Assembly (NCBI GenBank): GCA_965242965.1
Contig: OZ251518.1
Coordinates: 2,169,838-2,233,837 of the forward strand
Length of the DNA: 64,000 bases
Direction: 5' to 3'
Source of the DNA: Candidatus Poribacteria bacterium
GTDB taxonomy: Bacteria; Poribacteria; WGA-4E; WGA-3G
A program made the position numbers and the translations under genes. This document shows, one piece after another, positions 1-64,000 of the stretch. The notes beneath the pieces are model-generated. The model ran no database searches. It saw only the letters and a program-made list of their open reading frames with translations, and had not been told where the DNA came from. Position 1 is the first letter of the stretch. The number at the start of each line of letters is the position of its first letter.

Positions 1-918
1 GCCGGGGAGCGCGCCGTTATCACTCGTGACGAAAATGAGCGTGTCATCGGTTTTGCCGGTGCGTTCCAACGCCGCCATTACTTGTCCCACCATCCAATCA
101 ACGAGCCAAACCAGATCGCCGCGAGGCCCGGCACTGCTTTGTCCTCGTGCGAAGTCTGGCACGACTGCCTCTGTGCACGGTTCATGCGGCGCGGAAGGAG
201 TGAGATAGAGGAAGAAGGGTGCATCCGCCTCGGATTGTCCTTCAATGTATTCCACTGCCTTTTGCGCGATACTCGGGTCGGCGTTTTTATGTTCCCAACT
301 CGGTGCCATCATGCCGGGACGACTCGTAAACTCTGGGACCTCGTGATAGACGTTGGGGATTTCCACAAACGCGTCATTCTCTATGAAGCCGTAGGGAGGC
401 TGGCAGGTGGGGCATCCGGCGTTGCCGTAGAAATAGTCAAAGCCTAAATCAACGGGACCGCCTGTTAACGGCGCGGTGAAGTCAATATGTTCCTCTAGTT
501 CGCGGCTGGCGTTCCCCCACGGTAGCGGCGAGTTAAAATCGTAATCGTAACCGGGCACCGTTGAAAAGCCGAGCCCTAGGTGCCATTTGCCGACGCATGC
601 GGTGTTGTAACCAGCACTTTTCAGCAGGCTTGCTACCGTTGCGCGTTCCGGCTCAATGAGCGGCGGTTCATAGCCGTAAAGCACGCCGTGTTTGAGGCGG
701 CTTCGCCAGCAGTATCTACCGGTGAGGACACCGTATCGGGTGGGCGTGCAGACAGCGGAGGGAGAATGCGCGTCGGTGAAGCGGATTCCCTCCCGCGCGA
801 GTTTGTCCATATTCGGCGTTGGAATTTTCGAGTCGGAGTTATAGCATCCGACATCGCCGTATCCCATATCGTCCGCCATGATAAAAACGATGTTTGGAGG
901 TGAAGTTTGCTTTTGCAT
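1..918 (-). CDS. arylsulfatase-family sulfatase, N-terminal ~306 aa (3' end lies beyond the window edge)
   Basis: Hand translation of the minus strand from the ATG at 918..916 gives MQKQTSPPNIVFIMADDMGYGDVGCYNSDSKIPTPNMDKLAREGIRFTDAHSPSAVCTPTRYGVLT... with the sulfatase C-T-P-T-R active-site motif. Further downstream it reads ...LIEPERATVASLLKSAGYNTACVGKWHLG... The frame stays open to position 1; the ORF track omits it because it runs off the edge. Confidence 0.85.
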   Translation of the reverse strand, partial: MQKQTSPPNIVFIMADDMGYGDVGCYNSDSKIPTPNMDKLAREGIRFTDAHSPSAVCTPTRYGVLTGRYCWRSRLKHGVLYGYEPPLIEPERATVASLLKSAGYNTACVGKWHLGLGFSTVPGYDYDFNSPLPWGNASRELEEHIDFTAPLTGGPVDLGFDYFYGNAGCPTCQPPYGFIENDAFVEIPNVYHEVPEFTSRPGMMAPSWEHKNADPSIAQKAVEYIEGQSEADAPFFLYLTPSAPHEPCTEAVVPDFARGQSSAGPRGDLVWLVDWMVGQVMAALERTGKTDDTLIFVTSDNGALPG

Positions 919-940
919 AGTTTGAACGAGATATCCTTCA

Positions 941-2014
941 TCACTTTTGGAATTTCGCCTTTAATTCCGCCAGTTCATTCTCAATGGACGCTTCTTCGGC
1001 ATAACCGGCGAATTCCCGTTCACGTTTGGCATCCGTGAAATCAACATCCGCTTCCGCCGCTGCCTTTGCCAAAGTGGATGCATCGGATACGTCCTGCTCC
1101 ATCTTTTCAAGCAGTTCAAACGCTCTGTTATCCTGAACTTCTTCCAGCATCTGCCGGAGATGTTCGTGCGCATTGACGTTTGTGTGCTGCGCGATGACGA
1201 CATCTCGCTTTCGCTGAGTCTCCGCCGTTTTTTGCTGGAGTGTCTCTAATAGTGCAGTGAGTTGCGCGACGATTTGTTGCTGCTCCGTCCATTGCGCTTT
1301 ATATCGGCTTGCGAGTTGTCGGTATTCGTTGCGCCGTTTCAGGTCTTCGCGTGCCAGGTCTTCGCGGTCGGCTTGGATAGCGATAGTGGCGCGTTCTTCG
1401 CACCGTTCGGCTTGCGCGAGCGCGCCTTCATAAGCATCCCGCAACTGCTTTTCTATGCCAATAGATGCATCCACTTTCTGTCGCGCTTCAGTCAGTTGAT
1501 TCGTCATTTCAAGAATGGCATCGTCTAGCACACTTTCTGGTTCTTCGGTTTCGGGAACTTCTACTTCCTCCGGTTCTGGTTCCGCTTCCACAACAACCGT
1601 GCGCGCCAACTTATCCCCGAGTCTTTGCCGCTTTTGCCCGAAGGACCAGATCAGATCGAGAGGTTGGAGAACTAGGCCGGTAAAACGGCGCACGAACGCA
1701 TCTTTGAAGGTGCAAGGTTCGCCATCTTTGAGTCGGACTACCCGCAGCGACAGCAGCCTTTTGCCGAAACCCTGTCCGTTTCTGAGTCCGTCCATAAAGA
1801 GTGCGCCGAATGTCCACAACGCAAAAGATGCACCCGAAAAAAGGATAGATGCCGCGTCGTCGGACATATCGTAATGCAGCAATGCAGCTAACATAAGCAA
1901 CATCATTTGGACTGCAAATAACAACGCGCCATCAATGAAGAGCGCGACGGTGCGTGCCATTCGGGAACCCAAGGTGAACTTTTTTCCGGCAATTTTGATA
2001 GTCGGCATGAGCAA
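941..2014 (-). CDS. membrane protein with N-terminal RDD-family domain fused to a PspA/IM30 (Vipp1, ESCRT-III-like) coiled-coil domain
   Basis: 357-aa ORF. The N-terminal ~150 aa is hydrophobic with an RDD-like pattern (R..ALFIDGAL..., ...RLGDKLARTVVV). An acidic linker (EAEPEPEEVEVPETEEPE) follows. The C-terminal ~190 aa is collinear with PspA: ADREDLAREDL resembles PspA REDLARAAL, and the C-terminal ENELAELKAKFQK resembles PspA FAELKAD...LAQLKAKMKQ. Confidence 0.6.
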   Translation of the reverse strand: MLMPTIKIAGKKFTLGSRMARTVALFIDGALLFAVQMMLLMLAALLHYDMSDDAASILFSGASFALWTFGALFMDGLRNGQGFGKRLLSLRVVRLKDGEPCTFKDAFVRRFTGLVLQPLDLIWSFGQKRQRLGDKLARTVVVEAEPEPEEVEVPETEEPESVLDDAILEMTNQLTEARQKVDASIGIEKQLRDAYEGALAQAERCEERATIAIQADREDLAREDLKRRNEYRQLASRYKAQWTEQQQIVAQLTALLETLQQKTAETQRKRDVVIAQHTNVNAHEHLRQMLEEVQDNRAFELLEKMEQDVSDASTLAKAAAEADVDFTDAKREREFAGYAEEASIENELAELKAKFQK

Positions 2015-2039
2015 TTTCCTCCGAGAGGGATGCGTGCGC

Positions 2040-2437
2040 TCGCGCTGCGTCGGGCGAAGGAGTTAGCGCGTTCGCTCGGGTTCAGTGTCGGCGCGGACCG
2101 GTTTCTGCTGAAATTTCGTCTTTCAATATAGAGACTCCAACCGGCAAAAAGGATAGTAACATTCTGCTTTCCCGGTAGGAGAGACCTCCAGGTCTCGATG
2201 CAACCTCCCCGTAGGAGAGACCTCCCGGTCTCGATTTCTGCCGCCCGCTGTCTGCAATTCAGGAGCAGGTGCTCCTGAACTACAGGCGGCGCGCACCCGA
2301 GCCCTGTAGTTCGGGTGCGCCTGCACCCGAACAGGTTAAGGTATCTCCTAGCCAGCGGGCATCGAGACCAGGAGGTCTCTCCTACTTAGAGCCATCGAGA
2401 CCGGGGCGCGCCTACCTCTCATCCTCAAGAACTTGAT
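2040..2437. repeat. intergenic repeat block (family B x4, family D)
   Basis: GGTAGGAGAGACCTCCAGGTCTCGATGCAA, CCGTAGGAGAGACCTCCCGGTCTCGATTTC and inverse copies at 2360..2400. Family-D dumbbell at 2262..2335. Confidence 0.75.
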
Positions 2438-2698
2438 TCACCGGAAAGAAGCATCGCTGATGTGCACATTTACCGGTGGCGGGCCGCCGAGTTCAATATC
2501 CATCAGCACAGGAATTGAGGCTGGCGGCGGAACAGCCGTTCCTTCCGCCTGTAGTGCCTCAATGTGGAGTTGAATCGCTTCCACAATCAAGGTGCGCACC
2601 TCGTCCAAGTTCTCGCCGACAGCGACGCAGCCGGGCAAGTCTGGGAGGTAAGCACCGTAACTCTCCTCGCCTTTTTCAAAAATGACGACATATTGCAT
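2438..2698 (-). CDS. HicB-like antitoxin (UPF0150 family), orphan
   Basis: 86 aa: MQYVVIFEKGEESYGAYLPDLPGCVAVGENLDEVRTLIVEAIQLHIEAL matches the HicB N-domain consensus (Y.V.FE.dEDGgY.a..PDLPGC...G.TlEEA..n..EAI.lhlE). It starts 8 bp after the stop of the upstream oxidoreductase gene. No HicA-like ORF is nearby. Confidence 0.7.
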   Translation of the reverse strand: MQYVVIFEKGEESYGAYLPDLPGCVAVGENLDEVRTLIVEAIQLHIEALQAEGTAVPPPASIPVLMDIELGGPPPVNVHISDASFR

Positions 2699-2706
2699 GG
2701 CATTCT

Positions 2707-3765
2707 CTACAACTGCGGCACCGTCACTGCCACCTCGCGGCCGCCGTTTTCAGAGGAGTCAATAACTCCCTGAATGATAACGTTGGTAAGCATCACGCCG
2801 TAAGGTTCAATAGGCGACGGTTTGCCCTCGCGCACGGCATCGACAAACGCTGCGTCTTCCGCCCGGAACACGTCAACCGATTCAAATTCGGTGAATTCCT
2901 CGTCGTGGATTTCGCCATCTTTATCGCCATAGACGCGCACGCCGTCTTGCGGCCCACGCACTTCGCCGATGCCGAGTCGGAGTCCCGCCTTTTTACCGAG
3001 GAAAATCGTGCCGCCGAGGGAGTCCATGTTCATGCACCAGCATGTCTTGAATACCATCCGCGCGCCGTTTTCAAACACCACCCAGCCGATGCCGAAATCC
3101 TCCACTTCTGTCTCGCGCAACGCCGGATTCCATGTGTTGTTCAAGCTGAGGTAGTTGGAGGTAATGCCTGACACCGCGACCGGCTTGGGATGCCCCATCA
3201 GGTAAAGTGCCGTGTCCAACGCATAAACGCCGATGTCCGCTGACGCGCCAAGCCCGGCTGTCGCTTTGCGGATGAAGCTGCCGCCGGGATTGCCGCGCCG
3301 TCTATCCGCCACGGTTTCAACGTAGTAAATATCGCCGAGGGTGCCAGCGTCAACGATTTCCTTCGCTTTGATGACTTGCGCGGAATAGCGGAGTTTGAGT
3401 CCTACCATCAAGATTTTATCGTTTTCTTGTGAAGCGCGCCACATCGCGGCGGCCGCGTCCAGCGTCGCCTCCATCGGCTTTTCGCAGAAGACATGTTTGC
3501 CGGCGTTCAGCGAAGCGACGGTGGGCGCGGCATGCACACCAGTCGGCGTGCAGACGTAGACAGCCTCAATCTCGTCCATTTTGAGCATTTCGTTGTAGTC
3601 GCTAAACGTGTGTTTGATACCCCACCGTTCTTTCGCGCGTTCCAAGTTTGCAGGGACAAGATCTGCCGCGGCGATAATCTCTGCGCCATCAATGTTCGCG
3701 AGCGTTCCGCAGTGTGCCTGCGCGATGCCGCCCGCACCAATTAACCCAAGTTTGACTGTTCTCAT
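2707..3765 (-). CDS. Gfo/Idh/MocA family NAD(P)-dependent oxidoreductase
   Basis: MRTVKLGLIGAGGIAQAHC... Rossmann N-terminus and EKPMEATLDAA motif typical of the family. The start is moved to the internal ATG (MRT) preceded by AGGAGA; the longer track ORF begins at 3795. Confidence 0.85.
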   Translation of the reverse strand: MRTVKLGLIGAGGIAQAHCGTLANIDGAEIIAAADLVPANLERAKERWGIKHTFSDYNEMLKMDEIEAVYVCTPTGVHAAPTVASLNAGKHVFCEKPMEATLDAAAAMWRASQENDKILMVGLKLRYSAQVIKAKEIVDAGTLGDIYYVETVADRRRGNPGGSFIRKATAGLGASADIGVYALDTALYLMGHPKPVAVSGITSNYLSLNNTWNPALRETEVEDFGIGWVVFENGARMVFKTCWCMNMDSLGGTIFLGKKAGLRLGIGEVRGPQDGVRVYGDKDGEIHDEEFTEFESVDVFRAEDAAFVDAVREGKPSPIEPYGVMLTNVIIQGVIDSSENGGREVAVTVPQL

Positions 3766-3811
3766 TTTATCTCCTATCGGGACCTGAAGGGCCACCTATC
3801 GGTTCTATTTT

Positions 3812-4200
3812 ATGTGAGAGTGTTTCATAAATCGTCCAACGTCGCGGTGATAGGCCCCGCGATGCGGTGAAAAAAACGCCTCACCTTCACGTAGGGCGAG
3901 GGCCCTCGGATGCCACACGCGCATGCGAGAGGGTTCCCCTCGCCATCATCCGCGCAATCTAACGATCTCGGGGGACAGGCCCCCGCGCTACGGTGAAAAA
4001 ACGCCACCCCTTCACGTAGGGCGAGGGCCTGTCCCTCGCCATCGTTTTGGTGTCAGAACGCATCACCCCTGTAGTTCAGGATCGCCTGATCCTGACCCGT
4101 TCGGGAGCGGGCGCTCCCGAACTACAGAGGTGGGCCCGATGCCTGCCGGTATGCGCCTGCCCTCCAAGGCGGGATAAATACCGAAACGGATTTATGAAAC
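3812..4200. mobile_element. composite MITE-like element with ~19-bp terminal inverted repeats GAG(G/C)GTGTTTCATAAATC and nested palindromic modules
   Basis: Left end gagagtgtttcataaatcg (3814..3832); right end ggatttatgaaacacgctc (4182..4200). Inside are family-A hairpins (GGCGAGGGCCTGTCCCTCGCC, GGGGGACAGGCCCCC), the family-D dumbbell (CCTGTAGTTCAGGATCGCCTGATCCTGACCCGTTCGGGAGCGGGCGCTCCCGAACTACAGAGG) and a conserved GGTGGGCCCGATG...CCAAGGCGGGATAAATACCGAAACGGATTTATGAAACAC arm. Other copies lie at 20259..20690 and 26678..26945; single ends at 6783..6800, 28293..28312, 30856..30878 and 45775..45793. Confidence 0.7.
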
Positions 4201-4314
4201 ACGCTCACTAAATTTTAACGCATTCTGTTTTGGAAGTCAAGAAAAATTGTTTGAAATAATTTCGCGCTTGAGGTATAGTGCAACGATACGATTACATTCG
4301 CGGAGGAAAACCTT

Positions 4315-5354
4315 GTGAAAGCGGCACAATTCTATGGCGGAAAAGACATCAGGGTAGAAACCGTCCCAGACCCGAGTCCTCAAGAAGGAGAGGTGCTCGT
4401 GCAAGTGGAAGCGGCGGGTATCTGTGGCAGTGACCTGCACGGATATCACCATTCGCCGGAAAATCCCTTGGCCCCTCGCATCGGCGGGCACGAACTAATG
4501 GGCGAAATTCTCGATACCGGCAAAGGCACAAGCGACTCTCCCTCGCATATCAAACGAGGCAGTCGAGTTGCGATTGAACCGATTGTCCCGTGTAACTTCT
4601 GCCCGGAATGCCTCAACGGTTACTATAACATCTGCGCCAAACTGCGGCATGGCGGTGGCGGGTTTGCGGAATTCATGGTTGCCCCTGTCTCCAATGCGTA
4701 TGCGTTGCCGGCTAGCGTTTCAGTTGAGGGCGGTGCGCTGGCAGAGGTTTACGCCGTCGCCGTTCACGCTGTCAACCGCGCGATGGTTTCACCGGGGAAC
4801 GGGTTGCGATTATTGGCAGCGGTCCAGTCGGACTGACAATTGCGCAAGTGGCAGATGTTGCCGGTGCTACTTCTATCGCCATGTTAGGGAAGCCGGATGA
4901 GCCCCTCCAAATCGCCCACGAAGCGGTAGGTGCCGTGTCTATCAACGTCGATAAAACGGATGCCGTTGCGGCGATTCAGGAGTGGAGCGATGGCAGGGGT
5001 GCCGATGTCGTTTTTGAGGCAGTCGGCGGCACGGCAAATACGCTTGAACAGGCGACCGAGGTAGCCGCGAAACGGGGTAGAGTCTGTATGGTAGGAGGGC
5101 ATCGCACACCGCTTACGTTTTCGGAACGGTTCGCGCGGAGCAGAGAGCTTACTGTCATCTGGTCCTTCTGTTATGGCAGGCGCGGCGGGAAGACAGAGTT
5201 CCAAATCGCCATCGATTTACTCGCCGCTGGGAAACTCGATCCGAGTCCGTTGGTAACGCATCGGTTTGCTCTTGATGATATTAGTGAAGCGTTCGCTGTT
5301 GCTGCTGGCCGAGATGCGCACGGTTCTGTCAAAGTGCTTGTTTTTCCTAACTAG
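4315..5354 (+). pseudogene. zinc-dependent alcohol dehydrogenase (MDR family, sorbitol/threonine dehydrogenase-like) interrupted by a 1-nt frameshift
   Basis: Two adjacent ORFs (4315..4836 and 4848..5354) together cover an MDR dehydrogenase. The first carries GICGSDLHGYHH and CNFCPECLNGYYNIC (structural Zn site). Hand translation of the other frame at ~4805 gives VAIIGSGPVGLTIAQVADVAGA (GxGxxG NAD site), which continues into the second ORF. The frame switches near ccggggaacggg (4790..4805). A promoter (TTGAAA 4251..4256, 17-nt spacer, TATAGT 4274..4279) and GGAGG before the GTG start are present. Confidence 0.75.
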
Positions 5355-5633
5355 ACAAGCACACGCCACAGCCGCGGCGATCGCGGGGGACAGGCCCCCG
5401 CGCTACGGTAACCGAGAACGGTTCCTTTCACCGTAGGGCGAGGGCCTGTCCCTCGCCGTGCTATCGGGCACACGTGCGCTCAGCACCTCTGTAGGGCAGG
5501 ATCGCCTGATCCTGCCCGTTCGGGATCAGGCGATCCCGAACTACAGTCGCTCTTAGGTCCTACGGACCTGAAGAGATGTTTTTCACGGGTGTGATCGCGG
5601 GGGACAGGCCCCCGCGCTACGGTAACCGAGACA

Positions 5634-6284
5634 ATGGAGTTCAAAAACATGGAATCACTTAATCTACTCGTTTTTGTTGGAACGGAAGGCATCTACCACG
5701 AACATGCCGGCAACGGGCAATTCCTAACGAAGATGCTCAATGCCTCCGACGATATTACTGCCACCTTTTCGCAAGACTACGATGTGCTTGCAGATGGACT
5801 CGGCGCGTATCACGTCGCGCTTTTCTACACCGATGTCGGGGAACTGACAGCGGCGCAAGAGACAGGGTTGCTGCGCTTTATCAAATCAGGCGGCGGCTTT
5901 TTCGGATTACACACAGCGGCTGCATCCTTCCGAGAATCTGAGGGATACCACGGGATGCTCAATGGGTTTTTCAACGGACATAGTCCTTACATGGACTTCA
6001 CCGTCACCGTGAGCGACACGGCGCATCCGATTACAGAAGGGCTATCCGACTTTGATGTCACCGATGAGCTCTACTATCTGAAGCATGATGCGAGTGCATC
6101 GCATCATCTTATGCATGCGTATGACGAGACGAAGGATGAAACGCATGTCATGGCGTTCCATCACCTGTATGGCGAGGGGAGAGTCTTCTACTTCGCGCTG
6201 GGGCACGATCTGGCTGTGCTTGAGAATCGGAGTTTTCAGGCAGTCATTCGCCGGGGTGTGTTGTGGGCTGGCAGACGTATTTAG
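5634..6284 (+). CDS. ThuA-domain protein (class-I glutamine amidotransferase-like fold)
   Basis: GGGFFGLHTAAASF and GEGRVFYFALGH motifs typical of the ThuA family; 216 aa. Confidence 0.7.
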   Translation: MEFKNMESLNLLVFVGTEGIYHEHAGNGQFLTKMLNASDDITATFSQDYDVLADGLGAYHVALFYTDVGELTAAQETGLLRFIKSGGGFFGLHTAAASFRESEGYHGMLNGFFNGHSPYMDFTVTVSDTAHPITEGLSDFDVTDELYYLKHDASASHHLMHAYDETKDETHVMAFHHLYGEGRVFYFALGHDLAVLENRSFQAVIRRGVLWAGRRI

Positions 6285-6810
6285 CAAGAGGGGAACAGGA
6301 TTTGCAGGATTAGCAGGATTAGCAAGAGAGGAGCAGGATTTGCAGGATTGACAAGATTAGCAAGAGGGGTCCGTAGCGCGGGGGCCTGTCCCCCGCGATC
6401 GCCCGCGTGCCCCCAGAGACTGTAGTTCGGGATCGCCTGATCCCGAACGGCGCATGGCGAGGAGAATCCTTTCCTGGCCCGTAGCGCGGGGGCCTGTCCC
6501 CCGCGATCGTTCGATCCGCGCGAAAAACGAACGCCGACAAAGGCCGTTTCCCTCCCGATCGAGGCACGGCGAGGGACAGGCCCTCGCCCTACGGTGAAAC
6601 GGAGACGGCCTTGCATACCGTAGCGCGGGGGCCTGTCCCCCGCGATCGTTCGATCCGCGCGAAAAACGCACGCCGACAAAATCCGTTTCCCTCCCGACCG
6701 AGGCATGGCGAGGGACAGGCCCTCGCCCTACGTGAAGAGAGGCGTTTTTTTAACCGTAGCGCGGGGGACAGGCCCCCGCGAACGATTTATGAAACCCCTT
6801 CATTTAAATG
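6285..6810. repeat. intergenic repeat block: family-F 9-bp tandem repeats, then two ~140-bp tandem composite family-A units
   Basis: 6290..6355 reads GCAGGATTAGCAGGATTAGCAAGAG.. GCAGGATTTGCAGGATTGACAAGATTAGCAAGAG. 6470..6610 and 6610..6750 are near-identical: ACCGTAGCGCGGGGGCCTGTCCCCCGCGATCGTTCGATCCGCGCGAAAAACG..GGCGAGGGACAGGCCCTCGCCCTACG. Confidence 0.8.
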
Positions 6811-8118
6811 TTAAATAGTGAAGAGTTCTTCAATGACATTGCCATCGTTGGCGACGCGGATGGGGCGGCCGGAACGTGAGTAGTTCTCTTCTTGCGCGTC
6901 GATGCCGAGGGCAAAACAGAGGGATGCAAACAGATCTGGCACGCCTATCGGGGCTGTGAGAACCTTAGTGCCATCGACATCGGTGCTGCCGATAACCTGT
7001 CCGCCACGGATGCCACCGCCTGCAATTACGGCAGACCAGCCGTTTGTATGATGGTCCCGGCCTTCATTCCCGTTAATCCGCGGTGTCCGCCCGAATTCGC
7101 CGAGCCATAAGACGATAGTCTGGTCCAGCAAATCGCGTGCTTCTAAGTCTTTGAGGAGCATGGCAAACGCTGGATCTACGGCGTTGAGGAGCTCTTCGGT
7201 GCGCTGAAAGTTATTTTCGTGGGTATCCCAGCCATCAAGGCTGACTTCAACGAAACTGACACCTGTCTCAATGAGCCGCCGAGCCATTAAACAGCCTTGT
7301 CCGAATTTGTTCATGCCGTAAGCCTCGCGAATCGCGATGGGCTCTTCGGAGAGGTGGAAGGCTTGGATATTCGGAGAGTTAATGAGTTGCTCCGCTTTTT
7401 TGTAAATGGCTTGATGCGCTTCGGTGCTGCGTCCTGTCCGTTTGGCGATAAAATCCTTCTCAATGGCATTGAGCATCTTGAGGCGTTCACGAAACCGGTG
7501 CCTGTCCATCTGTGCGGGATACCCGAGGTCTTCGACAGGTTCTATGGGGTTATTGACGAGGAAGGCATCGTGGGTTGCGCCGAGGAAACCGCTGGAATAC
7601 GTGGGCGAATTGATGTTAACGCAATTTGGTAGATTGGCGGCGTTGTTCTCCAAATAGTAGGAGGTTAGCGAACTGAGGGGAGGATGGTTTACGGTGCTGT
7701 CGGGTGCATAACCGGTGTGGAGCAGGTAACGCGCGCGTTCATGGTTTCCCTCGCGGGATACCATCGAGCGAATGATAGAGAGATGGTGTGCTTGCTCGGC
7801 GACGAGAGGCAGATGCTGAGAGACATGGATGTCTTTCACGCTCGTCGGTATTTCGGCGAACGGGCCGCCGTTTTTGCTGCCGGGTTTCGGATCGAAGGTA
7901 TCTAATTGACTGGCACCGCCGCTCATAAAGAGGACGATACAGTGTTTTGCGCGCGGCACAACTTCTTCGATCTGCGCGGAACCGGTGAAACCGAAGTGTT
8001 GCATGGCGACGAGGCCGAGGATGCCGCTCACGCCGCGCTTGAAAAACCCGCGCCGTGATATCTCGGTATGCCAGAGTTCGGGCGCGTCGTATTCGGGAAT
8101 CCAGACTTCTGATTTCAT
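6811..8118 (-). CDS. DUF1501 domain protein (sulfatase-like fold) with twin-arginine signal
   Basis: N-terminal RRGFFKRGVSGILGLVAMQ Tat-type signal. 435 aa with the conserved DUF1501 core (GGGIRGGQVIGSTD...). Confidence 0.8.
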   Translation of the reverse strand: MKSEVWIPEYDAPELWHTEISRRGFFKRGVSGILGLVAMQHFGFTGSAQIEEVVPRAKHCIVLFMSGGASQLDTFDPKPGSKNGGPFAEIPTSVKDIHVSQHLPLVAEQAHHLSIIRSMVSREGNHERARYLLHTGYAPDSTVNHPPLSSLTSYYLENNAANLPNCVNINSPTYSSGFLGATHDAFLVNNPIEPVEDLGYPAQMDRHRFRERLKMLNAIEKDFIAKRTGRSTEAHQAIYKKAEQLINSPNIQAFHLSEEPIAIREAYGMNKFGQGCLMARRLIETGVSFVEVSLDGWDTHENNFQRTEELLNAVDPAFAMLLKDLEARDLLDQTIVLWLGEFGRTPRINGNEGRDHHTNGWSAVIAGGGIRGGQVIGSTDVDGTKVLTAPIGVPDLFASLCFALGIDAQEENYSRSGRPIRVANDGNVIEELFTI

Positions 8119-8655
8119 GTTTTGCCTCCTTTGGTTTGTAGTGATAATTATGTTACCGTATTTAGGTGTTAAAATTCAAGAAAATTTTTGAATTGAGACC
8201 GCCTCTGTAGTTCGGGAGTGCCTGCTCCCGAACGGGTCAGGATCGGGCGATCCGATGAAGGGGACCGTTTTTCACCGTAGCGCAAGGGAGATAGCCGACC
8301 TGTCCCCCGCGATCGCAGGCATGGCGAGGGACAGGCCCACGCCCTACGGTAAACAGGAGCCGTTCCGGTTACCGTAGCGCGGGGGCCTGTCCCCCGCGAT
8401 TGTTGGGGTGTGCGAACGATGGCGAGGGACAGGCCCGCGCCCTACGGTAATACGGGGCGTTTTTTTACCGTCGACCCGTTCGGGATCAGGCGATCCCGAA
8501 CTACGGTCTTTTACAAGGTCCGGGCATGGCGAGGGACAGGCCCACGCCCTACGGGACGCGAGACGGTATGCATGACGTGCAATGGCGAGGGACAGGCCCA
8601 CGCCCTACGGGACGCGGGACGGTATGCATGACGTGCAAATGAAGAGGCGATGTCT

Positions 8656-10527
8656 TCATCGATGAAACCGCCGTTCCAATTCATCGCGGCCCATCTCAAT
8701 AATGATAGGACGGGAATGTGGACAATTGAAGGGCAACTTCGCCTCCGATAACTCGCGGACGAGATTCAGCATCTCTTTGGTATCTAAGGTATCACCGGCT
8801 TTTACCGCGGATTTGCAGGCGAGGGTTATCAGTGCCTTATCTAGTGCCTCCGGTAACTGCACCTCGCTGTGCGGTGCTTCGGGGAGCGCATCAAGCAAAT
8901 CGGTGACGGCTTGCGCGGCGGCCCGAGTCGGCAGCGGCGCGGGAATCGCGCGGATGAGAATCGTGTTCCCGCCGAATTCCTCCAGATCGAAGCCGAGTTT
9001 TTTGAAGATGTCGCTGTGCATTTTGAGGGTTGCAAGCTGCTGCGGTGTGCTTTCTAACGTCACCGGGAGCAATAAACCCTGCACGGGAATGCCATCTTTT
9101 TGCAGTTGATTAACGAACCGCTCATAAAGCACGCGCTCGGCGGCAACATGCTGGTCGATGAAGAAAACCTTATCTTTCGCCTCGGCGACAATATAGGTTT
9201 TAAAGAGGTTCGTTTTCAACTCAACCGCTTCAAAATCGAGCAGGGAAAGTAACTCTCCATCGGGAATCTCCTGTCGCGGCGGTTGCACGAAGGTTGGCGG
9301 TGCCTTGGGCGGCCGTTCAGGTTCCACGTCAGGTTCTACATCAGTGGGCGGCGCGGTTTCGCTCGTAGGCGGCGGTGCTTCGTTATCCGGCGTTTCGGTG
9401 CCGCTCGGTTTAGTAGGCGTAGGCGTAGGATGTTGGAGCGGCGGAATGCGTCTTCCGGGACGCGCGCCGGCGACACTACGGACACCGGTGCCTTCTGCAT
9501 CCTCTGTCTCAATAGGGGTTTCGATTTTTGGAATATACTTCGCTTTCTGGATAGCGTTGCGAATGATTCGGACAATGCCGCTGTAAACCATCCGTTCGTT
9601 CCGGAACCGCACCTCAATTTTAGCGGGGTGGACATTGACATCGACGGTGTTCGGTTCCATCGTCAGGAAGAGTAGCGCGACAGGTTGCCTATCTTTCGCC
9701 ACCATTGCGCCGAGTGCCTCGGTGATAGCGGCAGTGATAATGCGGCTGCGGATGGGCCGCTGATTCAGGAAGAAGAGTTGATAGTCCCGATTCGGCTTTG
9801 TAAAGTCTGGCTTTCCGAGGAGGCAATACATTTGCAAATCGGGCAGTTCCTCCTGAAATTCAGTGAGGTTCTCAGCGAATTCCTTGCCGTAGATGAGCCG
9901 CGTGCGTTCCAGATACGCATCGCAGGCGCGGACATCCAAGATGGTCCTGCCGTTATGTGTCAGCGAGAATTGGATATTCGGGTGGGCAAGCGCAGCCCAT
10001 GTCACCTGATTCGTGATATGGTTCATCTCTGTCGTGTCCGTTTTGAGGAACTTGAGGCGCGCGGGGACATTGTAAAAGAGATTGTTGATTGACATGTGCG
10101 TGCCGGGAGAGCAACCGCTCTCTTGGACAGAACGGAATACACCGCCATCAACGTTAACTTTTGTTCCCTCCATTGCATCCGCTGCACGGGTAAGCAACTC
10201 GAACTGCGAAACAGAAGCGATACTCGCTAATGCTTCGCCGCGGAAGCCGAAGGTGTTGATTTCCTCGAGGTCTTCGATGCGGTTCACTTTGCTGGTAGCG
10301 TGGCGTTCCAAGGCGAGGAGCGCGTCCTCACGTGCCATGCCGCTACCGTTATCGGAGACGCGGATGAGCCGTTTGCCACCGGCGCGAATTTCAACGCGGA
10401 CATTGGTGCTGCCAGCATCAATGGCATTTTCGATGAGTTCTTTGACTACTGATGCCGGGCGTTCCACTACCTCACCGGCAGCGATTTTATTTGCGACATC
10501 AGCAGAGAGTATTTTGATTTTTGGCAT
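8656..10527 (-). CDS. mutL: DNA mismatch repair protein MutL
   Basis: MPKIKILSADVANKIAAGEVVERPASVVKELIENAIDAGSTNVRVEI..GG...I.V.DNGSGM is a canonical GHKL ATPase N-terminus. The track ORF extends 84 codons upstream into repeat sequence; the start is set at the ATG at 10527. Confidence 0.9.
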   Translation of the reverse strand: MPKIKILSADVANKIAAGEVVERPASVVKELIENAIDAGSTNVRVEIRAGGKRLIRVSDNGSGMAREDALLALERHATSKVNRIEDLEEINTFGFRGEALASIASVSQFELLTRAADAMEGTKVNVDGGVFRSVQESGCSPGTHMSINNLFYNVPARLKFLKTDTTEMNHITNQVTWAALAHPNIQFSLTHNGRTILDVRACDAYLERTRLIYGKEFAENLTEFQEELPDLQMYCLLGKPDFTKPNRDYQLFFLNQRPIRSRIITAAITEALGAMVAKDRQPVALLFLTMEPNTVDVNVHPAKIEVRFRNERMVYSGIVRIIRNAIQKAKYIPKIETPIETEDAEGTGVRSVAGARPGRRIPPLQHPTPTPTKPSGTETPDNEAPPPTSETAPPTDVEPDVEPERPPKAPPTFVQPPRQEIPDGELLSLLDFEAVELKTNLFKTYIVAEAKDKVFFIDQHVAAERVLYERFVNQLQKDGIPVQGLLLPVTLESTPQQLATLKMHSDIFKKLGFDLEEFGGNTILIRAIPAPLPTRAAAQAVTDLLDALPEAPHSEVQLPEALDKALITLACKSAVKAGDTLDTKEMLNLVRELSEAKLPFNCPHSRPIIIEMGRDELERRFHR

Positions 10528-10534
10528 TTTTTGT

Positions 10535-10748
10535 TGTTTCCTAATTGTTTGTATCGGGCCCTGTAGGCGGGACATCCCTGTCCCGATACGGTATTGCATC
10601 GAGACCGGGAGGTCTCTCCTACTGTAGGCGGGACATCCCTGTCCCGACACTCGCCGGTAGGCGGGACATCCCTGTCCCGAAATTCGCCTACCGTAGGCGG
10701 GACATCCCTGTCCCGATACGGTATTGCATCGAGACCAGGAGGACTCGC
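10535..10748. repeat. cluster of family-C (GTAGGCGGGACATCCCTGTCCCGA) and family-B (GCATCGAGACC[N]GGAGGTCTCTCCTAC) palindromic units
   Basis: Four copies of the 24-bp family-C unit with irregular 10-38 bp spacing, plus two family-B copies. It lies between mutL and the ABC ATPase gene. Confidence 0.8.
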
Positions 10749-12791
10749 CTACTGGGATTCTAACAGATAGCAATGACACGAATGCGTCTGTGTGAGATGC
10801 GTGACCCCCGGATATTTATCCTTGCAATGCGGCATCACCTCTGGACATCGTGGATGGAAATGACATCCTGCCGGCCGGTTAATCGGCGATGGGACATCAC
10901 CTTCCAGCCGAATCTTTTCCACACTGCTCGCGGTATCCATTTTTGGGACAGCAGAGAGGAGAGCACGCGTATAGGGATGCTTCGGCGAATCAAAAATCTC
11001 CTCGGTTGTCCCGCGCTCTACGATGCGCCCCAGATACATCACGGCTACTTCATCGGCGAGGTATTCCACAACGGCAAGGTTGTGCGTGATGAACAAGTAG
11101 GTGAGTCCTAGTTCATTTTGCAAGTCTTTGAGCAGATTCAAGATTTGCGCTTGCACCGATACGTCCAACGCACTCGTCGCCTCGTCGCAAACGATGAATT
11201 CCGGATGGACGGCGAGGCATCGCGCGATGCAAATGCGCTGTCGTTGTCCGCCAGAGAATTCGTGCGGATAGCGCGTTACCATGTCCGGCGATAGCCCTAC
11301 CCGTTGCATCAGAGTGGCGACGCGCTGGCGGCGTTCTGTCGCCGATGCACCGATGTTGTGCGTCCGCATCCCTTCCTGAATAATATCTCCGACGGTTAGC
11401 CTCGGATTGAGCGAAGAGTAAGGATCTTGGAAAATAATCTGCATCCGCTGCCGATAGGGATGCAGTTGCCCGCGCGTCGCCGTCGTGATGTCAACGCCAT
11501 CGTAACGGATGTCGCCGGTGACAGGCACTCCCAGCCGCAAAATCGCCTTGCCGAGGGAGGTTTTGCCGGAGCCGGACTCCCCAACGAGTGCCAGCGTTTT
11601 GCCGCGCGGCATCGCGAGCTCAACGTTATCTACGGCGTAAACATAACCGGCGGCGCGCTTGAAAATCCCTTTCAAAATCGGATAGTGGACGCAGATGTTC
11701 TTTAATTCCAGCGCAAACTCCTGCGTCTCATCCGCGCGCTCCAAAATAACCTTCGTCTTCTCGGCAGCACTCGCAAGTGTGTCCGTTTCCAACGGAGCAT
11801 CAAACGGCGGCGCGGGGTTATAGAGGTGACAAGCGACGTTGTGCTGTGTTTCGTCTGTGGACAGCACGGGCGCGATGCTCGCGCACCCCTCCATGACTTT
11901 CGGACATCTATCGGCGAACCGGCAACCATCTCCATCGTCACCGTATTCTGTCGCTTTTGGGACGCGCCCGGTAATCGTCTGCAATTCGGCACCCCGTTTA
12001 TGCCGCGCCGGTGTAGACTCTAGCAACTTGACGGTATAGGGATGCTTCGGTGTGTTATAGAGCTGCGTCCATGTGCCCATTTCAACGATTTTTCCGGCAT
12101 ACATTACTGCAACCCGGTCCGCCATATTCGCCACGACTGCCAAGTCGTGCGTAATCAACAGCACTGCCATCTGGAATTCCTGTTGAAGGCGTTGGATGAG
12201 CTCCAGAATCTGTGCTTGGATAGTCACATCGAGTGCGGTAGTCGGTTCATCGGCGATGAGCAGGCTCGGCTGACAAGAGAGTGCCATCGCAATCATGACG
12301 CGCTGTTTCATGCCGCCGGACATCTGGTGAGGATACTCATTGTAACGCGCCGCTGGTTCCGGAATCCCCACTCGTTCTAACATCTCAATCGCTGCGTTTC
12401 GGGCGGCAGTGCCGCGGAGGTTCTGATGCAGGCGGATGGCTTCCGAGATCTGGTTCCCGATTGTGAAAACGGGATTGAGACTCGTCATTGGTTCTTGAAA
12501 GATCATTGCGATGTCGTTGCCCTGAACCTTTCGCTTTTCGATGGCGGGGAGGCGCGTGATGTCTTGGCCTTTGTAATAAATCGCGCCACCGGCGATAAAC
12601 CCTGTCGGCTGCGGCACGAGTTGGATAAGCGAGAGCGCGGTGACGCTCTTCCCGCAGCCGGACTCACCGACAAGCGCGAAGATTTCGTTCTGCCGGAGCT
12701 CAAAGGAAACACCGTCTACTGCACGTGCCACTCCTTCCGGCGTGCGAAAATAGGTTCTGAGGTTTTGGACGCTGAGCAATGTTTCGTTCAT
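10749..12791 (-). CDS. ABC transporter ATP-binding protein with duplicated ATPase domains (peptide/opine importer GsiA/YejF-like)
   Basis: Two Walker A sites (GESGCGKS, GESGSGKT) and two ABC signature/Walker B regions. Cys-rich oligopeptide-ATPase C-terminal segments are present after both domains (DGDGCRFADRCPKVMEGC..., CHFHPRCPEVMPHC). Confidence 0.85.
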   Translation of the reverse strand: MNETLLSVQNLRTYFRTPEGVARAVDGVSFELRQNEIFALVGESGCGKSVTALSLIQLVPQPTGFIAGGAIYYKGQDITRLPAIEKRKVQGNDIAMIFQEPMTSLNPVFTIGNQISEAIRLHQNLRGTAARNAAIEMLERVGIPEPAARYNEYPHQMSGGMKQRVMIAMALSCQPSLLIADEPTTALDVTIQAQILELIQRLQQEFQMAVLLITHDLAVVANMADRVAVMYAGKIVEMGTWTQLYNTPKHPYTVKLLESTPARHKRGAELQTITGRVPKATEYGDDGDGCRFADRCPKVMEGCASIAPVLSTDETQHNVACHLYNPAPPFDAPLETDTLASAAEKTKVILERADETQEFALELKNICVHYPILKGIFKRAAGYVYAVDNVELAMPRGKTLALVGESGSGKTSLGKAILRLGVPVTGDIRYDGVDITTATRGQLHPYRQRMQIIFQDPYSSLNPRLTVGDIIQEGMRTHNIGASATERRQRVATLMQRVGLSPDMVTRYPHEFSGGQRQRICIARCLAVHPEFIVCDEATSALDVSVQAQILNLLKDLQNELGLTYLFITHNLAVVEYLADEVAVMYLGRIVERGTTEEIFDSPKHPYTRALLSAVPKMDTASSVEKIRLEGDVPSPINRPAGCHFHPRCPEVMPHCKDKYPGVTHLTQTHSCHCYLLESQ

Positions 12792-12792
12792 A

Positions 12793-12816
12793 ACATTAAT
12801 ATAACATGCATGTTAT
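12793..12816. promoter_or_regulatory. operator-like palindrome immediately upstream of the ABC ATPase start codon
   Basis: taacattaatATAACATGCATGTTATag contains a perfect 16-bp palindrome ATAACATG/CATGTTAT (12801..12816) plus an extra TAACAT half-site (12793..12798). It sits 1-25 bp upstream of the ATG at 12791. There is no obvious SD. A T10 tract lies at 12838..12847. Confidence 0.4.
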
Positions 12817-12844
12817 AGAAAAAGCAAGGGAATTTTGTTTTTTT

Positions 12845-13440
12845 TTTGGAATTGCGAGGCAAGTTGACACCGCGCGATCGCGGGGCCCGTCCCTCGCCGC
12901 GCCCAGAGACCGTAGTTCGGGAGCGCCTGATCCCGAACGGGTCGACGGTAAAAAAACGCCCCGGATTACCGTAGGGCGAGGGCCTGTCCCTCGCCGTGCC
13001 CAGATCTTGGAAAAGACCGTAGTTCGGGAGCACCTGCTCCCGAACGGGTCGACAGTAAAAAAACGCCCCTCGTTCTCTTCAGGTCCTTTAGGTCCTGAAT
13101 GTCTATAGCAGCCGCAACGCAAAGAGCCCTAAGGTCCTTTAGGTCCTTAATAGACTTTGAGATGCCGCGTGTTTTTTATTAAGGACCTAAAGGACCTTGC
13201 CGGGGGTTGCCTATTTTTCTATAGACATTAAGGACCTAAAGGACCTAAGAGGCCCTCTTGACGACAGGCATCGCGGGGGACAGGCCCCCGCGATACGGTA
13301 AAAAAAACGCCCCGGGTTACCGTAGGGCGAGGGCCTGTCCCTCGCCATGCAACGATCGCGAGGGACAGGCCCCCGCGCTACGGTAACCATTCCCTACTCG
13401 CGCTGAAAAAATAACAATTGACAAAAACACGTTTTTCTGC
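12845..13440. repeat. intergenic repeat block (families A, D, E), including terminator-like modules
   Basis: Contains two copies of GTCGACGGTAAAAAAACGCCCC.. adjacent to family-A hairpins; on the opposite strand these read as a GC stem followed by T7. Confidence 0.75.
13078..13249. mobile_element. ~175-bp palindromic element (family E) built on AGGTCCTTTAGGTCCT / CTATAGACAT motifs
   Basis: ttcAGGTCCTTTAGGTCCTgaatgtCTATAG...TTATTAAGGACCTAAAGGACC...CTATAGACATTAAGGACCTAAAGGACCTAAG. A near-identical copy lies in inverted orientation at 30511..30687; a fragment is at 5557..5580. Confidence 0.7.
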
Positions 13441-13456
13441 TAATTTAACAGAAAAT
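13428..13456 (+). promoter_or_regulatory. sigma70-type promoter of the Gfo/Idh/MocA tandem pair
   Basis: TTGACA (13428..13433), 17-nt spacer, TAATTT (13451..13456). RBS AGGAGA precedes the ATG at 13489. Confidence 0.45.
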
Positions 13457-13488
13457 CTGAACACGCTTCTGAATAGGAGAACATTTTC

Positions 13489-14526
13489 ATGTATAAAAGC
13501 GCGATGTTAGGGTGCGGCGGCCGTGCCCGAGCACATGCAGATGCATATCGCTTCGTTAACGGCGGAAAACTCGCCGCCATCTGCGATATGAACACCGAAT
13601 TACTCAACAAATTCGGAGACGATTTCGGCATCTCTGCACGCTACACGGATCTAGACGAGATGCTGGAGAAGGAGAAACCGGATGTCCTCCACATCGTCAC
13701 CGCACCGGTCCTCCGCGGGACAAACGAACGCATTCGTTATCCGCTGATGAAACAGGCATCCGACCACGGTGTGCCTGCCGCTATCGTGGAAAAGCCGATT
13801 GCCGTGGAAAGCGAAGACTGGAAACAGATTGCAGGACTCGCTGAAAGCACGCAGACGAAGTTCGTTGTTAATACGCAGCTCAACTTCCATCCGCAAAACT
13901 TGGAATTGAAGCGCGATGTGGCGGCGGGGAGAATTGGCGACATCAAATTCATTGAGGCAGGGGCGCGTAGTACCCCCGTAGATCAGGCACCACATGTGTT
14001 ACAGTTGGTTTCGTCTTATATTGACAATTCGCGTCCGGTGCGAGTGCTCGGGCAAATCTCTGGGGCAGGCCCGCTAGATTCAGCGCAGCCTTCGCCGCAA
14101 CACGCCGCCGCACGGGTGCAGTATGCGAACGGCTTGCACGTCTCTGTCGCTTTTGGCGCGGACATCGCGCCGCGGGCATCCGATAGCGACAGCGTCGTCG
14201 CGCACAAACGGGTTTTTGTCGTTGGGACGAAAGGTTTCGTGCATTGGCGGTTCAGCAGTTGGGAACGCGCCACGCCGGAGGGCGGTTATGAAGGCGGCCC
14301 GCTCAACTATGGCGAACAGGATGTCGTCGCGCAGGGTAATCTCACCGAGGCTGTCTTTGACTGGCTTGACGATGAAACGAAGGTGCATCCGACGCATCTC
14401 AAGCAATCGTTGGCGGAATTCAATCTGTTACTGGGCATTTACTACAGCGGCATCACTCACGAAATCGTTGAGCTGCCGTTTGAACCGCCCGATGGGTTAA
14501 TCGATTTACTCAGGAAAACGTTGTAA
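13489..14526 (+). CDS. Gfo/Idh/MocA-like oxidoreductase, tandem paralog 1
   Basis: MYKSAMLGCGGRARAHADAY... Rossmann N-terminus; 345 aa. Confidence 0.75.
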   Translation: MYKSAMLGCGGRARAHADAYRFVNGGKLAAICDMNTELLNKFGDDFGISARYTDLDEMLEKEKPDVLHIVTAPVLRGTNERIRYPLMKQASDHGVPAAIVEKPIAVESEDWKQIAGLAESTQTKFVVNTQLNFHPQNLELKRDVAAGRIGDIKFIEAGARSTPVDQAPHVLQLVSSYIDNSRPVRVLGQISGAGPLDSAQPSPQHAAARVQYANGLHVSVAFGADIAPRASDSDSVVAHKRVFVVGTKGFVHWRFSSWERATPEGGYEGGPLNYGEQDVVAQGNLTEAVFDWLDDETKVHPTHLKQSLAEFNLLLGIYYSGITHEIVELPFEPPDGLIDLLRKTL

Positions 14527-14594
14527 TCCCACTCTCCCTTGCAGCAAACGGGATTATGAGCGCGTGCCTATTTACGAAAGAGGAGAACATTTTC

Positions 14595-15632
14595 ATGTAT
14601 AAAAGCGCGATGTTAGGGTGCGGCGGCCGTGCCCGAGCGCATGCAGACGCGTATCGCTTCGTTAACGGCGGAAAACTCGCCGCCATCTGCGATATGAACA
14701 CCGAACTACTCAACAAATTCGGGGACGATTTCGGCATCTCCGCACGCTACACGGATTTAGACGAGATGCTAGAGAAGGAGAAACCGGATGTCCTTCATAT
14801 CGTCACCGCACCGGTGCTACGTGGTAGCAACGAACGCATCCGTTATCCGCTGATGAAACAGGCATCCGACCACGGTGTGCCTGCCGCTATCGTCGAAAAG
14901 CCGATTGCTGTCGAAAGTGAGGACTGGAAACAGATTTCGGGGCTCTCCAAGGAAACGAAAACGAAGTTTGTTGTCAATACGCAACTGAACTTCCACCCGC
15001 AAAACTTGGAGTTGAAACGGGACGTAGCGGAAGGCAGGATAGGCGATATCAAGTTCATTGATGCGAGCGCGCGCAGCACCCCGGTAGACCAGGGCCCGCA
15101 TGTTTTGCAGTTGGTTTCGTCTTATATTGACAATTCTCGTCCGGTGCGAGTGCTCGGACAAGTCTCTGGGCGCGAGCAGTTAGATTCGGCGCAGCCTTCG
15201 CCGCAATACGCCGCCGCACGGGTGCAGTATGAAAACGGCTTGCACGTCTCGGTTGCGTTCGGCACCGCTATCGCGCCGACTGCATCCGAAGATCCGGTGG
15301 TTTACTTCCACAAACGGGTTTTTGTCGTGGGGACGAAAGGGTTCGTGCATTGGCGGTTTAGCAGCTGGGAGCGCGCCACGCCGGAGGGCGGCTATGAAGG
15401 CGGCCCGCTCAACTATGGCGAACAGGATGTCGTCGCGCAGGGTAACCTCACTGAGGCTGTCTTTGACTGGCTTGACGATGAAGCGAAGGTGCATCCGACG
15501 CACCTTGAGCAGTCGCTGGCGGAGTTCAACCTGCTATTGGGCATCTATTACAGCGGCATCACGAACGAGGTAATTGAGCTTCCGTTTGAGCCGCCGGATG
15601 GGCTGATGGATTCGCTTCGGGCGAAATTGTAA
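14595..15632 (+). CDS. Gfo/Idh/MocA-like oxidoreductase, tandem paralog 2 (~90% identical to paralog 1)
   Basis: Same N-terminus MYKSAMLGCGGRARAHADAYRFVNGGKLAAICDMNTELLNKFGDDFGISARYTDLDEMLEKEKPDVLHIVTAPVLRG. The RBS and first codons duplicate those of paralog 1 (AGGAGAACATTTTCATGTATAAAAGCGCGATG); the start is set at the ATG at 14595. Confidence 0.75.
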   Translation: MYKSAMLGCGGRARAHADAYRFVNGGKLAAICDMNTELLNKFGDDFGISARYTDLDEMLEKEKPDVLHIVTAPVLRGSNERIRYPLMKQASDHGVPAAIVEKPIAVESEDWKQISGLSKETKTKFVVNTQLNFHPQNLELKRDVAEGRIGDIKFIDASARSTPVDQGPHVLQLVSSYIDNSRPVRVLGQVSGREQLDSAQPSPQYAAARVQYENGLHVSVAFGTAIAPTASEDPVVYFHKRVFVVGTKGFVHWRFSSWERATPEGGYEGGPLNYGEQDVVAQGNLTEAVFDWLDDEAKVHPTHLEQSLAEFNLLLGIYYSGITNEVIELPFEPPDGLMDSLRAKL

Positions 15633-15639
15633 GGGGGCT

Positions 15640-16130
15640 GCCTTTTATTTTTAAGTGAAAGGGAGGCGTTTTTTACCGTAGCGCAAGGGAGAGAGCAGAC
15701 CTGTCCCACGCGAGTGTCCGGGGCCGCGGACGATGGCGAGGGACAGGCCCTCGCCCTACGGTGAGACGGCCCCCTCTGTAGGTCAAGATCGCCAGATCTT
15801 GACCCGTTCGGGATCGGGCGATCCCGAACTACGGTCTACGTTGAAGGGGTGGCGTTTTTAACCGTAGCGCGGGGGCCTGTCCCCCGCGATCGCTGCATGG
15901 CGAGGGACAGGCCCTCGCCCTACGGTGAAGGGGGGAGTTCTTTTCGCGTGCTAGATGGCGAGGGACAGACCCTCGCCCTACGGTGAAGGGGGACCTTCTG
16001 CCGCCGCTGCCCCGGGAGGCGCGCCGCCCTATTGCATCGAGACCAGGAGGTCTCTCCTACCGGGAAAACGGCATCGTTCGGAATCTCACGAAACCATTTT
16101 GACAACAACGAGTTAAGAAACACCCTCATT
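15640..16130. repeat. intergenic repeat block (families A, B, D)
   Basis: Three GGCGAGGGACAG(G/A)CCCTCGCCCTACGGTGA units, one family-D dumbbell (15775..15835) and one family-B unit (16030..16060). Confidence 0.75.
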
Positions 16131-16150
16131 TATTTAAAAGGAGAATAGCA

Positions 16151-16966
16151 ATGCGAGTGCTGATTATGTCCGATATGGAAGGTGTGAGCGGCATTGTCGT
16201 ATGGGAACAGGTGAACGGCGGGGCCGCGATGTTTGAAGAAGGCAGGCGACTCTACACGGAAGAAATAAACGCCGCCGTGCGCGGGGCTAAAGCCGCCGGT
16301 GCGACAGAAATTGTTGTTGTGGATTGCCACGGTGCCGGGCAAGGTTGGACATTTAATTCGCTCATTCCCGATAAAATTCATCCGGATTGCGAGTGGGTAG
16401 CGCACCACGGATGGGGACGCTACGATGAGATGTGGGAGGAAGGCTGCGATGCCTGCTTGCTCATCGGGATGCACGCGCGCAACGGGACACCCGACGGTGT
16501 GCTGTGCCACACGATTTCCACCGTCAAATACCGAAACCTCTGGTTTAACGATGAACTTGTCGGTGAAACGGGTGTAAACGCCGCGCTCAACGGGCATTAC
16601 GGTGTCCCGATTGCGCTCGTCACAGGCGACGCGGCAGTCTGCCGAGAAGCGAAGTCGCTCCTCGGCGAGTCACTGCCAACTGTCGCTGTGAAGAAGGGGC
16701 TAGGCCGGTATAGCGCGCGGCAGCTCCCTCCTCGCCGCGCTCGCGAACGGATTGAGGAAGCCACCAAAAACGCGCTCACCGAACGCATCCAAACGTTGCC
16801 TTACGTGCCTGAAAAGCCGACGACAATCCGAATTGAATTGGAAAGCGTTGATAAACTCGCCGATTTCAAAGGAAGAACGGGGGTCGAAATCACCAGTCCG
16901 CTCACCGTTGAAAGCCGCGCGAAAAATTGGCTAACCGCATGGAATCAATTCTGGCCCTATGCCTAG
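16151..16966 (+). CDS. D-aminopeptidase DppA family (peptidase M55)
   Basis: MRVLIMSDMEGVSGIV...VVDCHGAG...IGMHARNGTPDGVLCHT...VTGDAAVCREA is collinear with Bacillus DppA (MKLYMSVDMEGISG...NDSHS...GYHARASTPGVMSHS...VAGDDRAAKEA). Confidence 0.8.
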   Translation: MRVLIMSDMEGVSGIVVWEQVNGGAAMFEEGRRLYTEEINAAVRGAKAAGATEIVVVDCHGAGQGWTFNSLIPDKIHPDCEWVAHHGWGRYDEMWEEGCDACLLIGMHARNGTPDGVLCHTISTVKYRNLWFNDELVGETGVNAALNGHYGVPIALVTGDAAVCREAKSLLGESLPTVAVKKGLGRYSARQLPPRRARERIEEATKNALTERIQTLPYVPEKPTTIRIELESVDKLADFKGRTGVEITSPLTVESRAKNWLTAWNQFWPYA

Positions 16967-16988
16967 TTGCATCGCGAACGCGCGCCTT

Positions 16989-17411
16989 TTAGGCATCGTC
17001 AAGGACGCTGAGCGGATCTTCGGAGGCATCTTTCCTCTCCAAGATTTCCACCTCGTATCCATCCGGGTCTGTGATGAATGCCATCTTCATGCCGCCGGAG
17101 GTAAATTGCGCGCGCCATTCGTCCGGCCAAATCTCCAAGCCGGCTTTCTCTAACCCGTCGCAAAACGCAACGATGTCTGGGACACCGATGGCGAAATGCA
17201 TCAGGTCTTCCTGAACATTGAGTTCAAAATCGGGCGAGTAAGTCAACTCCAGCGTGTGCGCATTCCCCGGAAGTTCGAGATGCACTATCTGGTTCCCTGC
17301 CGGGGACTTGTCGCTCCGGCTGAGGACTTTGAATCCTAAGTGGTTGCAATACCAATCGATCGAATCGTCCAGGGCGCTGACGCGGACCCGGGTGTGTAAA
17401 AAAACAGCCAT
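16989..17411 (-). CDS. VOC-family protein (glyoxalase I / lactoylglutathione lyase-like)
   Basis: HTRVRVSALDDSIDWYCNHLGFKV...LELTY...HFAIGVPDI...ITDPDGYEVEILER is a typical glyoxalase/bleomycin-resistance fold pattern. RBS AAGGAGA. Confidence 0.75.
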   Translation of the reverse strand: MAVFLHTRVRVSALDDSIDWYCNHLGFKVLSRSDKSPAGNQIVHLELPGNAHTLELTYSPDFELNVQEDLMHFAIGVPDIVAFCDGLEKAGLEIWPDEWRAQFTSGGMKMAFITDPDGYEVEILERKDASEDPLSVLDDA

Positions 17412-17414
17412 GTT

Positions 17415-17700
17415 GTTCTCCTTCTTTTTGTTTCGATCGGGCGATCAAAACCTATTTTGAGATTTTGTTTCGATCAGGCGATCGAAACCTATTTTGAGAT
17501 AAAGATATAATAGCGTATTCCGTGAATTTTGTCAAGACTTGAGCAGGATTTACAAGATTAGGCAAGATTTTCAAGAGGACATTTCACACCGCACCCAACC
17601 TATCAGAACTGCCACAAGCAGCGGGGGCAGGGGATGCCCCCCTCATCCTGCAAAATCTTGTAAATCTTGTAAATCTTGCAAATCCTGCTCCGATTTCATT
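17415..17700. repeat. tandem 39-bp hairpin repeats, then a family-F inverted pair
   Basis: 17431..17509 is TTTGTTTCGATC(G/A)GGCGATC(A/G)AAACCTATTTTGAGAT x2. 17545..17580 and 17650..17695 are inverted 9-bp-repeat arms (CAGGATTTACAAGATTAGGCAAGATT / AATCTTGTAAATCTTGTAAATCTTGCAAATCCTG) flanking a GGGGGCAGGGGATGCCCCC hairpin. Confidence 0.75.
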
Positions 17701-17726
17701 AGCAATTCTTTGTGGGGAGACTCAAA

Positions 17727-19094
17727 ATGAGAAAAACCGATAAATCCAACATCCTCTTTATCACGGCGGACCAGCACCGATACGATTATCTTGAATCGGT
17801 AGAGGATGCTCCCGCCGCGCTCCAGACTCCTAACCTGCGACGCATCGCAGAACAGGGTGTCTATTTCCGGAATTGCACCACGAACGCCCCAGTCTGCGCG
17901 CCTGCACGAATCGCTTTGGCTACCGGGTTGCAACCCTCACGCGTCGGCGCGGTGGATAACGGTTGCTTCCTCCCAACTAACGTGCCAACTTACTATCAGC
18001 AACTTCGAGATAACGGATACCGCGTCGGTTGTGTCGGCAAACTGGATTTGGCGAAACCCGACGGCTATAACGGCCGCTACGGCGACAGACCTCGGGCATA
18101 CAGTTGGGGTTTCACGCACCCGGAAGAATGTGAAGGTAAGATGCACGCCGGCAGCTCGCCAACGCCAATCGGTCCTTATACCCATTACCTAGAAGAAAAG
18201 GGGCTGCTGAAGGCGTTCCACGATGATTATCGGAAACGGAGTGCCGGCGGCTGGATTAAAGAGGGCTCCTACGATTCTGTCCTCCCGGCAGAGGATTTTG
18301 AGGATACTTACATCGGCAGGCGCGCGGCGGAATTTATTCAGCAGATTCCGGCGGACTTCCCGTGGCACCTATTCGTCAGTTTCGTCGGACCGCATGATCC
18401 GTTCGATCCGCCCACGGAATACGCTGATAAGTATCGCAACGCAGCCATGCCGCCGCATATTACAGACGACATGCACGGGAAGCCGGAATGGGTAAAGCGG
18501 CGCGTCGTGAATCTCACACCGGAGGAAATTGCTGTCACGCGCCGGCAATACTGCGCCGCAACTGAACTGATTGACGCGCAAATCGGCGAAATGCTCGCTG
18601 CGCTGGAGCAACGCGGCATGCTTGAAAATACCTATATCCTCTACTCCAGCGACCACGGTGAGATGCTCGGGGACCACGGGCTTTACACGAAGAGTGTCGC
18701 GTATGAAGCGTCGTTGCGGGTGCCGCTGCTCATCGCGGGCCCTGGTATAACCGCCGGACAGACTTCAGACGCGCTGGTGGAACTCATCGATGTGAACCCG
18801 ACGATTTGCGAATTGGCAGGCGTTCCTGCGCTGGAAAATATCGATGCGCGCTCCATCACATCGGTGTTGCGCGGCGAGAGTGAAACGCATCGCACTGAAA
18901 CCGTCAGCGCGCTCCGCAATTTCCGGTGCATCCGCACTGCCACGCATAAACTGATTGAAAACTACAACGATGTGACAGAACTCTACGATTTGTCAACAGA
19001 TGCAACAGAGTTGCATAACATCGCGCGGACAGAACGCGAACTCGCAGGCCAACTGCGAACGCGTTTAGGACGACGTTTTCGTGCAGCACTATGA
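17727..19094 (+). CDS. sulfatase (arylsulfatase family)
   Basis: ILFITADQHRYDYLE...NCTTNAPVCAPARIALATG carries the C-x-P-x-R formylglycine motif; SSDHGEMLGDHG is in the C-terminal half. The start is set at MRKTDK (ATG 17727); the track ORF starts at 17712. Confidence 0.85.
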   Translation: MRKTDKSNILFITADQHRYDYLESVEDAPAALQTPNLRRIAEQGVYFRNCTTNAPVCAPARIALATGLQPSRVGAVDNGCFLPTNVPTYYQQLRDNGYRVGCVGKLDLAKPDGYNGRYGDRPRAYSWGFTHPEECEGKMHAGSSPTPIGPYTHYLEEKGLLKAFHDDYRKRSAGGWIKEGSYDSVLPAEDFEDTYIGRRAAEFIQQIPADFPWHLFVSFVGPHDPFDPPTEYADKYRNAAMPPHITDDMHGKPEWVKRRVVNLTPEEIAVTRRQYCAATELIDAQIGEMLAALEQRGMLENTYILYSSDHGEMLGDHGLYTKSVAYEASLRVPLLIAGPGITAGQTSDALVELIDVNPTICELAGVPALENIDARSITSVLRGESETHRTETVSALRNFRCIRTATHKLIENYNDVTELYDLSTDATELHNIARTERELAGQLRTRLGRRFRAAL

Positions 19095-20245
19095 GCACTA
19101 ATTTTGACGCGCGTCGGGCGTATCAGCATGTCAGGGAGATTGCCTTTCCGCGGGGCGTTGGGAGCGCGGGTGAAACGGCGGCGCGTGAGTATATCGTCCG
19201 GCATTTCAGGGACCTGGGACTGCATGTCGTGCGGGAGCCTTTCCACTTCACAAAATTCCCTGCGGAGGTGCTGCCGCGTCTCGTTTGTGCTATTTTCACA
19301 CCGATTGTGTTCATGGTGCCGTGGCTCGGCGAACGGTTTCCTATCGGCATGTGCATTCTTTGCCTAGGAAGTCTCGCCGTGGCGATGGGCTTCACACGGT
19401 GGCAACCGTGGCTAGAAAAGTTGTATGATGTCGGGAAAAAGTGTCGTTCGGAGAATGTCATCGCCACGAACGACGTGCCTCCAACCACGGGTGCGCCGAC
19501 ACTCATTTTCGTGGCGCATTACGACTCCAAATCGCAAGTGCTTCCGATTGCTGTGCGCGCAGTCGCTTACGGCATCGCAATCGTCGGGCTCATCAGCCTA
19601 ACGGGTTTCATACTCGTTCAGTTGCTGTTCCAATTCTGGCCGCCGAGCGCGGTTTTGTGGGGTATCGCCGGCGTGAGCGGTTTCTGTCTGTTGCTTTTGC
19701 AATTCAATTTCACGCAAAACCGTTCGCCCGGCGGTTTTGATAATGCTTCCGGGATTGGCGTTCTTTTGGAGTTAGCCCGGGCTGGCATGTCTCAAAAAGC
19801 GCGATGCATTTTTCTCGCCACCGGTGCGGAAGAATACGGTATGTGCGGCGCGTTGCGCTATATCCAACGGCACGCCGAAGAATATAACAAGCACCAAGTC
19901 TTTGTGCTCAACCTTGATGGGCTTGGCGTTGGCAATTCGGTGGATGTCATCACGCGCTATGGTATACCGCCGCTTCGCACGGCGCGAAAACTCGCTGAGG
20001 CACTTCAAACATCGGGTGAAGCACTCGGTATAAACGTTAGGGAACGCTATTTTCCGATCGGTGTCGGATTTGACAGTATCCCGATTGCAAGCCGTGGATT
20101 TGAGGCAGTCACGCTCACGTCGGGAGATGTCGGCAAGGTAGCCTTAAAAGTCCATTCCAAACACGACCGGGGTGAACTGCTCAACGTAGCCAGTTTACAA
20201 CGCGTAGGTGAACTCATTTTGTTGTTCCTAGGCGAAAGAACGTAG
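19091..20245 (+). CDS. M28-family zinc peptidase with internal membrane segments
   Basis: LIFVAHYDSKSQ, GGFDNASGIGVLLELARA and LATGAEEYGMCGALRYI are M28 zinc-ligand motifs. It overlaps the sulfatase stop (ATGA). Confidence 0.75.
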   Translation: MSTNFDARRAYQHVREIAFPRGVGSAGETAAREYIVRHFRDLGLHVVREPFHFTKFPAEVLPRLVCAIFTPIVFMVPWLGERFPIGMCILCLGSLAVAMGFTRWQPWLEKLYDVGKKCRSENVIATNDVPPTTGAPTLIFVAHYDSKSQVLPIAVRAVAYGIAIVGLISLTGFILVQLLFQFWPPSAVLWGIAGVSGFCLLLLQFNFTQNRSPGGFDNASGIGVLLELARAGMSQKARCIFLATGAEEYGMCGALRYIQRHAEEYNKHQVFVLNLDGLGVGNSVDVITRYGIPPLRTARKLAEALQTSGEALGINVRERYFPIGVGFDSIPIASRGFEAVTLTSGDVGKVALKVHSKHDRGELLNVASLQRVGELILLFLGERT

Positions 20246-20746
20246 TTAATTGAGGGTGTTTCATATTTCGATGCGTTCGGTAGGAGAGACCTCCTGGTCT
20301 CGATGCAATAGGCGGCGCGCCTACCGGAGCCGCGGCGGCAGAAGGTCCCCCTTCATCGTAGGGCGAGGGCCCGCGCAGGTTTCCACACGCGCAGGCGAGC
20401 CGGTTTCCCTCGCCAACGTTCGCTCGCCATGCCCTATAGGTCAGGCTCGCCTGATCCTGACCCGTTTGTGATCAGGCGAGCACAAACTACAGAGAGGGAA
20501 ACACACATCGGGACGATGGACAACGCGGGGGACAGGCCCACGCGCTACGGGAAAATCGAGACCGGGAGGTCTCTCCTACGGGAGCATCGCTTCGGGTAGG
20601 AGGGACATCCTTGTCCCGATACGCACAGTATAAAACGCATCGAGACCAGGAGGTCTCTCCTACGGGTGTGCATCGATTTATGAAACACCGTCAGTTAATG
20701 ACAACCTCACTGACGGATTACGTAAAGATACACACTTGCAACAACC

Positions 20747-21427
20747 ATGCATATCAAACGCATTGCGAAAGACAGAAAACCTGTCACAGGGATTATCCTC
20801 GCGGGTGGGAAAAGCCGACGGATGGGGAAAAATAAGGCGTTGCTGCGGCTCGGCGATAAGACACTCATCGAACACGTGATATGTCCGCTTCGCGAAGTGA
20901 CAGACGAACTGCTGCTCATCACCAAGAGTCCGCAAGAATACGCGCACCTGAACCTCCCGATGCACGATGATATTCTGCCGAATGCCGGGGCGTTAGGGGG
21001 CCTCCACGCCGGTCTGACGTATGCCTCGCACGAACTTGTGCTCTGCGTCGCGTGCGATAGCCCGTTCTTACAGCCTGCGCTGCTTACCTACCTCATTTCG
21101 GCGATGGCAACGGAGGACGATGCTGTCGTCCCTTACACCGAAGCCGAAGATGCATCGGGCAAAAAACGCCAGACAAAATACCAGACGCTGTGCGCTGTCT
21201 ACTCAAAACGGTGTTTGCCGGTGATTGAGCAAATGGTGTCGGCATCGGAGTTGCGCGTGCATCAACTCTATCGGCGTATCCGCTGCAGAGAGGTGCCGCC
21301 GGCGATATGGCGAACGTTTGATGCGGAAGGCGTGTCATTTTTCAACGTGAACACCCGCGCGGATTTCGTATTGGCACAGTCCATATTGATACGGGGCGAG
21401 GGACAGGAAACCCTCGCCCTGCGGTGA
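20747..21427 (+). CDS. mobA: molybdenum cofactor guanylyltransferase MobA-like
   Basis: VTGIILAGGKSRRMGKNKALLRLGDKTLIEHV is the MobA NTP-transferase N-terminal motif. The 3' end runs into a repeat unit. Confidence 0.7.
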   Translation: MHIKRIAKDRKPVTGIILAGGKSRRMGKNKALLRLGDKTLIEHVICPLREVTDELLLITKSPQEYAHLNLPMHDDILPNAGALGGLHAGLTYASHELVLCVACDSPFLQPALLTYLISAMATEDDAVVPYTEAEDASGKKRQTKYQTLCAVYSKRCLPVIEQMVSASELRVHQLYRRIRCREVPPAIWRTFDAEGVSFFNVNTRADFVLAQSILIRGEGQETLALR

Positions 21428-21436
21428 AAGGAGATG

Positions 21437-22162
21437 TTAATCGTCCTTGGGCCGATACTCAGTCAGGTGCGGTGGCAGAGGGAGATATTTGTATCCCTGT
21501 TTGCGCCGTTTTTCGCCTTGCGCAACTAAATACGCATAGCGTTCCTCAATCGTCTTGAACTGCGCACTGAACTCCTGTCTCATTCGGGCGCATTCTTCGA
21601 GGACCGGGTCGGTGTAAGTCTCCGGATCGAAGCCGGGGAGATAACACTTTCCAACGAATTTTTCTTTCATGACAAGTCCCTCCATTAAGATTGTCGGTGT
21701 GCAGATAGTAACAGGCTGAAACCCGGCTGCTTCGCACACACGGTAGATTTGCCGGCGTTGGTTTTCATTGACGAGATGCTTGTGGTTCCACGAGACAAGG
21801 TAATCCACACCCTGCACCGTGGCGATAGCAATGTGTTCAGCGTCTTCTCTTGATTTTGCTGGCACGGCACGGGCGGCGAGCAGCTGCTGCACAAGGGCAA
21901 AAGCTTCCGCAGAGAAAGGTAAGCAAGGGAAGTGCACAATGGCAGCGTTCCGCTTCCTTGCTTGAGCCCGATCGCCTCTGCTGATTTCACCAATCACTGT
22001 GTCGGAAACCACAAACGCAAATTGGTTTTGAAAATTCCTCCAAAAGCGGCGGCTTTCCGCTTGCCACAAGGCAAGTTGTGAATTCTGGCTCGGGTCCGCC
22101 ACGTAGTAACTGATAACCGTCGGGTCAAGATAGACTCGCGGGTTTTGTGCATAGGTGAACAT
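21437..22162 (-). CDS. hypothetical protein, N-terminal PIN-like domain
   Basis: VYLDPTVISYYV...(~130 aa)...IAIATVQGVDYLVSWNHKHL resembles PIN acidic-residue spacing. The C-terminal ~90 aa is unassigned. Confidence 0.4.
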   Translation of the reverse strand: MFTYAQNPRVYLDPTVISYYVADPSQNSQLALWQAESRRFWRNFQNQFAFVVSDTVIGEISRGDRAQARKRNAAIVHFPCLPFSAEAFALVQQLLAARAVPAKSREDAEHIAIATVQGVDYLVSWNHKHLVNENQRRQIYRVCEAAGFQPVTICTPTILMEGLVMKEKFVGKCYLPGFDPETYTDPVLEECARMRQEFSAQFKTIEERYAYLVAQGEKRRKQGYKYLPLPPHLTEYRPKDD

Positions 22163-22292
22163 GAAAGAATTATACCTTTATTTCCGGTAAATGTCCAGAA
22201 AATTGTGGGCAGGATTCGAGAGTGATAGGAGACACTTCTCCTCCTTTTGTCCCTCGCCGGGCATGAAATCCCGCAAATCCCCTATTCAGACA

Positions 22293-22763
22293 TCAGACAG
22301 CCCCTTCCAACTCCGCCTGACACTCAGCACAATACCCAATAATTTCATTCCGGAAGCGGACAGATTTAAACCCGTGCTCTTCGCACACGGCTTTTTGGAG
22401 CGCGTCGATTTTCGGTTCCCTGAATTCGACGATCTGGTTGCACCGGAGGCAGATCAGATGCGCATGTTCACGAAGCGAATGGATGCTCTCATAACGGGTA
22501 TTCTTTTGCGCGTCAATAAATTCTGTCAGCAGCCCGCTTTTGACGAGGAGCGGCAGCGTCCGGTAAATCGTCGGCCGCGAGGCGAGGTAGCCGTTCCGCC
22601 GCATCTGAACGAGTAAGTCTTCGGCTTGGAAATGCCCGTTGTAGGCGTAGACCTGCTCTAAAATGTCCTGCCGTTTGCTGGTCAGACGGAGCCCGCAACT
22701 TTCAAGATAGTCTTTGAATTGTTTAACAAAATCGGAGGGGATTGTGTTTTCGGTGCTTTTCAT
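22293..22763 (-). CDS. Fur-family transcriptional regulator (Fur/Zur/PerR)
   Basis: LRLTSKRQDILEQV (DNA-binding helix), HAHLICLRCNQIVEF (HxHxxCxxC) and a C-terminal CAEC are a Fur-family metal-site arrangement. Confidence 0.8.
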   Translation of the reverse strand: MKSTENTIPSDFVKQFKDYLESCGLRLTSKRQDILEQVYAYNGHFQAEDLLVQMRRNGYLASRPTIYRTLPLLVKSGLLTEFIDAQKNTRYESIHSLREHAHLICLRCNQIVEFREPKIDALQKAVCEEHGFKSVRFRNEIIGYCAECQAELEGAV

Positions 22764-22928
22764 GGTGATTCCTTATTTCAACGTTCGCGGGGGACAGGCC
22801 CCGCGCTACGGTATCAGAGGGCGGCACTCGCGGGGGACAGGCCCCCGCGCTACGGTATCAGAAGGTTCTCGTATCGCGGATGAGGCGGACAGGCCCCCAC
22901 TACGGCACCAGAGGGTTCTCGCATCTCG

Positions 22929-23777
22929 TTATGCGAAAACTACCTTGCATCCGGGCTCTGCGAGTCGATGTTTCACGGCGAGCTCATAAAACCGCCGGAG
23001 GCCCGCGATTTCGGATTCTCCCAACCCGTAATGGATATGCTTTTGCAGGTAATCGCGGCAGAGCGGTTCGGACAAACCCAATTTGTCGGATTCAATTCGT
23101 GCGATTTTTGGGATTTGCGTTATCCCGCGCGTCTTCGCCTCGCGCAATACATTGGGGGCATCGCCGAGTTGCACGCCGGCCCGCGCTACCCAGCACGCAT
23201 AGACAAACGGCAAGCCGGTGAGTTCATGCCACGCCGTCCCAAGGTCAAGGCTATATTCAGTTGCGTCCAATCGTCGAAGGGCGGCATCGCCGATGAGTAG
23301 CACGGCTTGATAGTCTGCCGTGCCCGGGTCAGTGGACGGCGCGCACGGTGTGAACGTCGGCTGAATGCCGTATTTCTCAGCCAGCAAAATTTTCAGGAGC
23401 GCGATGGACGAACGCGAACTGGTATCCAATGCGATTTGCCGAATCTCTGAAATCGGCACGCGGCTGAAAAGTTGGATGCTGAGGACACTCCCGTGCGAAG
23501 CGATTGCAATGTCAGGCAAAATGCGGCACCCGGCATCGGAGGAACGGAAGTATTCAATAATCGGAATCAAGCCGATGTCCAGTTCCTCTGCCTTTAACAG
23601 CACGGCGAGTCGGCTCGGCACCTCAACGCTGAGCGCGATATCCGTCGGAATCTCCCCGTTCAAGAGCGGATAGATAAGCGGTTTCGTGTTCAAGAACGAA
23701 ACCGCCCCGACTCTTAATCGCGATTTGCCATCACCACCGCCCGATCGGTTCTCGGCTACGCCGCTTTTCTGTGCCAC
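22929..23777 (-). CDS. mqnA: chorismate dehydratase MqnA (futalosine menaquinone pathway)
   Basis: RVGAVSFLNTKPLIYPL N-terminal signature of the MqnA/MqnD periplasmic-binding-like family. It lies adjacent to a radical-SAM Mqn gene. Confidence 0.7.
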   Translation of the reverse strand: MAQKSGVAENRSGGGDGKSRLRVGAVSFLNTKPLIYPLLNGEIPTDIALSVEVPSRLAVLLKAEELDIGLIPIIEYFRSSDAGCRILPDIAIASHGSVLSIQLFSRVPISEIRQIALDTSSRSSIALLKILLAEKYGIQPTFTPCAPSTDPGTADYQAVLLIGDAALRRLDATEYSLDLGTAWHELTGLPFVYACWVARAGVQLGDAPNVLREAKTRGITQIPKIARIESDKLGLSEPLCRDYLQKHIHYGLGESEIAGLRRFYELAVKHRLAEPGCKVVFA

Positions 23778-24892
23778 CGTTCTCCCTCTCGGATGATTTC
23801 GTTGTAGAGCGTGTCACGTTCAACAGGCACAAATCCTGCTTCTTCAATGAGGCGCGTGAGTGCTTGCACGGAGACTGCCTCCGGCGTATCTGCGCCAGCC
23901 ATGTGCGTGATCTTCTCCTCTGTCACCGTGCCATCAATATCGTCTGCGCCAAAACGAAGCGCGACTTGGGCGGTTTTCAACCCTGTCATAATCCAATATA
24001 CCTTGATGTGCGGCAGGTTATCTAGCATCAGTCGCGCCACGGCGATGTTACGCAGGTCTGTCACCCCGGAAGTTGAGGGGAGGTATGCCATCCGCGTGTT
24101 AGCAGGATGAAACGCCAGGGGAATGAACGTCACAAATCCGCCGGATTTATCCTGCTGTTCGCGCAAGCGAATGAGATGATCTACGCGGTCTTCGTTACTT
24201 TCAAGGTGCCCGTAGAGCATCGTCGCGTTGGTAGGAATACCGAGTCGGTGCGCAATGTCATGCACCTCTAACCATCCCTCTGCGCTGAGTTTGCCGGGAC
24301 AGATTTTCTCGCGCGTCTCTTCGGCGAACACCTCGGCACCGCCGCCGGGTAGCGAGTCTAACCCTGCATCCTTCAACTGCGTTAATACCTCCTCTATTGA
24401 CATCTTAAAGATGCGCGAGAAGTGGTGAATTTCAACAGCCGTGAAGAATTTGAGGTGGACCTGGGGCATCCGTGCCTTAAGCCCACGAATGATGTCAAGG
24501 TAGTAGTCAAACGGCAGTTTGGGGTGCAGTCCGCCGACGCTATGAACCTCGGTGCATCCGTGCTCTATTGAATACATCGCCTTGTCCAAAAACTCGTCAA
24601 CGCTCATCTCCCATGCGCCCTCGGTTTGCATATTTTTTCGGGCGAATGCACAGAAGTGGCAGCGCGCGTGCAGGATGCACACATTCGAGTAGTCAATGTG
24701 CTGGTTGATGTTATAGTAAGCGATGTTGCCGCTGAAACGTTCGCGGACGTGATTAGCGATGAAGCCGACACCGGTAATATCGGGGCTTTCGTAAAGCGCA
24801 ACCCCGTCGTCAAAACTGAGGCGTTCCTCTGCCTTGACTTTATCGTAGATAGCCGGCAATCTGATGTCTGTAAAGCGACTATAGTTCTCCAT
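23756..24892 (-). CDS. radical SAM menaquinone biosynthesis enzyme, MqnE/MqnC (CofH-like) family
   Basis: YYNINQHIDYSNVCILHARCHFCAFARK cysteine cluster. The C-terminal half has the Mqn/CofH-like TIM-barrel pattern (GGFVTFIPLAFHPANT, GADDIDGT). It overlaps the mqnA start. Confidence 0.7.
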   Translation of the reverse strand: MENYSRFTDIRLPAIYDKVKAEERLSFDDGVALYESPDITGVGFIANHVRERFSGNIAYYNINQHIDYSNVCILHARCHFCAFARKNMQTEGAWEMSVDEFLDKAMYSIEHGCTEVHSVGGLHPKLPFDYYLDIIRGLKARMPQVHLKFFTAVEIHHFSRIFKMSIEEVLTQLKDAGLDSLPGGGAEVFAEETREKICPGKLSAEGWLEVHDIAHRLGIPTNATMLYGHLESNEDRVDHLIRLREQQDKSGGFVTFIPLAFHPANTRMAYLPSTSGVTDLRNIAVARLMLDNLPHIKVYWIMTGLKTAQVALRFGADDIDGTVTEEKITHMAGADTPEAVSVQALTRLIEEAGFVPVERDTLYNEIIREGERWHRKAA

Positions 24893-25037
24893 TAATTTTC
24901 CTTATTTCATTAGGATAGACGCAAAACGATGCATTTGCGCCTATCCTGAAAAAATTTCTTGACATATATCTCACAATAAAGGTATTATAGCATAGTAATC
25001 TTAAAAATGCAAGAATTTTTGAAATCGAGATAAAATT

Positions 25038-25838
25038 ATGCCAAAATTTGGACTGATTCATTACAACTACGCCAGCAAGTCGCTTGACGATTTCCTGAAA
25101 TTTACGAGTGAGACAGGGTTCGGCTACGTTGAACTGCAGATAAGCGATGTCTGGCAGGCGGAAACGGCAGATGCGGAGAAGAACGCCGAACTTGTGCGGC
25201 AGCAGGTGGAGTCTTACGGCTTGCAAGTATCGGCACTGGCGGCGGGGAACGATTTCGTCGTGCTGGAAGAGGCGACTATCCGCGCGCAGGTGGAACGGAT
25301 GGAACGCATCGCGGGCCTCGCGAAACGCCTCGGCACTTCGGTGCTTCGGACGGAAGGCGGCGCGCCGAAGGAAGCAGTGCCGGAAAGCCGATGGGTTGAA
25401 GCGATGGCGGGATGTCTCACAAGATGCCTTGAATTCGCAGAGCGGCACGATGTCTACCTCGCTGTCGACAACCACGGTCTGGTTACCAACGACGGTGATT
25501 TGCAGGTAGAACTCTTTGAGCGCGTCGCCTCCAAACGCGTCGGCGCGAACATGGACACGATGAACTACCGCTGGGCAGGGCACGAACTGGAAACGGTAGG
25601 CAGGTATTATGAAATCGTCGCACCGTGGACGTTGCACACGCACCTGAAGGATGGCACCGGTTCGCGAGGCGATTATCGCGGCGAGGCACTCGGTGAAGGG
25701 GAAATCGAACTCGGGAAGGCAATCCGCTGCTTAAAAGCGGCTGGTTATGAGGGTGTCTGGTGCTGCGAGTATGAGGGACGCGAAAACGACGGCACGGGCC
25801 AGCGGAAGAGTTTCGCTTGGATGCAGGCGAATCTGTAA
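25038..25838 (+). CDS. sugar phosphate isomerase/epimerase (xylose isomerase-like TIM barrel)
   Basis: GFGYVELQ, LAVDNHG and TLHTHLKDG are conserved AP-endonuclease-2/xylose-isomerase-like motifs. Confidence 0.75.
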   Translation: MPKFGLIHYNYASKSLDDFLKFTSETGFGYVELQISDVWQAETADAEKNAELVRQQVESYGLQVSALAAGNDFVVLEEATIRAQVERMERIAGLAKRLGTSVLRTEGGAPKEAVPESRWVEAMAGCLTRCLEFAERHDVYLAVDNHGLVTNDGDLQVELFERVASKRVGANMDTMNYRWAGHELETVGRYYEIVAPWTLHTHLKDGTGSRGDYRGEALGEGEIELGKAIRCLKAAGYEGVWCCEYEGRENDGTGQRKSFAWMQANL

Positions 25839-25845
25839 CACGAAA

Positions 25846-26661
25846 ATGCCACCTCGCATTATCACCTTAACAACTGATTTCGGCACTAGCGACGCTTACG
25901 TCGGTGTCATGAAAGGCGTAATTCTGGGCATTAACCCGAATGCGCAGATAGTCGACATCACGCATGCGATTCCGCCGCAAGATGTCCACGAAGCGGCGTT
26001 CCTCATTCATTCGGCGCACCGCTACTTCCCGCAAGGCACGATTCATACCATCGTCGTTGACCCGGGTGTCGGCAGCAATCGCCGGGCAATCGTTTGCCAA
26101 ACCGACAGCGCGTTTTTCGTTTGTCCTGACAATGGGGTGTTAAGTTATCTGGTAGGGGAGAACTCGGGGCTTGATGTCTCGGCGGTAACCATTGAAAACC
26201 CGACGTATCTCTTACCGCATGTCAGCAATACCTTCCACGGCAGAGATATTTTCGCCCCGGTTGCGGCGCATCTCTCCCTCGATGTGCCGCTTGCCGATAT
26301 CGGAACCCCGGTTCACAACCTCGTTCAACTGCCAATTCCGACGATGCACATCGCTGAAGATACGCTGATCGGAGAGATTATCAAGGTGGATAGTTTCGGG
26401 AATCTGATAACGAATATCTCACAGTCGGATTTTGTGGCGTTCACGGGAACCGCTTCTGTCTATACCATTCAGGCAGGCGACGTGTGTATTAACCGTCTGA
26501 ACCGTGCCTATGCCGCGTCTGATACAGGCGAACCGCTGGCGATTATTGGCAGCTTTGGGTTGCTAGAGATTGCAGTGAATTGTGGCAGTGCCGAAGAACA
26601 TTTGGGATTGAAACGGGGGGATGCCGTTAGTATCAAGAAAAAACGCGCGCCCAACGAATAA
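25846..26661 (+). CDS. SAM hydroxide adenosyltransferase (DUF62, SAM hydrolase/fluorinase-like)
   Basis: IITLTTDFGTSDAYVGVMKGVI conserved N-terminus. The start is set at the ATG at 25846 (MPPRI). Confidence 0.75.
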   Translation: MPPRIITLTTDFGTSDAYVGVMKGVILGINPNAQIVDITHAIPPQDVHEAAFLIHSAHRYFPQGTIHTIVVDPGVGSNRRAIVCQTDSAFFVCPDNGVLSYLVGENSGLDVSAVTIENPTYLLPHVSNTFHGRDIFAPVAAHLSLDVPLADIGTPVHNLVQLPIPTMHIAEDTLIGEIIKVDSFGNLITNISQSDFVAFTGTASVYTIQAGDVCINRLNRAYAASDTGEPLAIIGSFGLLEIAVNCGSAEEHLGLKRGDAVSIKKKRAPNE

Positions 26662-26965
26662 TAGCAACAAGTTATAGGAGGGTGTTTCATAAATCGCTCA
26701 ACGTCGCGGTGCCAGACCCCGCGCTACGGTGAAAAAACGCCTCCCTTTCACGTAGGGCGAGGGCCTGTCCCTCGCCACGCGTTTGGCTGGTAGACCGCCT
26801 CACCCCTGTAGATCAGGATCGCCTGATCCTGATCCGTTCGGGATCGGGCGATCCCGAACTACAAAGGTGGGCCCGATGTCTTCTGGTATTCGCCCTCCCT
26901 CCAAGGCGGGATAAATGCCGAAACGGAGTTATGAAACTCCCTCAAATAAATAGGAGAAAATCGAA

Positions 26966-27967
26966 TTGAAAGAGATTGTTTTAACAGGCATCAAACCGAC
27001 AGGGCAGCCGCACCTCGGCAACTACCTCGGCATGCTGAAACCCGCGCTGGAACTCGCGGAAGACCCGGGTAAAGAGAGACTCGCACTCTACTTCATCGCC
27101 GATTACCACGCACTCACCACGGTAAAAAGCAAGAAAGAGTTGCAGGATTTGACAAACCAGGCCGCCGCGACCTGGCTGGCATTGGGACTTAACCCGGACG
27201 AGGCAATTCTCTATCGCCAATCGGATGTACCGGAGGTGTTTGAGTTAGCGTGGGTGTTGGCATGTTTCACGGCAAAGGGGTTGCTCAACCGCGCGCACGC
27301 CTATAAAGCGATAGTTGACGATAACCTCGCCGCCGGCCGTGAGGCGGACAAAGGCATCAACGCGGGCTTGTTCACGTATCCTGTTTTGATGGCGGCGGAT
27401 ATCCTGCTATACGGAACGCATATCGTCCCGGTCGGCTTGGATCAGCGGCAACACCTTGAAGTAACGCGCGATGTCGCCATCGCCTTCAATAAAAACTACG
27501 GGAACGTTTTGACGGTGCCGAAAGCCGTCATCCGGAAAGAGGTGATGACTATCCCCGGTCTTGACGGTAGGAAGATGAGCAAAAGTTACAACAACGTCAT
27601 TCCGCTGTTCGCGCCATCAACCCAGATTCGGAAGCAGGTCCGACGGATTGTAACGGATTCTAAGCGGCCGGAAGAACCGAAGGATCCGGAGGGATGCAAC
27701 GTCTTCGCTATCTATCGGCATTTTGCGGATGGGGATGCGGTTGAAGCGAAACGGCAGCTCTATCTGAACGGCGGCCTCGGCTACGGCGACATGAAGCAGG
27801 AGCTCTTCGAGTTGTTAGACGCGACCTTTTCCGCACAGCGCGATACGTATAACGCATTGATGGAAAATCGGGACGAGTTGGACACGGTGCTTCGGCACGG
27901 TGCTGAGAAAGCGCGGGACATTGCGGTGCCGATTTTGCGTAAGGTTCGGAAGGCGGTGGGGGTGTAG
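26966..27967 (+). CDS. trpS: tryptophan--tRNA ligase
   Basis: TGIKPTGQPHLGNYLG (HIGH-class motif region) and KMSKSYNNVIPLF (KMSKS). TTG start preceded by AGGAGA. Confidence 0.9.
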   Translation: MKEIVLTGIKPTGQPHLGNYLGMLKPALELAEDPGKERLALYFIADYHALTTVKSKKELQDLTNQAAATWLALGLNPDEAILYRQSDVPEVFELAWVLACFTAKGLLNRAHAYKAIVDDNLAAGREADKGINAGLFTYPVLMAADILLYGTHIVPVGLDQRQHLEVTRDVAIAFNKNYGNVLTVPKAVIRKEVMTIPGLDGRKMSKSYNNVIPLFAPSTQIRKQVRRIVTDSKRPEEPKDPEGCNVFAIYRHFADGDAVEAKRQLYLNGGLGYGDMKQELFELLDATFSAQRDTYNALMENRDELDTVLRHGAEKARDIAVPILRKVRKAVGV

Positions 27968-28494
27968 TCTCGAATTTTCCGGTGTAACGCATATTCCAAC
28001 GTAGGGCGAGGACCACGGGGACACATCGAGACCGGGAGGTCTCTCCTACATAACGCATATTCCAACGTAGGGCGAGGGCCCTCGGATGCCACACGCGCAT
28101 CCGAGCGGGTTTCCCTCGCCATGCGTTTGGTTGGCAGACCTCATCACCCTTGTAGTTCAGGATTGTCTGAAGCTCTGGCACATTTGCCAAGCGATCCTGA
28201 CCCGTTCGGGAGCGGGCGCTCCCGAACTACAGAGGTGGGCCCGATACGCGCCCCCTCGCTTTTCTATCGGTATTCGTCCTTCCCCTAAGGGGCGTAAATT
28301 TATGATACACCCTCATCTAATTTTGACCCGGGCGGGCTCAATACCCAGTAGGAGAGACCTCCCGGTCTCGATGCAATATCCCGGTAGGAGAGACCTCCCG
28401 GTCTCGATGAATCACACCCCATCGGGACAAGGATGTCCCTCCTACCCAAATAACACCAGAAGTAGGCGCGCCCTCCCAGTCTCGATGCCCACTC

Positions 28495-30316
28495 TCAAAT
28501 CGTTTTGAGTCTGCATTGCAATGCAAGGTTCGCCGCCAGCGTATCCGTTAACGCAACATCCCGGCAGACAAACACAGAATCCTTTGACAACCCTAGACGT
28601 TCTATATCCCTCGGCACAAGTTCAGCATCCAAACAGACGTGGAACATCTGCGACTTATCAGGCGCGACAATGCGAAAAACCGTATTCGTTGCAAGGCCTG
28701 CAACGCGCGCAATTGTGCTATCAAGCGGGTATCCCTCTTTAAGCGCAACTTCATAAAGGACATCCTCTTCGCGCCACCCTTCCCGAAGCGCATCAATGGC
28801 GTTTTCCAACTGCGCGATGTAAGTTTGCACATCCTCGGTGCGGACATCGTCTTCTGTCCGATAGTTGGACTCGGCAAGTTTGAAGACGCGGCAGCCGGCG
28901 TTTTCTCGCAAACACACGCGGCGAACCCGTTCTTTGCCAATCTCGGCAATCGTCTCAAATCCTGCCTTGCGCGCATCCGATTTTTCCGGGGTAGGTTCCG
29001 GCAGTTGCACCATGATAAATTGCCGCGCACCGGAATCTTCCCGATTGAGCTCCAACACTGCCTCTGCTGTCGTGCAGGAGCCCGCGAAGAAATCCAAAAC
29101 GATGGAATCTGCGTCAGTGCTGAACTGCAGGAGGTGTTTGATTAAACCCACCGGTTTCGGAAAATCAAAAATGAAAACATCGTCTCTCTCGAAAAGTTTA
29201 CGAAGTTGCGCCGTGCCGTGGCTAGTCTGCTCCATATCTGTCAGCAGACTTCGCATGACTCTCGCGGAAGAATTCAGATAGTGCTTGTATTCTACCTGCC
29301 ATTCGCCGTTGGCATTCTGCTTGAAAACGATTTTATTCTCCGCTTTCCAATGCAGAAAACGCGCCTCCGACCAGGCCCAGTATTTCACAATCTTTGAGCC
29401 ATCGGGACACGCAATCGCATACCGACGACTTTCACGCTGATGCCGGAGAGGTGCTTCCAGCCGAAAAGTTTTGTAGGGACCGAGTTGTTCATAATGCGCA
29501 TCTTTCCCCTGATATGCCGCTTGCTCTTTTTCGGTCAGCGGCCGCCTGAGCCTGCCTACTTCATCTCGGCTTTTGGCATACATGAGGATATACTCATGAT
29601 TCGTCGCGAGGTGCTTCATGTTATTCCCGCCGCCGCTATTTCGTTGCCAAATCAACTGTTGCATGAAATTCTCTTCCCCGAAAATTTCGTTCATCAGCAG
29701 GCGGAGGTTATGCCCCTCGCGGTCATCGATACTGACGAAGATGAGGCCATCATCCGTGAGTAACTGCCGCGCAAGGAAAAGGCGTGGATACATCATCGAC
29801 AACCACGCCGAGTGGTAACGGCCGCTACGCTCTGGATTGCTCGTCTGCAGATTGCCGGCGGCATCAAGCTGCCCTGACAATTGCAGGCAGGCATCCAACG
29901 GCTTCGCGTAGTTATCGGGATAGACAAAGTCGTTGCCGGTGTTGTAAGGCGGATCGATGTAAATCGCCTTCACGCGTCCGAAATAGGGTTTGTAGAGGAG
30001 TTTCAGCACCTCCAGGTTATCACCTTCAATGAAAAGGTTTGAAGTGCTGTCAAACTGAAGTGACTCCTCTCGGCATGGAATAAGGGTAGCCTCGGTAGGG
30101 ACGTTGAGCAGGCGGATGGATTCGCGCTTGCCTGCCCAATTGAAGTGATACCTATCCTTGGCGTTTACCCCCCCCTTCACAAATCTCTAGTATATTTGCA
30201 AGTTTCTCCATGTCCACTTCGCCTTCGGTGAGGCATTCGGGGAAAAGTTGCTTGAGTTGTCGGAGCCGCTCCTCGTTTAGGGCGGGTGTCGTTTTCGGGG
30301 TTTTATCGGTTTTCAT
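28495..30316 (-). pseudogene. mod: Type III restriction-modification Mod methyltransferase (EcoP15I Mod-like, N6-adenine) split by a frameshift at a G8 homopolymer; no res gene
   Basis: Main ORF 28495..30180 carries IYIDPPYNTGNDFVY (motif IV DPPY), DRYHFNWAGK and HSAWLSMMYPRL, collinear with EcoP15I Mod, plus a C-terminal FFAGSCTT (motif I). A 54-codon ORF starts at ATG 30316 (MKTDKTPKTTPALNEERLRQLKQLFPECLTEGEVDMEKLANILEI...) and matches the Mod N-terminus (QLAVLKANFPQCF...). It is out of frame with the main ORF across cccccccc (30168..30175). Seven or ten G would fuse the two frames. Confidence 0.75.
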
Positions 30317-30510
30317 TAGCATTTTCCTTCGGCAGGCGCGGTTCGTCCTGCGTAAGTCCTCTATGAACGGGCATTAGAAATTCCGCAACGTTCTTCCCCG
30401 TAGGAGAGACCTTCCGGGCTCGATGCATTCCGGTAGGAGAGACATCCTGGTCTCGATGTTCCCGCAGCGCGGGGGACAGGCCCCCGAGATCTCTGTCGTC
30501 TCAATGCGTT

Positions 30511-30687
30511 CTTAGGTCCTTTAGGACCTACATGTCTATAGAAAAACGTGTCGTCCCATTTTCAAGGACTTTTAGGTCCTTAATAAAAAACACGCGAGGC
30601 ATGTCAAAATCTATTAAGGACCTAAAGGACCTTAGAGCCTTTTGCGTTTCGGTTGCTATAGACATTAAGGTCCTACGGACCTGAAGA
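30511..30687. mobile_element. second copy of the family-E element, inverted relative to 13078..13249
   Basis: The reverse complement of this segment aligns base-for-base with 13078..13249 except for a few substitutions. Confidence 0.7.
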
Positions 30688-30880
30688 GAAGAAGAGACGT
30701 TTTTCCGTAGCACCGACGATGGCGAGGGACAGGCCCTCGCCCTACGATGAAGGGGGATTTCTGCCGCCGAGCCCCGGGAGGCGTGCCGCCCTATCGCATC
30801 GAGACCAGGTAGTCTCTCCTACCGGCAATAGCGCGGGGGCTGTCACCGCGACATTGAGCGATTTATGAAACACCCTCATA

Positions 30881-31150
30881 TTAGACCGTTACGGCAATGA
30901 GCGGCACATCGCGGACCGGCATCTGCGCGCCGAGTTCGGCCGGCATCTCTTCGCCATGTTCCAACAAACACTCAAAGAGCAGTTTAACAGCGTCTTCAAG
31001 GTTTTCTAACGCTTCTTTCTGCGTATATCCCCAACTTGCTGCACCGCGGTGCTCCAGCGAGGGAATATAGGCACGCCAGACGGCTTTCTCGTCGGGTTCG
31101 TCGGGCCATTTGTCCTTCTCTAGGACAACCTCAAACGTGTAGGTTTTCAT
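30881..31150 (-). CDS. HicB-like (UPF0150) protein
   Basis: MKTYTFEVVLEKDKW...AYIPSLEHRGAASWGYTQKEALENLEDAVKLLFECL fits the UPF0150/HicB N-domain pattern. Confidence 0.55.
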   Translation of the reverse strand: MKTYTFEVVLEKDKWPDEPDEKAVWRAYIPSLEHRGAASWGYTQKEALENLEDAVKLLFECLLEHGEEMPAELGAQMPVRDVPLIAVTV

Positions 31151-31395
31151 GATGTCCCTCCATTATTTAACAAAAATTTTTCAACGTTCCTTCCGATAGT
31201 TGGCGGTGGAAGTGGTTTATTGTCGCTATGGAAAATCTCTACCCACTCGTTAACGATTTCGCAGAGTTCGCGATAGACTTCAACCTCATCGTCACCATGT
31301 GCGCAAGGTCCGATGATGCCGGGGCAATACCCGATGAAACAGTCATCTTCGTCAGACCATTCCACGATTTTGATGTAGTTCGCGCTTTCAGTCAC
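31147..31395 (-). CDS. HicB-like (UPF0150) protein
   Basis: YIKIVEWSDEDDCFIGYCPGIIGPCAHGDDEVEVYRELCEIVNEWVE fits the HicB N-domain pattern. It overlaps the downstream HicB-like gene by 4 bp. Confidence 0.55.
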   Translation of the reverse strand: MTESANYIKIVEWSDEDDCFIGYCPGIIGPCAHGDDEVEVYRELCEIVNEWVEIFHSDNKPLPPPTIGRNVEKFLLNNGGTS

Positions 31396-31475
31396 TTCTG
31401 TGCCTCCTTAATGCCTCTTTCAACTAACTTTTCTTGGAAAGGTTTGGCATCTTTTTCAAGGCATAAAAATCCTAT

Positions 31476-32429
31476 CTACAAATGCGTGCGCATCAGTTTT
31501 TGATACTCGGTGTGCGCCGCCTGCGCGTCGTATTCGCCATCGAGAACGCGACGGAGACACCGCACGAAGCCGATCGGCGCGTCTTCACCGAAGATGGTGC
31601 GGCCGAACAAAATGGCACGTCCACCATTCTGGACGACACTCTGCGCGAGGGAGAACGTGCTACGCGCATTTTGCCGCGGACCACCTAAAGCACCGATAAC
31701 CAGCGTCTCATCAAACTGGCACAACTCATGCCACACCTCTGCTGTCGTATAGGCGGTTTTGATGAAACGCGGACGCTGATGTTTGCGCAAATAACTCATC
31801 GTGCGGACGATCGAATCGGCGACATACATCCCACGTTTCTCATCGTCCATCCCCGGTAATTTGACGTTCGGGAGGAAGACTTCCAGCAGATGGTCGAACC
31901 CCTCAATCTCGCCGACGACGTGCGCAAATTGGATATACGCCTGCAACATCCGCTCGTCGGCGATAGGCTCGTTGTTGAGCGTGATGGAATACAGCCCCAA
32001 GCTGACCCGGCATTCCAACGCCGGTGCGATGAGTGCCTCGCAATAGCGGTGCATATCCTCTGGGAATACCGTCTGGAACGGCATCGACGGCCGCGAAGTA
32101 TAGGCACCGAAACGCGGGTTCCAGATGGCTGTCTCCGAGTTCATCCGGACAATCGGCGTGATGTGCGCGTTTTCAAATAGGTTTTCTTCGAGTGCCAGCG
32201 TTTCAGCATCGGCGGGTGTCATGAGGAGTCCGTCCAACTGCCCATCAGCGACGAGTTCGCGCTGGAGCTCCAAAAACTCCGCGTGCGTGCGGTAGTGCGG
32301 CTTGGGATGCTGCACCTGCCCAAGCCCCTTGATACCTGCCGATGCAAGCGGGTCCGCGGCGAAGACCAGGATGGGACGCCGCGCAAGCAGTTCGGTGTCA
32401 GCAAGTTTGTCAAATATCCGATTGCCCAT
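31476..32429 (-). CDS. hypothetical protein (possible aldolase-type TIM-barrel fold; function unassigned)
   Basis: 317-aa ORF with good coding character; no decisive motif recognised. Confidence 0.5.
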   Translation of the reverse strand: MGNRIFDKLADTELLARRPILVFAADPLASAGIKGLGQVQHPKPHYRTHAEFLELQRELVADGQLDGLLMTPADAETLALEENLFENAHITPIVRMNSETAIWNPRFGAYTSRPSMPFQTVFPEDMHRYCEALIAPALECRVSLGLYSITLNNEPIADERMLQAYIQFAHVVGEIEGFDHLLEVFLPNVKLPGMDDEKRGMYVADSIVRTMSYLRKHQRPRFIKTAYTTAEVWHELCQFDETLVIGALGGPRQNARSTFSLAQSVVQNGGRAILFGRTIFGEDAPIGFVRCLRRVLDGEYDAQAAHTEYQKLMRTHL

Positions 32430-32488
32430 GTATGATTCCTTTTTTTCAAACTTATGTCCCTTTCGGTTAGGGACGTTTTATGTCCAAT

Positions 32489-34996
32489 TCACAAAACGCT
32501 CGTTGGAGCGATGTCTATCACCAATTCAACGGCGTTGGATTTAATGGCCGGCGGCGGTTCGGCAGTGAGTTGCTGAATGCGTAGCGAGATGGCTTCAGCC
32601 GTTTCACTGCGGAGTAAGAAGTGCCACCGAAATTTCCCTTCAATTTTGGAGAGCGGTGCGGGGGCGGGCCCCAGAATTTCCACCAAATCTCCATCAGTTT
32701 GCGAGTTCTGGAGTTGATTTACCACGGTGTGCGCCGCGTCAATCACCGATTTTTCGTCTTTGCCGCGGAGGAGAAGCCGCGCTATGTGCGAAAAAGGTGG
32801 GTAGCGCAACGCACCGCGCGCCGCTACCTCCTGTTCATAGAAACCGATATAGTCGTGCTTCTGTGCCGCTGTGATGCAGTAATGCGCCGGCATATAGGTT
32901 TGGACGATAACCTCACCCGGTATTTCGGCGCGCCCAGAACGTCCAGCGACTTGCGTCAGCAGGCTGAACGTCTGTTCGCTCGCGCGGAAATCCGGGAGAT
33001 TCAAGGCAGTATCCGCCGCGATAACCCCGACGAGGGTGACGTTCGGAAAATCCAACCCTTTCGCCACCATCTGTGTGCCGATGAGGATGTCGATTTCCTG
33101 CTGCTGAAACGCCGCTAATATCTGCTGATGCGCGTTCTTCCGCGCCGTGGAATCGGCATCAAACCTTTTGACGTTCGCGGCAGGGAACGCCTTGCGCACC
33201 TCTTGCTCAATCGCCTCTGTCCCCATACCAAAATAGCGGATGGCCGGGCTACTACACTGCGGACATGTCGGATGCGTATCGCGCCGATGCCCGCAGTGAT
33301 GACAGACGAGTTTCTTCGTCTCAAAGTGAAACGTCAAAGATATGGAACAGTTGTTGCACCGCTCAACGTAGCCGCAGGTTCGGCAGAAAACGTAAGTTGA
33401 ATGTCCGCGCCGGTTCAGGAATAAGATAATTTGCTCCCGCTTCACGAGGCGTTGTTCAATAGCGTTTCGGAGAAGCGCGGAGAAGATGGTGCGGTTTCCA
33501 CCTTTCAACTCGGCGCGCATATCAACGATATGCACCTCTGGCATCTCTCTATCCAACACCCGCGTCGGAAGACTGAGGAGTTGATACGTGCCGTTGCGAG
33601 CGCGGTAGAAACTTTCCAACGAAGGTGTCGCGCTGCCGAGTAGGAGCGCGCAGTTGGCGAGTTCACTCCGTTTCTGGGCAACTTCCCGGGCGTGGTAACG
33701 CGGGGCCTTGTCCGATTTATAGGAGTCCGAGTGCTCTTCGTCGATAATTATCAGCCCCAATTCTCTGACCGGGGCGAACACGGCGGACCGCGGGCCGATG
33801 ACGATGGTGGCTTCTCCTTTTTGGATGCGATGCCAACTGTCATAACGTTCGCCGTCGCTAAGACGGCTGTGTAGCACCGCGACGCGCTCGCCAAACCGGC
33901 CGATAAATCGTGAGGCAGTCTGCGGTGTCAGTGAAATCTCTGGCACTAAGACGATGACAGACTTCCCGCCCTCCAAAATCTGCGCGATTGCCTGCATGTA
34001 GACTTCGGTTTTGCCGCTCCCGGTTACGCCGTGAAGGAGCAAAATCCGTCCAATATCCATCGGCGCGCCAGCACTGTGCGAAGACAATCGCGCCAGCGCG
34101 TTCTGAACCTCGGCAAACGCCGCGGCTTGTGCCGGATTGAGCTGATAAGGTTTCGTCGCCGCAACCGGTTGGCAGCTCAATGGGTTGCGCAACACCCGCG
34201 CCTGCGTAATCTTGATGAAGCCGCGTCTCTCAAGCGTGCGGAGCAGGGAGAGACTCGTGCCCGCCTGCTCGGCGAGCTCTGCCGTGGTTATCGGCGCGTC
34301 TTCGTTAAGTAGGATGCGCAGGATTTCCGCGTGTTTCGCGGCGGCAGGACGACGGCGGTTTCCATCGGCACCGCGCGCTTCCGCTGTGAGGCGCGCAATC
34401 TCCGCCGCAATCTCGTTTGGTGTTAACGCCAAGGATGCCACCGTCGCAGTCTGCGCAGAGGCTTTCGGTTTGTGAGTGACGTAAACATCAACAACGCCTT
34501 TTTCACGAAGCGCGGAGATTTTCGGACGGAGATTCGTGTAACTGACACCGACGCGCCGCGCAAGTTGATTCGGTGTGAGCTCCCCTTCTGCCTCCAACAG
34601 CGCGACAATCTCCTTTTGCACGCCTCTGACACTCGGTTTATCTCCTGATTTGAGTTGCACTCGCTGCCGTTTCTCGCTTCGCACGGCGGCAGGCACCGCA
34701 CAAAAGAGCGCGTTCCCCCAGGGAGAGACGTAATAGTCCGCCATCCACTTTGTCAACGCGAGCAACTCAGCAGAGAACGTTGGATATTTATCGAGACAGT
34801 CAGATATACTTTTGATTTTGTTGGGAGTCAGAGCCGTCACGTCTATCCGTTCAACGACAACGCCTTCCTGCGTGCTTCGTCGAAACGGCGCGAGCACACG
34901 GACACCCGGTTGCACAACGGCATCCAGATGCGGCGGCACGGCGTATGTGAACAGCTGATCGATCGCGAGTGGAAAGGCGATGTTGGCGTAGCGCAT
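32489..34996 (-). CDS. priA: primosomal protein N' (replication restart helicase PriA), long form with extra winged-helix inserts
   Basis: Walker A GVTGSGKTEVY, DEEH box IIIDEEHSDSYK, and a Cys4 zinc ribbon (CRTCGYVERCNNC...CHHCGH..THPTCPQC). It is 835 aa versus ~730 typical; the extra HTH-like segments are LARRVGVSYTNL and TTAELAEQAGTSLSLLRTLERRG. Confidence 0.9.
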   Translation of the reverse strand: MRYANIAFPLAIDQLFTYAVPPHLDAVVQPGVRVLAPFRRSTQEGVVVERIDVTALTPNKIKSISDCLDKYPTFSAELLALTKWMADYYVSPWGNALFCAVPAAVRSEKRQRVQLKSGDKPSVRGVQKEIVALLEAEGELTPNQLARRVGVSYTNLRPKISALREKGVVDVYVTHKPKASAQTATVASLALTPNEIAAEIARLTAEARGADGNRRRPAAAKHAEILRILLNEDAPITTAELAEQAGTSLSLLRTLERRGFIKITQARVLRNPLSCQPVAATKPYQLNPAQAAAFAEVQNALARLSSHSAGAPMDIGRILLLHGVTGSGKTEVYMQAIAQILEGGKSVIVLVPEISLTPQTASRFIGRFGERVAVLHSRLSDGERYDSWHRIQKGEATIVIGPRSAVFAPVRELGLIIIDEEHSDSYKSDKAPRYHAREVAQKRSELANCALLLGSATPSLESFYRARNGTYQLLSLPTRVLDREMPEVHIVDMRAELKGGNRTIFSALLRNAIEQRLVKREQIILFLNRRGHSTYVFCRTCGYVERCNNCSISLTFHFETKKLVCHHCGHRRDTHPTCPQCSSPAIRYFGMGTEAIEQEVRKAFPAANVKRFDADSTARKNAHQQILAAFQQQEIDILIGTQMVAKGLDFPNVTLVGVIAADTALNLPDFRASEQTFSLLTQVAGRSGRAEIPGEVIVQTYMPAHYCITAAQKHDYIGFYEQEVAARGALRYPPFSHIARLLLRGKDEKSVIDAAHTVVNQLQNSQTDGDLVEILGPAPAPLSKIEGKFRWHFLLRSETAEAISLRIQQLTAEPPPAIKSNAVELVIDIAPTSVL

Positions 34997-35079
34997 TTTT
35001 TTCGTGGACGTTTTCCTATCAGGTTCAATAGGCGCGATGACAAAGCGCGCCTACGGGAAATTATGCAAGTTTGGTAACA

Positions 35080-36609
35080 TTAACGCCGCAGCGTGAGCTC
35101 TGTCTGCTCATCTTTAAAGTGCCGTTCCGATTTGTGCCGCGATTCTACGCGCCACGGCAACCGGATCCTTTTGTTGAGAGACTCCGGATCCGCAAAGTAT
35201 CCATCATCAATCTGCCAGAATTGGAGGCACGGATAAGATACGCCGTTATGCTGGAATGTCCCCATGCTTTCCTGTATCGCCTTCATGCCGCGGGTGATCG
35301 GCTCGACGGTGATAAAAATGCCGACCTGGGCTTTCTGTTCACGGATAGCGTGGCAGAATGCGCGCAGCGCAGATATACTGGGTTTACCTGATTTGACTTC
35401 GGCGATAATGCGCGTATTCCGATCTCGCTGGGTGCGAGGGACCCGCACTTTCACGGCACCGGTGCTATCAAATCCACCATCGCCAACATTTGCTGTCGGT
35501 TCGAGCCCAATGCGCGTCACTGCCCAATTCGCAAAATCGTGATACTTTTCCCGGTCGCGAACGAGCAGCATCACTTCCCGCATATTCGTCGGATAGCCCG
35601 CAATCTCATTATCAACGGAAGGCTCCAGTCCATGCCTATCGCGTAGCCGTTCCTGCATCGGATCCAGCGCGACGAGCGTCACATCAATGCCTATCCACTG
35701 CCGATTTAGCGTTTCTGCCGCGTCAAGTGTCGTGCCGCAGCCGCAAAACGGATCAAGCACAATGTCGCCGGGGTTTGATGACGCTCGGATTATCCGTTCA
35801 TAGAGGGCACGCGGCTTCTGCGTCGGATAGCCGAGACGCTCCTTGGCAGTCGCCCCAATCTGATTCATCTCACTCCCGCGCAGATAGGTGAAGACATCGT
35901 CCATCGGGGTTCCCTCATCCCAATAGAAACGCTTCCATTCGCCATGCTTATCCCTGGTCCGATTCCTGCGATATTCTCGGCCATCCTCGTCTTGATACTT
36001 GAACATGTGTCTCGTCTTTTCAGCATACGGCATCCGTGGCTGATTGAACACGAAGGAGGGCCCTTTGACGTAGCGCAGGATAATGTCGTGCTTACGTTTG
36101 AAGTCCTGACGCGGCGCGTTGCCCGCCGAATAGTGCCAAATAATCTCATTCCTGAAGTTGCCGACACCGAACATGGCATCCATCAAACCTTTCAGGTAAT
36201 GGCTCGCCGTCGGATCGCAGTGCAAATACATGCTTCCCTTCAGGTGGAGCACGCGGTGGAGTTCAAGGATGCGGGGCCCCATGAAAGTGAGATACGCGCG
36301 CATCGCACTCGGCGCACCACTTGTTGCCTTCTGGAGCACGAAGTCATAGCCGGTGAGCGCGTTGTTGAGCGCGGCGTAACTTTCGGATGTCCGGGCGAGT
36401 TTCTCAATTTCATGACGTGCGTCCTGCGCTGCATCGTCCCATGTCCACGTATCCACGAACGCTGTCCGCTGTGATTGCGATGCTTTCAAAAACGTGTTGT
36501 AGTTGCGGCCGCTGTTGAAAGGCGGATCGGTGCAGACGAGATGGACGCATCCTGTCTCCAATTCTCGCAAGATTTCAAGGTTATCCCCGAAGTAAATTTT
36601 ACGCAGCAT
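35080..36609 (-). CDS. beta-class amino DNA methyltransferase (motif IV DPPF then motif I FCGCGTT) fused to a C-terminal Mrr-like PD-(D/E)xK nuclease domain
   Basis: N-terminal LVCTDPPFNSGRNY, then PGDIVLDPFCGCGTTLDAA. The C-terminal ~190 aa carries GDGGFDSTG...IIAEVKSGK (Mrr-cat-like D...EVK). The start is set at the ATG at 36609 (MLRKIYFGDNLEIL); the track ORF extends upstream into repeats. Confidence 0.75.
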   Translation of the reverse strand: MLRKIYFGDNLEILRELETGCVHLVCTDPPFNSGRNYNTFLKASQSQRTAFVDTWTWDDAAQDARHEIEKLARTSESYAALNNALTGYDFVLQKATSGAPSAMRAYLTFMGPRILELHRVLHLKGSMYLHCDPTASHYLKGLMDAMFGVGNFRNEIIWHYSAGNAPRQDFKRKHDIILRYVKGPSFVFNQPRMPYAEKTRHMFKYQDEDGREYRRNRTRDKHGEWKRFYWDEGTPMDDVFTYLRGSEMNQIGATAKERLGYPTQKPRALYERIIRASSNPGDIVLDPFCGCGTTLDAAETLNRQWIGIDVTLVALDPMQERLRDRHGLEPSVDNEIAGYPTNMREVMLLVRDREKYHDFANWAVTRIGLEPTANVGDGGFDSTGAVKVRVPRTQRDRNTRIIAEVKSGKPSISALRAFCHAIREQKAQVGIFITVEPITRGMKAIQESMGTFQHNGVSYPCLQFWQIDDGYFADPESLNKRIRLPWRVESRHKSERHFKDEQTELTLRR

Positions 36610-37002
36610 GATGCCGATTATCCTTTTATGTTTTCCTAGTGAACGCTGGCGGGGGGCAGGCCCCCGCGCTACGATAAAAAACGGCACTTCATCGTAGGGT
36701 TTGGGCCCTCGGATGCCACACGCGCATCCGAGCGGGTTCCCCTCGCCAGCGTCCACGCACCAGGCCCTGTAGGTCAGGATCGCCTGATCCTGACCTGTTT
36801 GTGATCAGGCGATCACAAACTACAGAGGGGAAACACACATCGGGACGATGGAGATCGCGGGCGAAACCCGCTCGGATGCGCGTATGGCATCCGAGGGCCC
36901 CCGCGCTACGGTAATCGAGAAATCGCGGGGGACAGGCCCCCGCGCTACGGGAACATCAAGCCCCGAGGTCTCTCCTACCGGGATGTATCAAGACCTGCGC
37001 GC

Positions 37003-37992
37003 CTATTGACACTTCCCTTTTTGCTCGTTTTCGTAATCGACAGACGGTTCAAGTCCATGTCTCTCGCGGAGCCGCTTCTGCACCAATTCTAACGCGAGGA
37101 GCGTCACATCGATGCCTATCCACTGCCGACTTAGCGTTTCCGCTGCGTCAAGTGTCGTGCCGCAGCCGCAAAACGGATCGAGCACGATGTCACCGGGGTT
37201 CGATGAAACTCGGATTATCCGTTCGTATAATGTCCGCGGCTTTTGTGTCGGATATCCCAGCCACTCCTTCGTCGATTTATAGGCGGGTGCAACATCTGTC
37301 CACCAATCAAAAGGCACTTTACCTTTCACCAATTCTGCCGCCACTGCGTCATCGAAAACCTTCGGATTTCCTCTGCGCCATCCTTCTTGCACCGTGCGCT
37401 TATCGATTCGCGCGTGTGGGATGAGAATATCCTCTGGATTGAAAGTGTTGTCCTCGCCTTTAGCATAAAACAAGAGGATGTCGTGTTTGCGAGGAAAATG
37501 CCGCTTTGGCCGTCCCGGCGAACCATATCCCCAAATAATCTGATTCCTGAAGTTCGCCACGCCGAACACGGCATCCATCAACCCTTTTAGATAGTGACTC
37601 GCCGTTGCGTCACAGTGGAGATACATGCTACCTGCTGGATGCAGGACACGATGACACTCCACGATACGTGGCCCCATGAAGGCGAGATAGGCACGCATGG
37701 CACTCGGCGCGCCGTTCGTCGCTTGCTGTAACACAAAGTCATAGCCGATGAGCGCGTTGTTGAGCGCGGCGTAACTTGGAGAAGTCGGTGCGCGGCTGTC
37801 AATTTCACGCCGTGCGTCTTGCGCTGCATCGTCCCATGTCCACGTGTCCACAAACGCTGTTTTCTGTGACTGCGAGTCGGTGTAGTTGCGGCCGCTGTTG
37901 AACGGCGGATCGGCGCAGACGAGCTGAACGCACCCTGTCTCCAATTCTCGTAAAATTCCAAGGTTATCCCCGAAGTAAATTTTACGCAGCAT
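37003..37992 (-). CDS. beta-class amino DNA methyltransferase, paralog of 35080..36609 without the nuclease domain
   Basis: MLRKIYFGDNLGILRELETGCVQLVCADPPFNSGRNY and PGDIVLDPFCGCGTTLDAAETL. It is ~80-90% identical to its neighbour in the first ~150 and last ~75 aa, but the central ~110 aa differ completely. The start is set at the ATG at 37992. Confidence 0.8.
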   Translation of the reverse strand: MLRKIYFGDNLGILRELETGCVQLVCADPPFNSGRNYTDSQSQKTAFVDTWTWDDAAQDARREIDSRAPTSPSYAALNNALIGYDFVLQQATNGAPSAMRAYLAFMGPRIVECHRVLHPAGSMYLHCDATASHYLKGLMDAVFGVANFRNQIIWGYGSPGRPKRHFPRKHDILLFYAKGEDNTFNPEDILIPHARIDKRTVQEGWRRGNPKVFDDAVAAELVKGKVPFDWWTDVAPAYKSTKEWLGYPTQKPRTLYERIIRVSSNPGDIVLDPFCGCGTTLDAAETLSRQWIGIDVTLLALELVQKRLRERHGLEPSVDYENEQKGKCQ

Positions 37993-38035
37993 GATGCCGG
38001 GTATCCTTTGCAAAAGCGTGATGAGAAAAACGCTG

Positions 38036-38734
38036 CTATTCGGCTAAACGTTTTATCACCTTTTGGATATCCTCCCACACTTCGCGCTTCGCGCTTGGAT
38101 TGCGGAGGAGATATGCGGGGTGATACGTCGGCATTATCACCGGCGCGTTGTCCCGTTGTCCCGCGACACCGTAGGGCTGAAACTCCCCCCGAAGTGCCGT
38201 GATACCCATCTTGGTATCCAGCAACAACTGCGCGGCGAAGCTGCCGAGGGCAACAATCACTTTCGGCTGAATGAGCTCAATTTGGCGTTCCAAATAGGGG
38301 CGACACATATCCACTTCATCGGAGGCTGGATTTCTGTTACCCGGCGGCCTGCACTTCAGCACGTTCGCGATATAGACATCGTCGCGCGTCTTCCCCATCC
38401 CTTTCACGATGATGTCTGTCAGCAATTTGCCGGCTCTGCCGACAAAAGGTTCTCCCTGCCTGTCTTCATCAGCACCGGGTGCCTCGCCGATAAACATCAG
38501 ATCAGCGTTCGGGTTCCCCACGCCGAAAACGACGGTATTTCGAGTTGCGTGAAGTCCACATCGGGTGCAGCCTTGGGCATCGGCATCTAACTGCCCCAAG
38601 TCTAACGTAGCGTAAGGAGATGCCTGCTGCGGTTCTTGTAGTTCGGTGATACCGAGTTCAAGTTGTTCTTGCACGTATTCCCTCACAGTGGCGACAAGTT
38701 GTAGGTATTCTTCTTTGAGGTTGTCTCTGTTCAT
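38036..38734 (-). CDS. uracil-DNA glycosylase, family 4
   Basis: [33 protein letters not shown] and HPAYLLRNP are family-4 UDG motifs. The start is set at the ATG at 38734 (MNRDNL). Confidence 0.85.
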
Positions 38735-38739
38735 GGCGG

Positions 38740-39159
38740 CATGGCGAGGGACAGGCCCCCGCCCTACGATGAAAACGGACATGATGGCATGGCGAGGGAC
38801 AGGCCCACGCCCTACGATGAAAACGGACGTAGGAGAGACCTCCCGGTCTCGATGCATGGCGAGGGACAGGCCCTCACCCTACGATAAAAATGGACGCTGC
38901 AGCCCCACTCTGTAGAGCAAGAGCGCCTGCTCTTGACCCCGCGCCCTACGATAAAAACGGAAAAATACGTTCATGGCGGCATGGCGAGGGACAGGCCCGC
39001 GCCCTACGGTAACCAAACCGCCCCACTCTGTAGGGCAAGAGCGCCTGCTCTTGACCCCGCGCCCTACGATAAAAACGGACATGGCGGCATGGCGAGGGAC
39101 AGGCCCTCGCCCTACGATAGTGATGCGTTTCGTAGTGATGCGTTTCGTCTCTGAACGCA
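38740..39159. repeat. intergenic repeat block (family A units with CATGGCGGCATGGCGAGGGACAGGCCC heads, family D)
   Basis: Five GGCATGGCGAGGGACAGGCCC(N)CGCCCTACGATGAAAACGGAC-type units, including a near-tandem pair at 38744..38830. Confidence 0.75.
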
Positions 39160-40842
39160 TTAATTCCGGAGTTCATGGATTAAGGAGAGTCCATCGAACC
39201 ACGTGATATAGAGAAACAACGCTATCATGAGAACAACGCTGACGCGCTGAACCATGGCCTGCTTTTTCACACTGAGGGGCCGTCCTCGGATTTTCTCAAA
39301 AGCGAAAAACAGGAGTTGTCCGCCATCTGCGATGGGAATCGGTAACAAATTCACGATGCAGAGGTTAATGCTGATGAATCCGATGAAAAAGAGCGCGCTG
39401 GCGAAGCCCATCTCAAACATGCGGCTCGTTACATTCGCAATGCCGATGGGGCCCGTGAGGAATTTCGGCGAAACCTCTTGGCTGATGAGCTGCCGCAGCG
39501 TCCGTCCGATAGACTCCACCGTTAGCCACGATGCCTCAACTCCCTTTCCGAGTGCGGTAAACGTATCATACGTCGGCAAGTCTCGCGGCGGGGGCCCGAA
39601 TGTCATGCCGCTGAGCGTTGCACTCCAGCCGAACCCATACGGCACGCCTGTGGCTTCAGCTACCTCGTCTGTCTCCCTTGTGCGCGGTAAGAGCTCCACA
39701 GTCTCCTTCTGTCCATCGCGAATCACACCGAGTGCAACGCGTTCGCCAGCCGCCCATAATTGCGTTGAGAGCATCGCATTCTCCACCGTATTTCCGTTGA
39801 GGCTGACTAGCGTGTCACCGGCGTAAACACCGGCACCGTCGCCTTCGGGGTGCACTACCGCGGTGAGTTCCCACTGCACCGGCATTTTTACCACCATCGC
39901 GGTATCGCCGCGCCGAATGCCGAGGTGGAGTTCATCGGGGTGCTGCTGAATGGTGTGGTAGAGTTCTTGATAATACCTTGAAATCCAATTCGCCTCCGGG
40001 TGCCAAATCTGCGAATCAAACCGAGGCACGTTGTAGATTTTTTGCCCATTGATTGTTTCTACCCGGTCACCGACTTGGATGCCGACTTGGGCAGCTAGAC
40101 TCCCCTCGGCTACATCAGTCACCATGGCTTTGCTAATGCTACTCACCTGAAGGACACCGCTGTCGCCGCGCGCGCCGCGGACACCTTCGGGGACAACAGT
40201 GTAAGTCTTCTCGGTGCCGTTCCGTTCCACAGTGACTTCAAGTTCCTGTTCGGGGCTCGTAAAAATGCGGGTGTGGAACGCCGTCCAATTTTCAATAGGT
40301 GTGCCGTTGATAGTTTTGATGATGTCCCCGGATTTCAATCCGCCGCGTCCCCCCGGTCCTTCTGGCGCGACTGTGCCGAGTTGAACAGCCTCTTTTTCGG
40401 TGCCGATTTGCTGGCCTATCAGCCGCTCAATGAAGGTGGCAGAGGAGTTGTCCAAACCGAAGCTGAAAACCAGCCAGAATGCGAGCACGCCAAATATCAG
40501 ATTGACAGCGGGTCCTGCTGCGACGACAAACGCACGGTTGCCGAGCGACGCGCTGCCGAATTCGCCGCGCGCGCCTGTCTGCTCAGTCGGGTTCTCACCC
40601 TCCATCATGACGTAGCCGCCGAAGGGCAGCACCGAGAGCCGATATTCCGTTCCGCCGTATTCAATCCCAAACAATTTCGGGCCGAACCCGATAGAGAAGA
40701 TGTTTACCTTAATCCCAGCCCGCTTTGCGGCGAGAAAGTGTCCGAGTTCGTGGATAAAGATCAGAAACCCGAGCGGGATAATCGCAAGCAGCACCGTTTT
40801 CAGTTTTGGAAGAATTGTCATGATTGGTTCTACAAGTTCCAT
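39160..40842 (-). CDS. rseP: RIP metalloprotease RseP (site-2 protease, M50) with multiple PDZ domains
   Basis: HELGHFLAAK (HExxH) in the first TM segment and NLLPIPIADGG (LDG motif) near the C-terminus; 560 aa. Confidence 0.85.
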   Translation of the reverse strand: MELVEPIMTILPKLKTVLLAIIPLGFLIFIHELGHFLAAKRAGIKVNIFSIGFGPKLFGIEYGGTEYRLSVLPFGGYVMMEGENPTEQTGARGEFGSASLGNRAFVVAAGPAVNLIFGVLAFWLVFSFGLDNSSATFIERLIGQQIGTEKEAVQLGTVAPEGPGGRGGLKSGDIIKTINGTPIENWTAFHTRIFTSPEQELEVTVERNGTEKTYTVVPEGVRGARGDSGVLQVSSISKAMVTDVAEGSLAAQVGIQVGDRVETINGQKIYNVPRFDSQIWHPEANWISRYYQELYHTIQQHPDELHLGIRRGDTAMVVKMPVQWELTAVVHPEGDGAGVYAGDTLVSLNGNTVENAMLSTQLWAAGERVALGVIRDGQKETVELLPRTRETDEVAEATGVPYGFGWSATLSGMTFGPPPRDLPTYDTFTALGKGVEASWLTVESIGRTLRQLISQEVSPKFLTGPIGIANVTSRMFEMGFASALFFIGFISINLCIVNLLPIPIADGGQLLFFAFEKIRGRPLSVKKQAMVQRVSVVLMIALFLYITWFDGLSLIHELRN

Positions 40843-40857
40843 GGGTGTTTCACCTCG

Positions 40858-42030
40858 TTATGTATTGTTCTGTTTTTTGATGCATTCGCGTGCCGCCGAT
40901 TTCGCCCATGCATCAACGGCAAGAATGTCGTCAAGGTTGGGATGCGGAATCACGGCGTGTTTATCCATAACGCTTCGCAGAATGGCGGGGATATCCGTAA
41001 ACCGGATGCGGTTTTCTAGGAAAGCGTCTACCACCACCTCATCTGCGCTACTCAGGACGACAGGGAGGGTGCCGCCGACTTCCGCCGCGGTATACGCCAG
41101 CGCGATGCACGGGAACTTGCCTGCATCCACCGGTTCAAAGTGAAGCGTTCGCGCCGCAAGCAAATCTAAACGCGGCACCGGCGTAGCAAGCCGCCGAGGA
41201 TAGGTTAATGCAAACTGAATCATGATGCGCATATCCGTTGCCCCTAACTGCGCAAGCGTGGAACCGTCTGTCCACTCCACCATAGAATGGACAATGCTCT
41301 CCCGATGCACTACAATGTTAATTTTTGACAACGGCACATCAAACAGCCACTTCGCCTCGATGACTTCTAGTCCTTTGTTCATCATCGTTGCGGAGTCGAT
41401 GGTAATTTTTGCCCCCATATCCCAGTTCGGATGCCGAAGTGCTTGTTGCGGGGTGACGTTCCGCAGTGCTTCCTTCGGCATTTCGCGAAACGGCCCGCCG
41501 GATGCGGTAATCAGGAGTTGATGAATGTCCGCCTGCCGTTCGCGCTGTCCCTCTAGGCATTGGAAAATCGCGCTCATTTCGCCATCAATAGGGATTAAGT
41601 TAACCCCGTTGACACGCACCGCCTCCATCACGAGTTGTCCGCACATCACCATCACCTCTTTGTTCACAAAGGCGATGTCTTTGCCTGCGTTAATCGCCGC
41701 CAATGTAGGGAGCAACCCGGCACTGCCGCCGATGCCTTCTAACACCTGTGCTGCTTCAGACATCGTCGCGACGGCGTGGAGTCCTTCAGGGCCGGCGAGC
41801 ACCTCCGTGGTGTTCATGTCGCGGAGTCGTTCGCGTAATTGTGCTGCCGCCGCGGGTTCGTTTAAAGCTGCCACTTTCGGGCGATGCGTCCGAATCTGTG
41901 CTTCAAGGGTATCAACGTCTTGATTCGCGGCGAGCCCGACGACGCTGAATTCATCAGGATGTGTTTCAATGACGCTGAGCGCGTTCTTTCCGATGGAACC
42001 GGTGCTACCCAGAATGGCGATGTGTTTCAT
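40858..42030 (-). CDS. dxr: 1-deoxy-D-xylulose 5-phosphate reductoisomerase
   Basis: MKHIAILGSTGSIGKNALSVI N-terminus and a conserved Dxr core. Confidence 0.9.
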   Translation of the reverse strand: MKHIAILGSTGSIGKNALSVIETHPDEFSVVGLAANQDVDTLEAQIRTHRPKVAALNEPAAAAQLRERLRDMNTTEVLAGPEGLHAVATMSEAAQVLEGIGGSAGLLPTLAAINAGKDIAFVNKEVMVMCGQLVMEAVRVNGVNLIPIDGEMSAIFQCLEGQRERQADIHQLLITASGGPFREMPKEALRNVTPQQALRHPNWDMGAKITIDSATMMNKGLEVIEAKWLFDVPLSKINIVVHRESIVHSMVEWTDGSTLAQLGATDMRIMIQFALTYPRRLATPVPRLDLLAARTLHFEPVDAGKFPCIALAYTAAEVGGTLPVVLSSADEVVVDAFLENRIRFTDIPAILRSVMDKHAVIPHPNLDDILAVDAWAKSAARECIKKQNNT

Positions 42031-42860
42031 AAGAGCGTCAATTCCATGTAATAATAGAGGACAGGCGTGCTAAAGATTAAACTGTCGCATCTGTCAAGGA
42101 ATCCGCCATGTCCGGGGATGACATCGCCAGAATCTTTGACACCGGCGGTGCGCTTGACGAGGGATGCGCTCAGATCTCCGAGTTGTCCCAGCGCGCTCAA
42201 TATCAGTCCAATGAATGCGGCGTTCACCAATGAGAGTGTTTCGCGTAAGAGCGTCGCGCCGAATGCCAGGCCCACCAATGTCCCCAAAACGAGCCCGGCG
42301 ATAGTGCCTTCGACCGTTTTGCGTGGGCTAATCGGCGTGCCGAGTCTATGTTTACCGATGGCTCTGCCGATGAGATAGGCACCGGTGTCACTACCCCAAA
42401 TTGTTCCTGCTAAGAGGAAGATGAGTTGTCTGCCTATCTCGTCGGTGTTGCGCAGCAGGATAAGATGGTAGCCGACTCCCCATCCGATGATGAGAATGCC
42501 TGTCAACTTTAAGGCGACGGTTCCCAATTCGCCAGCCACTTTTCCGCTAAAGATGCTTTCGGCGAAAACATAGATATGGATACCTGTCAAAAAAGCGAGC
42601 AGGATAAGCGGCGTGTCCAAGCGTTGCGCGAAGAATGCCAGGAAACAGAATGCCACCGTGAGCATCACAGGCATCACGGGATTCACCCCTAGTGTCGCTT
42701 TCGGTTCCGCCTTCACTGGGCGCGCGAGTCTGCAGTACTCCACCTGCATCGCCGATGCAGCCGCAGACACGAGGATAAGGAACAGCCATTCTCCGTGATA
42801 AATAATCAGGAGGACAAGCGGAACCAGCACAACAATACTCAGGGCTCGCCGCCAAAACAT
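42027..42860 (-). CDS. cdsA: phosphatidate cytidylyltransferase
   Basis: Polytopic membrane protein ending in the CdsA signature GHGGFLDRCDSLIFSTP. Confidence 0.85.
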   Translation of the reverse strand: MFWRRALSIVVLVPLVLLIIYHGEWLFLILVSAAASAMQVEYCRLARPVKAEPKATLGVNPVMPVMLTVAFCFLAFFAQRLDTPLILLAFLTGIHIYVFAESIFSGKVAGELGTVALKLTGILIIGWGVGYHLILLRNTDEIGRQLIFLLAGTIWGSDTGAYLIGRAIGKHRLGTPISPRKTVEGTIAGLVLGTLVGLAFGATLLRETLSLVNAAFIGLILSALGQLGDLSASLVKRTAGVKDSGDVIPGHGGFLDRCDSLIFSTPVLYYYMELTLL

Positions 42861-42939
42861 AGTTTTCTTCCGCCGTTCACCCCCGCGTGTGGGGCTGCTT
42901 CCTTTCCTGCTTCGTGCGTTCGTGCGTCGGTTGCGATGG

Positions 42940-43527
42940 CTAAGTTTCTAACAGCTCCGCTTCCTTCGCTTCAGTGAGTTGGTTAATCTCGTTGATGTAG
43001 GTATCCGTGAGCTGCTGGACCGGGTCTGCGTCGGCGCGTCCGCCCTTTCTATCGCCACCTCGCCCCCGACTTTTGCGTCCAGTTGTCCCGGTATCGGTGC
43101 CTTCCAGTTTTTTGAGGGCATCGTTCGCGTCGCGGCGGATGTTGCGGATTGCGACGCGGCCCTCCTCCGCCAATTTGCGCACAACCTTGGTCAACTCCCG
43201 CCGGCGTTCAGTGGTGAGTTCGGGAACCAAGATGCGGATAACGCTGCCATCATTGCTCGGTGAGAGCCCTAAGTCAGAAAGGGCTATCGCTTTCTCAATT
43301 TCTTTAAGGAGCGTTTTGTCCCATGGCTGAATGACGAGGAGCCGCGGCTCGGGTGTCGTCACTGTGCCTACCTGGTTAAGCGGGCTTTTGCTACCGTAAT
43401 AATTCACGGTAACCTGGTCCAGGAGCGCGGAGGTGGCCCGCCCGGTTTGCACATGCGACAGTTTTGTCGCCGTTGCCTCCACGGTTTTCTTCATCCGGGA
43501 CTCAGTCTGTTGCAAAACTTGTTGCAT
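42940..43527 (-). CDS. frr: ribosome recycling factor with a Gly/Arg-rich insertion near the C-terminus
   Basis: VTVNYYGSKSPLNQVGTVTTPEPRLLVIQPWDK...AIRNIRRDAND is canonical RRF. The insert GTDTGTTGRKSRGRGGDRKGGRADAD replaces the usual acidic helix segment. Confidence 0.85.
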   Translation of the reverse strand: MQQVLQQTESRMKKTVEATATKLSHVQTGRATSALLDQVTVNYYGSKSPLNQVGTVTTPEPRLLVIQPWDKTLLKEIEKAIALSDLGLSPSNDGSVIRILVPELTTERRRELTKVVRKLAEEGRVAIRNIRRDANDALKKLEGTDTGTTGRKSRGRGGDRKGGRADADPVQQLTDTYINEINQLTEAKEAELLET

Positions 43528-43770
43528 TTGAATGAACCTCAACGAATCGACGCGCGCTGGAAGCGTATCCTAAATGAACCTGACTCTTCTCGTTGCTGTA
43601 GGTGGAGATGAGTTCGCTGGCACTTGACACGTTCGGATGCGTTTAGCATGCATACCAGCGACTCAGGTTCATTTAGTATCACCTCTAGAGGAAAGTCTCA
43701 AGCGATTTCTTTCCTTTAGGCGTAAGCGGTGTCTGTCCGCCATTCCGCCATTTCCACGCGCGGTACGGGT

Positions 43771-44364
43771 TTACTGTCCAAGGACATAGAGGACAAAGCG
43801 TTTGACGACGATATTCTCGCCGAGTTGGGCGATTGCGTCTTTAACCAGGTCCTCGATAGTCTTGTCGGTATCGCGAATGTAGGGCTGCTGGAGCAGGCAG
43901 GTTTCCGAGTAGTATTTAGCGATGCGCCCTTCAACGATGCGCTCGGCGATGTGTTCGGGTTTGCCCTCCTGCACCGCCTGCGTTTTCAGAATCGCCTTTT
44001 CGGCTTCCAATTCCTCGGCGGGGACTTCTTCCGCGCTAACATACTTCGGCTTGGCGGCGGCGACTTGCATCGCTATCTCCTTCGCTAAGCCTTGGAACTG
44101 CTCCGTCCGCGCGACGAAATCGGTCTCGCAATTCAATTCGACTAACGTGCCGACGCGGTTGCCGGGGTGGATATAAGAGACGATTAAACCTTCCTCGGTA
44201 GCCCTACCGCCTTTGACTTCGGAGGCTTTCAATCCCTGTTCCCGCAACTTCTGAATTGCCTTATCCATGTCGCCGTCCGTTTCTGCTAGTGCCTTTTTGC
44301 AATCCATAATACCGGCACCAGTGCGCGAACGGAGCTCACTCACCATTTTTGCTGTAATTTCCAT
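43771..44364 (-). CDS. tsf: elongation factor Ts (short form)
   Basis: ITAKMVSELRSRTGAGIMDCKKALAETDGDMDKAIQKLREQG is the EF-Ts N-terminal UBA-like domain. Confidence 0.9.
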   Translation of the reverse strand: MEITAKMVSELRSRTGAGIMDCKKALAETDGDMDKAIQKLREQGLKASEVKGGRATEEGLIVSYIHPGNRVGTLVELNCETDFVARTEQFQGLAKEIAMQVAAAKPKYVSAEEVPAEELEAEKAILKTQAVQEGKPEHIAERIVEGRIAKYYSETCLLQQPYIRDTDKTIEDLVKDAIAQLGENIVVKRFVLYVLGQ

Positions 44365-44451
44365 ATTTTCTCCAATGAACGCGCTGTGGGTGCGCGCAAT
44401 TCGATTGCGCGCACAGCCAAGCGGATTTGTGCGCGCAACTTCCGGGCATCC

Positions 44452-45360
44452 TTACCCCTGCCTTCTGGGGGCTCTGTTTCTCCGACGCTGGCGAGGTTGA
44501 CGAGGCTGACGGGTGGGCCGTTGTTCGCCGTCCCCGATTGCCTCCGGTTCTGCGGACCGATCGGCTTCTGTCAGCATCGCGGCACTCTCTTCTTCATGCC
44601 GTTCAGTCGCTGCAACGACATCTACCGACGATGCTTCTTCCAAAAGCGTGCTAGGTTCGGAGACTTGCGCGCCTTCCAATGCGTCCCCGCGCCCTTCAAT
44701 CACTGCATCCGCCATGACTTGGCAGATGAGGCCGATGGAGCGGATAGCATCATCGTTTCCTGGAACCGGCAGATCAATCGGGTCCGGATCGCAGTTAGTA
44801 TCAACGATGGCGATAATCGGGATACCCAGTTTATTCGCTTCGGCGACAGCGGTGTGTTCCTTCCGCGTATCCGTCACGAAAACGACATCGGGTAGCCGCC
44901 GCATCTCTCTGATGCCGCTGAGGTTGTTGTTCAGCTTGCCCTTCTCGCGTCGGAGCCGCATCACCTCTTTTTTCGGCATCTGGTCGAACAGTCCGTTCGC
45001 TTCGTCGGCATCGAGTTGGGATAGCCGGTTGACGCTCTTCCTGATGGTTTGGAAGTTAGTCAGCATGCCGCCTAACCAGCGGTGATTGACGTGATACATC
45101 GCGCATCGGCCTGCTTGCGCCTTGACTGCTTCTTGGGATTGCCGCTTCGTTCCGACGAACAGCATGCCGCCGCCGCGCGAGGCGATGTCTTGCACGAAGG
45201 CTACGGCCGTTTCCAGCATGCCGAGCGTCTTTTGCAAGTCAATGATATAAATCCCGTTCCGTTCGGCGAAAATGTATTCCGCCATTTTCGGGTTCCAGCG
45301 GCGGGTTTGGTGCCCAAAGTGAACTCCGCATTCCAGGAGCTCTTTCATTGTAACTGCCAA
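44452..45360 (-). CDS. rpsB: 30S ribosomal protein S2 with basic/acidic C-terminal extension
   Basis: [26 protein letters not shown] is the canonical S2 N-terminus; 302 aa. Confidence 0.9.
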
Positions 45361-45914
45361 AGTAACCTCCTCATAGCGCGCAATCGCGGCACGCCTATGG
45401 GGTTTGCAGGCATTGTCTTAAGCAACACCTGCTGGGTTTTCACATCCACCTCTTTCATATTTGCAACAGACTCTCAAGGATACGAGAGAACCCGCTGTGC
45501 AAATCGGGAGGTGTGTCGTTTGAATAATGCGTTGCGCCAAATTGCAACACTTTGGACGCTTTTATTCGCGCCATTAATATTTTACCACAAAAATGTTGCA
45601 ATTGCAAGTAAACTTTTCATGATGGACGCAAATGCAAATTCTCCGCCGATAGACAGCGTTTCAACTTGTTCAGCATCCATTCTATTTTTATATCATAAAT
45701 TTCATTGCATTGTCAAGAAAAATCTTAAAAAATATGGTTATCAACCTCAAGGTTGGATTTCACGTCTAATTATTAAGAGTGTTTCATAAGTCCATTTCGG
45801 CATTTATCCCGCCTTGGAGAGCAGGCGAATATCAGAAGGCATCGGGCCCACCTCTGTAGTTCGGGAACGCCCGCTCCCGAACGGGTCAGGATCTGGCGAT
45901 CCTCACCTACAGGG

Positions 45915-47021
45915 GTGATGCAGTCTGCTATTAAGGCTTTAGGGAGGAAAAAACGCAAATTGCAAGAATTTATTCAACGGGAGAGATGGCAGCGGCTGCT
46001 CAACCCCATCGCGGCGCACTTCCAGACATCCCCAAACGCGATTCAGATTGAGGCAATCCAGCACGGGACTCGGCTGAGAGAGAACGTCTGCCGCCTCATC
46101 ATCGGCAAGGAAAGTTACTTGCTAAAACAGCATGACGTGACCGCACCGGCTGTTGAAGCGGGACATACGCCTATCCAGATTGAGGCTACCGTGTTATCCA
46201 CGTTGCACCGAAGTGGCTGCCGCGTTCCCAAGGTGATTTGGAAATCCGAACCCTTGCATGCGTTGCTATTGGCATGGTGCGGCGAGAACACGTTGGATTC
46301 CATTGCGCAACGTCATCGGGATGCGCATGCCCCAGCGGTTGTCTGGCGTGTGCTAAAAGAATTGTGTCAGATGGAGACACGTTTTGTGGAAAACGCCGAA
46401 TTTCTCAAACCTTACGTATTCGGTTTTGATAGCCGTGCGACTTTGGAACGCTTGTTGGAACAAGGGAAAAGGACGCTCGGTTATCTGCTAACTTCCGCTG
46501 ACCACAATGTCCAAAACGCGTGGCACGCGCTTTCTGTCCGCTTATTGGATGCCCCAACGACCTTAGGCACGCTGGACTACAATGCCCGTAACGTTGTCCT
46601 CGCCGGCGCGGAACCGACGTTTATTGATTTCGGGAGCATCGGTTGGGATTGGCAGGAGAGGCGGCTCGTGCAACTCTTCAATAGTATCGGTGCCTTCACA
46701 GAAGGCGCGAATTTTGTCTCACTGCTAGACAAAGAGCTGGTTCACCATTACGCGACGTGGGTTGCGACGCACCGAGAAACCTGTTCGCCTTCGGACATCG
46801 CGGCGCGGGTAGATGCACATCATCTGTTGCTTTACTTGTCGGTGGTGCATCGGCTTTTGCGAGTGGTAGTGCGTCCTGAAACGGTGGACAGTCAGATGCT
46901 TCTGCATGCTTGGGGAGATGCGCGTGCCAGATTTCAACGCGCACTCACGTTGATTGCCACCGCCGATTTAAGCGATGATGGTGACATCGGCCGAATTCGG
47001 GACATGATTCGCCAGAGATGA
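45915..47021 (+). CDS. phosphotransferase-family protein (APH/choline-kinase-like protein kinase fold)
   Basis: LGTLDYNARNVVLAGAEPTFIDFGSIGWDWQERRL resembles the APH catalytic-loop/DFG-like region (D.N..N...FID). Confidence 0.55.
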   Translation: MMQSAIKALGRKKRKLQEFIQRERWQRLLNPIAAHFQTSPNAIQIEAIQHGTRLRENVCRLIIGKESYLLKQHDVTAPAVEAGHTPIQIEATVLSTLHRSGCRVPKVIWKSEPLHALLLAWCGENTLDSIAQRHRDAHAPAVVWRVLKELCQMETRFVENAEFLKPYVFGFDSRATLERLLEQGKRTLGYLLTSADHNVQNAWHALSVRLLDAPTTLGTLDYNARNVVLAGAEPTFIDFGSIGWDWQERRLVQLFNSIGAFTEGANFVSLLDKELVHHYATWVATHRETCSPSDIAARVDAHHLLLYLSVVHRLLRVVVRPETVDSQMLLHAWGDARARFQRALTLIATADLSDDGDIGRIRDMIRQR

Positions 47022-47577
47022 GCAGGATATGAGCAGGATTTATACAAGATTAGCACGATTAGGAGCAGGATTTACGAGATTTACAGGATTTCACAGGATT
47101 AGGTCTCTGGTGCGCTGGCGCGGTTGTGGACTGCCACGGGGTGTTCGATGCATCAGCATCTATAATCGTGGTAAATCGTGATAATCGTGTAAATCCTGCT
47201 TCAGACGATTGGCATAGCGAGGGACAGGCCCTCGCCCTACGGTGAACGGAAACGGCATTGCAAACCGTAGCGCGGGGGCCTGTCCCCCGCGATCGTTCGA
47301 CCCGCGCGAAAAACACCTCTTCAGAAGCTCTGCAGCGGTTTATCTCTGTAGGACAAGAGCACCTGCTCTGGATCCGTTCGGGAGCGGGTGCTCCCGAACT
47401 ACAGATCCGGGACATGAGCACGATCGCGGGGGACAGGCCCCCGCGCTACGGGCCAGGACGAAAAAAACGCGGGGGACAGGCCCCCGCGCTACGGTACCTA
47501 AACCACCTCTGTAGGGCAAGAGCACCTGCTCTTGCCCATTGCGATCGGGCGATCGCAACCTACAGAGGCGATGAGGA
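47022..47577. repeat. intergenic repeat block: family-F 9-bp repeat arms in inverted arrangement plus family A/D units
   Basis: 47025..47100 carries (GAGCAGGATT, TACAAGATT, AGCACGATT, TTACGAGATT, TACAGGATT, TCACAGGATT); 47160..47195 carries the inverse (AATCGTGATAATCGTGTAAATCCTGC). Family-A and family-D units follow at 47205..47575. Confidence 0.75.
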
Positions 47578-50500
47578 TTACTCCCGCTGCTTCAATTCAC
47601 CAAACGTCGTCAACATCCGATTTGCCGCAGAGACAGGACCGCGCAACATACGCAACGCCAAGGTCTCTCGCTTACCACCCAATGAGACCTCTTCGATCTG
47701 GTAGTAATACTCGACTCCCGGCTTCGCAGATGTATCGGTGAACGTGTAAGTTTGACGCTCGCCTGTCGTGCCGGCACCGGCGATTAAGACAGGATTCAGC
47801 AACGTGAAACCACTATCGCGTTTCAAGCTGCGACGCAGATTAAATCCAGCGTTGTCTACCTCAGATTCGGTTGTCCATGTGACGACAACCGGACCGGCAT
47901 CGGTACGCGTCACGGTGAAACTTGATAATTCCACCGGCAAGGCACCGCCTTGACGATACCCTGGTGTCCCGATGTCATCGGCATGGCCATAGTGCAGCGA
48001 TTCAACTTTAAATTGCTGGAAATACGCCGCAAAAGCCCACCCGGAACGTCTTGTCCCCTTCTCCGCCACGCCTTTCACATAGCGACGGACAAGCGAACTC
48101 CGCGCATCTTCCAAACCGCGCACCGGCACCGCCCACGACGGCGCATCATCGGTACGACGATTGCCATCGGTGTTACCGACCTCGTCTACCAAATTCCCAT
48201 TTCTATCGGTGAGTTTCAGATAGAACGCATCGGTGCTCAAGAACGTATCCCGCGCGGTTTTAATGCGCAGATTCTTCTCGTGCAAGTCAAGCAGGTTGTA
48301 AACCCTATCTGCAGGGAAAACACCCGCCGATGAAGCGCGCGCAGCCCCTGCCACTATCAACAGCGTCTGATTCGGCTGAATCACCTTCTCCTGCAATGTC
48401 AACGTGACAATCGGGCGGCCGACGAGGTCTTCGGAATTTTCATTCTGAATCTCCAACCTCCAGCGATTCAGATTCAGTGCCTCCGTTTTAGACGCGTTGT
48501 AGAGCTCTATCCACTGCGGCAGCGTGCCACCACCCGAATCCAACATGAGTTCGCTAATGGTGACTGCACCCTTCGGCGTAGATGCCTCCGTTTTCACCGC
48601 GCCATTCGGATAGCCCGGCGTGCCAGATGTCGCCGGAGACTGCGTCACCTTCCTGTCATAGCCGATACCGGTGAAGGCGGCTTCCGCCCACGCATCTTTA
48701 TGATACCCGACGATATCCGCTTTCGCGCGCTGCCAGACCTTGCCGGAACTGAGCGCATCCTCGGTATCTCCACTGGGTGCCTCCAGCACTTGCAAGGGCC
48801 AGACATGCGTATCATACAGCCCTTCCTGCTCGCGGACAAACGCATCGGTATCACTGCCGCCGCCCCCGGCGACATCCACGAACGCTTCGTCCAAACCGAG
48901 TTTGTCTTTCGCATTGCGGAGAATGAGGAGGAATTTCCCATCATCGGGCAGCGAGAGACCTGCGTCCACTAAAGAGGCATGCGATAACCCCTTATTTTCC
49001 CCGCCTGCGAGTAGTGTTTTGTCCGGTTCACTGTTCGTTATCAGCAACAGCCCGTTCGCCGGCACACTCACATCGGGAAACATAATGAGCGATGTATCCT
49101 CTTTTTTGCCATCGGCGACAACAGAGAGCTCCCAGTCTTTGAGAGAGACATCCGAAACGTCGACATTGCGGAGCTCTATCCAGTCGTTCGCATCCCCACT
49201 GCCATTGCCGAGCTCGTTGAAAACGATGGGCTCGCGAGGCACATCAGAGGCTGGCGACTTCGGATCTGACGTTTCCGGCAGGTAAATCACCGACAACACC
49301 GGTGTATCCGAGAGATCGAACGTCGGAGGTTCCTGCCGCGTTGTTGGAAACGTCAGCGTGTCTTCTCGCGTTGTCTTTGGCGGCAGCCTGTCCACCGGTG
49401 CTCCCGGCTCTATAGCCGGCGTGGCCTGACCTAACAATTCGTTGCCATCGCCATCGACTACCCGTGTCCCCTGCGGAATCAATATGCCGCTGGTATCCAG
49501 TGACACCGATGTCGCAAAATCACCCGCTTGGATAGGATACGCAAACGGCACGATCGTTGAACCCCCGCGCTCCGAACCTCTTTGCCACGTCGCGTGCCGC
49601 GCATTCGCCAAAACGCGCTCGCCTAAATAGATGACGACATACGGCGGATTGTCTCCTTCGTAAGTGACACCCTTCTCGTCAAACGACACCTCCACAATCA
49701 ACTCATCTTCTGCGGTGTAAGCCTCTGCCTCCGACTCGACAATCTTTGGCGTTTCAGTGACACGCGGCGGCACCGTGTCAACTGTCACAACTAATGCCTC
49801 CGTGGCGGCGGCGTTCGAGAGATATTCTGGGACTGCTACCGTATCATCAACTGCCGCTGCCTCCTTGACTGCCCCTGCTTCAAGCGTGATGTGCACCTTG
49901 CCATCAAAATTGAAGGCAGGCGTGATAACAGCACTGACGGTAGCACTCGGCGATGTCGGTTGAGAGACAGCCACATCCCAATTCAACGCCGTTCCATCCG
50001 CCTGCGTGATGCTGATTTTCCCCGTGTCAAACGGCGATACGACATCGCGGCCAAAAGTAAATTCAACCGCAAAATCCTCAATCACCAAGCCTGTTTCGCC
50101 TCCCCGACGCGCTACCTGCACCGTCGGTGGTGTCACCACGGGAACGGTGAACGTATTCGATGCCAAGTTGCCGTTCCTCGCCAGATCTTGCGCGACACCC
50201 TCTGGCAGCTGAACGGTGACCTCGCCCCTAAAATTGAGCGGCGGCGTGAACGTGGCACGGTGGACCTCACTCTGGAACGTATGGTGAAGAGCATCATCGT
50301 CAATCCCTTTGTAATTAAAGCCGAGCAACTTCGTTTCAACGCTCCATCCATCGCCGAGAGCCTTGGCAATTGCATCGGTATCAATGCTTTCTTCTGGTAT
50401 GTGCTCCGGCACCCCTCGGGCACTGGTATTATTCCAAAAGTGCATATCCACATCAAAGGGACCCGTTACCGTGCCGGTTTCACCGGCAGCACGTCCAATC

Positions 50501-52068
50501 TCCACATTCGCCCGGATGGTATCTATCATGTGGCTAAACCCGCCGCTCCAATTCTCAGGAGGTTGGCGATTACGGAACTTGGTCGTAACGGCATGCCCGT
50601 CAAAGGCATTGCCACCAGCGTCGGTGATTTCATACACTATATTCCACTGCTGGATCATCGAAGGGACAAACTGCCGAGTATCCAACATGCCATCCGATTG
50701 GAGACGGTTCAAACTTGCAAAGGGATGGAAAATCTCGATGCCACCGGTGCCGTAAGCCCAATCTCCCTCCTTCACCACGTACTCAAACGTTAACTTGTTG
50801 TCCGCATCACTCCTCACTGCCATCCGCGTGCCACTGCTCCCGGGCACCACACCGAAAGAGACCGGTTGCGGTGTGCCGACGAGCGTTGCATATTCGGCAG
50901 CATCATTCCCGGAGTGAAGTTTAATCTTCAATTTCGTTTCCGGATTGGCATAGACAGTTTTTGAAAACTTTATCTGAAACCGAATCGTCTCGCCCACGCC
51001 GTAAATACCTAGTGGACGCAGCTGTAATCCCGCCGGGGAAGCGAGGCCGCCCTCAGTAGTGATACATCCCGCAGTTACTAGCAGTTGCTCCAGCTGCTGC
51101 TGACCCTGAGACGTTCTTAAATCAGGCCGGCCCGCATTGTGCCATTCGTAGAAACAGGTCTCATAAAACGCGGCAAAGCGGCTATCCTCATCTGTCCCCT
51201 GTGGCGTGCTCGTAATCGTATACGGGCTGTTTCTGTCCTGGACCCAACGCGATCCTTCCGGCAAGTTGAAGGCATCGTTCAGGGCTCCGTTGATTCTATA
51301 AGGCTCGTCCCAACCGCTAAACGGGGGATCGAAAGTTGGCCGGGACAGCGTCGGCCGGCGACCATCTATCCTGGGGTAGTCAAGTGTGCCTGTAAACGTC
51401 AGCGTGTCTGAATTGACTGCAGTACCGCCCGCGCGATTAAGCTGCCCTCCCGTCAACGGCGTAGTATTGAACCAGCCGCCATCAAGGTCCAAGTCACCGG
51501 TTCTCACCTTATAGTTGTAGATGACGGTATACTCGGTGAACTCGGTGCGGCCTTGTAAATGATCACCGTTAAAGTAGTGGTTGTGGTATTGCGTACCGGA
51601 AACAGGACCTCCAGCATCCCAAGATATATCCAGGTGCGTCCGAAACCAAAAGGTATTCACAGGTCCGACACGAATTGCAATCGCGAGGATATCCCCCGCT
51701 ATAAGGGGAGGAGTCGCCGACGTTATAGGAATACCGCCGACAGGGGTGCCGGTGCTATCAAGAGGAACGTAGCCGTTAATGACACCTTGGCTCGCCTTCC
51801 AGTAGTTAGTGCCCGGCCCTCCGTAACCGCCATAGTTACTGGGCTTAAAATCTGCTGGCGGCCAAACACCGGAAACCGTTTGGCGTTGTCCAGTATTGTC
51901 CGTCGCCTTCGCCTTAAGCGCGCTCTCCGGAATTAGGTAAAACTCAATCCCTTTGATTTCGGGTGCCTGTGCCTCGGCTACCTCCGGGACAGCGAGCCCG
52001 AAGCCAACCCCCGCGAGCATCAAGAAGATGAAAAATCTCGCTTGCAAAAAAAGCCATTTCTTCTGCAT
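47578..52068 (-). CDS. giant secreted protein (1496 aa) with signal peptide, two lamin-tail domains and a C-terminal beta-sandwich sorting-type domain
   Basis: N-terminal hydrophobic signal. LTD-like segments PIVFNELGNGSGDANDWIELRN and VTISELMLDSGGGTLPQWIELYN. C-terminus VELSSFTVTRTDAGPVVVTWTTESEVDNAGFNLRR...YYYQIEEVSLGG. RBS GGAGG precedes the ATG at 52068. Confidence 0.8.
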   Translation of the reverse strand: MQKKWLFLQARFFIFLMLAGVGFGLAVPEVAEAQAPEIKGIEFYLIPESALKAKATDNTGQRQTVSGVWPPADFKPSNYGGYGGPGTNYWKASQGVINGYVPLDSTGTPVGGIPITSATPPLIAGDILAIAIRVGPVNTFWFRTHLDISWDAGGPVSGTQYHNHYFNGDHLQGRTEFTEYTVIYNYKVRTGDLDLDGGWFNTTPLTGGQLNRAGGTAVNSDTLTFTGTLDYPRIDGRRPTLSRPTFDPPFSGWDEPYRINGALNDAFNLPEGSRWVQDRNSPYTITSTPQGTDEDSRFAAFYETCFYEWHNAGRPDLRTSQGQQQLEQLLVTAGCITTEGGLASPAGLQLRPLGIYGVGETIRFQIKFSKTVYANPETKLKIKLHSGNDAAEYATLVGTPQPVSFGVVPGSSGTRMAVRSDADNKLTFEYVVKEGDWAYGTGGIEIFHPFASLNRLQSDGMLDTRQFVPSMIQQWNIVYEITDAGGNAFDGHAVTTKFRNRQPPENWSGGFSHMIDTIRANVEIGRAAGETGTVTGPFDVDMHFWNNTSARGVPEHIPEESIDTDAIAKALGDGWSVETKLLGFNYKGIDDDALHHTFQSEVHRATFTPPLNFRGEVTVQLPEGVAQDLARNGNLASNTFTVPVVTPPTVQVARRGGETGLVIEDFAVEFTFGRDVVSPFDTGKISITQADGTALNWDVAVSQPTSPSATVSAVITPAFNFDGKVHITLEAGAVKEAAAVDDTVAVPEYLSNAAATEALVVTVDTVPPRVTETPKIVESEAEAYTAEDELIVEVSFDEKGVTYEGDNPPYVVIYLGERVLANARHATWQRGSERGGSTIVPFAYPIQAGDFATSVSLDTSGILIPQGTRVVDGDGNELLGQATPAIEPGAPVDRLPPKTTREDTLTFPTTRQEPPTFDLSDTPVLSVIYLPETSDPKSPASDVPREPIVFNELGNGSGDANDWIELRNVDVSDVSLKDWELSVVADGKKEDTSLIMFPDVSVPANGLLLITNSEPDKTLLAGGENKGLSHASLVDAGLSLPDDGKFLLILRNAKDKLGLDEAFVDVAGGGGSDTDAFVREQEGLYDTHVWPLQVLEAPSGDTEDALSSGKVWQRAKADIVGYHKDAWAEAAFTGIGYDRKVTQSPATSGTPGYPNGAVKTEASTPKGAVTISELMLDSGGGTLPQWIELYNASKTEALNLNRWRLEIQNENSEDLVGRPIVTLTLQEKVIQPNQTLLIVAGAARASSAGVFPADRVYNLLDLHEKNLRIKTARDTFLSTDAFYLKLTDRNGNLVDEVGNTDGNRRTDDAPSWAVPVRGLEDARSSLVRRYVKGVAEKGTRRSGWAFAAYFQQFKVESLHYGHADDIGTPGYRQGGALPVELSSFTVTRTDAGPVVVTWTTESEVDNAGFNLRRSLKRDSGFTLLNPVLIAGAGTTGERQTYTFTDTSAKPGVEYYYQIEEVSLGGKRETLALRMLRGPVSAANRMLTTFGELKQRE

Positions 52069-52745
52069 TGAAAATTCCTCCTTAAAAATAGAATTAAATT
52101 GATAGGGGTAGTTGCCACTTTTGCGGCGGCTCTCCCCATTGTTCTTAAGGTATCAGGGCATCTTTCTGAGTGGTGCTTGGAAAGATGCGTGTGTTCTGAA
52201 AGGCTAGCGATGAACGTGTGTGGGCGCGGTGGAACGCGAAAAGCCCCTCGGGGCTGTCCCCAAGAGGTAAGACCTCCTGGGCGCGAGGGGAGCCGAGGGG
52301 CAAAGCGAGAGTCGCGCGTGAGCCGCGCGCGTGCAAAACACGGGTAGGCGCGCTTTAGCGGCGCGCAAGTTTTCATCGTATGGCCATTCAGAGATAGGAT
52401 ATTTTGCCCCGGGGATGGGGCGGAAGTGTCCCCCCGGTTCGCCTTCCCGTCGAGAGCCGTAGTGGTTAACGGCTGTATATGAAGGGGGGGGGTCTTTCGG
52501 TCTGTGCGGTGTCAACGGAGCGCGTGAACGTGCGTGCGGCATGCGGCCGCGCGTTCAGGGCTGTCTGCAGTTGGATTTCGCCATGTATAGCAAAGCGTTT
52601 CGTCACTTGCATAGGATTCTCCATTGCGTTTCGTTGAAAACTCGCACCAAATCAACAATCAGGACGCAAATGCCATCATTTTCCATCGGCAGGCGCAACT
52701 TCAAATCGCGCCTGCAGGCGTATCAATTCTGCGTCCATTGTATAT

Positions 52746-52774
52746 AGTATACCACATTTTCAAACGTTTGTCAA
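52746..52774 (-). promoter_or_regulatory. near-consensus sigma70 promoter ~680 nt upstream of the giant gene
   Basis: Minus strand reads TTGACA (52774..52769), a 17-nt spacer, then TATACT (52751..52746) with an upstream TG. It lies in an AT-rich island at the far end of the 52069..52850 noncoding region. Confidence 0.5.
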
Positions 52775-52849
52775 ATTTTTTTGTAAAAAAAGTGATATTT
52801 TTTGGATATTCGCGAAAAAATCCTATAAATCCTATAATTTTGTCTATGG

Positions 52850-53760
52850 CGTATCGGGACAAGGATGTCCCTCCTACCCAAACGCATATCGGGACAAGGA
52901 TGTCCCTCCTACCCAAACCCGTAGGAGAGACCTCCCGGTCTCGATGCAACTTTCGGTAGGAGACCGTAGTTCGGGAGCGCCTGATCCCGAACGGCGCATG
53001 GCGAGGAGAACCCCTTCCGGGCCCGTAGCGCGGGGGTCTGTCCCCCGCGATCGCCCGCGTGCCCCAGAGACTGTAGTTCGGGAGCACCTGCTCCCGAACG
53101 GGTCAAGAGCAGGCACTCTTGACCTACAGAGGTGATGCGCGCACGCGTGCCCGAGGGCACGGCGAGGGACAGGCCCTCGCCCTACGGTAAACGGCACGTT
53201 TTTTCACCGTAGCGCGGGGGCCTGTCCCCCGCGATCGCTCGATCTGCGCGAAAAACGCACGCAGACTAAGGGCGTTTTCCCGACCGAGGCATGGCGAGGG
53301 ACAGGCCCTCGCCCTACGGTATGCGTGGCGTTTTTTTCACCGTAGGGCGGGGGCCTGTCCCCCGCGATCGTTCGCGTGCCCCAGAGACCGTAGTTCGGGA
53401 GCACCTGCTCCCGAACGGGTCAAGAGCAGGCGCTCTTGCCCTACAGAGGGGATGCGCGCACGCGGGCCCGACGGCACGGCGAGGGACAGGCCCTCGCCCT
53501 ACGGTGAAAGGAGACGGCCTTGCATACCGTAGCGCGGGGGCCCTCGCCTGCCACACGCGCAGGCGAGCGGGTTTCCCCCGCGATTGCCAGACCCGCGCGA
53601 AAAACGCACGCCAGCCAAAGCCGTTTTCCCGACCGTTGCATGGCGAGGGACAGGCCCTCGCCCTACGGTAAGCGGCACGTTTTTTCACCGTAGCGCGGGG
53701 GCCTGCCCCCCCGCGGTGGATACCGCATCCTCAGATGCTATAATCTTGTAAATCCTATAA
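52850..53760. repeat. ~0.9-kb intergenic block of family A, B, C and D repeat units
   Basis: Multiple ACCGTAGCGCGGGGGCCTGTCCCCCGCGATCG and GGCGAGGGACAGGCCCTCGCCCTACGGT units, two family-D dumbbells (53060..53140, 53385..53450), family C at 52855..52915 and family F at 53735..53790. Confidence 0.8.
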
Positions 53761-53838
53761 TCTTGCAAATCCTGATTCAGACAATTGGGCGCACGGAGGA
53801 CAGGCGGAGATACAAATCCATCTTTCCCGACAATACGC

Positions 53839-53867
53839 TTGACTTAAAATACGTTTTTTTATACAAT
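53839..53867 (+). promoter_or_regulatory. sigma70-type promoter of the LamG gene
   Basis: TTGACT (53839..53844), 17-nt spacer, TACAAT (53862..53867). AAGGAGG RBS before the ATG at 53977. Confidence 0.5.
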
Positions 53868-53976
53868 AGACTCAAATTCGCCGAACACCGTAGAGCGAGG
53901 ATCTCAAAGTCACTAGTTTCAGAGGGTTTCCCTCGCAAAGTTTCCGCCATTTGATAGCAAAAAGGAGGAACTAAAC

Positions 53977-54762
53977 ATGCGACCTCTTAATATAATTTGG
54001 CTGAATATAATTTGGCTCTGCCTACTTTTCGCGAGTATGCCTGCATCAGCGGCAGTTGATGAAAACACCGTCGCTGTCTGGCTATTTGAGGAAGGAGGCG
54101 GCAAAGTCGTGAAAGATGCTTCCGGCAACGGACACGATGCCAAATTCGCCGGCAGCCCGAAATGGGTAAAGGCGAAATTCGGCACAGGGTTAGAATTCCC
54201 CGGTGATGCCGGCGGCTACCTCATCGTGGAGTCTACCAAAAAACTGGAATTGGAGACGCTCACGGTGGAAGCCTGGGTGAAAGTCAAGAAGGCTACCGGC
54301 AAATGGCAAGGCATCATCTGCAAACAGCAAGCCGGTTGCACGAACCGAAATTACGGCATCTGGGTGAACGTCAACACCAACGTCTTGCACGCGCAAATCG
54401 GCGCGAACGGCGCGTGCGCGTTTAGCATCGATGGCACGACTACCATCACCGATGACGATTGGCACCACCTCGCCTTCACCTACGATGGAGATATGGGGCG
54501 CGTTTACGTCGACGGTAACCTAGAAACCGAGGCACCTAACGCCGCCACTTTTCAGAGCGGCGATCCGATTACCATCGGCGTACCGAATGTTGACAACGCC
54601 AACGGACTGATGGGTATCATCGAAGAAGCGCGCATTTCCAACGTCGCGCGCACCGAAGAAGAAATTCAGGAAGCGATGGATGTCGGCTTAGCGCAGATAC
54701 TCAGCGTTGAACCGGGCGGCAAACTCGCCACACGCTGGGCATATCTGAAAATGACACGCTGA
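53977..54762 (+). CDS. secreted LamG-domain (concanavalin A-like lectin/glucanase) protein
   Basis: Signal peptide. WHHLAFTYDGDMGRVYVDG and VDENTVAVWLFEEGGGKVVKDASGNGHDAKF are typical of Laminin_G_3 proteins. Confidence 0.7.
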   Translation: MRPLNIIWLNIIWLCLLFASMPASAAVDENTVAVWLFEEGGGKVVKDASGNGHDAKFAGSPKWVKAKFGTGLEFPGDAGGYLIVESTKKLELETLTVEAWVKVKKATGKWQGIICKQQAGCTNRNYGIWVNVNTNVLHAQIGANGACAFSIDGTTTITDDDWHHLAFTYDGDMGRVYVDGNLETEAPNAATFQSGDPITIGVPNVDNANGLMGIIEEARISNVARTEEEIQEAMDVGLAQILSVEPGGKLATRWAYLKMTR

Positions 54763-55247
54763 CTCCCGCCTCGCGAGGGCCTGTCCCTCGCGAACGTGAC
54801 ATGCTCAATACCGTAGCGCGAGGGCCTGTCCCTCGCGATCGCTAGTTTTTTGTAGTTCGGGAGCGCCTGCTCCCGAACGGGTCAGGATCAGGCGATCCTG
54901 ACCTACAGAGGTGAGGAGGTCTGACGGCCAAACGCATGGCGAGGGACAGGTTTTCCCACCGCCCTACGTGAAGGGATGGCGTTTTTTTCACCGTAGCGCG
55001 AGGGCCTGTCCCTCGCGATCGTTAGTTCTTTGTAGTTCGGGAGCGCCTGCTCCCGAACGGGTCAGGATCGTTTGGCAAATATGCCAGAACTTCAGACGAT
55101 CCTGCCCTACAGGGGTGAGGCGGTCTGCCAGCAAAACGCATGGCGAGGGACAGGCCCCCGCCCTACGTGAAGGGGTGACGTTTTTTACCGTAGCGCGAGG
55201 GCCTGTCCCTCGCGATCGTGAACTGATAAACAATAAGGAGAAATCCA

Positions 55248-56462
55248 TTGAAAAAAATAACTTACACGTGCCTACTGCTTTTATGCATCACCCCGTTCGC
55301 CTTCGGACAAGGCTTGCCGATGGCGGTGCCGGAGGAACTCGGCATTTCAACCGAACGCCTCCAACGCATCAAACCCGCCATGCAAGAATACGTCGATGAA
55401 GGCCACGCGCCCGGTTTCTTAACTGCCATCGCGCGGCACGGGAAAATCGTGCATTTTGAAACCGTCGGCCTGCGCGATATCGAAAATAGCAAACCCGTAG
55501 AACCGGATACAATCTTCCGCATCTACTCCATGTCAAAACCAATAACCAGTGTCGCCGCGATGATGCTCTACGAGGAAGGACGCTTCCAATTGGATACGCC
55601 GGTTGCCGAATTCATCCCCGAATTTGAGAACATGAAGGCATACAACGAAGACCAGACGGAAATCAGGGATGCCGAGAAACCGATAACCGTCAAGCATCTC
55701 CTGACGCACACCGCCGGGTTCACTTACGGCTGGGGCAACAAACCCGTTGACAAACTCTACGGGCAAGCGTCACTTCTTAAGTCTAGCAAAAACTTAACCG
55801 AGATGGTGCAAAATTTGGCACAAATCCCGCTCGTTCACGAACCCGGTGAAGAGTGGACTTACGGGGTCTCCACCGATGTGCTCGGTTATCTCGTTGAAGT
55901 CGCCGCCGAAATGCCGTTTGAGGAGTTCTTACAGACGCGGATTTTTCAGCCCCTCGGCATGGTAGACACCGGGTTTTCCGTGCCATCGGAAAAGACGCAC
56001 AGGTTTGCGGCGTTGTATCGGTTCTCGAAAGAGGAGGGAATGAAACTAGGGCAGGCATCCCCTCTCACAAACGAGGAACTCAGTTTCTTCCCAGCGGGTG
56101 GTAGCGGACTTGTCTCCACCACGGCGGATTACCTGCGCTTTTCCCAAATGCTCCTTAACGGCGGCGAGTTGGACGGGGTGCGCATCTTAAGCAAAGAAAC
56201 GGTGGAACTGATGCGGCAGCCACATCATCGATGGGGAAAAGGCGGCGGGTTCGGGCTCGGCTTTTCTGTCGTCATGGAGGTGAATCTGGAGAAGAGTCCC
56301 GTATCGGTGGGGAGTTTCAGTTGGGGTGGTGCCGCGGCGACTACCTTCTGGATCGATCCGGAAAAGGAGCTCATCGGCGTGTTGATGACGCAGCTGATGA
56401 ATAATCCTCATCCTTTCCAGCATGAATTTAAGGTGTTGACGTATGAGGCTTTGATGGATTGA
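55248..56462 (+). CDS. serine hydrolase, beta-lactamase/transpeptidase-like (class C/esterase family), secreted
   Basis: Signal peptide MKKITYTCLLLLCITPFAFG; S-x-x-K active site in FRIYSMSKPITS; HLLTHTAGF downstream. Confidence 0.8.
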   Translation: MKKITYTCLLLLCITPFAFGQGLPMAVPEELGISTERLQRIKPAMQEYVDEGHAPGFLTAIARHGKIVHFETVGLRDIENSKPVEPDTIFRIYSMSKPITSVAAMMLYEEGRFQLDTPVAEFIPEFENMKAYNEDQTEIRDAEKPITVKHLLTHTAGFTYGWGNKPVDKLYGQASLLKSSKNLTEMVQNLAQIPLVHEPGEEWTYGVSTDVLGYLVEVAAEMPFEEFLQTRIFQPLGMVDTGFSVPSEKTHRFAALYRFSKEEGMKLGQASPLTNEELSFFPAGGSGLVSTTADYLRFSQMLLNGGELDGVRILSKETVELMRQPHHRWGKGGGFGLGFSVVMEVNLEKSPVSVGSFSWGGAAATTFWIDPEKELIGVLMTQLMNNPHPFQHEFKVLTYEALMD

Positions 56463-56733
56463 AGGGGCATTACCGTAACCGAGGCCTGGCGAGGGACAGG
56501 CCCTCGCCCTACGCGGAGGAGCGGCACTATCCCTTACCGTAGCGCGGGGGCCTGTCCCCCGCGGTGCTACGATGGACCCAGCCCCCTCTGTAGTTCGGGA
56601 TCGCCCGATCCCGAACGGGGCAGGATCAGGCGATCCTGCCCTACAGAGGGGATGCGGTCTGCCAGCCAAACGCCCGGCGAGGGACAGGCCCTCGCCCTAC
56701 GGATTGAAGAAGCACTGCCCCGCGAAACTTCCC

Positions 56734-56762
56734 TTGACTTAAAATCCGCTATCAAATAAAAT
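56734..56762 (+). promoter_or_regulatory. sigma70-type promoter of the second serine hydrolase gene
   Basis: TTGACT (56734..56739), 17-nt spacer, TAAAAT (56757..56762). It shares CCTTGACTTAAAAT with the LamG promoter. AGGAGG RBS. Confidence 0.45.
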
Positions 56763-56795
56763 AAACGCATACAGACCAAAACATTAGGAGGCACC

Positions 56796-57974
56796 ATGAC
56801 AATATGCCACGGACTCCCGCGCGCCATTCCCGAAGAAGTAGGAATGTCAGCAGCGCGGTTAAAACGCATCGCCCCGGTGATGCAACGCCACATCGACGAA
56901 GGAACCATCTCCGGCGCGTTAACCATGATAGCGCGCGAAGGAAAACTCGTCCATTTTGAGAAACTCGGCATGCGCGACATCGCCGCAGCGAAACCGATGG
57001 AATTTGATACCATCTTCCGCATCTATTCCATGACGAAGCCGATTACCAGCGTCGCCGTGATGATGCTTTACGAAGAAGGGCATTTCCAACTGAACGCGCC
57101 GATATCCGAATTCATTCCCGCCTTCAAAGACATGAAGGTTTACAGCGAAGATCAGACGGAAATTGTCGATGCTGAGCCCGAGATGACGATAAAGCATCTG
57201 CTCACGCATACCGCCGGGCTCATCTACGGCGGTGATAGTGGTAGCCCGATTGATCTGGCGTATCAAGACGCGAATTTCTTCGATGCAACGCTTGAATCAA
57301 TGGCGCAGAGACTGGGAGCCATTCCGCTGCTGCACCACCCCGGTGCGGCATGGACTTACGGCATGTCCACCGATGTGCTAGGATACCTTGTGGAAGTCGT
57401 GTCCGGGATGCCGTTTGAAACCTTCTTGCAGACGCGCATTTTCGAGCCGATGGGAATGGTAGACACCGGCTTCTCTGTGCCAGAAGAAAACGCAGACCGG
57501 TATGCCACACTCTATGAACAAACTGAAAACGGCGGCATTCAGGTGGTAGAGCAAGCACCGGTTTCAACGGGTCCGCTGAGTTTCCCGCCATCAGGTGGTG
57601 GAGGACTTCAGTCAACCGCCGCCGATTACCTGCGCTTCTGCCAGATGTTGCTCAACAACGGCGAACTTGACGGCGAACGCCTCCTCGGTTCAAAGACGGT
57701 GGAGCTCATGCGGATAAATCATGTTGACGATGCTTGGCAGCCGTTGGAGAGAGAGGGGTGCGGTTTCGGGCTTGGGTTCGCGGTCGTCACAGACCTGGCG
57801 GAGACACATGCCCTCGGTTCGGAAGGCACTTTTAGTTGGGGCGGTTTGGCACGGACAACGTTTTGGATCGATCCGGTGGAAGAGCTCATCGCCGTATTCA
57901 TGACGCAGCTCCTCGGCGATGCGCAGTTCCACGCGCAGTTCCGGGTGCTGACGTATCAGGCGATTATTGATTAA
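56796..57974 (+). CDS. serine hydrolase, beta-lactamase-like, paralog (~60% identity) of 55248..56462
   Basis: FRIYSMTKPITSVAVMMLYEEG (SxxK) and HLLTHTAGL. Confidence 0.8.
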   Translation: MTICHGLPRAIPEEVGMSAARLKRIAPVMQRHIDEGTISGALTMIAREGKLVHFEKLGMRDIAAAKPMEFDTIFRIYSMTKPITSVAVMMLYEEGHFQLNAPISEFIPAFKDMKVYSEDQTEIVDAEPEMTIKHLLTHTAGLIYGGDSGSPIDLAYQDANFFDATLESMAQRLGAIPLLHHPGAAWTYGMSTDVLGYLVEVVSGMPFETFLQTRIFEPMGMVDTGFSVPEENADRYATLYEQTENGGIQVVEQAPVSTGPLSFPPSGGGGLQSTAADYLRFCQMLLNNGELDGERLLGSKTVELMRINHVDDAWQPLEREGCGFGLGFAVVTDLAETHALGSEGTFSWGGLARTTFWIDPVEELIAVFMTQLLGDAQFHAQFRVLTYQAIID

Positions 57975-58477
57975 TTGAAAGATCGCGGGGGACAGGCCCC
58001 CGCGCTACGGTGAAGGGGGGTATCCCGCGCGACGTAGGGCGAGGGCCTGTCCCTCGCCATGCCAAGAAGAGAGGGCGATTTTGATTCATTAAACGATCGC
58101 GGGGGACAGGCCCCCGCGCTACGCGGAAGGGATAATGCCTCTTCAATCCGTAGGGCGAGGGCCTGTCCCTCGCCATGCCAAACGGAAAAAAATTGATTCA
58201 TTAAACGATCGCGGGGGACAGGCCCCCGCGCTACGGTAGAAGAACGGTCTCCGCGCATCGTAGGGCGAGGGCCTGTCCCTCGCCATGCCAAACGGAAAGA
58301 GAAATTGATTAATGGAACGATCGCGGGGGACAGGCCCCCGCGCTACGCGGAAGGGATAATGCCTCTTCAATCCGTAGGGCGAGGGCCTGTCCCTCGCCAT
58401 GCCAAACGTACCCCGCGTTACGTAGGGCGAGGGCCTGTCCCTCGCCATGCACAGCATAAGAAAAAAGGAAACTCATC
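57975..58477. repeat. tandem array of four ~115-bp MITE-like hairpin units with variable cores
   Basis: Each unit is GATCGCGGGGGACAGGCCCCCGCGCTACG, then a 22-25 bp core, then CGTAGGGCGAGGGCCTGTCCCTCGCCATGCCAA(ACGGAAA..ATTGATTCATTAAAC). The cores of units 2 and 4 are identical (CGGAAGGGATAATGCCTCTTCAATC); the cores of units 1 and 3 differ. Confidence 0.8.
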
Positions 58478-59095
58478 ATGCACATCGCAGTTGTCACCGG
58501 CGAACACGGATTCCAAGAGAAACAGTTCGACGCGGTTTTTGAGAGCATGGACGGTGTCCAATTCGTTCGCGAAGATTTAGATGTCTTTGTCGATGACCCG
58601 GGCCAGAAGGACTACGACACCGTCGTCTTTTACAATTTTCATCGTCCCTACCCGACAGAAGCACAGGCGGATGCCATCCTCGGCTTGACAGAACGCGGGC
58701 AAGGCATCGTCATTCTGCATCACGCCATCCTCGCGTTTCCGGAATGGGATGTCTATTCCGATATGTGCGGAATTGCCGACAGAGGTTTCGGATACCATCC
58801 GCGGCAGACGCTTGATGTGCATGTCGCTGACACAACGCATCCCATCACCGCGGGGATGACGGACTGGGAGATGGGCGACGAGACTTACACGATGGATTCG
58901 GCAGGCGACGATAGCGATATCCTGCTGACAGTGACGCATCCGAATAGCATGGAGGTGCTCGGCTGGGCGCGAGAATACGGCAACTCCCGTATTTTTTGTC
59001 TCCAAAGCGGCCACGACGATGTCACCTTCTCCAATCCGAACTTCCGCGAAGTGCTCAAACGCGGCATTCAGTGGGCAGGCAGGGATAAGCAATGA
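58478..59095 (+). CDS. ThuA-domain protein
   Basis: GIVILHHAILAF and NSRIFCLQSGHD are ThuA-family motifs. It is translationally coupled (ATGA overlap) to the downstream epimerase. Confidence 0.65.
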   Translation: MHIAVVTGEHGFQEKQFDAVFESMDGVQFVREDLDVFVDDPGQKDYDTVVFYNFHRPYPTEAQADAILGLTERGQGIVILHHAILAFPEWDVYSDMCGIADRGFGYHPRQTLDVHVADTTHPITAGMTDWEMGDETYTMDSAGDDSDILLTVTHPNSMEVLGWAREYGNSRIFCLQSGHDDVTFSNPNFREVLKRGIQWAGRDKQ

Positions 59096-60162
59096 AGCCA
59101 ATGAAGCATCTGTTAGGTTTACGCCTCCTCTTCGCAACGCTTATTGCACTCGCCCCGGTAGGCGGGATTTGTAACCCCGCGCCTGTCGCCAATACAGAGG
59201 AAACTATGGAGCACACAATGTATTCAGTCAGCGACAAAATCGTCGATGGGTTTCACGTTTACGCCTTACAGCAGGACGAAACCACCGTCGCCGAAATCGT
59301 CCCCGCGCTCGGAAATAACTGCTACGCCTTCCGAGTTGCCGGGCGCGTCTTAATAGATGAACCGCCCGATCTGGCGACGTTGCAAGAACGTCCCACCGCC
59401 TACGGAAACCCTATATTGTTTCCGTTTCCAAACCGCATCCGCGATGGCAGCTGGACGTTTGAAGGCGAAACCTATCAGTTTGACAAACCGCCCGATGCAC
59501 CGACGACTATCCACGGGTTGTTGCTCAACCGTCCCTATCATGTCCAACGTCACGCAGCAGACGAAAACGGCGCGACGCTTGTCTGCACGCTCAATTCGCA
59601 CGATGTGCCAGATATTGGCAGACAGTATCCGTTTCCGTTTCACATTGAGATAACGTATACCCTCAAAGATTCCGTGTTGACGATGGGCGTTTCTATCAAA
59701 AACACCGGCAAAGGGAACATGCCGATGGGGTTCGGCATCCACCCCTATTTTCGCGTCGCGAATCCATCGCAAGCGAAAATCACCGTGCCCGCCGCGAAAT
59801 ACTGGGAACTTGACGATGTGCTAGTCCCCACAGGAAAACAACTTCCTGTCGCCGGAGCCTTGGATTTGCGGGATGGAAAGCCGTTCGTCGGATTAAAGTT
59901 GGACCACGTTTTCACAGACGTGCAATTGACAGACGGTGTAAGCCGATGCATCATCGGGAATGAATTGGTGATGGAATCGGATGCCATCTTCAGAGAACTC
60001 GTCGTCTATACACCACCGGGAAGGGATGCCATCTGTTTTGAACCGTATACCTGCCCGACAGACGCGATTAATTTGGAGGCGAAAGGCATTCCTGCTGGTA
60101 TCATTGTGCTGTCACCGGAAGAAACTTTCGCCGCTACCGTTCGGATTCTGCGCGTTCGGTAG
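59092..60162 (+). CDS. aldose 1-epimerase family protein (galactose mutarotase-like), secreted
   Basis: Signal peptide. YGNPILFPFPNRI and GFGIHPYF are conserved in the aldose epimerase superfamily. Confidence 0.75.
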   Translation: MKPMKHLLGLRLLFATLIALAPVGGICNPAPVANTEETMEHTMYSVSDKIVDGFHVYALQQDETTVAEIVPALGNNCYAFRVAGRVLIDEPPDLATLQERPTAYGNPILFPFPNRIRDGSWTFEGETYQFDKPPDAPTTIHGLLLNRPYHVQRHAADENGATLVCTLNSHDVPDIGRQYPFPFHIEITYTLKDSVLTMGVSIKNTGKGNMPMGFGIHPYFRVANPSQAKITVPAAKYWELDDVLVPTGKQLPVAGALDLRDGKPFVGLKLDHVFTDVQLTDGVSRCIIGNELVMESDAIFRELVVYTPPGRDAICFEPYTCPTDAINLEAKGIPAGIIVLSPEETFAATVRILRVR

Positions 60163-60790
60163 GAGAGCCCTCCTGGTTTTGATTTTTCAACATATCGGGA
60201 CAAGGATGTCCCTCCTACCCAAAACGATGTTCCCCGTAGGAGAGACCTCCTGGTCTCGATGCATTCCCGTAGGAGAGACCTCCCGGTCTCGATGTTCCCG
60301 TAGCGCGGGGGCCTGTCCCCCGCGCGCGTTGGGATACGCGAGCAATGGCGAGGGACAGGCCCTCGCCCTACGGTGAGGGGTGGTGTGTTTATCGTAGCGC
60401 GGGGGCCCTCGGATGCCAGACGCGCATCCGAGAGGGTTTCCCCCGCGATCTCATCGTCACGATGTGTGTTTCCGCCTCTGTAGTTTGTGATCGCCTGATC
60501 ACAAACAGGTCAGGATCTGGCGATCCTGACCTACAGAGCCTGGCGCACGCACGCTGGCGAGGGACAGGCCCTCGTCCTACGGTGAAGGGGTGGTGTTTTT
60601 ATCGTAGTAGGAGGGACATCCTTGTCCCGATACGCACAGCAACAAAACGCATCGAGACCCGGAGGTCTCGCCTACTGGGGGCATCGAGACCCGGAGGTCT
60701 CGCCTACTGGGGGCATCGAGACCCGGAGGTCTCGCCTACCGAACGCTGGGTTGACATCCATCGCGGATTTGTGGTATCCTATAAACTATA
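60163..60790. repeat. intergenic repeat block including a 32-bp x3 tandem of family B
   Basis: 60667..60740 is GGGGGCATCGAGACCCGGAGGTCTCGCCTACT x3. Family C (60195..60225), B (60235..60295), A (60300..60420, 60550..60600) and D (60475..60540) are also present. Confidence 0.8.
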
Positions 60791-60808
60791 GAGAGGAGGA
60801 AACCCAAA

Positions 60809-61432
60809 ATGGCATTTAGCGATTTCAAGTCTGTCGATGAAGCCCTAGAAAATTTCAAGATTACCTTCACGTGGGGTGACTTCATCGAAAGCATCAAAAG
60901 CGAAGAGTCAACGCCGCCGGCACATTTGCTGCACGACTTTGAGTTTGCACAAGAGCACATTGATGTTTTCGCCTCCGACTCGGCGCGGTGTCACGCGCTC
61001 ATTTACCCGGTTTTATGGGAGTGCTATAAGGCATACGCTAAGGATTACGCGCTCTGGATTGGCAAGTCTATCACTTACGATGAGATGTTGACAGGCACAC
61101 CGGACTACTTCGTCTCTACGCGCTCAGAGTTTGGTGTTCCTGTTGTTGGGACACCGCTCATTCTGCTTGTTGAAGCCAAGCGGAACGATTTTGTCCTCGG
61201 TTGGGGGCAATGTCTCGCAGAGCTGGTCGCGGCGCAAAAAATCAATGGCGATGCAAGTGAGCCGGTGTATGGCATTGTCAGCGATGGAGAGCAGTGGCAA
61301 TTTGGCCGGCTCGTCGGCGATGTCTTTACCCGCAATAGAACGCGCTATACGTCGGATAGTTTGCCGCGCCTCTTCGGTGCGGTTGAAGCCGTGTTCAGAA
61401 GCGCGACGGGGAATAGCAACGGGAGTGTCTGA
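60809..61432 (+). CDS. PD-(D/E)xK nuclease-fold protein resembling the type I restriction enzyme HsdR N-terminal (HSDR_N) domain
   Basis: PDYFVSTRSEFG...PLILLVEAKRNDF (D...EAK motif), then GWGQCLAELVAAQKI...VYGIVSDGEQWQF, matching the standalone HSDR_N pattern. Confidence 0.5.
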   Translation: MAFSDFKSVDEALENFKITFTWGDFIESIKSEESTPPAHLLHDFEFAQEHIDVFASDSARCHALIYPVLWECYKAYAKDYALWIGKSITYDEMLTGTPDYFVSTRSEFGVPVVGTPLILLVEAKRNDFVLGWGQCLAELVAAQKINGDASEPVYGIVSDGEQWQFGRLVGDVFTRNRTRYTSDSLPRLFGAVEAVFRSATGNSNGSV

Positions 61433-61489
61433 ACCGATTCTGTTTTTCGTTGTGCATCTTGTTCTAGTCAAATGAATTCCGCATAAGCC

Positions 61490-62467
61490 ATGAAAAACAT
61501 CACATTTTTCTTTATTTTCCTCTTACTCATCTACGCGCAACCGTCCTCCGCTATCCGCGAAGGCACGGCGAACGCCGCCATTTTCATCAAGCAGTATGAA
61601 CAGCGCGGCGAGTGGGACAAAGTCGCACTCTGGCACGAAGCCGCAGCGGAATGCCTGATTCGCATCTCTATCCCGATGAACGAGATCGCGCATGCCTATT
61701 ACACACGCCGTGGACACGAGAAATGGGCGGCGCGTGCGAAGAAAGAACGCGCGGAGATTCAGGCGCAACGTCAGTCGCTCATGAACCGTGCGGAGAATGC
61801 ATGGGAAAAATCGGGAGTAATGGCTACCGAGCGGCGGGGACAGGCACGCGCCCTACGGGATGCCAATAGTTTGTCGCGTTTACAAGCAGAACGTGAAAAA
61901 ATCTCTCAATTTATCGCGACGTGGGCACCGCACTATCCCGATAGATTCTACGATTTCGGCATCTATCCGACCTTTTTTAGGGAACAACGCGAGCGCGCGG
62001 CGCAGAAAAAGGATTACGTCAAAGTCCTACAACTTGAGGCAGACGCGGCGGAGATGTGCGCGGCGCAGTATGAAAAAATCCCCCTCGCTCTCGGGTTGAA
62101 ACGTTATGAAAAGGTCCGAGATGCCTATCGTCAGCATGCGATGCTACTCCGCGCGCTCGCAAAGCAAAACCCGAAACTGACAGCCCTTTGCCTCAAAAAT
62201 GTTGCGGAACGCTCCATTAACCCACTGGCTACTGTTTCCAATGGCGCAAAAACAGACGTAATGCTTCAGACTGCCAGATCTGATCAGCGCGTGCAAAAGG
62301 CTCTCGAAAATAAAAATGGCATTCACGAATACGTCTGGTTTCAAGGGTTTGCTTGGACGGTAAGTTTCTATAACCACAGCCAGGGAAATCTCGCCATCGC
62401 CATTATTGATGACAAAACGGGAAAAGTAGTTGACGTGTTGATTCAGGTAGGTTCACCTGAAAATTGA
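61490..62467 (+). CDS. secreted hypothetical protein (signal peptide, Arg/Glu-rich helical middle)
   Basis: MKNITFFFIFLLLIYAQPSSA signal. 325 aa; no recognisable domain. Confidence 0.55.
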   Translation: MKNITFFFIFLLLIYAQPSSAIREGTANAAIFIKQYEQRGEWDKVALWHEAAAECLIRISIPMNEIAHAYYTRRGHEKWAARAKKERAEIQAQRQSLMNRAENAWEKSGVMATERRGQARALRDANSLSRLQAEREKISQFIATWAPHYPDRFYDFGIYPTFFREQRERAAQKKDYVKVLQLEADAAEMCAAQYEKIPLALGLKRYEKVRDAYRQHAMLLRALAKQNPKLTALCLKNVAERSINPLATVSNGAKTDVMLQTARSDQRVQKALENKNGIHEYVWFQGFAWTVSFYNHSQGNLAIAIIDDKTGKVVDVLIQVGSPEN

Positions 62468-62493
62468 AAAGCATTGCCTGTGGGAACGGGCAG

Positions 62494-64000
62494 ATGAAGA
62501 GCGAAAAATATAGAGATATGAATGTGAAAATCCTCAGAAGCATCGCCCTCTTTTTTATCGCGTTCGGCGTGGAAGCAGCGCAACTCACTCCCGGCGAACT
62601 GCTCATCCGCTTGACTCCCGATGCTGCAAGGTTGCAAGCCAACGCGCCGATATCCGTGCTGCACGCCGAGCACAAGGTGGAATCGCTGCAGCCGCTGTTT
62701 CCCTATCTGGCGCGCCCGGCACTCAATCCGAACCTCAGGCGCACCTATCTGCTGCGCTTCGCGCCTGACATAGATTTGGAGACAATCAAAGCCGTTTACG
62801 CCGAAAGTCCACTCGTTGAAGCAGTCGCGTTTAATTATCTCCGGCCAACGTTTCAAGAAACGCGGCGGCGGGAAGGAGAAGTGGTGAATCCAAATGACCC
62901 GAGGTATGCAGAGCAGTGGAACCTCCCGTTGACACGACTGCCACAGGCATGGGCAATTGAGAAAGGCAGCGCGAACGTCGTCATCGCCATCATCGATTCT
63001 GGCATCGATTATCGGCACGACGATTTGGCGGCGAAGACATGGGTGAACCCCGGCGAGGTGCCGGACAACGGACTTGACGACGACGGCAACGGTTACGTTG
63101 ACGATGTGCATGGCTGGGATTTCACCGACGCGCCGAATGTGCAGGGTGAAGGCGATTTCATTGAAGGCGACAATGAACCTATCGATGAGTCCGGACACGG
63201 CACACATGTCGCCGGTATCGCCGGTGCGATGGCGGATAACGGCATCGGCATCGCCGGTGTGGCGTGGCATTGCCCCCTCATGCCGATTCGCGCCGGGCTC
63301 TCCCTCGGCGGCAGTTCGCGCATGCAAGACGATGACTCCGCCGCCGCTATCGTTTACGCCGCCGATAACGGTGCCAGCGTGATTAATATGAGCTGGGGAA
63401 GCGAGCAGGTATCCTTCGTTATCCAAGATGCTATTGATTACGCGCACGCCCGCGGTGTCGTGCTAGTCGGTGCCGCAGGAAATTCACAGAAAGCGGCCGC
63501 CATTTTCCCCGCCGCCTATCGGCAAGTCATCGCCGTTGCATCAACCGAACAGCATCAACAGCGGTTTTACCAATCAAACTTCGGTGCCTCCGTGGACATA
63601 GCCGCGCCGGGGAACGTCATCCTCAGCACACAAATTGACAACCAGTATCGCCTGCTGACTGGCACCTCTATGGCTGCGCCGCACGTCGCGGGTGTCGCCG
63701 CGTTGATGCGCTCCAAGCGTCCCGCGCTCACGCATGAAGAAGTGCGGCAGATTCTGATTAATACCGCCGATGTTGTCCTTCAAGAAGAGAGCGATACCCC
63801 AGACCCGAGATTTGTCGGTGCCGGCACCCTGAACGCCGAACGCGCGCTGTTAGCGAGCGGCGCGTTGCAAGCGCGCATCCTCTCTCCCGAAACGAATAGC
63901 GGCGGCTCCGACGCGATGCATATCATCGGCACCGCAGGCGGCTATCAGTTTGAATCGTGGCAACTGCTTTATGCACAATCCACAGTCCCGGAGACCTTTA
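62494..64000 (+). CDS. subtilisin-like serine protease (peptidase S8), secreted; 3' end beyond window
   Basis: Catalytic triad motifs AIIDSGID (Asp), HGTHVAGIAG (His) and GTSMAAPHVAG (Ser). Signal peptide MNVKILRSIALFFIAFGVEAA. The frame is open to the window end, which is why the ORF track omits it. Confidence 0.85.
   Translation, partial: MKSEKYRDMNVKILRSIALFFIAFGVEAAQLTPGELLIRLTPDAARLQANAPISVLHAEHKVESLQPLFPYLARPALNPNLRRTYLLRFAPDIDLETIKAVYAESPLVEAVAFNYLRPTFQETRRREGEVVNPNDPRYAEQWNLPLTRLPQAWAIEKGSANVVIAIIDSGIDYRHDDLAAKTWVNPGEVPDNGLDDDGNGYVDDVHGWDFTDAPNVQGEGDFIEGDNEPIDESGHGTHVAGIAGAMADNGIGIAGVAWHCPLMPIRAGLSLGGSSRMQDDDSAAAIVYAADNGASVINMSWGSEQVSFVIQDAIDYAHARGVVLVGAAGNSQKAAAIFPAAYRQVIAVASTEQHQQRFYQSNFGASVDIAAPGNVILSTQIDNQYRLLTGTSMAAPHVAGVAALMRSKRPALTHEEVRQILINTADVVLQEESDTPDPRFVGAGTLNAERALLASGALQARILSPETNSGGSDAMHIIGTAGGYQFESWQLLYAQSTVPETF

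Follow-up and report, generated by a model that had tools for sequence, protein, structure and literature searches.

Our analysis indicates that the leader of the LTD gene is probably a slipped-strand contingency (phase-variation) locus and not a riboswitch. The window, the whole 64,000-nucleotide stretch of DNA that was analysed, carries on its minus strand a gene for a large lamin-tail-domain (LTD) protein, preceded by a distant promoter and a long leader. The leader contains an upstream ORF (uORF) with a poly-C tract inside it. This layout is conserved across lineages, the length of the tract is polymorphic, and the frame of the uORF changes with tract length. The comparison set consisted of the window, nine related loci (L001-L009) and about 25 gene-caller 'proteins' from other contigs. 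L001-L008 are eight syntenic orthologues, and L009 is a paralogue at another locus.

The LTD gene occupies 47578..52068 on the minus strand. It encodes 1496 amino acids, and Pfam PF00932 (LTD) matches the protein in two stretches, in agreement with the two LTD-like modules described in the initial annotation. The best match covers residues 1163-1299, with an E value of 1.4e-20 and a score of 74.1 bits against a gathering cut-off of 34.3. The N-terminus, MQKKWLFLQARFFIFLMLAGVGFGLAVPEVAEA, is signal-peptide-like as judged by eye. The C-terminal 123 residues give a weak fn3 match below the cut-off (E 0.02), and a 'beta-sandwich' domain is plausible there. The Shine-Dalgarno (SD) sequence AAGGAGG (52083..52077) is located 8 nt before the ATG at 52068, a good ribosome-binding site as had been noted, and GGAGG or GAGG is kept in all loci. 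LTD orthologues share 54-92% identity. The LTD gene evolves much faster than the flanking Laminin_G_3 gene, with amino acid identities of 0.74-0.82 versus 0.95-0.97 in the same group-1 genomes. A terminator-like GC-rich hairpin with a T run (47466..47490, minus strand) sits 88 nt past the LTD stop codon. It has a 10-bp stem with 8 GC pairs and a TTTTTTCGTCC tail, and is likely the end of the LTD transcription unit.

A sigma-70-type promoter, TTGACA-17-TATACT with a TG extension, is found at 52774..52746 on the minus strand, about 670 nt before the LTD gene. The -35 hexamer is at 52774..52769 and the -10 hexamer at 52751..52746, and an A-rich tract precedes them. This is the sole 11/12 match within 47000..54500, and no other promoter-like site is present on the minus strand between 52746 and the LTD start codon. 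The -10 spacing predicts a transcription start near 52739. Both hexamers and the 17-nt spacing are kept in 9/9 related loci, including the paralogue L009, so the promoter is more than a chance match. The sole hexamer change among the loci is found in L009, where the -10 is TATAAT (last position but one). The initial annotation had proposed that one strong promoter far upstream drives the LTD gene through a long leader. This proposal is supported, and the arrangement is kept in every orthologue and in a paralogue.

All eight syntenic orthologues and L009 share the same layout, which consists of the promoter, an SD and uORF, an uninterrupted C tract, a TAA at +15 and a long leader. The L009 leader is about 50% identical to that of the window and essentially unalignable outside a few blocks, and its LTD protein is 54% identical. 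Within group 1, leader identity is 0.86-0.95, versus 0.82-0.93 at third codon positions of Laminin_G_3. These values do not clearly place leader conservation above that of near-neutral sites in the group, and the leader seems conserved only by contrast with the fast-evolving LTD gene.

The 5' part of the leader (52625..52739, minus strand) is variable, and is largely deleted or replaced in L001, L002, L004 and L006-L009. It holds a 20-aa ORF, the CGCCTGCAGGCG hairpin (52709..52720), within a segment absent from 7/9 related loci, and a GGACGCA...TGCGTCC stem. The 20-aa ORF does exist, at 52738..52676 and not at 52742..52680 as first given. A function as an upstream peptide is not supported, since the segment is missing in the seven loci named above. 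The ORF at this site has 4, 6 or 20 codons, or is fused, depending on the strain. No typical MITE repeats are found inside the window's leader, as originally stated. The leader of L002 carries a MITE-like insertion in its variable 5' part.

The uORF spans 52612..52466 on the minus strand and has 48 codons and a stop (MQVTKRFAIHGEIQLQTALNARPHAARTFTRSVDTAQTERPPPFIYSR). The C tract is read as PPP. The ORF ends at the TAA (52468..52466) in GTTAAC (52465..52470), a block that is invariant in the alignment, and the first offset-0 stop is located at +15 after the tract in 10/10 loci. An SD-like GGAG (52619..52622, minus strand) lies 6 nt before the uORF ATG. All ten loci have an SD-like motif 5-8 nt before an in-frame ATG or GTG. 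The motif is GGAG, GGAGG, GAGAGG or AAGGAG, and just AGG in L009. L001 and L002 contain other inserted sequence, yet have a new SD and ATG in the same frame, and the uORF SD and start are provided by three differing sequence solutions in group 1. An identical 48-aa product (P0056) is a called gene on record, on a 5,661,971-bp genome contig (source: NCBI, ENA). Variable sites are distributed 10/7/11 over the codon positions of the uORF, so there is no sign of selection on its peptide sequence. Judging from these sequences, the uORF is presumably translated.

The tract is an uninterrupted C9 (G9 on the plus strand) at 52492..52484 on the minus strand, exactly where the initial annotation had placed a 9-nt homopolymer. 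From the base composition of the window, about 0.85 G/C runs of at least 9 nt are expected per 64 kb, so the C9 run alone is not significant. What matters is its conservation and length variation. G/C runs of about 7-8 nt or more are regarded as hypermutable, and the tract is uninterrupted, at C9-C12, in all ten loci with DNA. The lengths read from DNA are 9 (seven loci), 10, 11 and 12. The lengths inferred from peptides, which assume all-C proline codons, are 5, 7, 8 (twelve times), 10 (three times, one being L005 again), 12 (twice) and 13. In one peptide-inferred allele, C9 is preceded by an additional A. The shortest and longest inferred tracts differ by 8 nt.

Leaders that are 94-96% identical nevertheless have unequal tracts, with 9 nt in the window and L003 and 10 nt in L005. 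Among the leaders close to these, P0058 and P0059 have 12 nt and P0044 has 8. Similar differences are observed in three further sets of leaders. The second contains L002 (9), L008 (11), P0045-51 (8), P0040 (5), P0037 (7) and P0038 (13), the third L004 (9), P0041 and P0052-54 (all 8), and the fourth L006 (9) and L007 (12). Every group-1 sub-lineage shows all three frame outcomes. Outside the tract, the 508-nt core of the group-1 leaders has only 0-3 gap columns and one 32-nt insertion, and the tract is the indel hotspot of the leader. Synonymous CCN codons are never used in it. Its G-run partner is interrupted in L002 and L006, and the tract shows no compensating change. The purity of the tract is therefore explained neither by PPP coding nor by pairing. 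The initial annotation had viewed the homopolymer as a potential phase-variation switch and had suggested inspecting reads for length variation. A comparison across strains gave lengths of 5 to 13 in near-identical leaders, and the tract lies inside a conserved, SD-preceded uORF; the potential switch is strongly supported. In addition, a G8 tract splits a DNA methylase gene and may be a second such switch in the genome.

Tract length determines how far the uORF extends. In frame A (offset 0), the state of the C9 tract in the window, the TAA is reached 15 nt after the tract. Frame B (offset 1) is entered at a tract length of 3n+2. It is open for 277 nt (52483..52204, minus strand), and its TAG (52206..52204) falls 136 nt short of the LTD ATG. 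The uORF is fused to frame B in L008 (C11), P0040, P0041 and P0045-P0054, and L006 and L007 read the equivalent frame. Frame C (offset 2), entered at 3n+1, is open for 153 codons (52481..52020, minus strand). It passes through the LTD SD and ATG, and its stop codon (52022..52020) lies 48 nt into the LTD ORF. Fusion to frame C is observed in L005, P0036-P0039, P0042 (the same as L005) and P0043. Frame B is the commonest state among recovered contigs, where recovery is biased toward long fused ORFs.

The end of frame C is located at or near the LTD start in diverged leaders. The frame is open up to this start in 9/10 loci from three diverged lineages, and the per-locus probability of such openness in dinucleotide shuffles is 0.013-0.08. 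It stops at +48 in the window, L001, L003 and L005, and at a TAG 15 nt before the ATG in L002 and L008. In L006 and L007 the TAG abuts the ATG, and in L009 the two codons overlap as ATGA. L004 is the exception, with frame C broken about 90 nt before the LTD start. An upstream ORF ending at or near the downstream start, as in translational coupling, is thus found for frame C only, L004 excepted.

The open frames could alternatively mean that the leader is a phase-variable small protein gene, with a frame B or C product of 130-225 aa and the LTD gene merely co-transcribed. Such ORFs are called by gene callers on many contigs, frame-B products from distant lineages can be aligned at 37-58% identity without frame-breaking indels, and L006 and L007 carry a tandem duplication of 129 nt, equal to 43 codons. 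We consider this reading very unlikely. Variable sites are flat over codon positions in both frames (32/28/43 for frames B/C, with 32/103 at the third position of frame B), with no third-position excess in either, whereas LTD and Laminin_G_3 show the usual excess. Searches of the leader ORFs against Pfam and NCBIfam gave no family match. An exhaustive HMMER search of 1.84 billion representatives gave 12 matches, of which 11 are ORFs derived from such leaders and one is a spurious repeat protein; no relatives from elsewhere were recovered. The R/P/S/H/C-rich composition is that expected from translating a C-rich non-coding strand, frame B of L009 stops 4 nt after the tract, and protein searches preferentially recover frame-keeping alleles. 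These comparisons suggest that the leader ORFs are not ordinary proteins. A different view is that the tract differences are neutral noise or assembly error, that the uORF is a fixed leader peptide (for example a PPP-stalling, EF-P-dependent sensor) or irrelevant, and that the LTD protein is made from its own strong SD at any tract length. The most frequent length among the DNA loci is C9 (7/10), the LTD gene has its own consensus SD, and conservation within group 1 is near-neutral. Several loci come from long-read assemblies, in which homopolymer errors are possible. This view is unlikely in our judgment. Point mutations are expected to break up a neutral homopolymer, but the tract has no interruption in any of the 10 loci, the paralogue included, and no CCN synonyms are seen that PPP coding alone would tolerate. 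The range of 5 to 13 nt includes contigs with short-read-style scaffold names (L002 with 9 and L008 with 11, the type being inferred from the names). Twelve independent contigs share C8, so the length differences are not random error.

The remaining alternative is a structured cis-regulatory RNA, riboswitch-like or protein-binding, that acts with no translation. The tract would be an arm pairing with a G-rich block, and its length would tune the helix or its processing. The predicted fold of the 691-nt leader is stable (-251 kcal/mol), with a z of -4.5 relative to a set of only 20 dinucleotide shuffles. The predicted partners of the tract in window-like leaders are GGCG and GGGGGG at +41..+54. 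Blocks such as TCTCGG..GGAAGGCGA are kept in all lineages, the GCGCGC hairpin appears as CGCGTGC/GCACGCG in L009, and processing by RNase III of an SSR arm paired with a G-rich arm has been published (PMC12721329). All three hairpins listed in the initial annotation exist, at slightly different coordinates. GCATCTTTC(C)...GAAAGATGC, which belongs to the leader's 3' part, is at 52158..52188 (minus strand) and not about 52170..52200, and AGCCCCTCGGGGCT is at 52242..52255 and not 52246..52259; the third is the CGCCTGCAGGCG hairpin described above. The first of these is present in group 1 with G-U changes only, and is unalignable in L006, L007 and L009. There is only a small chance that this reading, in which the RNA acts by structure alone, is correct. 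Pairing of the tract with the G run has a predicted probability of 0.72-0.91 in the window, L001, L003 and L005, but 0.1-0.5 in L002, L004, L008 and L009 and 0 in L006 and L007. At gathering score, no Rfam 15 covariance model matched anywhere in the window, and at E<=10 the matches inside the leader were no better than chance. RNAalifold found compensatory changes in 3/120 predicted pairs in group 1, where the covariation term is unfavorable (+1.3), and in 3/29 pairs in the module alignment; the term is about zero or unfavorable. The covariation analysis that the initial annotation recommended therefore lends no support to its riboregulator, and neither conservation nor covariation of the hairpins that it listed is supported. 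Its attenuator, if of the terminator type, fares no better, as no intrinsic terminator is present on the minus strand in 52069..52745; AGCCCCGAGGGGCT is followed only by TTTT and is not kept in L006. A structured RNA also leaves unexplained the uORF SD and start, the invariant TAA at +15 and the open frame ending at the LTD start.

For the contingency locus that we favor, the following mechanism is proposed. A strong constitutive promoter would produce a leader of roughly 670 nt, and ribosomes would start at the SD-preceded uORF about 130 nt into it. Slipped-strand mispairing during replication would alter the tract length and thereby pick one of three frames. We infer that this switching is frequent and reversible, and that the frame state alters LTD output. 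In frame A, the ribosome would halt 15 nt on at the conserved TAA, leaving about 400 nt of C-rich leader untranslated. In frame B (3n+2), about two thirds of the leader would be read. In frame C (3n+1 in the window's lineage), the whole leader would be read, with termination at or next to the LTD start codon. Ribosome transit along the leader would raise LTD expression by either or both of two candidate routes. Structure hiding the LTD SD may be melted, with termination-reinitiation coupling, or C-rich, G-poor RNA may be shielded from Rho. Tract length would then set the expression of a large, fast-evolving surface protein to OFF, intermediate or ON, heritably and reversibly, with only a tentative assignment of frames to these states.

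Predicted features of the leader fit both routes. RNAalifold of group 1 and of the module alignment identified a candidate anti-SD, the AAAATATCCT block (52396..52405, minus strand). Its predicted partner is either local (GCAAAATA / TGTTTTGC) or the LTD SD region AGGAGGAATTTT. The block is invariant in group 1, so it shows no covariation. The predicted unpaired probability of the LTD SD is 0.03-0.07 in six of the seven group-1 leaders, 0.21-0.27 in L006 and L007, 0.53 in L004 and 0.60 in L009. SD sequestration is thus not predicted in L004 or L009, which argues against it. In the transcript, C outnumbers G (C/G above 1) over a stretch that begins with the uORF and ends about 130 nt ahead of the LTD ATG; the ratio peaks at 2.0-2.9 and is 1.2-2.9 over most of the leader. 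The C/G bias and the predicted SD pairing are consistent with the Rho and coupling routes, respectively, whereas the stable predicted structure argues against Rho loading. The prevalence of frame B among contigs is not predicted by the switch model. The near-neutral conservation of the leader within group 1 and the broken frame C of L004 also speak against the model. So do the stop-creating changes in group 1, which numbered 2 in frame B and 1 in frame C, compared to 3.2 and 1.9 expected; this low-power test detected no selection against stop codons in either frame. More specifically, and only tentatively, the leader may be a three-position translational 'gearbox'. The frame chosen by the tract would set where ribosomes are released, 15 nt past the tract, two thirds along the leader or at the start codon, and polarity and termination-reinitiation would convert this into heritable OFF, intermediate and ON states. 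Such a device would be sited in a uORF and duplicated across LTD paralogues of an uncultivated environmental bacterium.

Homopolymer and SSR contingency loci are known in host-adapted Neisseria, Haemophilus, Campylobacter and Helicobacter. Like them, the LTD leader has an uninterrupted G/C run (about 8-13 nt) that varies in length among close relatives and thereby shifts a frame, and its target is a large surface protein. Unlike in these loci, the tract is not part of the structural gene or a promoter spacer but belongs to a distinct ORF about 415 nt upstream of that gene, so that it could affect the LTD protein only indirectly. The host also differs, as it belongs to an uncultivated environmental lineage known only from metagenome assemblies. 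The lic1 locus (licA) of H. influenzae is a three-state translational switch, in which CAAT repeats occupy the 5' end of the structural ORF itself, with alternative start codons. It shares with the LTD leader three repeat-length classes with three translational outcomes and possibly graded expression, but the LTD repeats are in a separate leader ORF. Poly-G tracts in ORFs of C. jejuni are homopolymer contingency loci (PMC11955535).

Other systems resemble the leader in their mechanisms. In hmw1A of H. influenzae, heptamer repeats in the 5'-UTR act via an RNA hairpin processed by RNase III (PMC12721329). Both cases would combine a hypermutable repeat in the long transcribed 5' leader of a large adhesin-like gene with predicted G-rich pairing and post-transcriptional control. 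In the LTD leader, the repeat is instead a homopolymer in a putatively translated uORF and changes the frame, and G-rich pairing is not predicted in all lineages. Rho attenuation that depends on a uORF is established for tnaC-tnaAB, speFL-speF, cruR and mgtCBR, and phase switches acting through Rho for fimS and C. difficile flgB (PMC12360218). As in the former, C-rich, G-poor RNA separates a putatively translated leader ORF from the structural gene, and ribosome position would set the exposure of this RNA. The fim and flgB switches likewise give stochastic genetic ON/OFF states via leader termination. The input to the LTD leader would differ, being a heritable uORF frameshift and not a ligand-stalled ribosome or invertible DNA, and the leader is predicted to be rather structured. 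Frame C also resembles termination-reinitiation coupling, since its stop codon abuts the LTD ATG in L006 and L007 (TAG|ATG), overlaps it in L009 (ATGA) and, L004 excepted, otherwise lies no more than 15 nt before or 48 nt after the start. In contrast to termination-reinitiation operons, this stop is reached in only one of three tract-length classes, and the product shows no sign of function. We found no case in the literature searched of phase variation sited in a uORF and not in a promoter or structural ORF.

If our interpretation is correct, the 130-225-aa 'hypothetical proteins' annotated upstream of LTD genes most likely represent the different frames of a regulatory leader and are not real proteins, and the tract length recorded in an assembly is only one state of the switch. 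Most documented cases of phase variation come from host-adapted pathogens, where the repeats lie in promoters or within the gene that they regulate. The LTD leader would show that a homopolymer within an upstream ORF could act indirectly on the gene that follows, via the distance that ribosomes travel along the leader. It would also mean that uncultivated environmental bacteria use contingency loci as well, switching very large, fast-evolving surface proteins, for which evasion of phages or grazers would be a plausible reason.

The LTD gene (47578..52068, minus strand) encodes a 1496-aa protein, for which two lamin-tail-domain modules and a C-terminal beta-sandwich domain had been proposed. 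The two modules were recovered by Pfam (E 1.4e-20). For the last 123 residues only a below-threshold fn3 match was obtained, so that a beta-sandwich is plausible there. By eye, the N-terminus reads like a signal peptide. AAGGAGG is found 8 nt upstream of the LTD ATG. The initial annotation also placed a strong promoter far upstream of the gene, and this was borne out: TTGACA-17-TATACT with a TG extension (52774..52746, minus strand) is the sole strong promoter-like site in 47000..54500, with no second candidate between it and the LTD start codon. The unit is closed by a predicted terminator-like GC-rich hairpin followed by a T run (47490..47466). GC-rich MITE-like hairpin repeats (gatcgcgggggacaggcccccgcgctacgg and relatives) form dense arrays on both flanks of the LTD unit (52850..53700 and 47100..47560), and one copy is also the terminator-like hairpin.

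The leader between promoter and LTD gene had been read as riboregulatory or as an attenuator. With Rfam 15, no known RNA family matched anywhere in the window at gathering score. A scan of 51900..53500 at E<=10 gave chance-level matches only in the leader and miRNA-like matches on the hairpins upstream of it; the latter are spurious, because they reflect the MITE-like repeats. No tRNA or tmRNA genes were found, and the transcript strand of the leader contains no terminator-like site. The leader locus belongs to no Rfam family, nor is it a terminator attenuator. With a minimum free energy of -251 kcal/mol, the leader is more stable than its shuffled versions (z -4.5, only 20 shuffles). The three hairpins described in it exist, 4-12 nt from where they had been placed. 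Covariation is scarce: RNAalifold found compensatory changes in just 3 of 120 pairs across seven group-1 leaders (the window, L001-L005 and L008), and in 3 of 29 pairs across 11 copies of a repeated module. This module is 129 nt long, exactly 43 codons, and occurs in 2 to 2.5 tandem copies in the leaders of L006 (2325..2650) and L007 (2390..2650). It is homologous to window ~52440..52310 and holds the AAAATGTCC block and a GCGCGC hairpin.

Searching with the LTD protein identified 22 relatives, and surrounding DNA was recovered for nine. L001-L008 are syntenic orthologues; L009 is a paralogue at another locus. A divergent Laminin_G_3 gene lies upstream in seven of the eight orthologous loci, flank length permitting, and the 3-kb upstream flank of L005 contains just one short ORF. 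Downstream of the LTD gene are rpsB (L003, L005) or a GFO_IDH gene (L004, L006, L007, L008). In all nine relatives, the LTD gene is preceded by a stretch of 1.1 to 2.3 kb with no consistently called gene. Alignment and pattern extraction revealed that all ten sequences share their promoter (TTGACA, 17 nt, then TATACT or TATAAT), with an A-rich tract 5' of it and a leader of 690-990 nt 3' of it. In L009 (2227..3001), the paralogous LTD gene lies between EamA and PhyH genes and has its own promoter, upstream reading frame, C9 tract, GTTAAC and long leader; the switch was evidently duplicated together with the LTD gene family. MITE-like copies are also found at 1500..2150 in L009. As a guess only, the DUF1501, sulfatase and LTD/LamG proteins would fit a PVC-like or similar lineage. 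No trace of the lineage was found outside the protein and contig index derived from ENA, Logan and NCBI. Neither a protein N-terminus pattern nor the exact DNA pattern GCGCGCCTACCNGTGTTTTGCA matched in genome contigs of species representatives. Of two metagenome contig scans, one found nothing and the other only three unrelated chance matches in coding regions (L010-L012).

The 5' 60-250 nt of the leader are plastic among relatives. The 20-aa upstream ORF proposed in the initial annotation exists, offset by 4-12 nt. It is not conserved: the segment with this ORF and the CGCCTGCAGGCG hairpin is missing in seven relatives, and L002 has a MITE-like insertion there (leader ~2260..2480). The proposal was rejected for this lack of conservation. 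An ATG at 52738 (minus strand), 8 nt past the -10 hexamer, is at or adjoining the predicted transcription start, so that leaderless initiation is possible. The ORF from it varies in length, with 4 codons in L001, 6 in L002 and 20 in the window. It joins the conserved uORF described below in frame in two protein-index entries (P0037, P0040).

That conserved uORF (52612..52466, minus strand; SD 52622..52619) is present in all ten loci, where an ATG or GTG opens a frame of 32-51 codons up to a C tract. GGAG, GGAGG, GAGAGG or AAGGAG precedes the start by 5-8 nt; L009 has only AGG. In L001 and L002, unrelated sequences are inserted at the uORF start, each of which brings its own SD and an ATG that preserves the frame. 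The MITE-like copy in the L002 leader leaves the uORF intact. The 48-aa product of the window's uORF has already been called as a gene (P0056) on a 5,661,971-bp genome contig (sources NCBI and ENA). Variable sites in the uORF fall 10/7/11 by codon position, suggesting that the ORF itself is conserved and its peptide sequence is not.

Three frames are possible after the tract. Frame A (offset 0) ends in every locus at +15, at the TAA of an invariant GTTAAC. Frame B (offset 1) runs without a stop for 277 nt in group 1 and for 460-529 nt in L006 and L007; in L009 it stops at +4. In nine of the ten loci, frame C (offset 2) is open as far as the LTD start. It ends 48 nt inside the LTD ORF in the window, L001, L003 and L005, at a TAG 15 nt upstream of the ATG in L002 and L008, at a TAG abutting the ATG in L006 and L007, and in L009 within an ATGA that overlaps the LTD start. 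The exception is L004, in which a lineage-specific, hairpin-forming 32-nt insertion (~2880..2915, about 120 nt 5' of the LTD start) disrupts frame C. In the L004 lineage, the LTD SD is weaker (ACGAGG) and predicted to be unpaired, and coupling may have been lost or altered. Dinucleotide shuffles indicated a chance of 0.013-0.08 per locus that one frame is open that far. Because the same frame is open in three lineages that are poorly alignable or unalignable 3' of the tract, its openness is moderate evidence of selection, not proof. Selection against stop codons was not detectable within group 1: in a low-power permutation test, 2 and 1 stop-creating substitutions were observed in frames B and C, and 3.2 and 1.9 were expected.

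The position of the C9 run, 52484..52492, is exactly as annotated. By our own arithmetic, about 0.85 G/C runs of 9 are expected from composition per 64 kb, and a single such run is not remarkable by itself. Its suggested role as a potential phase-variation switch gained support from length variation among close relatives, with a consequence for frame. The run is uninterrupted in all ten loci. Read from DNA, it is C9 in the window, L001-L004, L006 and L009, C10 in L005, C11 in L008 and C12 in L007. To obtain further alleles, the protein collection was searched with uORF-fused frame B and C translations and cluster members were listed. Lengths were read from tract-spanning peptides against the known flanks, assuming CCC codons. 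Long fused ORFs were recovered by homology and short uORFs by exact look-up only, which biases the state frequencies. Proteins of the window-like lineage (window, L001, L003, L005) gave C10 (P0036, P0043, and P0042, which is L005's own product), C12 (P0058, P0059) and C8 (P0044). Those of the L002/L008-like lineage gave C8 (P0045-P0051), C5 (P0040), C7 (P0037) and C13 (P0038), and those of the L004-like lineage gave C8 (P0041, P0052-P0054) and an extra A before C9 (P0039). All three frame states are thus present in each of the three group-1 sub-lineages, with no correlation with relatedness. Indels in the rest of the 508-nt group-1 core are limited to 0-3 columns and the L004 insertion. Several loci are apparently long-read assemblies (contig names ctg…x_c); L002 (9) and L008 (11) have scaffold names that we take as short-read style, and the inferred lengths span 8 nt. 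Judged by comparison, this polymorphism is the signature of a slipped-strand contingency tract.

We considered what keeps the tract pure. Coding for PPP would allow CCN synonyms, which occur zero times in the tract. Pairing with a downstream G-run is predicted with a probability of 0.72-0.91 in window-like sequences, 0.1-0.5 in L002, L004, L008 and L009, and zero in L006 and L007, where the G-run is interrupted and the tract has no compensating change. Neither explains the pure tract, which leaves selection for mutability as the simplest explanation.

The long leader ORFs are probably not proteins. Variable sites 3' of the tract fall 32/28/43 by phase, the third positions of frames B and C having 32 and 28 of the 103; the LTD and Laminin_G_3 genes show the usual third-position excess. 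Neither frame matched Pfam or NCBIfam. When 1.84 billion representatives were searched exhaustively by HMMER with a frame-B product, 12 matches were returned, among them P0060-P0067; 11 are leader-derived ORFs of the window's and a few further lineages and one is spurious. Coding by frames B and C was rejected on these grounds.

Leader core identity in group 1 is 86-95%, compared to 67-87% at LTD third positions. Strong constraint on the leader, proposed from this difference, was dropped once calibrated on third positions of the flanking Laminin_G_3 gene. Their identity and that of the leader core are 0.93 and 0.95 in L003, 0.85 and 0.87 in L002, 0.86 and 0.87 in L008, 0.82 and 0.86 in L004, and 0.76 and 0.63 in L006. 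The leader therefore appears to evolve near the neutral level, with a rate close to that of third codon positions. The outlier is the LTD gene, which is unusually divergent: its amino acid identity to the window is 0.74-0.82 versus 0.95-0.97 for Laminin_G_3 (53977..54762) in the same group-1 genomes, and 0.65 versus 0.92 in L006 and L007. Such divergence would be expected of a diversifying surface protein. The leaders of L003 and L005 are near-identical (95%) and their LTD proteins just 78-82% identical, which suggests that the surface protein undergoes diversifying selection or recombination. Because the leader is near neutral, stop avoidance is undetected and covariation is scarce, the case for function rests on tract polymorphism and on what diverged lineages have kept in common: a promoter, a uORF preceded by an SD, an uninterrupted tract, a TAA at +15, a frame C that extends to the LTD start, and the length of the leader.

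Tract length sets how far a ribosome initiating at the uORF travels, which is 15 nt, roughly two thirds of the leader or all the way to the LTD start. We infer that this distance alters LTD output, by either or both of two routes. In a coupling route, a frame-C ribosome would open the pairing of the LTD SD and then terminate on the start codon or next to it. Folding predicts a paired SD for six of seven group-1 leaders (unpaired probability 0.03-0.07); its partners would be in part an invariant AAAATATCCT block, located about 320 nt upstream, and in part a local CCTTAAG. However, it is not predicted to be paired in L004 and L009, which counts against coupling. In a polarity route, a composition suited to Rho loading would be exposed only when the uORF stops early. 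Transcript C/G exceeds 1 from the uORF to about 130 nt 5' of the ATG, with peaks of 2.0-2.9; against this route, predictions give the leader a good deal of structure. Both routes have precedents, in uORF-controlled Rho attenuation and in phase switches acting through Rho (PMC12360218). The C9 allele of the window would be the short-uORF state, presumed OFF or low, and transcriptional slippage on the run could give leaky expression from 'off' templates.

Other homopolymers are found in the window. A G8 run (C8 on the plus strand, 30168..30175) splits a DNA methylase gene (Pfam N6_N4_Mtase) into two frames. The N-terminal frame (30152..30320, minus strand) has 56 codons from an ATG near 30319 and stops just past the run; a 561-aa ORF in the other frame (28495..30180) continues as VKGGVNAKDRYHFNWAGKR... 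This looks like either a Mod-type methyltransferase that is phase-variable and switched OFF or an error in sequencing the homopolymer, and hints at further homopolymer switches in the organism. Another 5' region with a long homopolymer is that of an ABC-transporter ATPase ORF (10749..12791, minus strand), where T10 (A10 on the minus strand, 12838..12847) lies about 47 nt upstream of the start. The window also includes mutL (8656..10779).

Among published systems, the closest analogue we found is the 5'-UTR repeat of hmw1A in H. influenzae, which works via an RNA hairpin and RNase III (PMC12721329). Unlike that repeat, the tract here lies within a predicted translated uORF and its target is the reading frame. 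No direct precedent for a homopolymer switch in a leader ORF coupled to a downstream gene was present in the literature searched, the coverage of which was incomplete; this is weak evidence of novelty. At the level of sequence, the locus qualifies as an SSR contingency locus: its tract is pure and mutable, close relatives are polymorphic for it, and its length has a consequence for frame.

Follow-up and report, generated by a model that had tools for sequence, protein, structure and literature searches.

What kind of element fills the space between a serine hydrolase gene and a ThuA-aldose 1-epimerase gene pair in Candidatus Poribacteria, a sponge symbiont? The 64-kb stretch of DNA that we analysed (the window) carries at this site an array of hairpin-forming repeats with conserved arms and variable cores. 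An initial annotation had compared its layout to that of CRISPR while holding that it was not CRISPR, and had offered two explanations: repeated insertion of a MITE, or structured small RNAs that form a family and vary in their loops. We found that the array is an ordinary REP/BIME/REPIN cluster, one of about 30 in the window. In our judgement it is very probably an ordered cluster of GTAG-tagged REPs, made up of four inverted heterodimers of REP types B and A with one extra type A, that has grown by tandem duplication.

Tandem Repeats Finder (TRF) reports the locus as a single array at 57966-58408, with a period of 114, 3.9 copies and 82% matches; at a period of 224 the matches over the same interval rise to 90%. 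A repeat search of the locus recovered the left arm in four copies and the right arm in five, and all arm-arm inverted pairs in the array have 86% complementarity. These two analyses bear out the original description of tandem units of about 115 bp with near-identical inverted arms, which lie directly upstream of the ThuA-epimerase operon, as had also been reported. The count of four units was correct as far as it went, but a fifth copy of the right arm, following a truncated core, had been overlooked: the full array at 57966-58446 consists of four units of about 112-116 bp and one extra arm (Table 1). The units follow the order a-b-a-b-a, the last being partial; between units 2 and 4 identity reaches 97% over 104 nt, linker included. 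Their cores are identical, as first stated. No further copy of core 1 or of core 3 turns up in the window when up to 3 mismatches are allowed, and in that sense they are unique, yet they are related to each other, matching at 13 of 25 positions and having in common a 3' half, YCCGCGC, that is also present in the truncated fifth unit.

Table 1. Features of the array and of its flanking genes, with positions in the window
Feature	Position	Strand	Evidence or remark
Upstream gene: serine hydrolase, beta-lactamase family	56796..57974	+	Pfam PF00144, E=1.4e-69
Last hydrolase codons ATT GAT TAA, the start of the first repeat unit	57966-57974	+	TRF array starts at 57966
REP type B copy 1 (GTAGCGCGGGGGCCTGTCCCCCGCG)	57984..58008	-	Exact match; alone forms 8-bp stem and 5-nt loop, GTAG unpaired
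Spacer a1 (core 1), 25 nt, between facing GTAG ends	58009..58033	+	Unique in window
REP type A copy 1 (GTAGGGCGAGGGCCTGTCCCTCGCC)	58034..58058	+	Exact match; local DNA hairpin of -10.5 kcal/mol
Linker 1	58059..58097	+	Copies hydrolase 3' end: GGCGATT-TTGATTCATTAAACGAT against the gene's GGCGATTATTGATTAATTGAAAGAT
REP type B copy 2	58098..58122	-	Motif match
Spacer b (core 2), 27 nt	58123..58149	+	Same as core 4; related to spacer of REP pair 56488-56563
REP type A copy 2	58150..58174	+	Motif match
Linker 2 (…ATTGATTCATTAAACGAT), copy of gene end	58175..58209	+	15/18 identical to gene-end sequence
REP type B copy 3	58210..58234	-	Motif match
Spacer a2 (core 3), 25 nt	58235..58259	+	13/25 positions as in core 1
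REP type A copy 3	58260..58284	+	Motif match
Linker 3 (…ATTGATTAATGGAACGAT), copy of gene end	58285..58321	+	16/18 identical to gene-end sequence
REP type B copy 4	58322..58346	-	Motif match
Spacer b (core 4)	58347..58373	+	Identical to core 2
REP type A copy 4	58374..58398	+	Motif match
Truncated fifth unit: linker start (ATGCCAAACG) joined to 3' half of a-type spacer (TACCCCGCGTTAC); B arm deleted	58399..58421	+	
REP type A copy 5 (extra arm)	58422..58446	+	Local hairpin within 139-nt fold
Leader, 31 nt, with purine-rich ribosome-binding site AAGGAAA (58465-58471), before ThuA start codon	58447..58477	+	
ThuA gene	58478-59095	+	Pfam PF06283, 5.5e-31
Aldose 1-epimerase gene, 4-nt overlap with ThuA	59092-60162	+	Pfam PF01263, 3e-37

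Open reading frames of 91-106 aa cross the array at 57971-58291 and 58143-58457 on the minus strand and at 58305-58580 on the plus strand, and consist of repeat sequence. Because unit lengths of 112-116 nt break the reading frame and the number of units varies in relatives, these frames are almost certainly spurious; they are liable to be mis-annotated as genes and are best ignored.

The identity of the array is to be read from its arms. Each arm begins with GTAG, directly followed by a palindrome whose 8-bp stem is perfect and whose loop is 5 nt long. Type A, GTAG-GGCGAGGG-CCTGT-CCCTCGCC, is present in the array in five copies on the plus strand and type B, GTAG-CGCGGGGG-CCTGT-CCCCCGCG, in four copies on the minus strand. 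Both have the features by which REPs are recognised. They are short stem-loop palindromes in the range of 20-50 nt, folding as DNA with -10.5 kcal/mol (A) and -11.8 kcal/mol (B); the GTAG at their 5' end is unpaired, and is invariant in all 35 distinct A/B variants and in all of the families that we found; and their stems show compensatory changes, with 23 cells altered on both sides compared with 10.6 in shuffles. Types A and B differ at four positions, and these make up two compensated base pairs inside the local hairpin (CG/GC at columns 5-25 and AU/GC at columns 9-21). Across the 35 distinct variants, drawn from the window and its close relatives, the covariation score was 0.205 as against 0.121 in shuffles, with none of 500 shuffles reaching the observed value, and sliding the 3' partners abolished the A/B covariation signal. 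When the same four differences are placed in the long stem that joins one arm to the other, they yield three mismatches and one G-U. Since the differences between A and B are compensated within the small hairpin and not across the long one, the conserved structure is the small hairpin, and this is the signature of a REP.

In its minimum free energy (MFE) fold each single-stranded unit nevertheless adopts the long hairpin: as RNA at -54 to -59 kcal/mol, with z about -6, and as DNA at -29 to -33 kcal/mol. The stem has 23 pairs, includes one G-U and is interrupted by two 1x1 mismatches. The folds agree with the proposal in the initial annotation that the arms pair into a long imperfect stem with a single G-T position and present the core as a loop. 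What that proposal missed was the palindrome within each arm and the presence of the same arms at other loci. As the inter-arm hairpin is thermodynamically more stable than the two local hairpins, it stays a plausible conformation for single-stranded molecules.

Arms of both types, and B/A dimers as well, are dispersed throughout the window and reach almost all of its intergenic regions; when up to 3 mismatches are allowed, type A is matched 40 times and type B 32 times, where chance predicts 0. When we searched more generally for any GTAG followed by a hairpin, we obtained 141 elements, compared with 7.75 in shuffles, belonging to at least five families. Together they occupy 5.5% of the bases at about 2.2 per kb, and are grouped in 30 clusters that span 10.4% of the window. 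They are extragenic: those that seem to lie inside open reading frames are either in short spurious frames made of REP sequence or are chance matches. The elements thus have the high copy number and the dispersed, extragenic distribution of REPs, within the window and the loci syntenic with it. The array between the hydrolase and ThuA genes, with nine REPs in 463 bp, is the third-largest cluster in the window.

Fourteen facing dimers of A/B type are present in the window, all with their GTAG ends inward and with spacers of 23-27 nt; 13 are B/A heterodimers and one is an A/A dimer. Their spacers are loosely related, typically of the form GGT…ACC, and some sub-types are common to several loci. 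The variable core of the array is therefore the spacer of a REP pair. The near-exclusive use of heterodimers (13 of 14 pairs) means that the long palindrome stays imperfect.

At least five families of GTAG-REP coexist in the window, among them A, B, C, D and E. Family C has the form GAGAGACC-TCCC-GGTCTC, family D the form GAGGGACA-TCCT-TGTCCC, and family E the form TTCGGGATCG-CCT-GATCCCGAAC with many compensatory variants. The two largest clusters of the window, at 52855-53715 (16 REPs) and 60196-60739 (12 REPs), are of mixed families, with a C-type REP repeated perfectly in tandem in the latter (32 nt x 2.8, at 60649-60739). Family E also forms dimers that stand back to back, their GTAG ends pointing outward and their partners only 1-2 nt apart (4071-4125, 5491-5544, 15778-15832, 26808-26862, 36769-36823, 45856-45910, 53073-53127, 53390-53444, 54852-54906, 56590-56644 and 60480-60534); the partners usually differ in stem sequence, each being internally compensated (for example GGGATC/GATCCC, AAGAGC/GCTCTT, GTGATC/GATCAC). 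A second, unrelated class of intergenic repeat, of about 150-180 bp, has a GC-rich centre and two inverted arrays of 9-mers as its arms (GCAGGATTW / CAAGATTAG … AAATCTTGT / AAATCCTGC). It was seen in the window at 17545-17690, 47018-47200, 6281-6366, 52818-52837 and 53738-53773 and in one close relative (L059) at about 15780-15900, and may be either a MITE whose terminal repeats are iterated or a series of sites bound by proteins.

How did several REP pairs come to lie side by side at this one site? The linkers are informative here. The first B arm is preceded by the hydrolase gene end, ATT GAT TAA, and the 9 nt that follow it, and the 18 nt before the B arm in each of units 2-4 match this sequence at 14-16 of 18 positions; in unit 2 the match reaches deeper into the hydrolase, as far as GGCGATT. 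The other copies of B in the window are not accompanied by this sequence, and more distant Poribacteria have the same gene end with no REP next to it, so the linker sequence is derived from the gene and is not part of the element. Tandem copies of a REP pair that include flanking sequence are characteristic of BIMEs and of ordered REPIN clusters, and are what we observe here in the periods of 114 and 224, the gene-end linkers and the one to five copies seen among relatives; so too is the inverted REP pair that has a variable spacer and folds as one hairpin. Gene-derived linkers, the a-b-a-b-a order and the range of one to five copies in relatives all point to local tandem duplication and not to repeated insertion. 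The array grew as a block of hydrolase gene end, B, spacer and A was duplicated in tandem and, later, a two-unit block of 224 bp was duplicated in its turn; a deletion in the last unit completes the pattern. The a and b spacers differ by more than duplication and drift predict. Exchange of spacers with other REP pairs is a possible reason, as is the founding of the array by two insertions before the 224-bp duplication.

The initial annotation was right in looking to mobile DNA, since REPINs count as non-autonomous mobile elements. Iterative insertion, however, with four or five independent insertions of MITE-like REP pairs at one hotspot and each bringing its own core, is improbable. Pairs with differing spacers are indeed dispersed over the window as though the pair were a mobile unit; spacer b resembles that of the pair at 56488-56563, only 1.5 kb upstream; and in two of the relatives, L001 and L059, another REP family has clearly inserted inside A copies of the array, which shows that REPs already in place can receive insertions. 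Independent insertions do not account for the copy of the last hydrolase codons and 3' flank in every unit, a sequence that is absent from REP pairs elsewhere, nor for the strict alternation of a and b with units 2 and 4 at 97% identity through the linker, nor for relatives that have 1, 2, 2 and 4-5 copies of the same unit structure.

These relatives were assembled in two ways. Through the ThuA protein we obtained 52 orthologous Poribacteria loci, at 78-91% identity (an exact-sequence look-up of the window's own ThuA protein returned no record), and through the protein cluster of the hydrolase we obtained further close relatives, whose hydrolases are 93-95% identical to that of the window. The A and B REPs are confined to the clade of the window, consisting of L001 (AGPOR5), which is the closest of the ThuA orthologues, and L055-L061; with up to 2 mismatches allowed, the remaining 50 Poribacteria loci contain no more than a single match each. 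REP density follows the same division, at 1.75-3.3 per kb in relatives within the clade as against 0.05-0.9 per kb at other Poribacteria loci. The spacer between hydrolase and ThuA genes is 503 bp in the window, with four B/A dimers and one extra A, and ranges in its relatives from 191 bp with one B/A dimer (L061), through 353 bp with two (L055), 437 bp with two in which another REP family is inserted into the A copies (L059) and 659 bp with four to five (L001), to 1057 bp in a rearranged form (L056). In L055, L059 and L001 the linkers carry a copy of each genome's own gene end. Neither the number nor the sequence of the cores is kept in relatives with a hydrolase 93-95% identical to that of the window, and the more distant Poribacteria have no A/B array at this site (one, L002, has other repeats there and another, L003, has none). 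A comparison of array length across related genomes had been suggested with the first description of the locus, and its outcome is a variation from one to about five dimers, with distant relatives lacking the A/B array altogether. This variation identifies the array as a fast-evolving region that expands and contracts, and the REP families as lineage-specific.

Some further elements were seen in the relatives. Two to three copies of another REP family, GTAG-GCGCGGTTT-GAAACCGCGCC, which is self-complementary and is read on both strands, separate the gene end from the first B/A dimer in the AGPOR5-like relatives (L001 at 5167-5235, and L055, L059 and L061 within the first 90 nt or so past the hydrolase stop codon); the family is absent from this position in the window. 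IS605-type elements with TnpB only (OrfB_IS605 and a Cas12f1-like TNB domain, 330-379 aa) occupy differing positions in close relatives (L059 14314-15892, L060, and L061 15531-16670), with none in the corresponding window interval 61432-61490, and that of L059 is a precise insertion of about 1.58 kb relative to L061. We considered whether the ends of these elements might be REP-like hairpins and set the idea aside, as GTAG REPs were not obvious there. A scan of JGI metagenomes for exact REP A returned one contig with one copy (L054, Ga0068855_100049472), in which the exact 25-nt sequence stands alone at 1524-1548 in 5 kb of DNA that is otherwise without REP enrichment.

The REPs that carry GTAG are thought to be mobilised by RAYTs, the REP-associated tyrosine transposases of the HUH/Y1 type, acting on single-stranded hairpins. 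By analogy, the original B/A dimer would have been placed beside the hydrolase gene by a RAYT acting on single-stranded DNA hairpins, and we infer such a seeding from the form of the REPs. A search with phmmer, using E. coli RayT (from NC_000913), and with a motif regex over six-frame and stop-to-stop open reading frames detected no RAYT-like frame either in the window or among related loci that total about 1.3 Mb (L001-L052, L054-L061); RAYTs are usually present as a single copy per genome. Once several identical REPs lay side by side, copies would be gained and lost through unequal recombination or replication slippage between them, a route that we infer from the unit structure and its variation. 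The REP arms would stay identical while the spacers drift, through selection for recognition by the transposase, gene conversion, or both.

Only 9 nt lie between the hydrolase stop codon and the array, and 31 nt separate its far end from the start codon of ThuA. Within 57800-58600 we found neither a sigma-70-like promoter nor an intrinsic terminator; the REPs are followed by ATGCC or ATCGTT and not by the runs of T that an intrinsic terminator has, and no room is left for a promoter between the last REP and ThuA. With the flanking genes so close and neither type of signal between them, the array is probably transcribed along with its neighbours, as an intercistronic or 3'-UTR segment. Intercistronic REPs and BIMEs in E. 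coli protect the upstream mRNA from 3'-5' exonucleases and bring about attenuation. Stable hairpins in the array would similarly shield the upstream mRNA from such exonucleases and would partly attenuate read-through, so that the array may, at a lower level of confidence, serve as a stabiliser of the mRNA 3' end and as a partial attenuator; otherwise it may be close to neutral selfish DNA.

The initial annotation had also suggested small RNAs with variable loops; these would be hairpins of about 90 nt that present the loops to their targets. We regard this as very unlikely. Each unit is a very stable long hairpin with the core at its apex, its single G-T position would be a G-U wobble in RNA, and the array lies between co-directional genes and is probably transcribed. 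However, a search of the window for targets of the three cores, at up to 3 mismatches, returned only the cores themselves, with no complementary or identical site elsewhere; there is no match to Rfam 15 at the gathering threshold anywhere in the window; and there is no promoter- or terminator-like site. The differences between A and B are compensated in each small arm and leave three mismatches and one G-U in the long stem. The same architecture is present in about 30 intergenic regions with at least five arm families, as REPs would show, and the cores, which are the spacers of dispersed REP pairs, are not conserved in close relatives. A CRISPR-like or other spacer-acquiring immune array is scarcely credible, as the initial annotation had already recognised: the repeats do alternate regularly with variable segments of about 25 nt, but they are of two types in inverted orientation where CRISPR has a direct repeat in a single orientation with unique spacers, one spacer is duplicated, the linkers are derived from the neighbouring gene, further copies of these repeats lie all over the window, some alone and some paired, no Cas protein is encoded by the seven nearby open reading frames scanned, and a scan of viral contigs with a degenerate A/B pattern gave 0 matches. 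Integron attC sites, in which a variable centre is likewise flanked by imperfect inverted arms, were rejected on inspection; there are no cassette open reading frames between the units, and the arms are dispersed GTAG REPs.

Our findings indicate that the array should be annotated as a repeat region of the REP/BIME type and not as a new RNA or immune system. A literature search found no paper that links GTAG REPs or REP pairs with Poribacteria, and both appear to be unreported so far for this phylum, as do RAYTs. The density of REPs in the window is unusually high. It is conceivable, and we put it forward only tentatively, that the clade made up of the window, AGPOR5 and related genomes from sponge metagenomes harbours a REP/REPIN population that ranks among the densest and most diverse known, with at least five coexisting GTAG-REP families at about 2 per kb that account for more than 5% of the DNA and occupy most intergenic regions, in arrays that grow and shrink from strain to strain. 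Should this density extend over the whole genome, extrapolation gives more than 10,000 REPs, and such a population, if real, would be a new natural system for the study of REPIN-RAYT population dynamics in an uncultured obligate symbiont. Because copy number varies among close Poribacteria, the arrays are potential strain markers and are likely break points in short-read assemblies of sponge metagenomes.

The B/A layout with facing GTAG ends corresponds to what has been named differently in other bacteria: it is the 'TT' dimer of Di Nocera et al. 2013, in which GTAG lies inside the dimer, the BIME of E. coli and the REPIN of Bertels and Rainey. In a BIME a REP is joined through a variable linker to a second REP in inverted orientation, and such pairs often follow one another directly in tandem (Corneloup et al., PMC8266576). 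An ordered REPIN cluster repeats the REPIN in tandem along with flanking sequence, and the largest in Pseudomonas fluorescens SBW25 has four REPINs and one extra REP (Bertels & Rainey 2011, PMC3116915). As in the ordered clusters of SBW25, inverted REPs here form a hairpin together with a less conserved spacer, and the doublet is dispersed extragenically. The host, a member of the Poribacteria, differs, as do the REP sequences, the spacer of 25-27 nt and the consistent use of a heterodimer of two types, and the RAYT is putative. The resemblance to the tandem BIME-2 arrays of E. coli lies in the two REP types in alternating orientation, in linkers that alternate between the head side and the tail side, in tandem amplification, and in an intergenic or intercistronic position near an upstream stop codon. 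In E. coli the stem of the REP is bulged and imperfect, a property that TnpA(REP) activity requires, and the linkers carry defined motifs, whereas the REPs described here have perfect 8-bp stems and a 5-nt loop. Binding to gyrase, IHF and Pol I has been described for the BIMEs of E. coli. The roles of E. coli BIMEs that are treated in the literature cited in PMC3733652 include mRNA stability, attenuation and the binding of gyrase. Group 3 REPs are short perfect palindromes that come immediately after GTAG, and the REP(Sm) of Stenotrophomonas maltophilia, a member of that group, is a perfect palindrome of 16 nt with a 3-nt interruption and with GTAG directly before it (PMC8266576). The REPs of the Poribacteria array resemble REP(Sm) in being short perfect palindromes after GTAG, with several families per genome and a very high copy number, and differ from it in their 5-nt loop (CCTGT), in their unrelated stem sequences and in belonging to another phylum.
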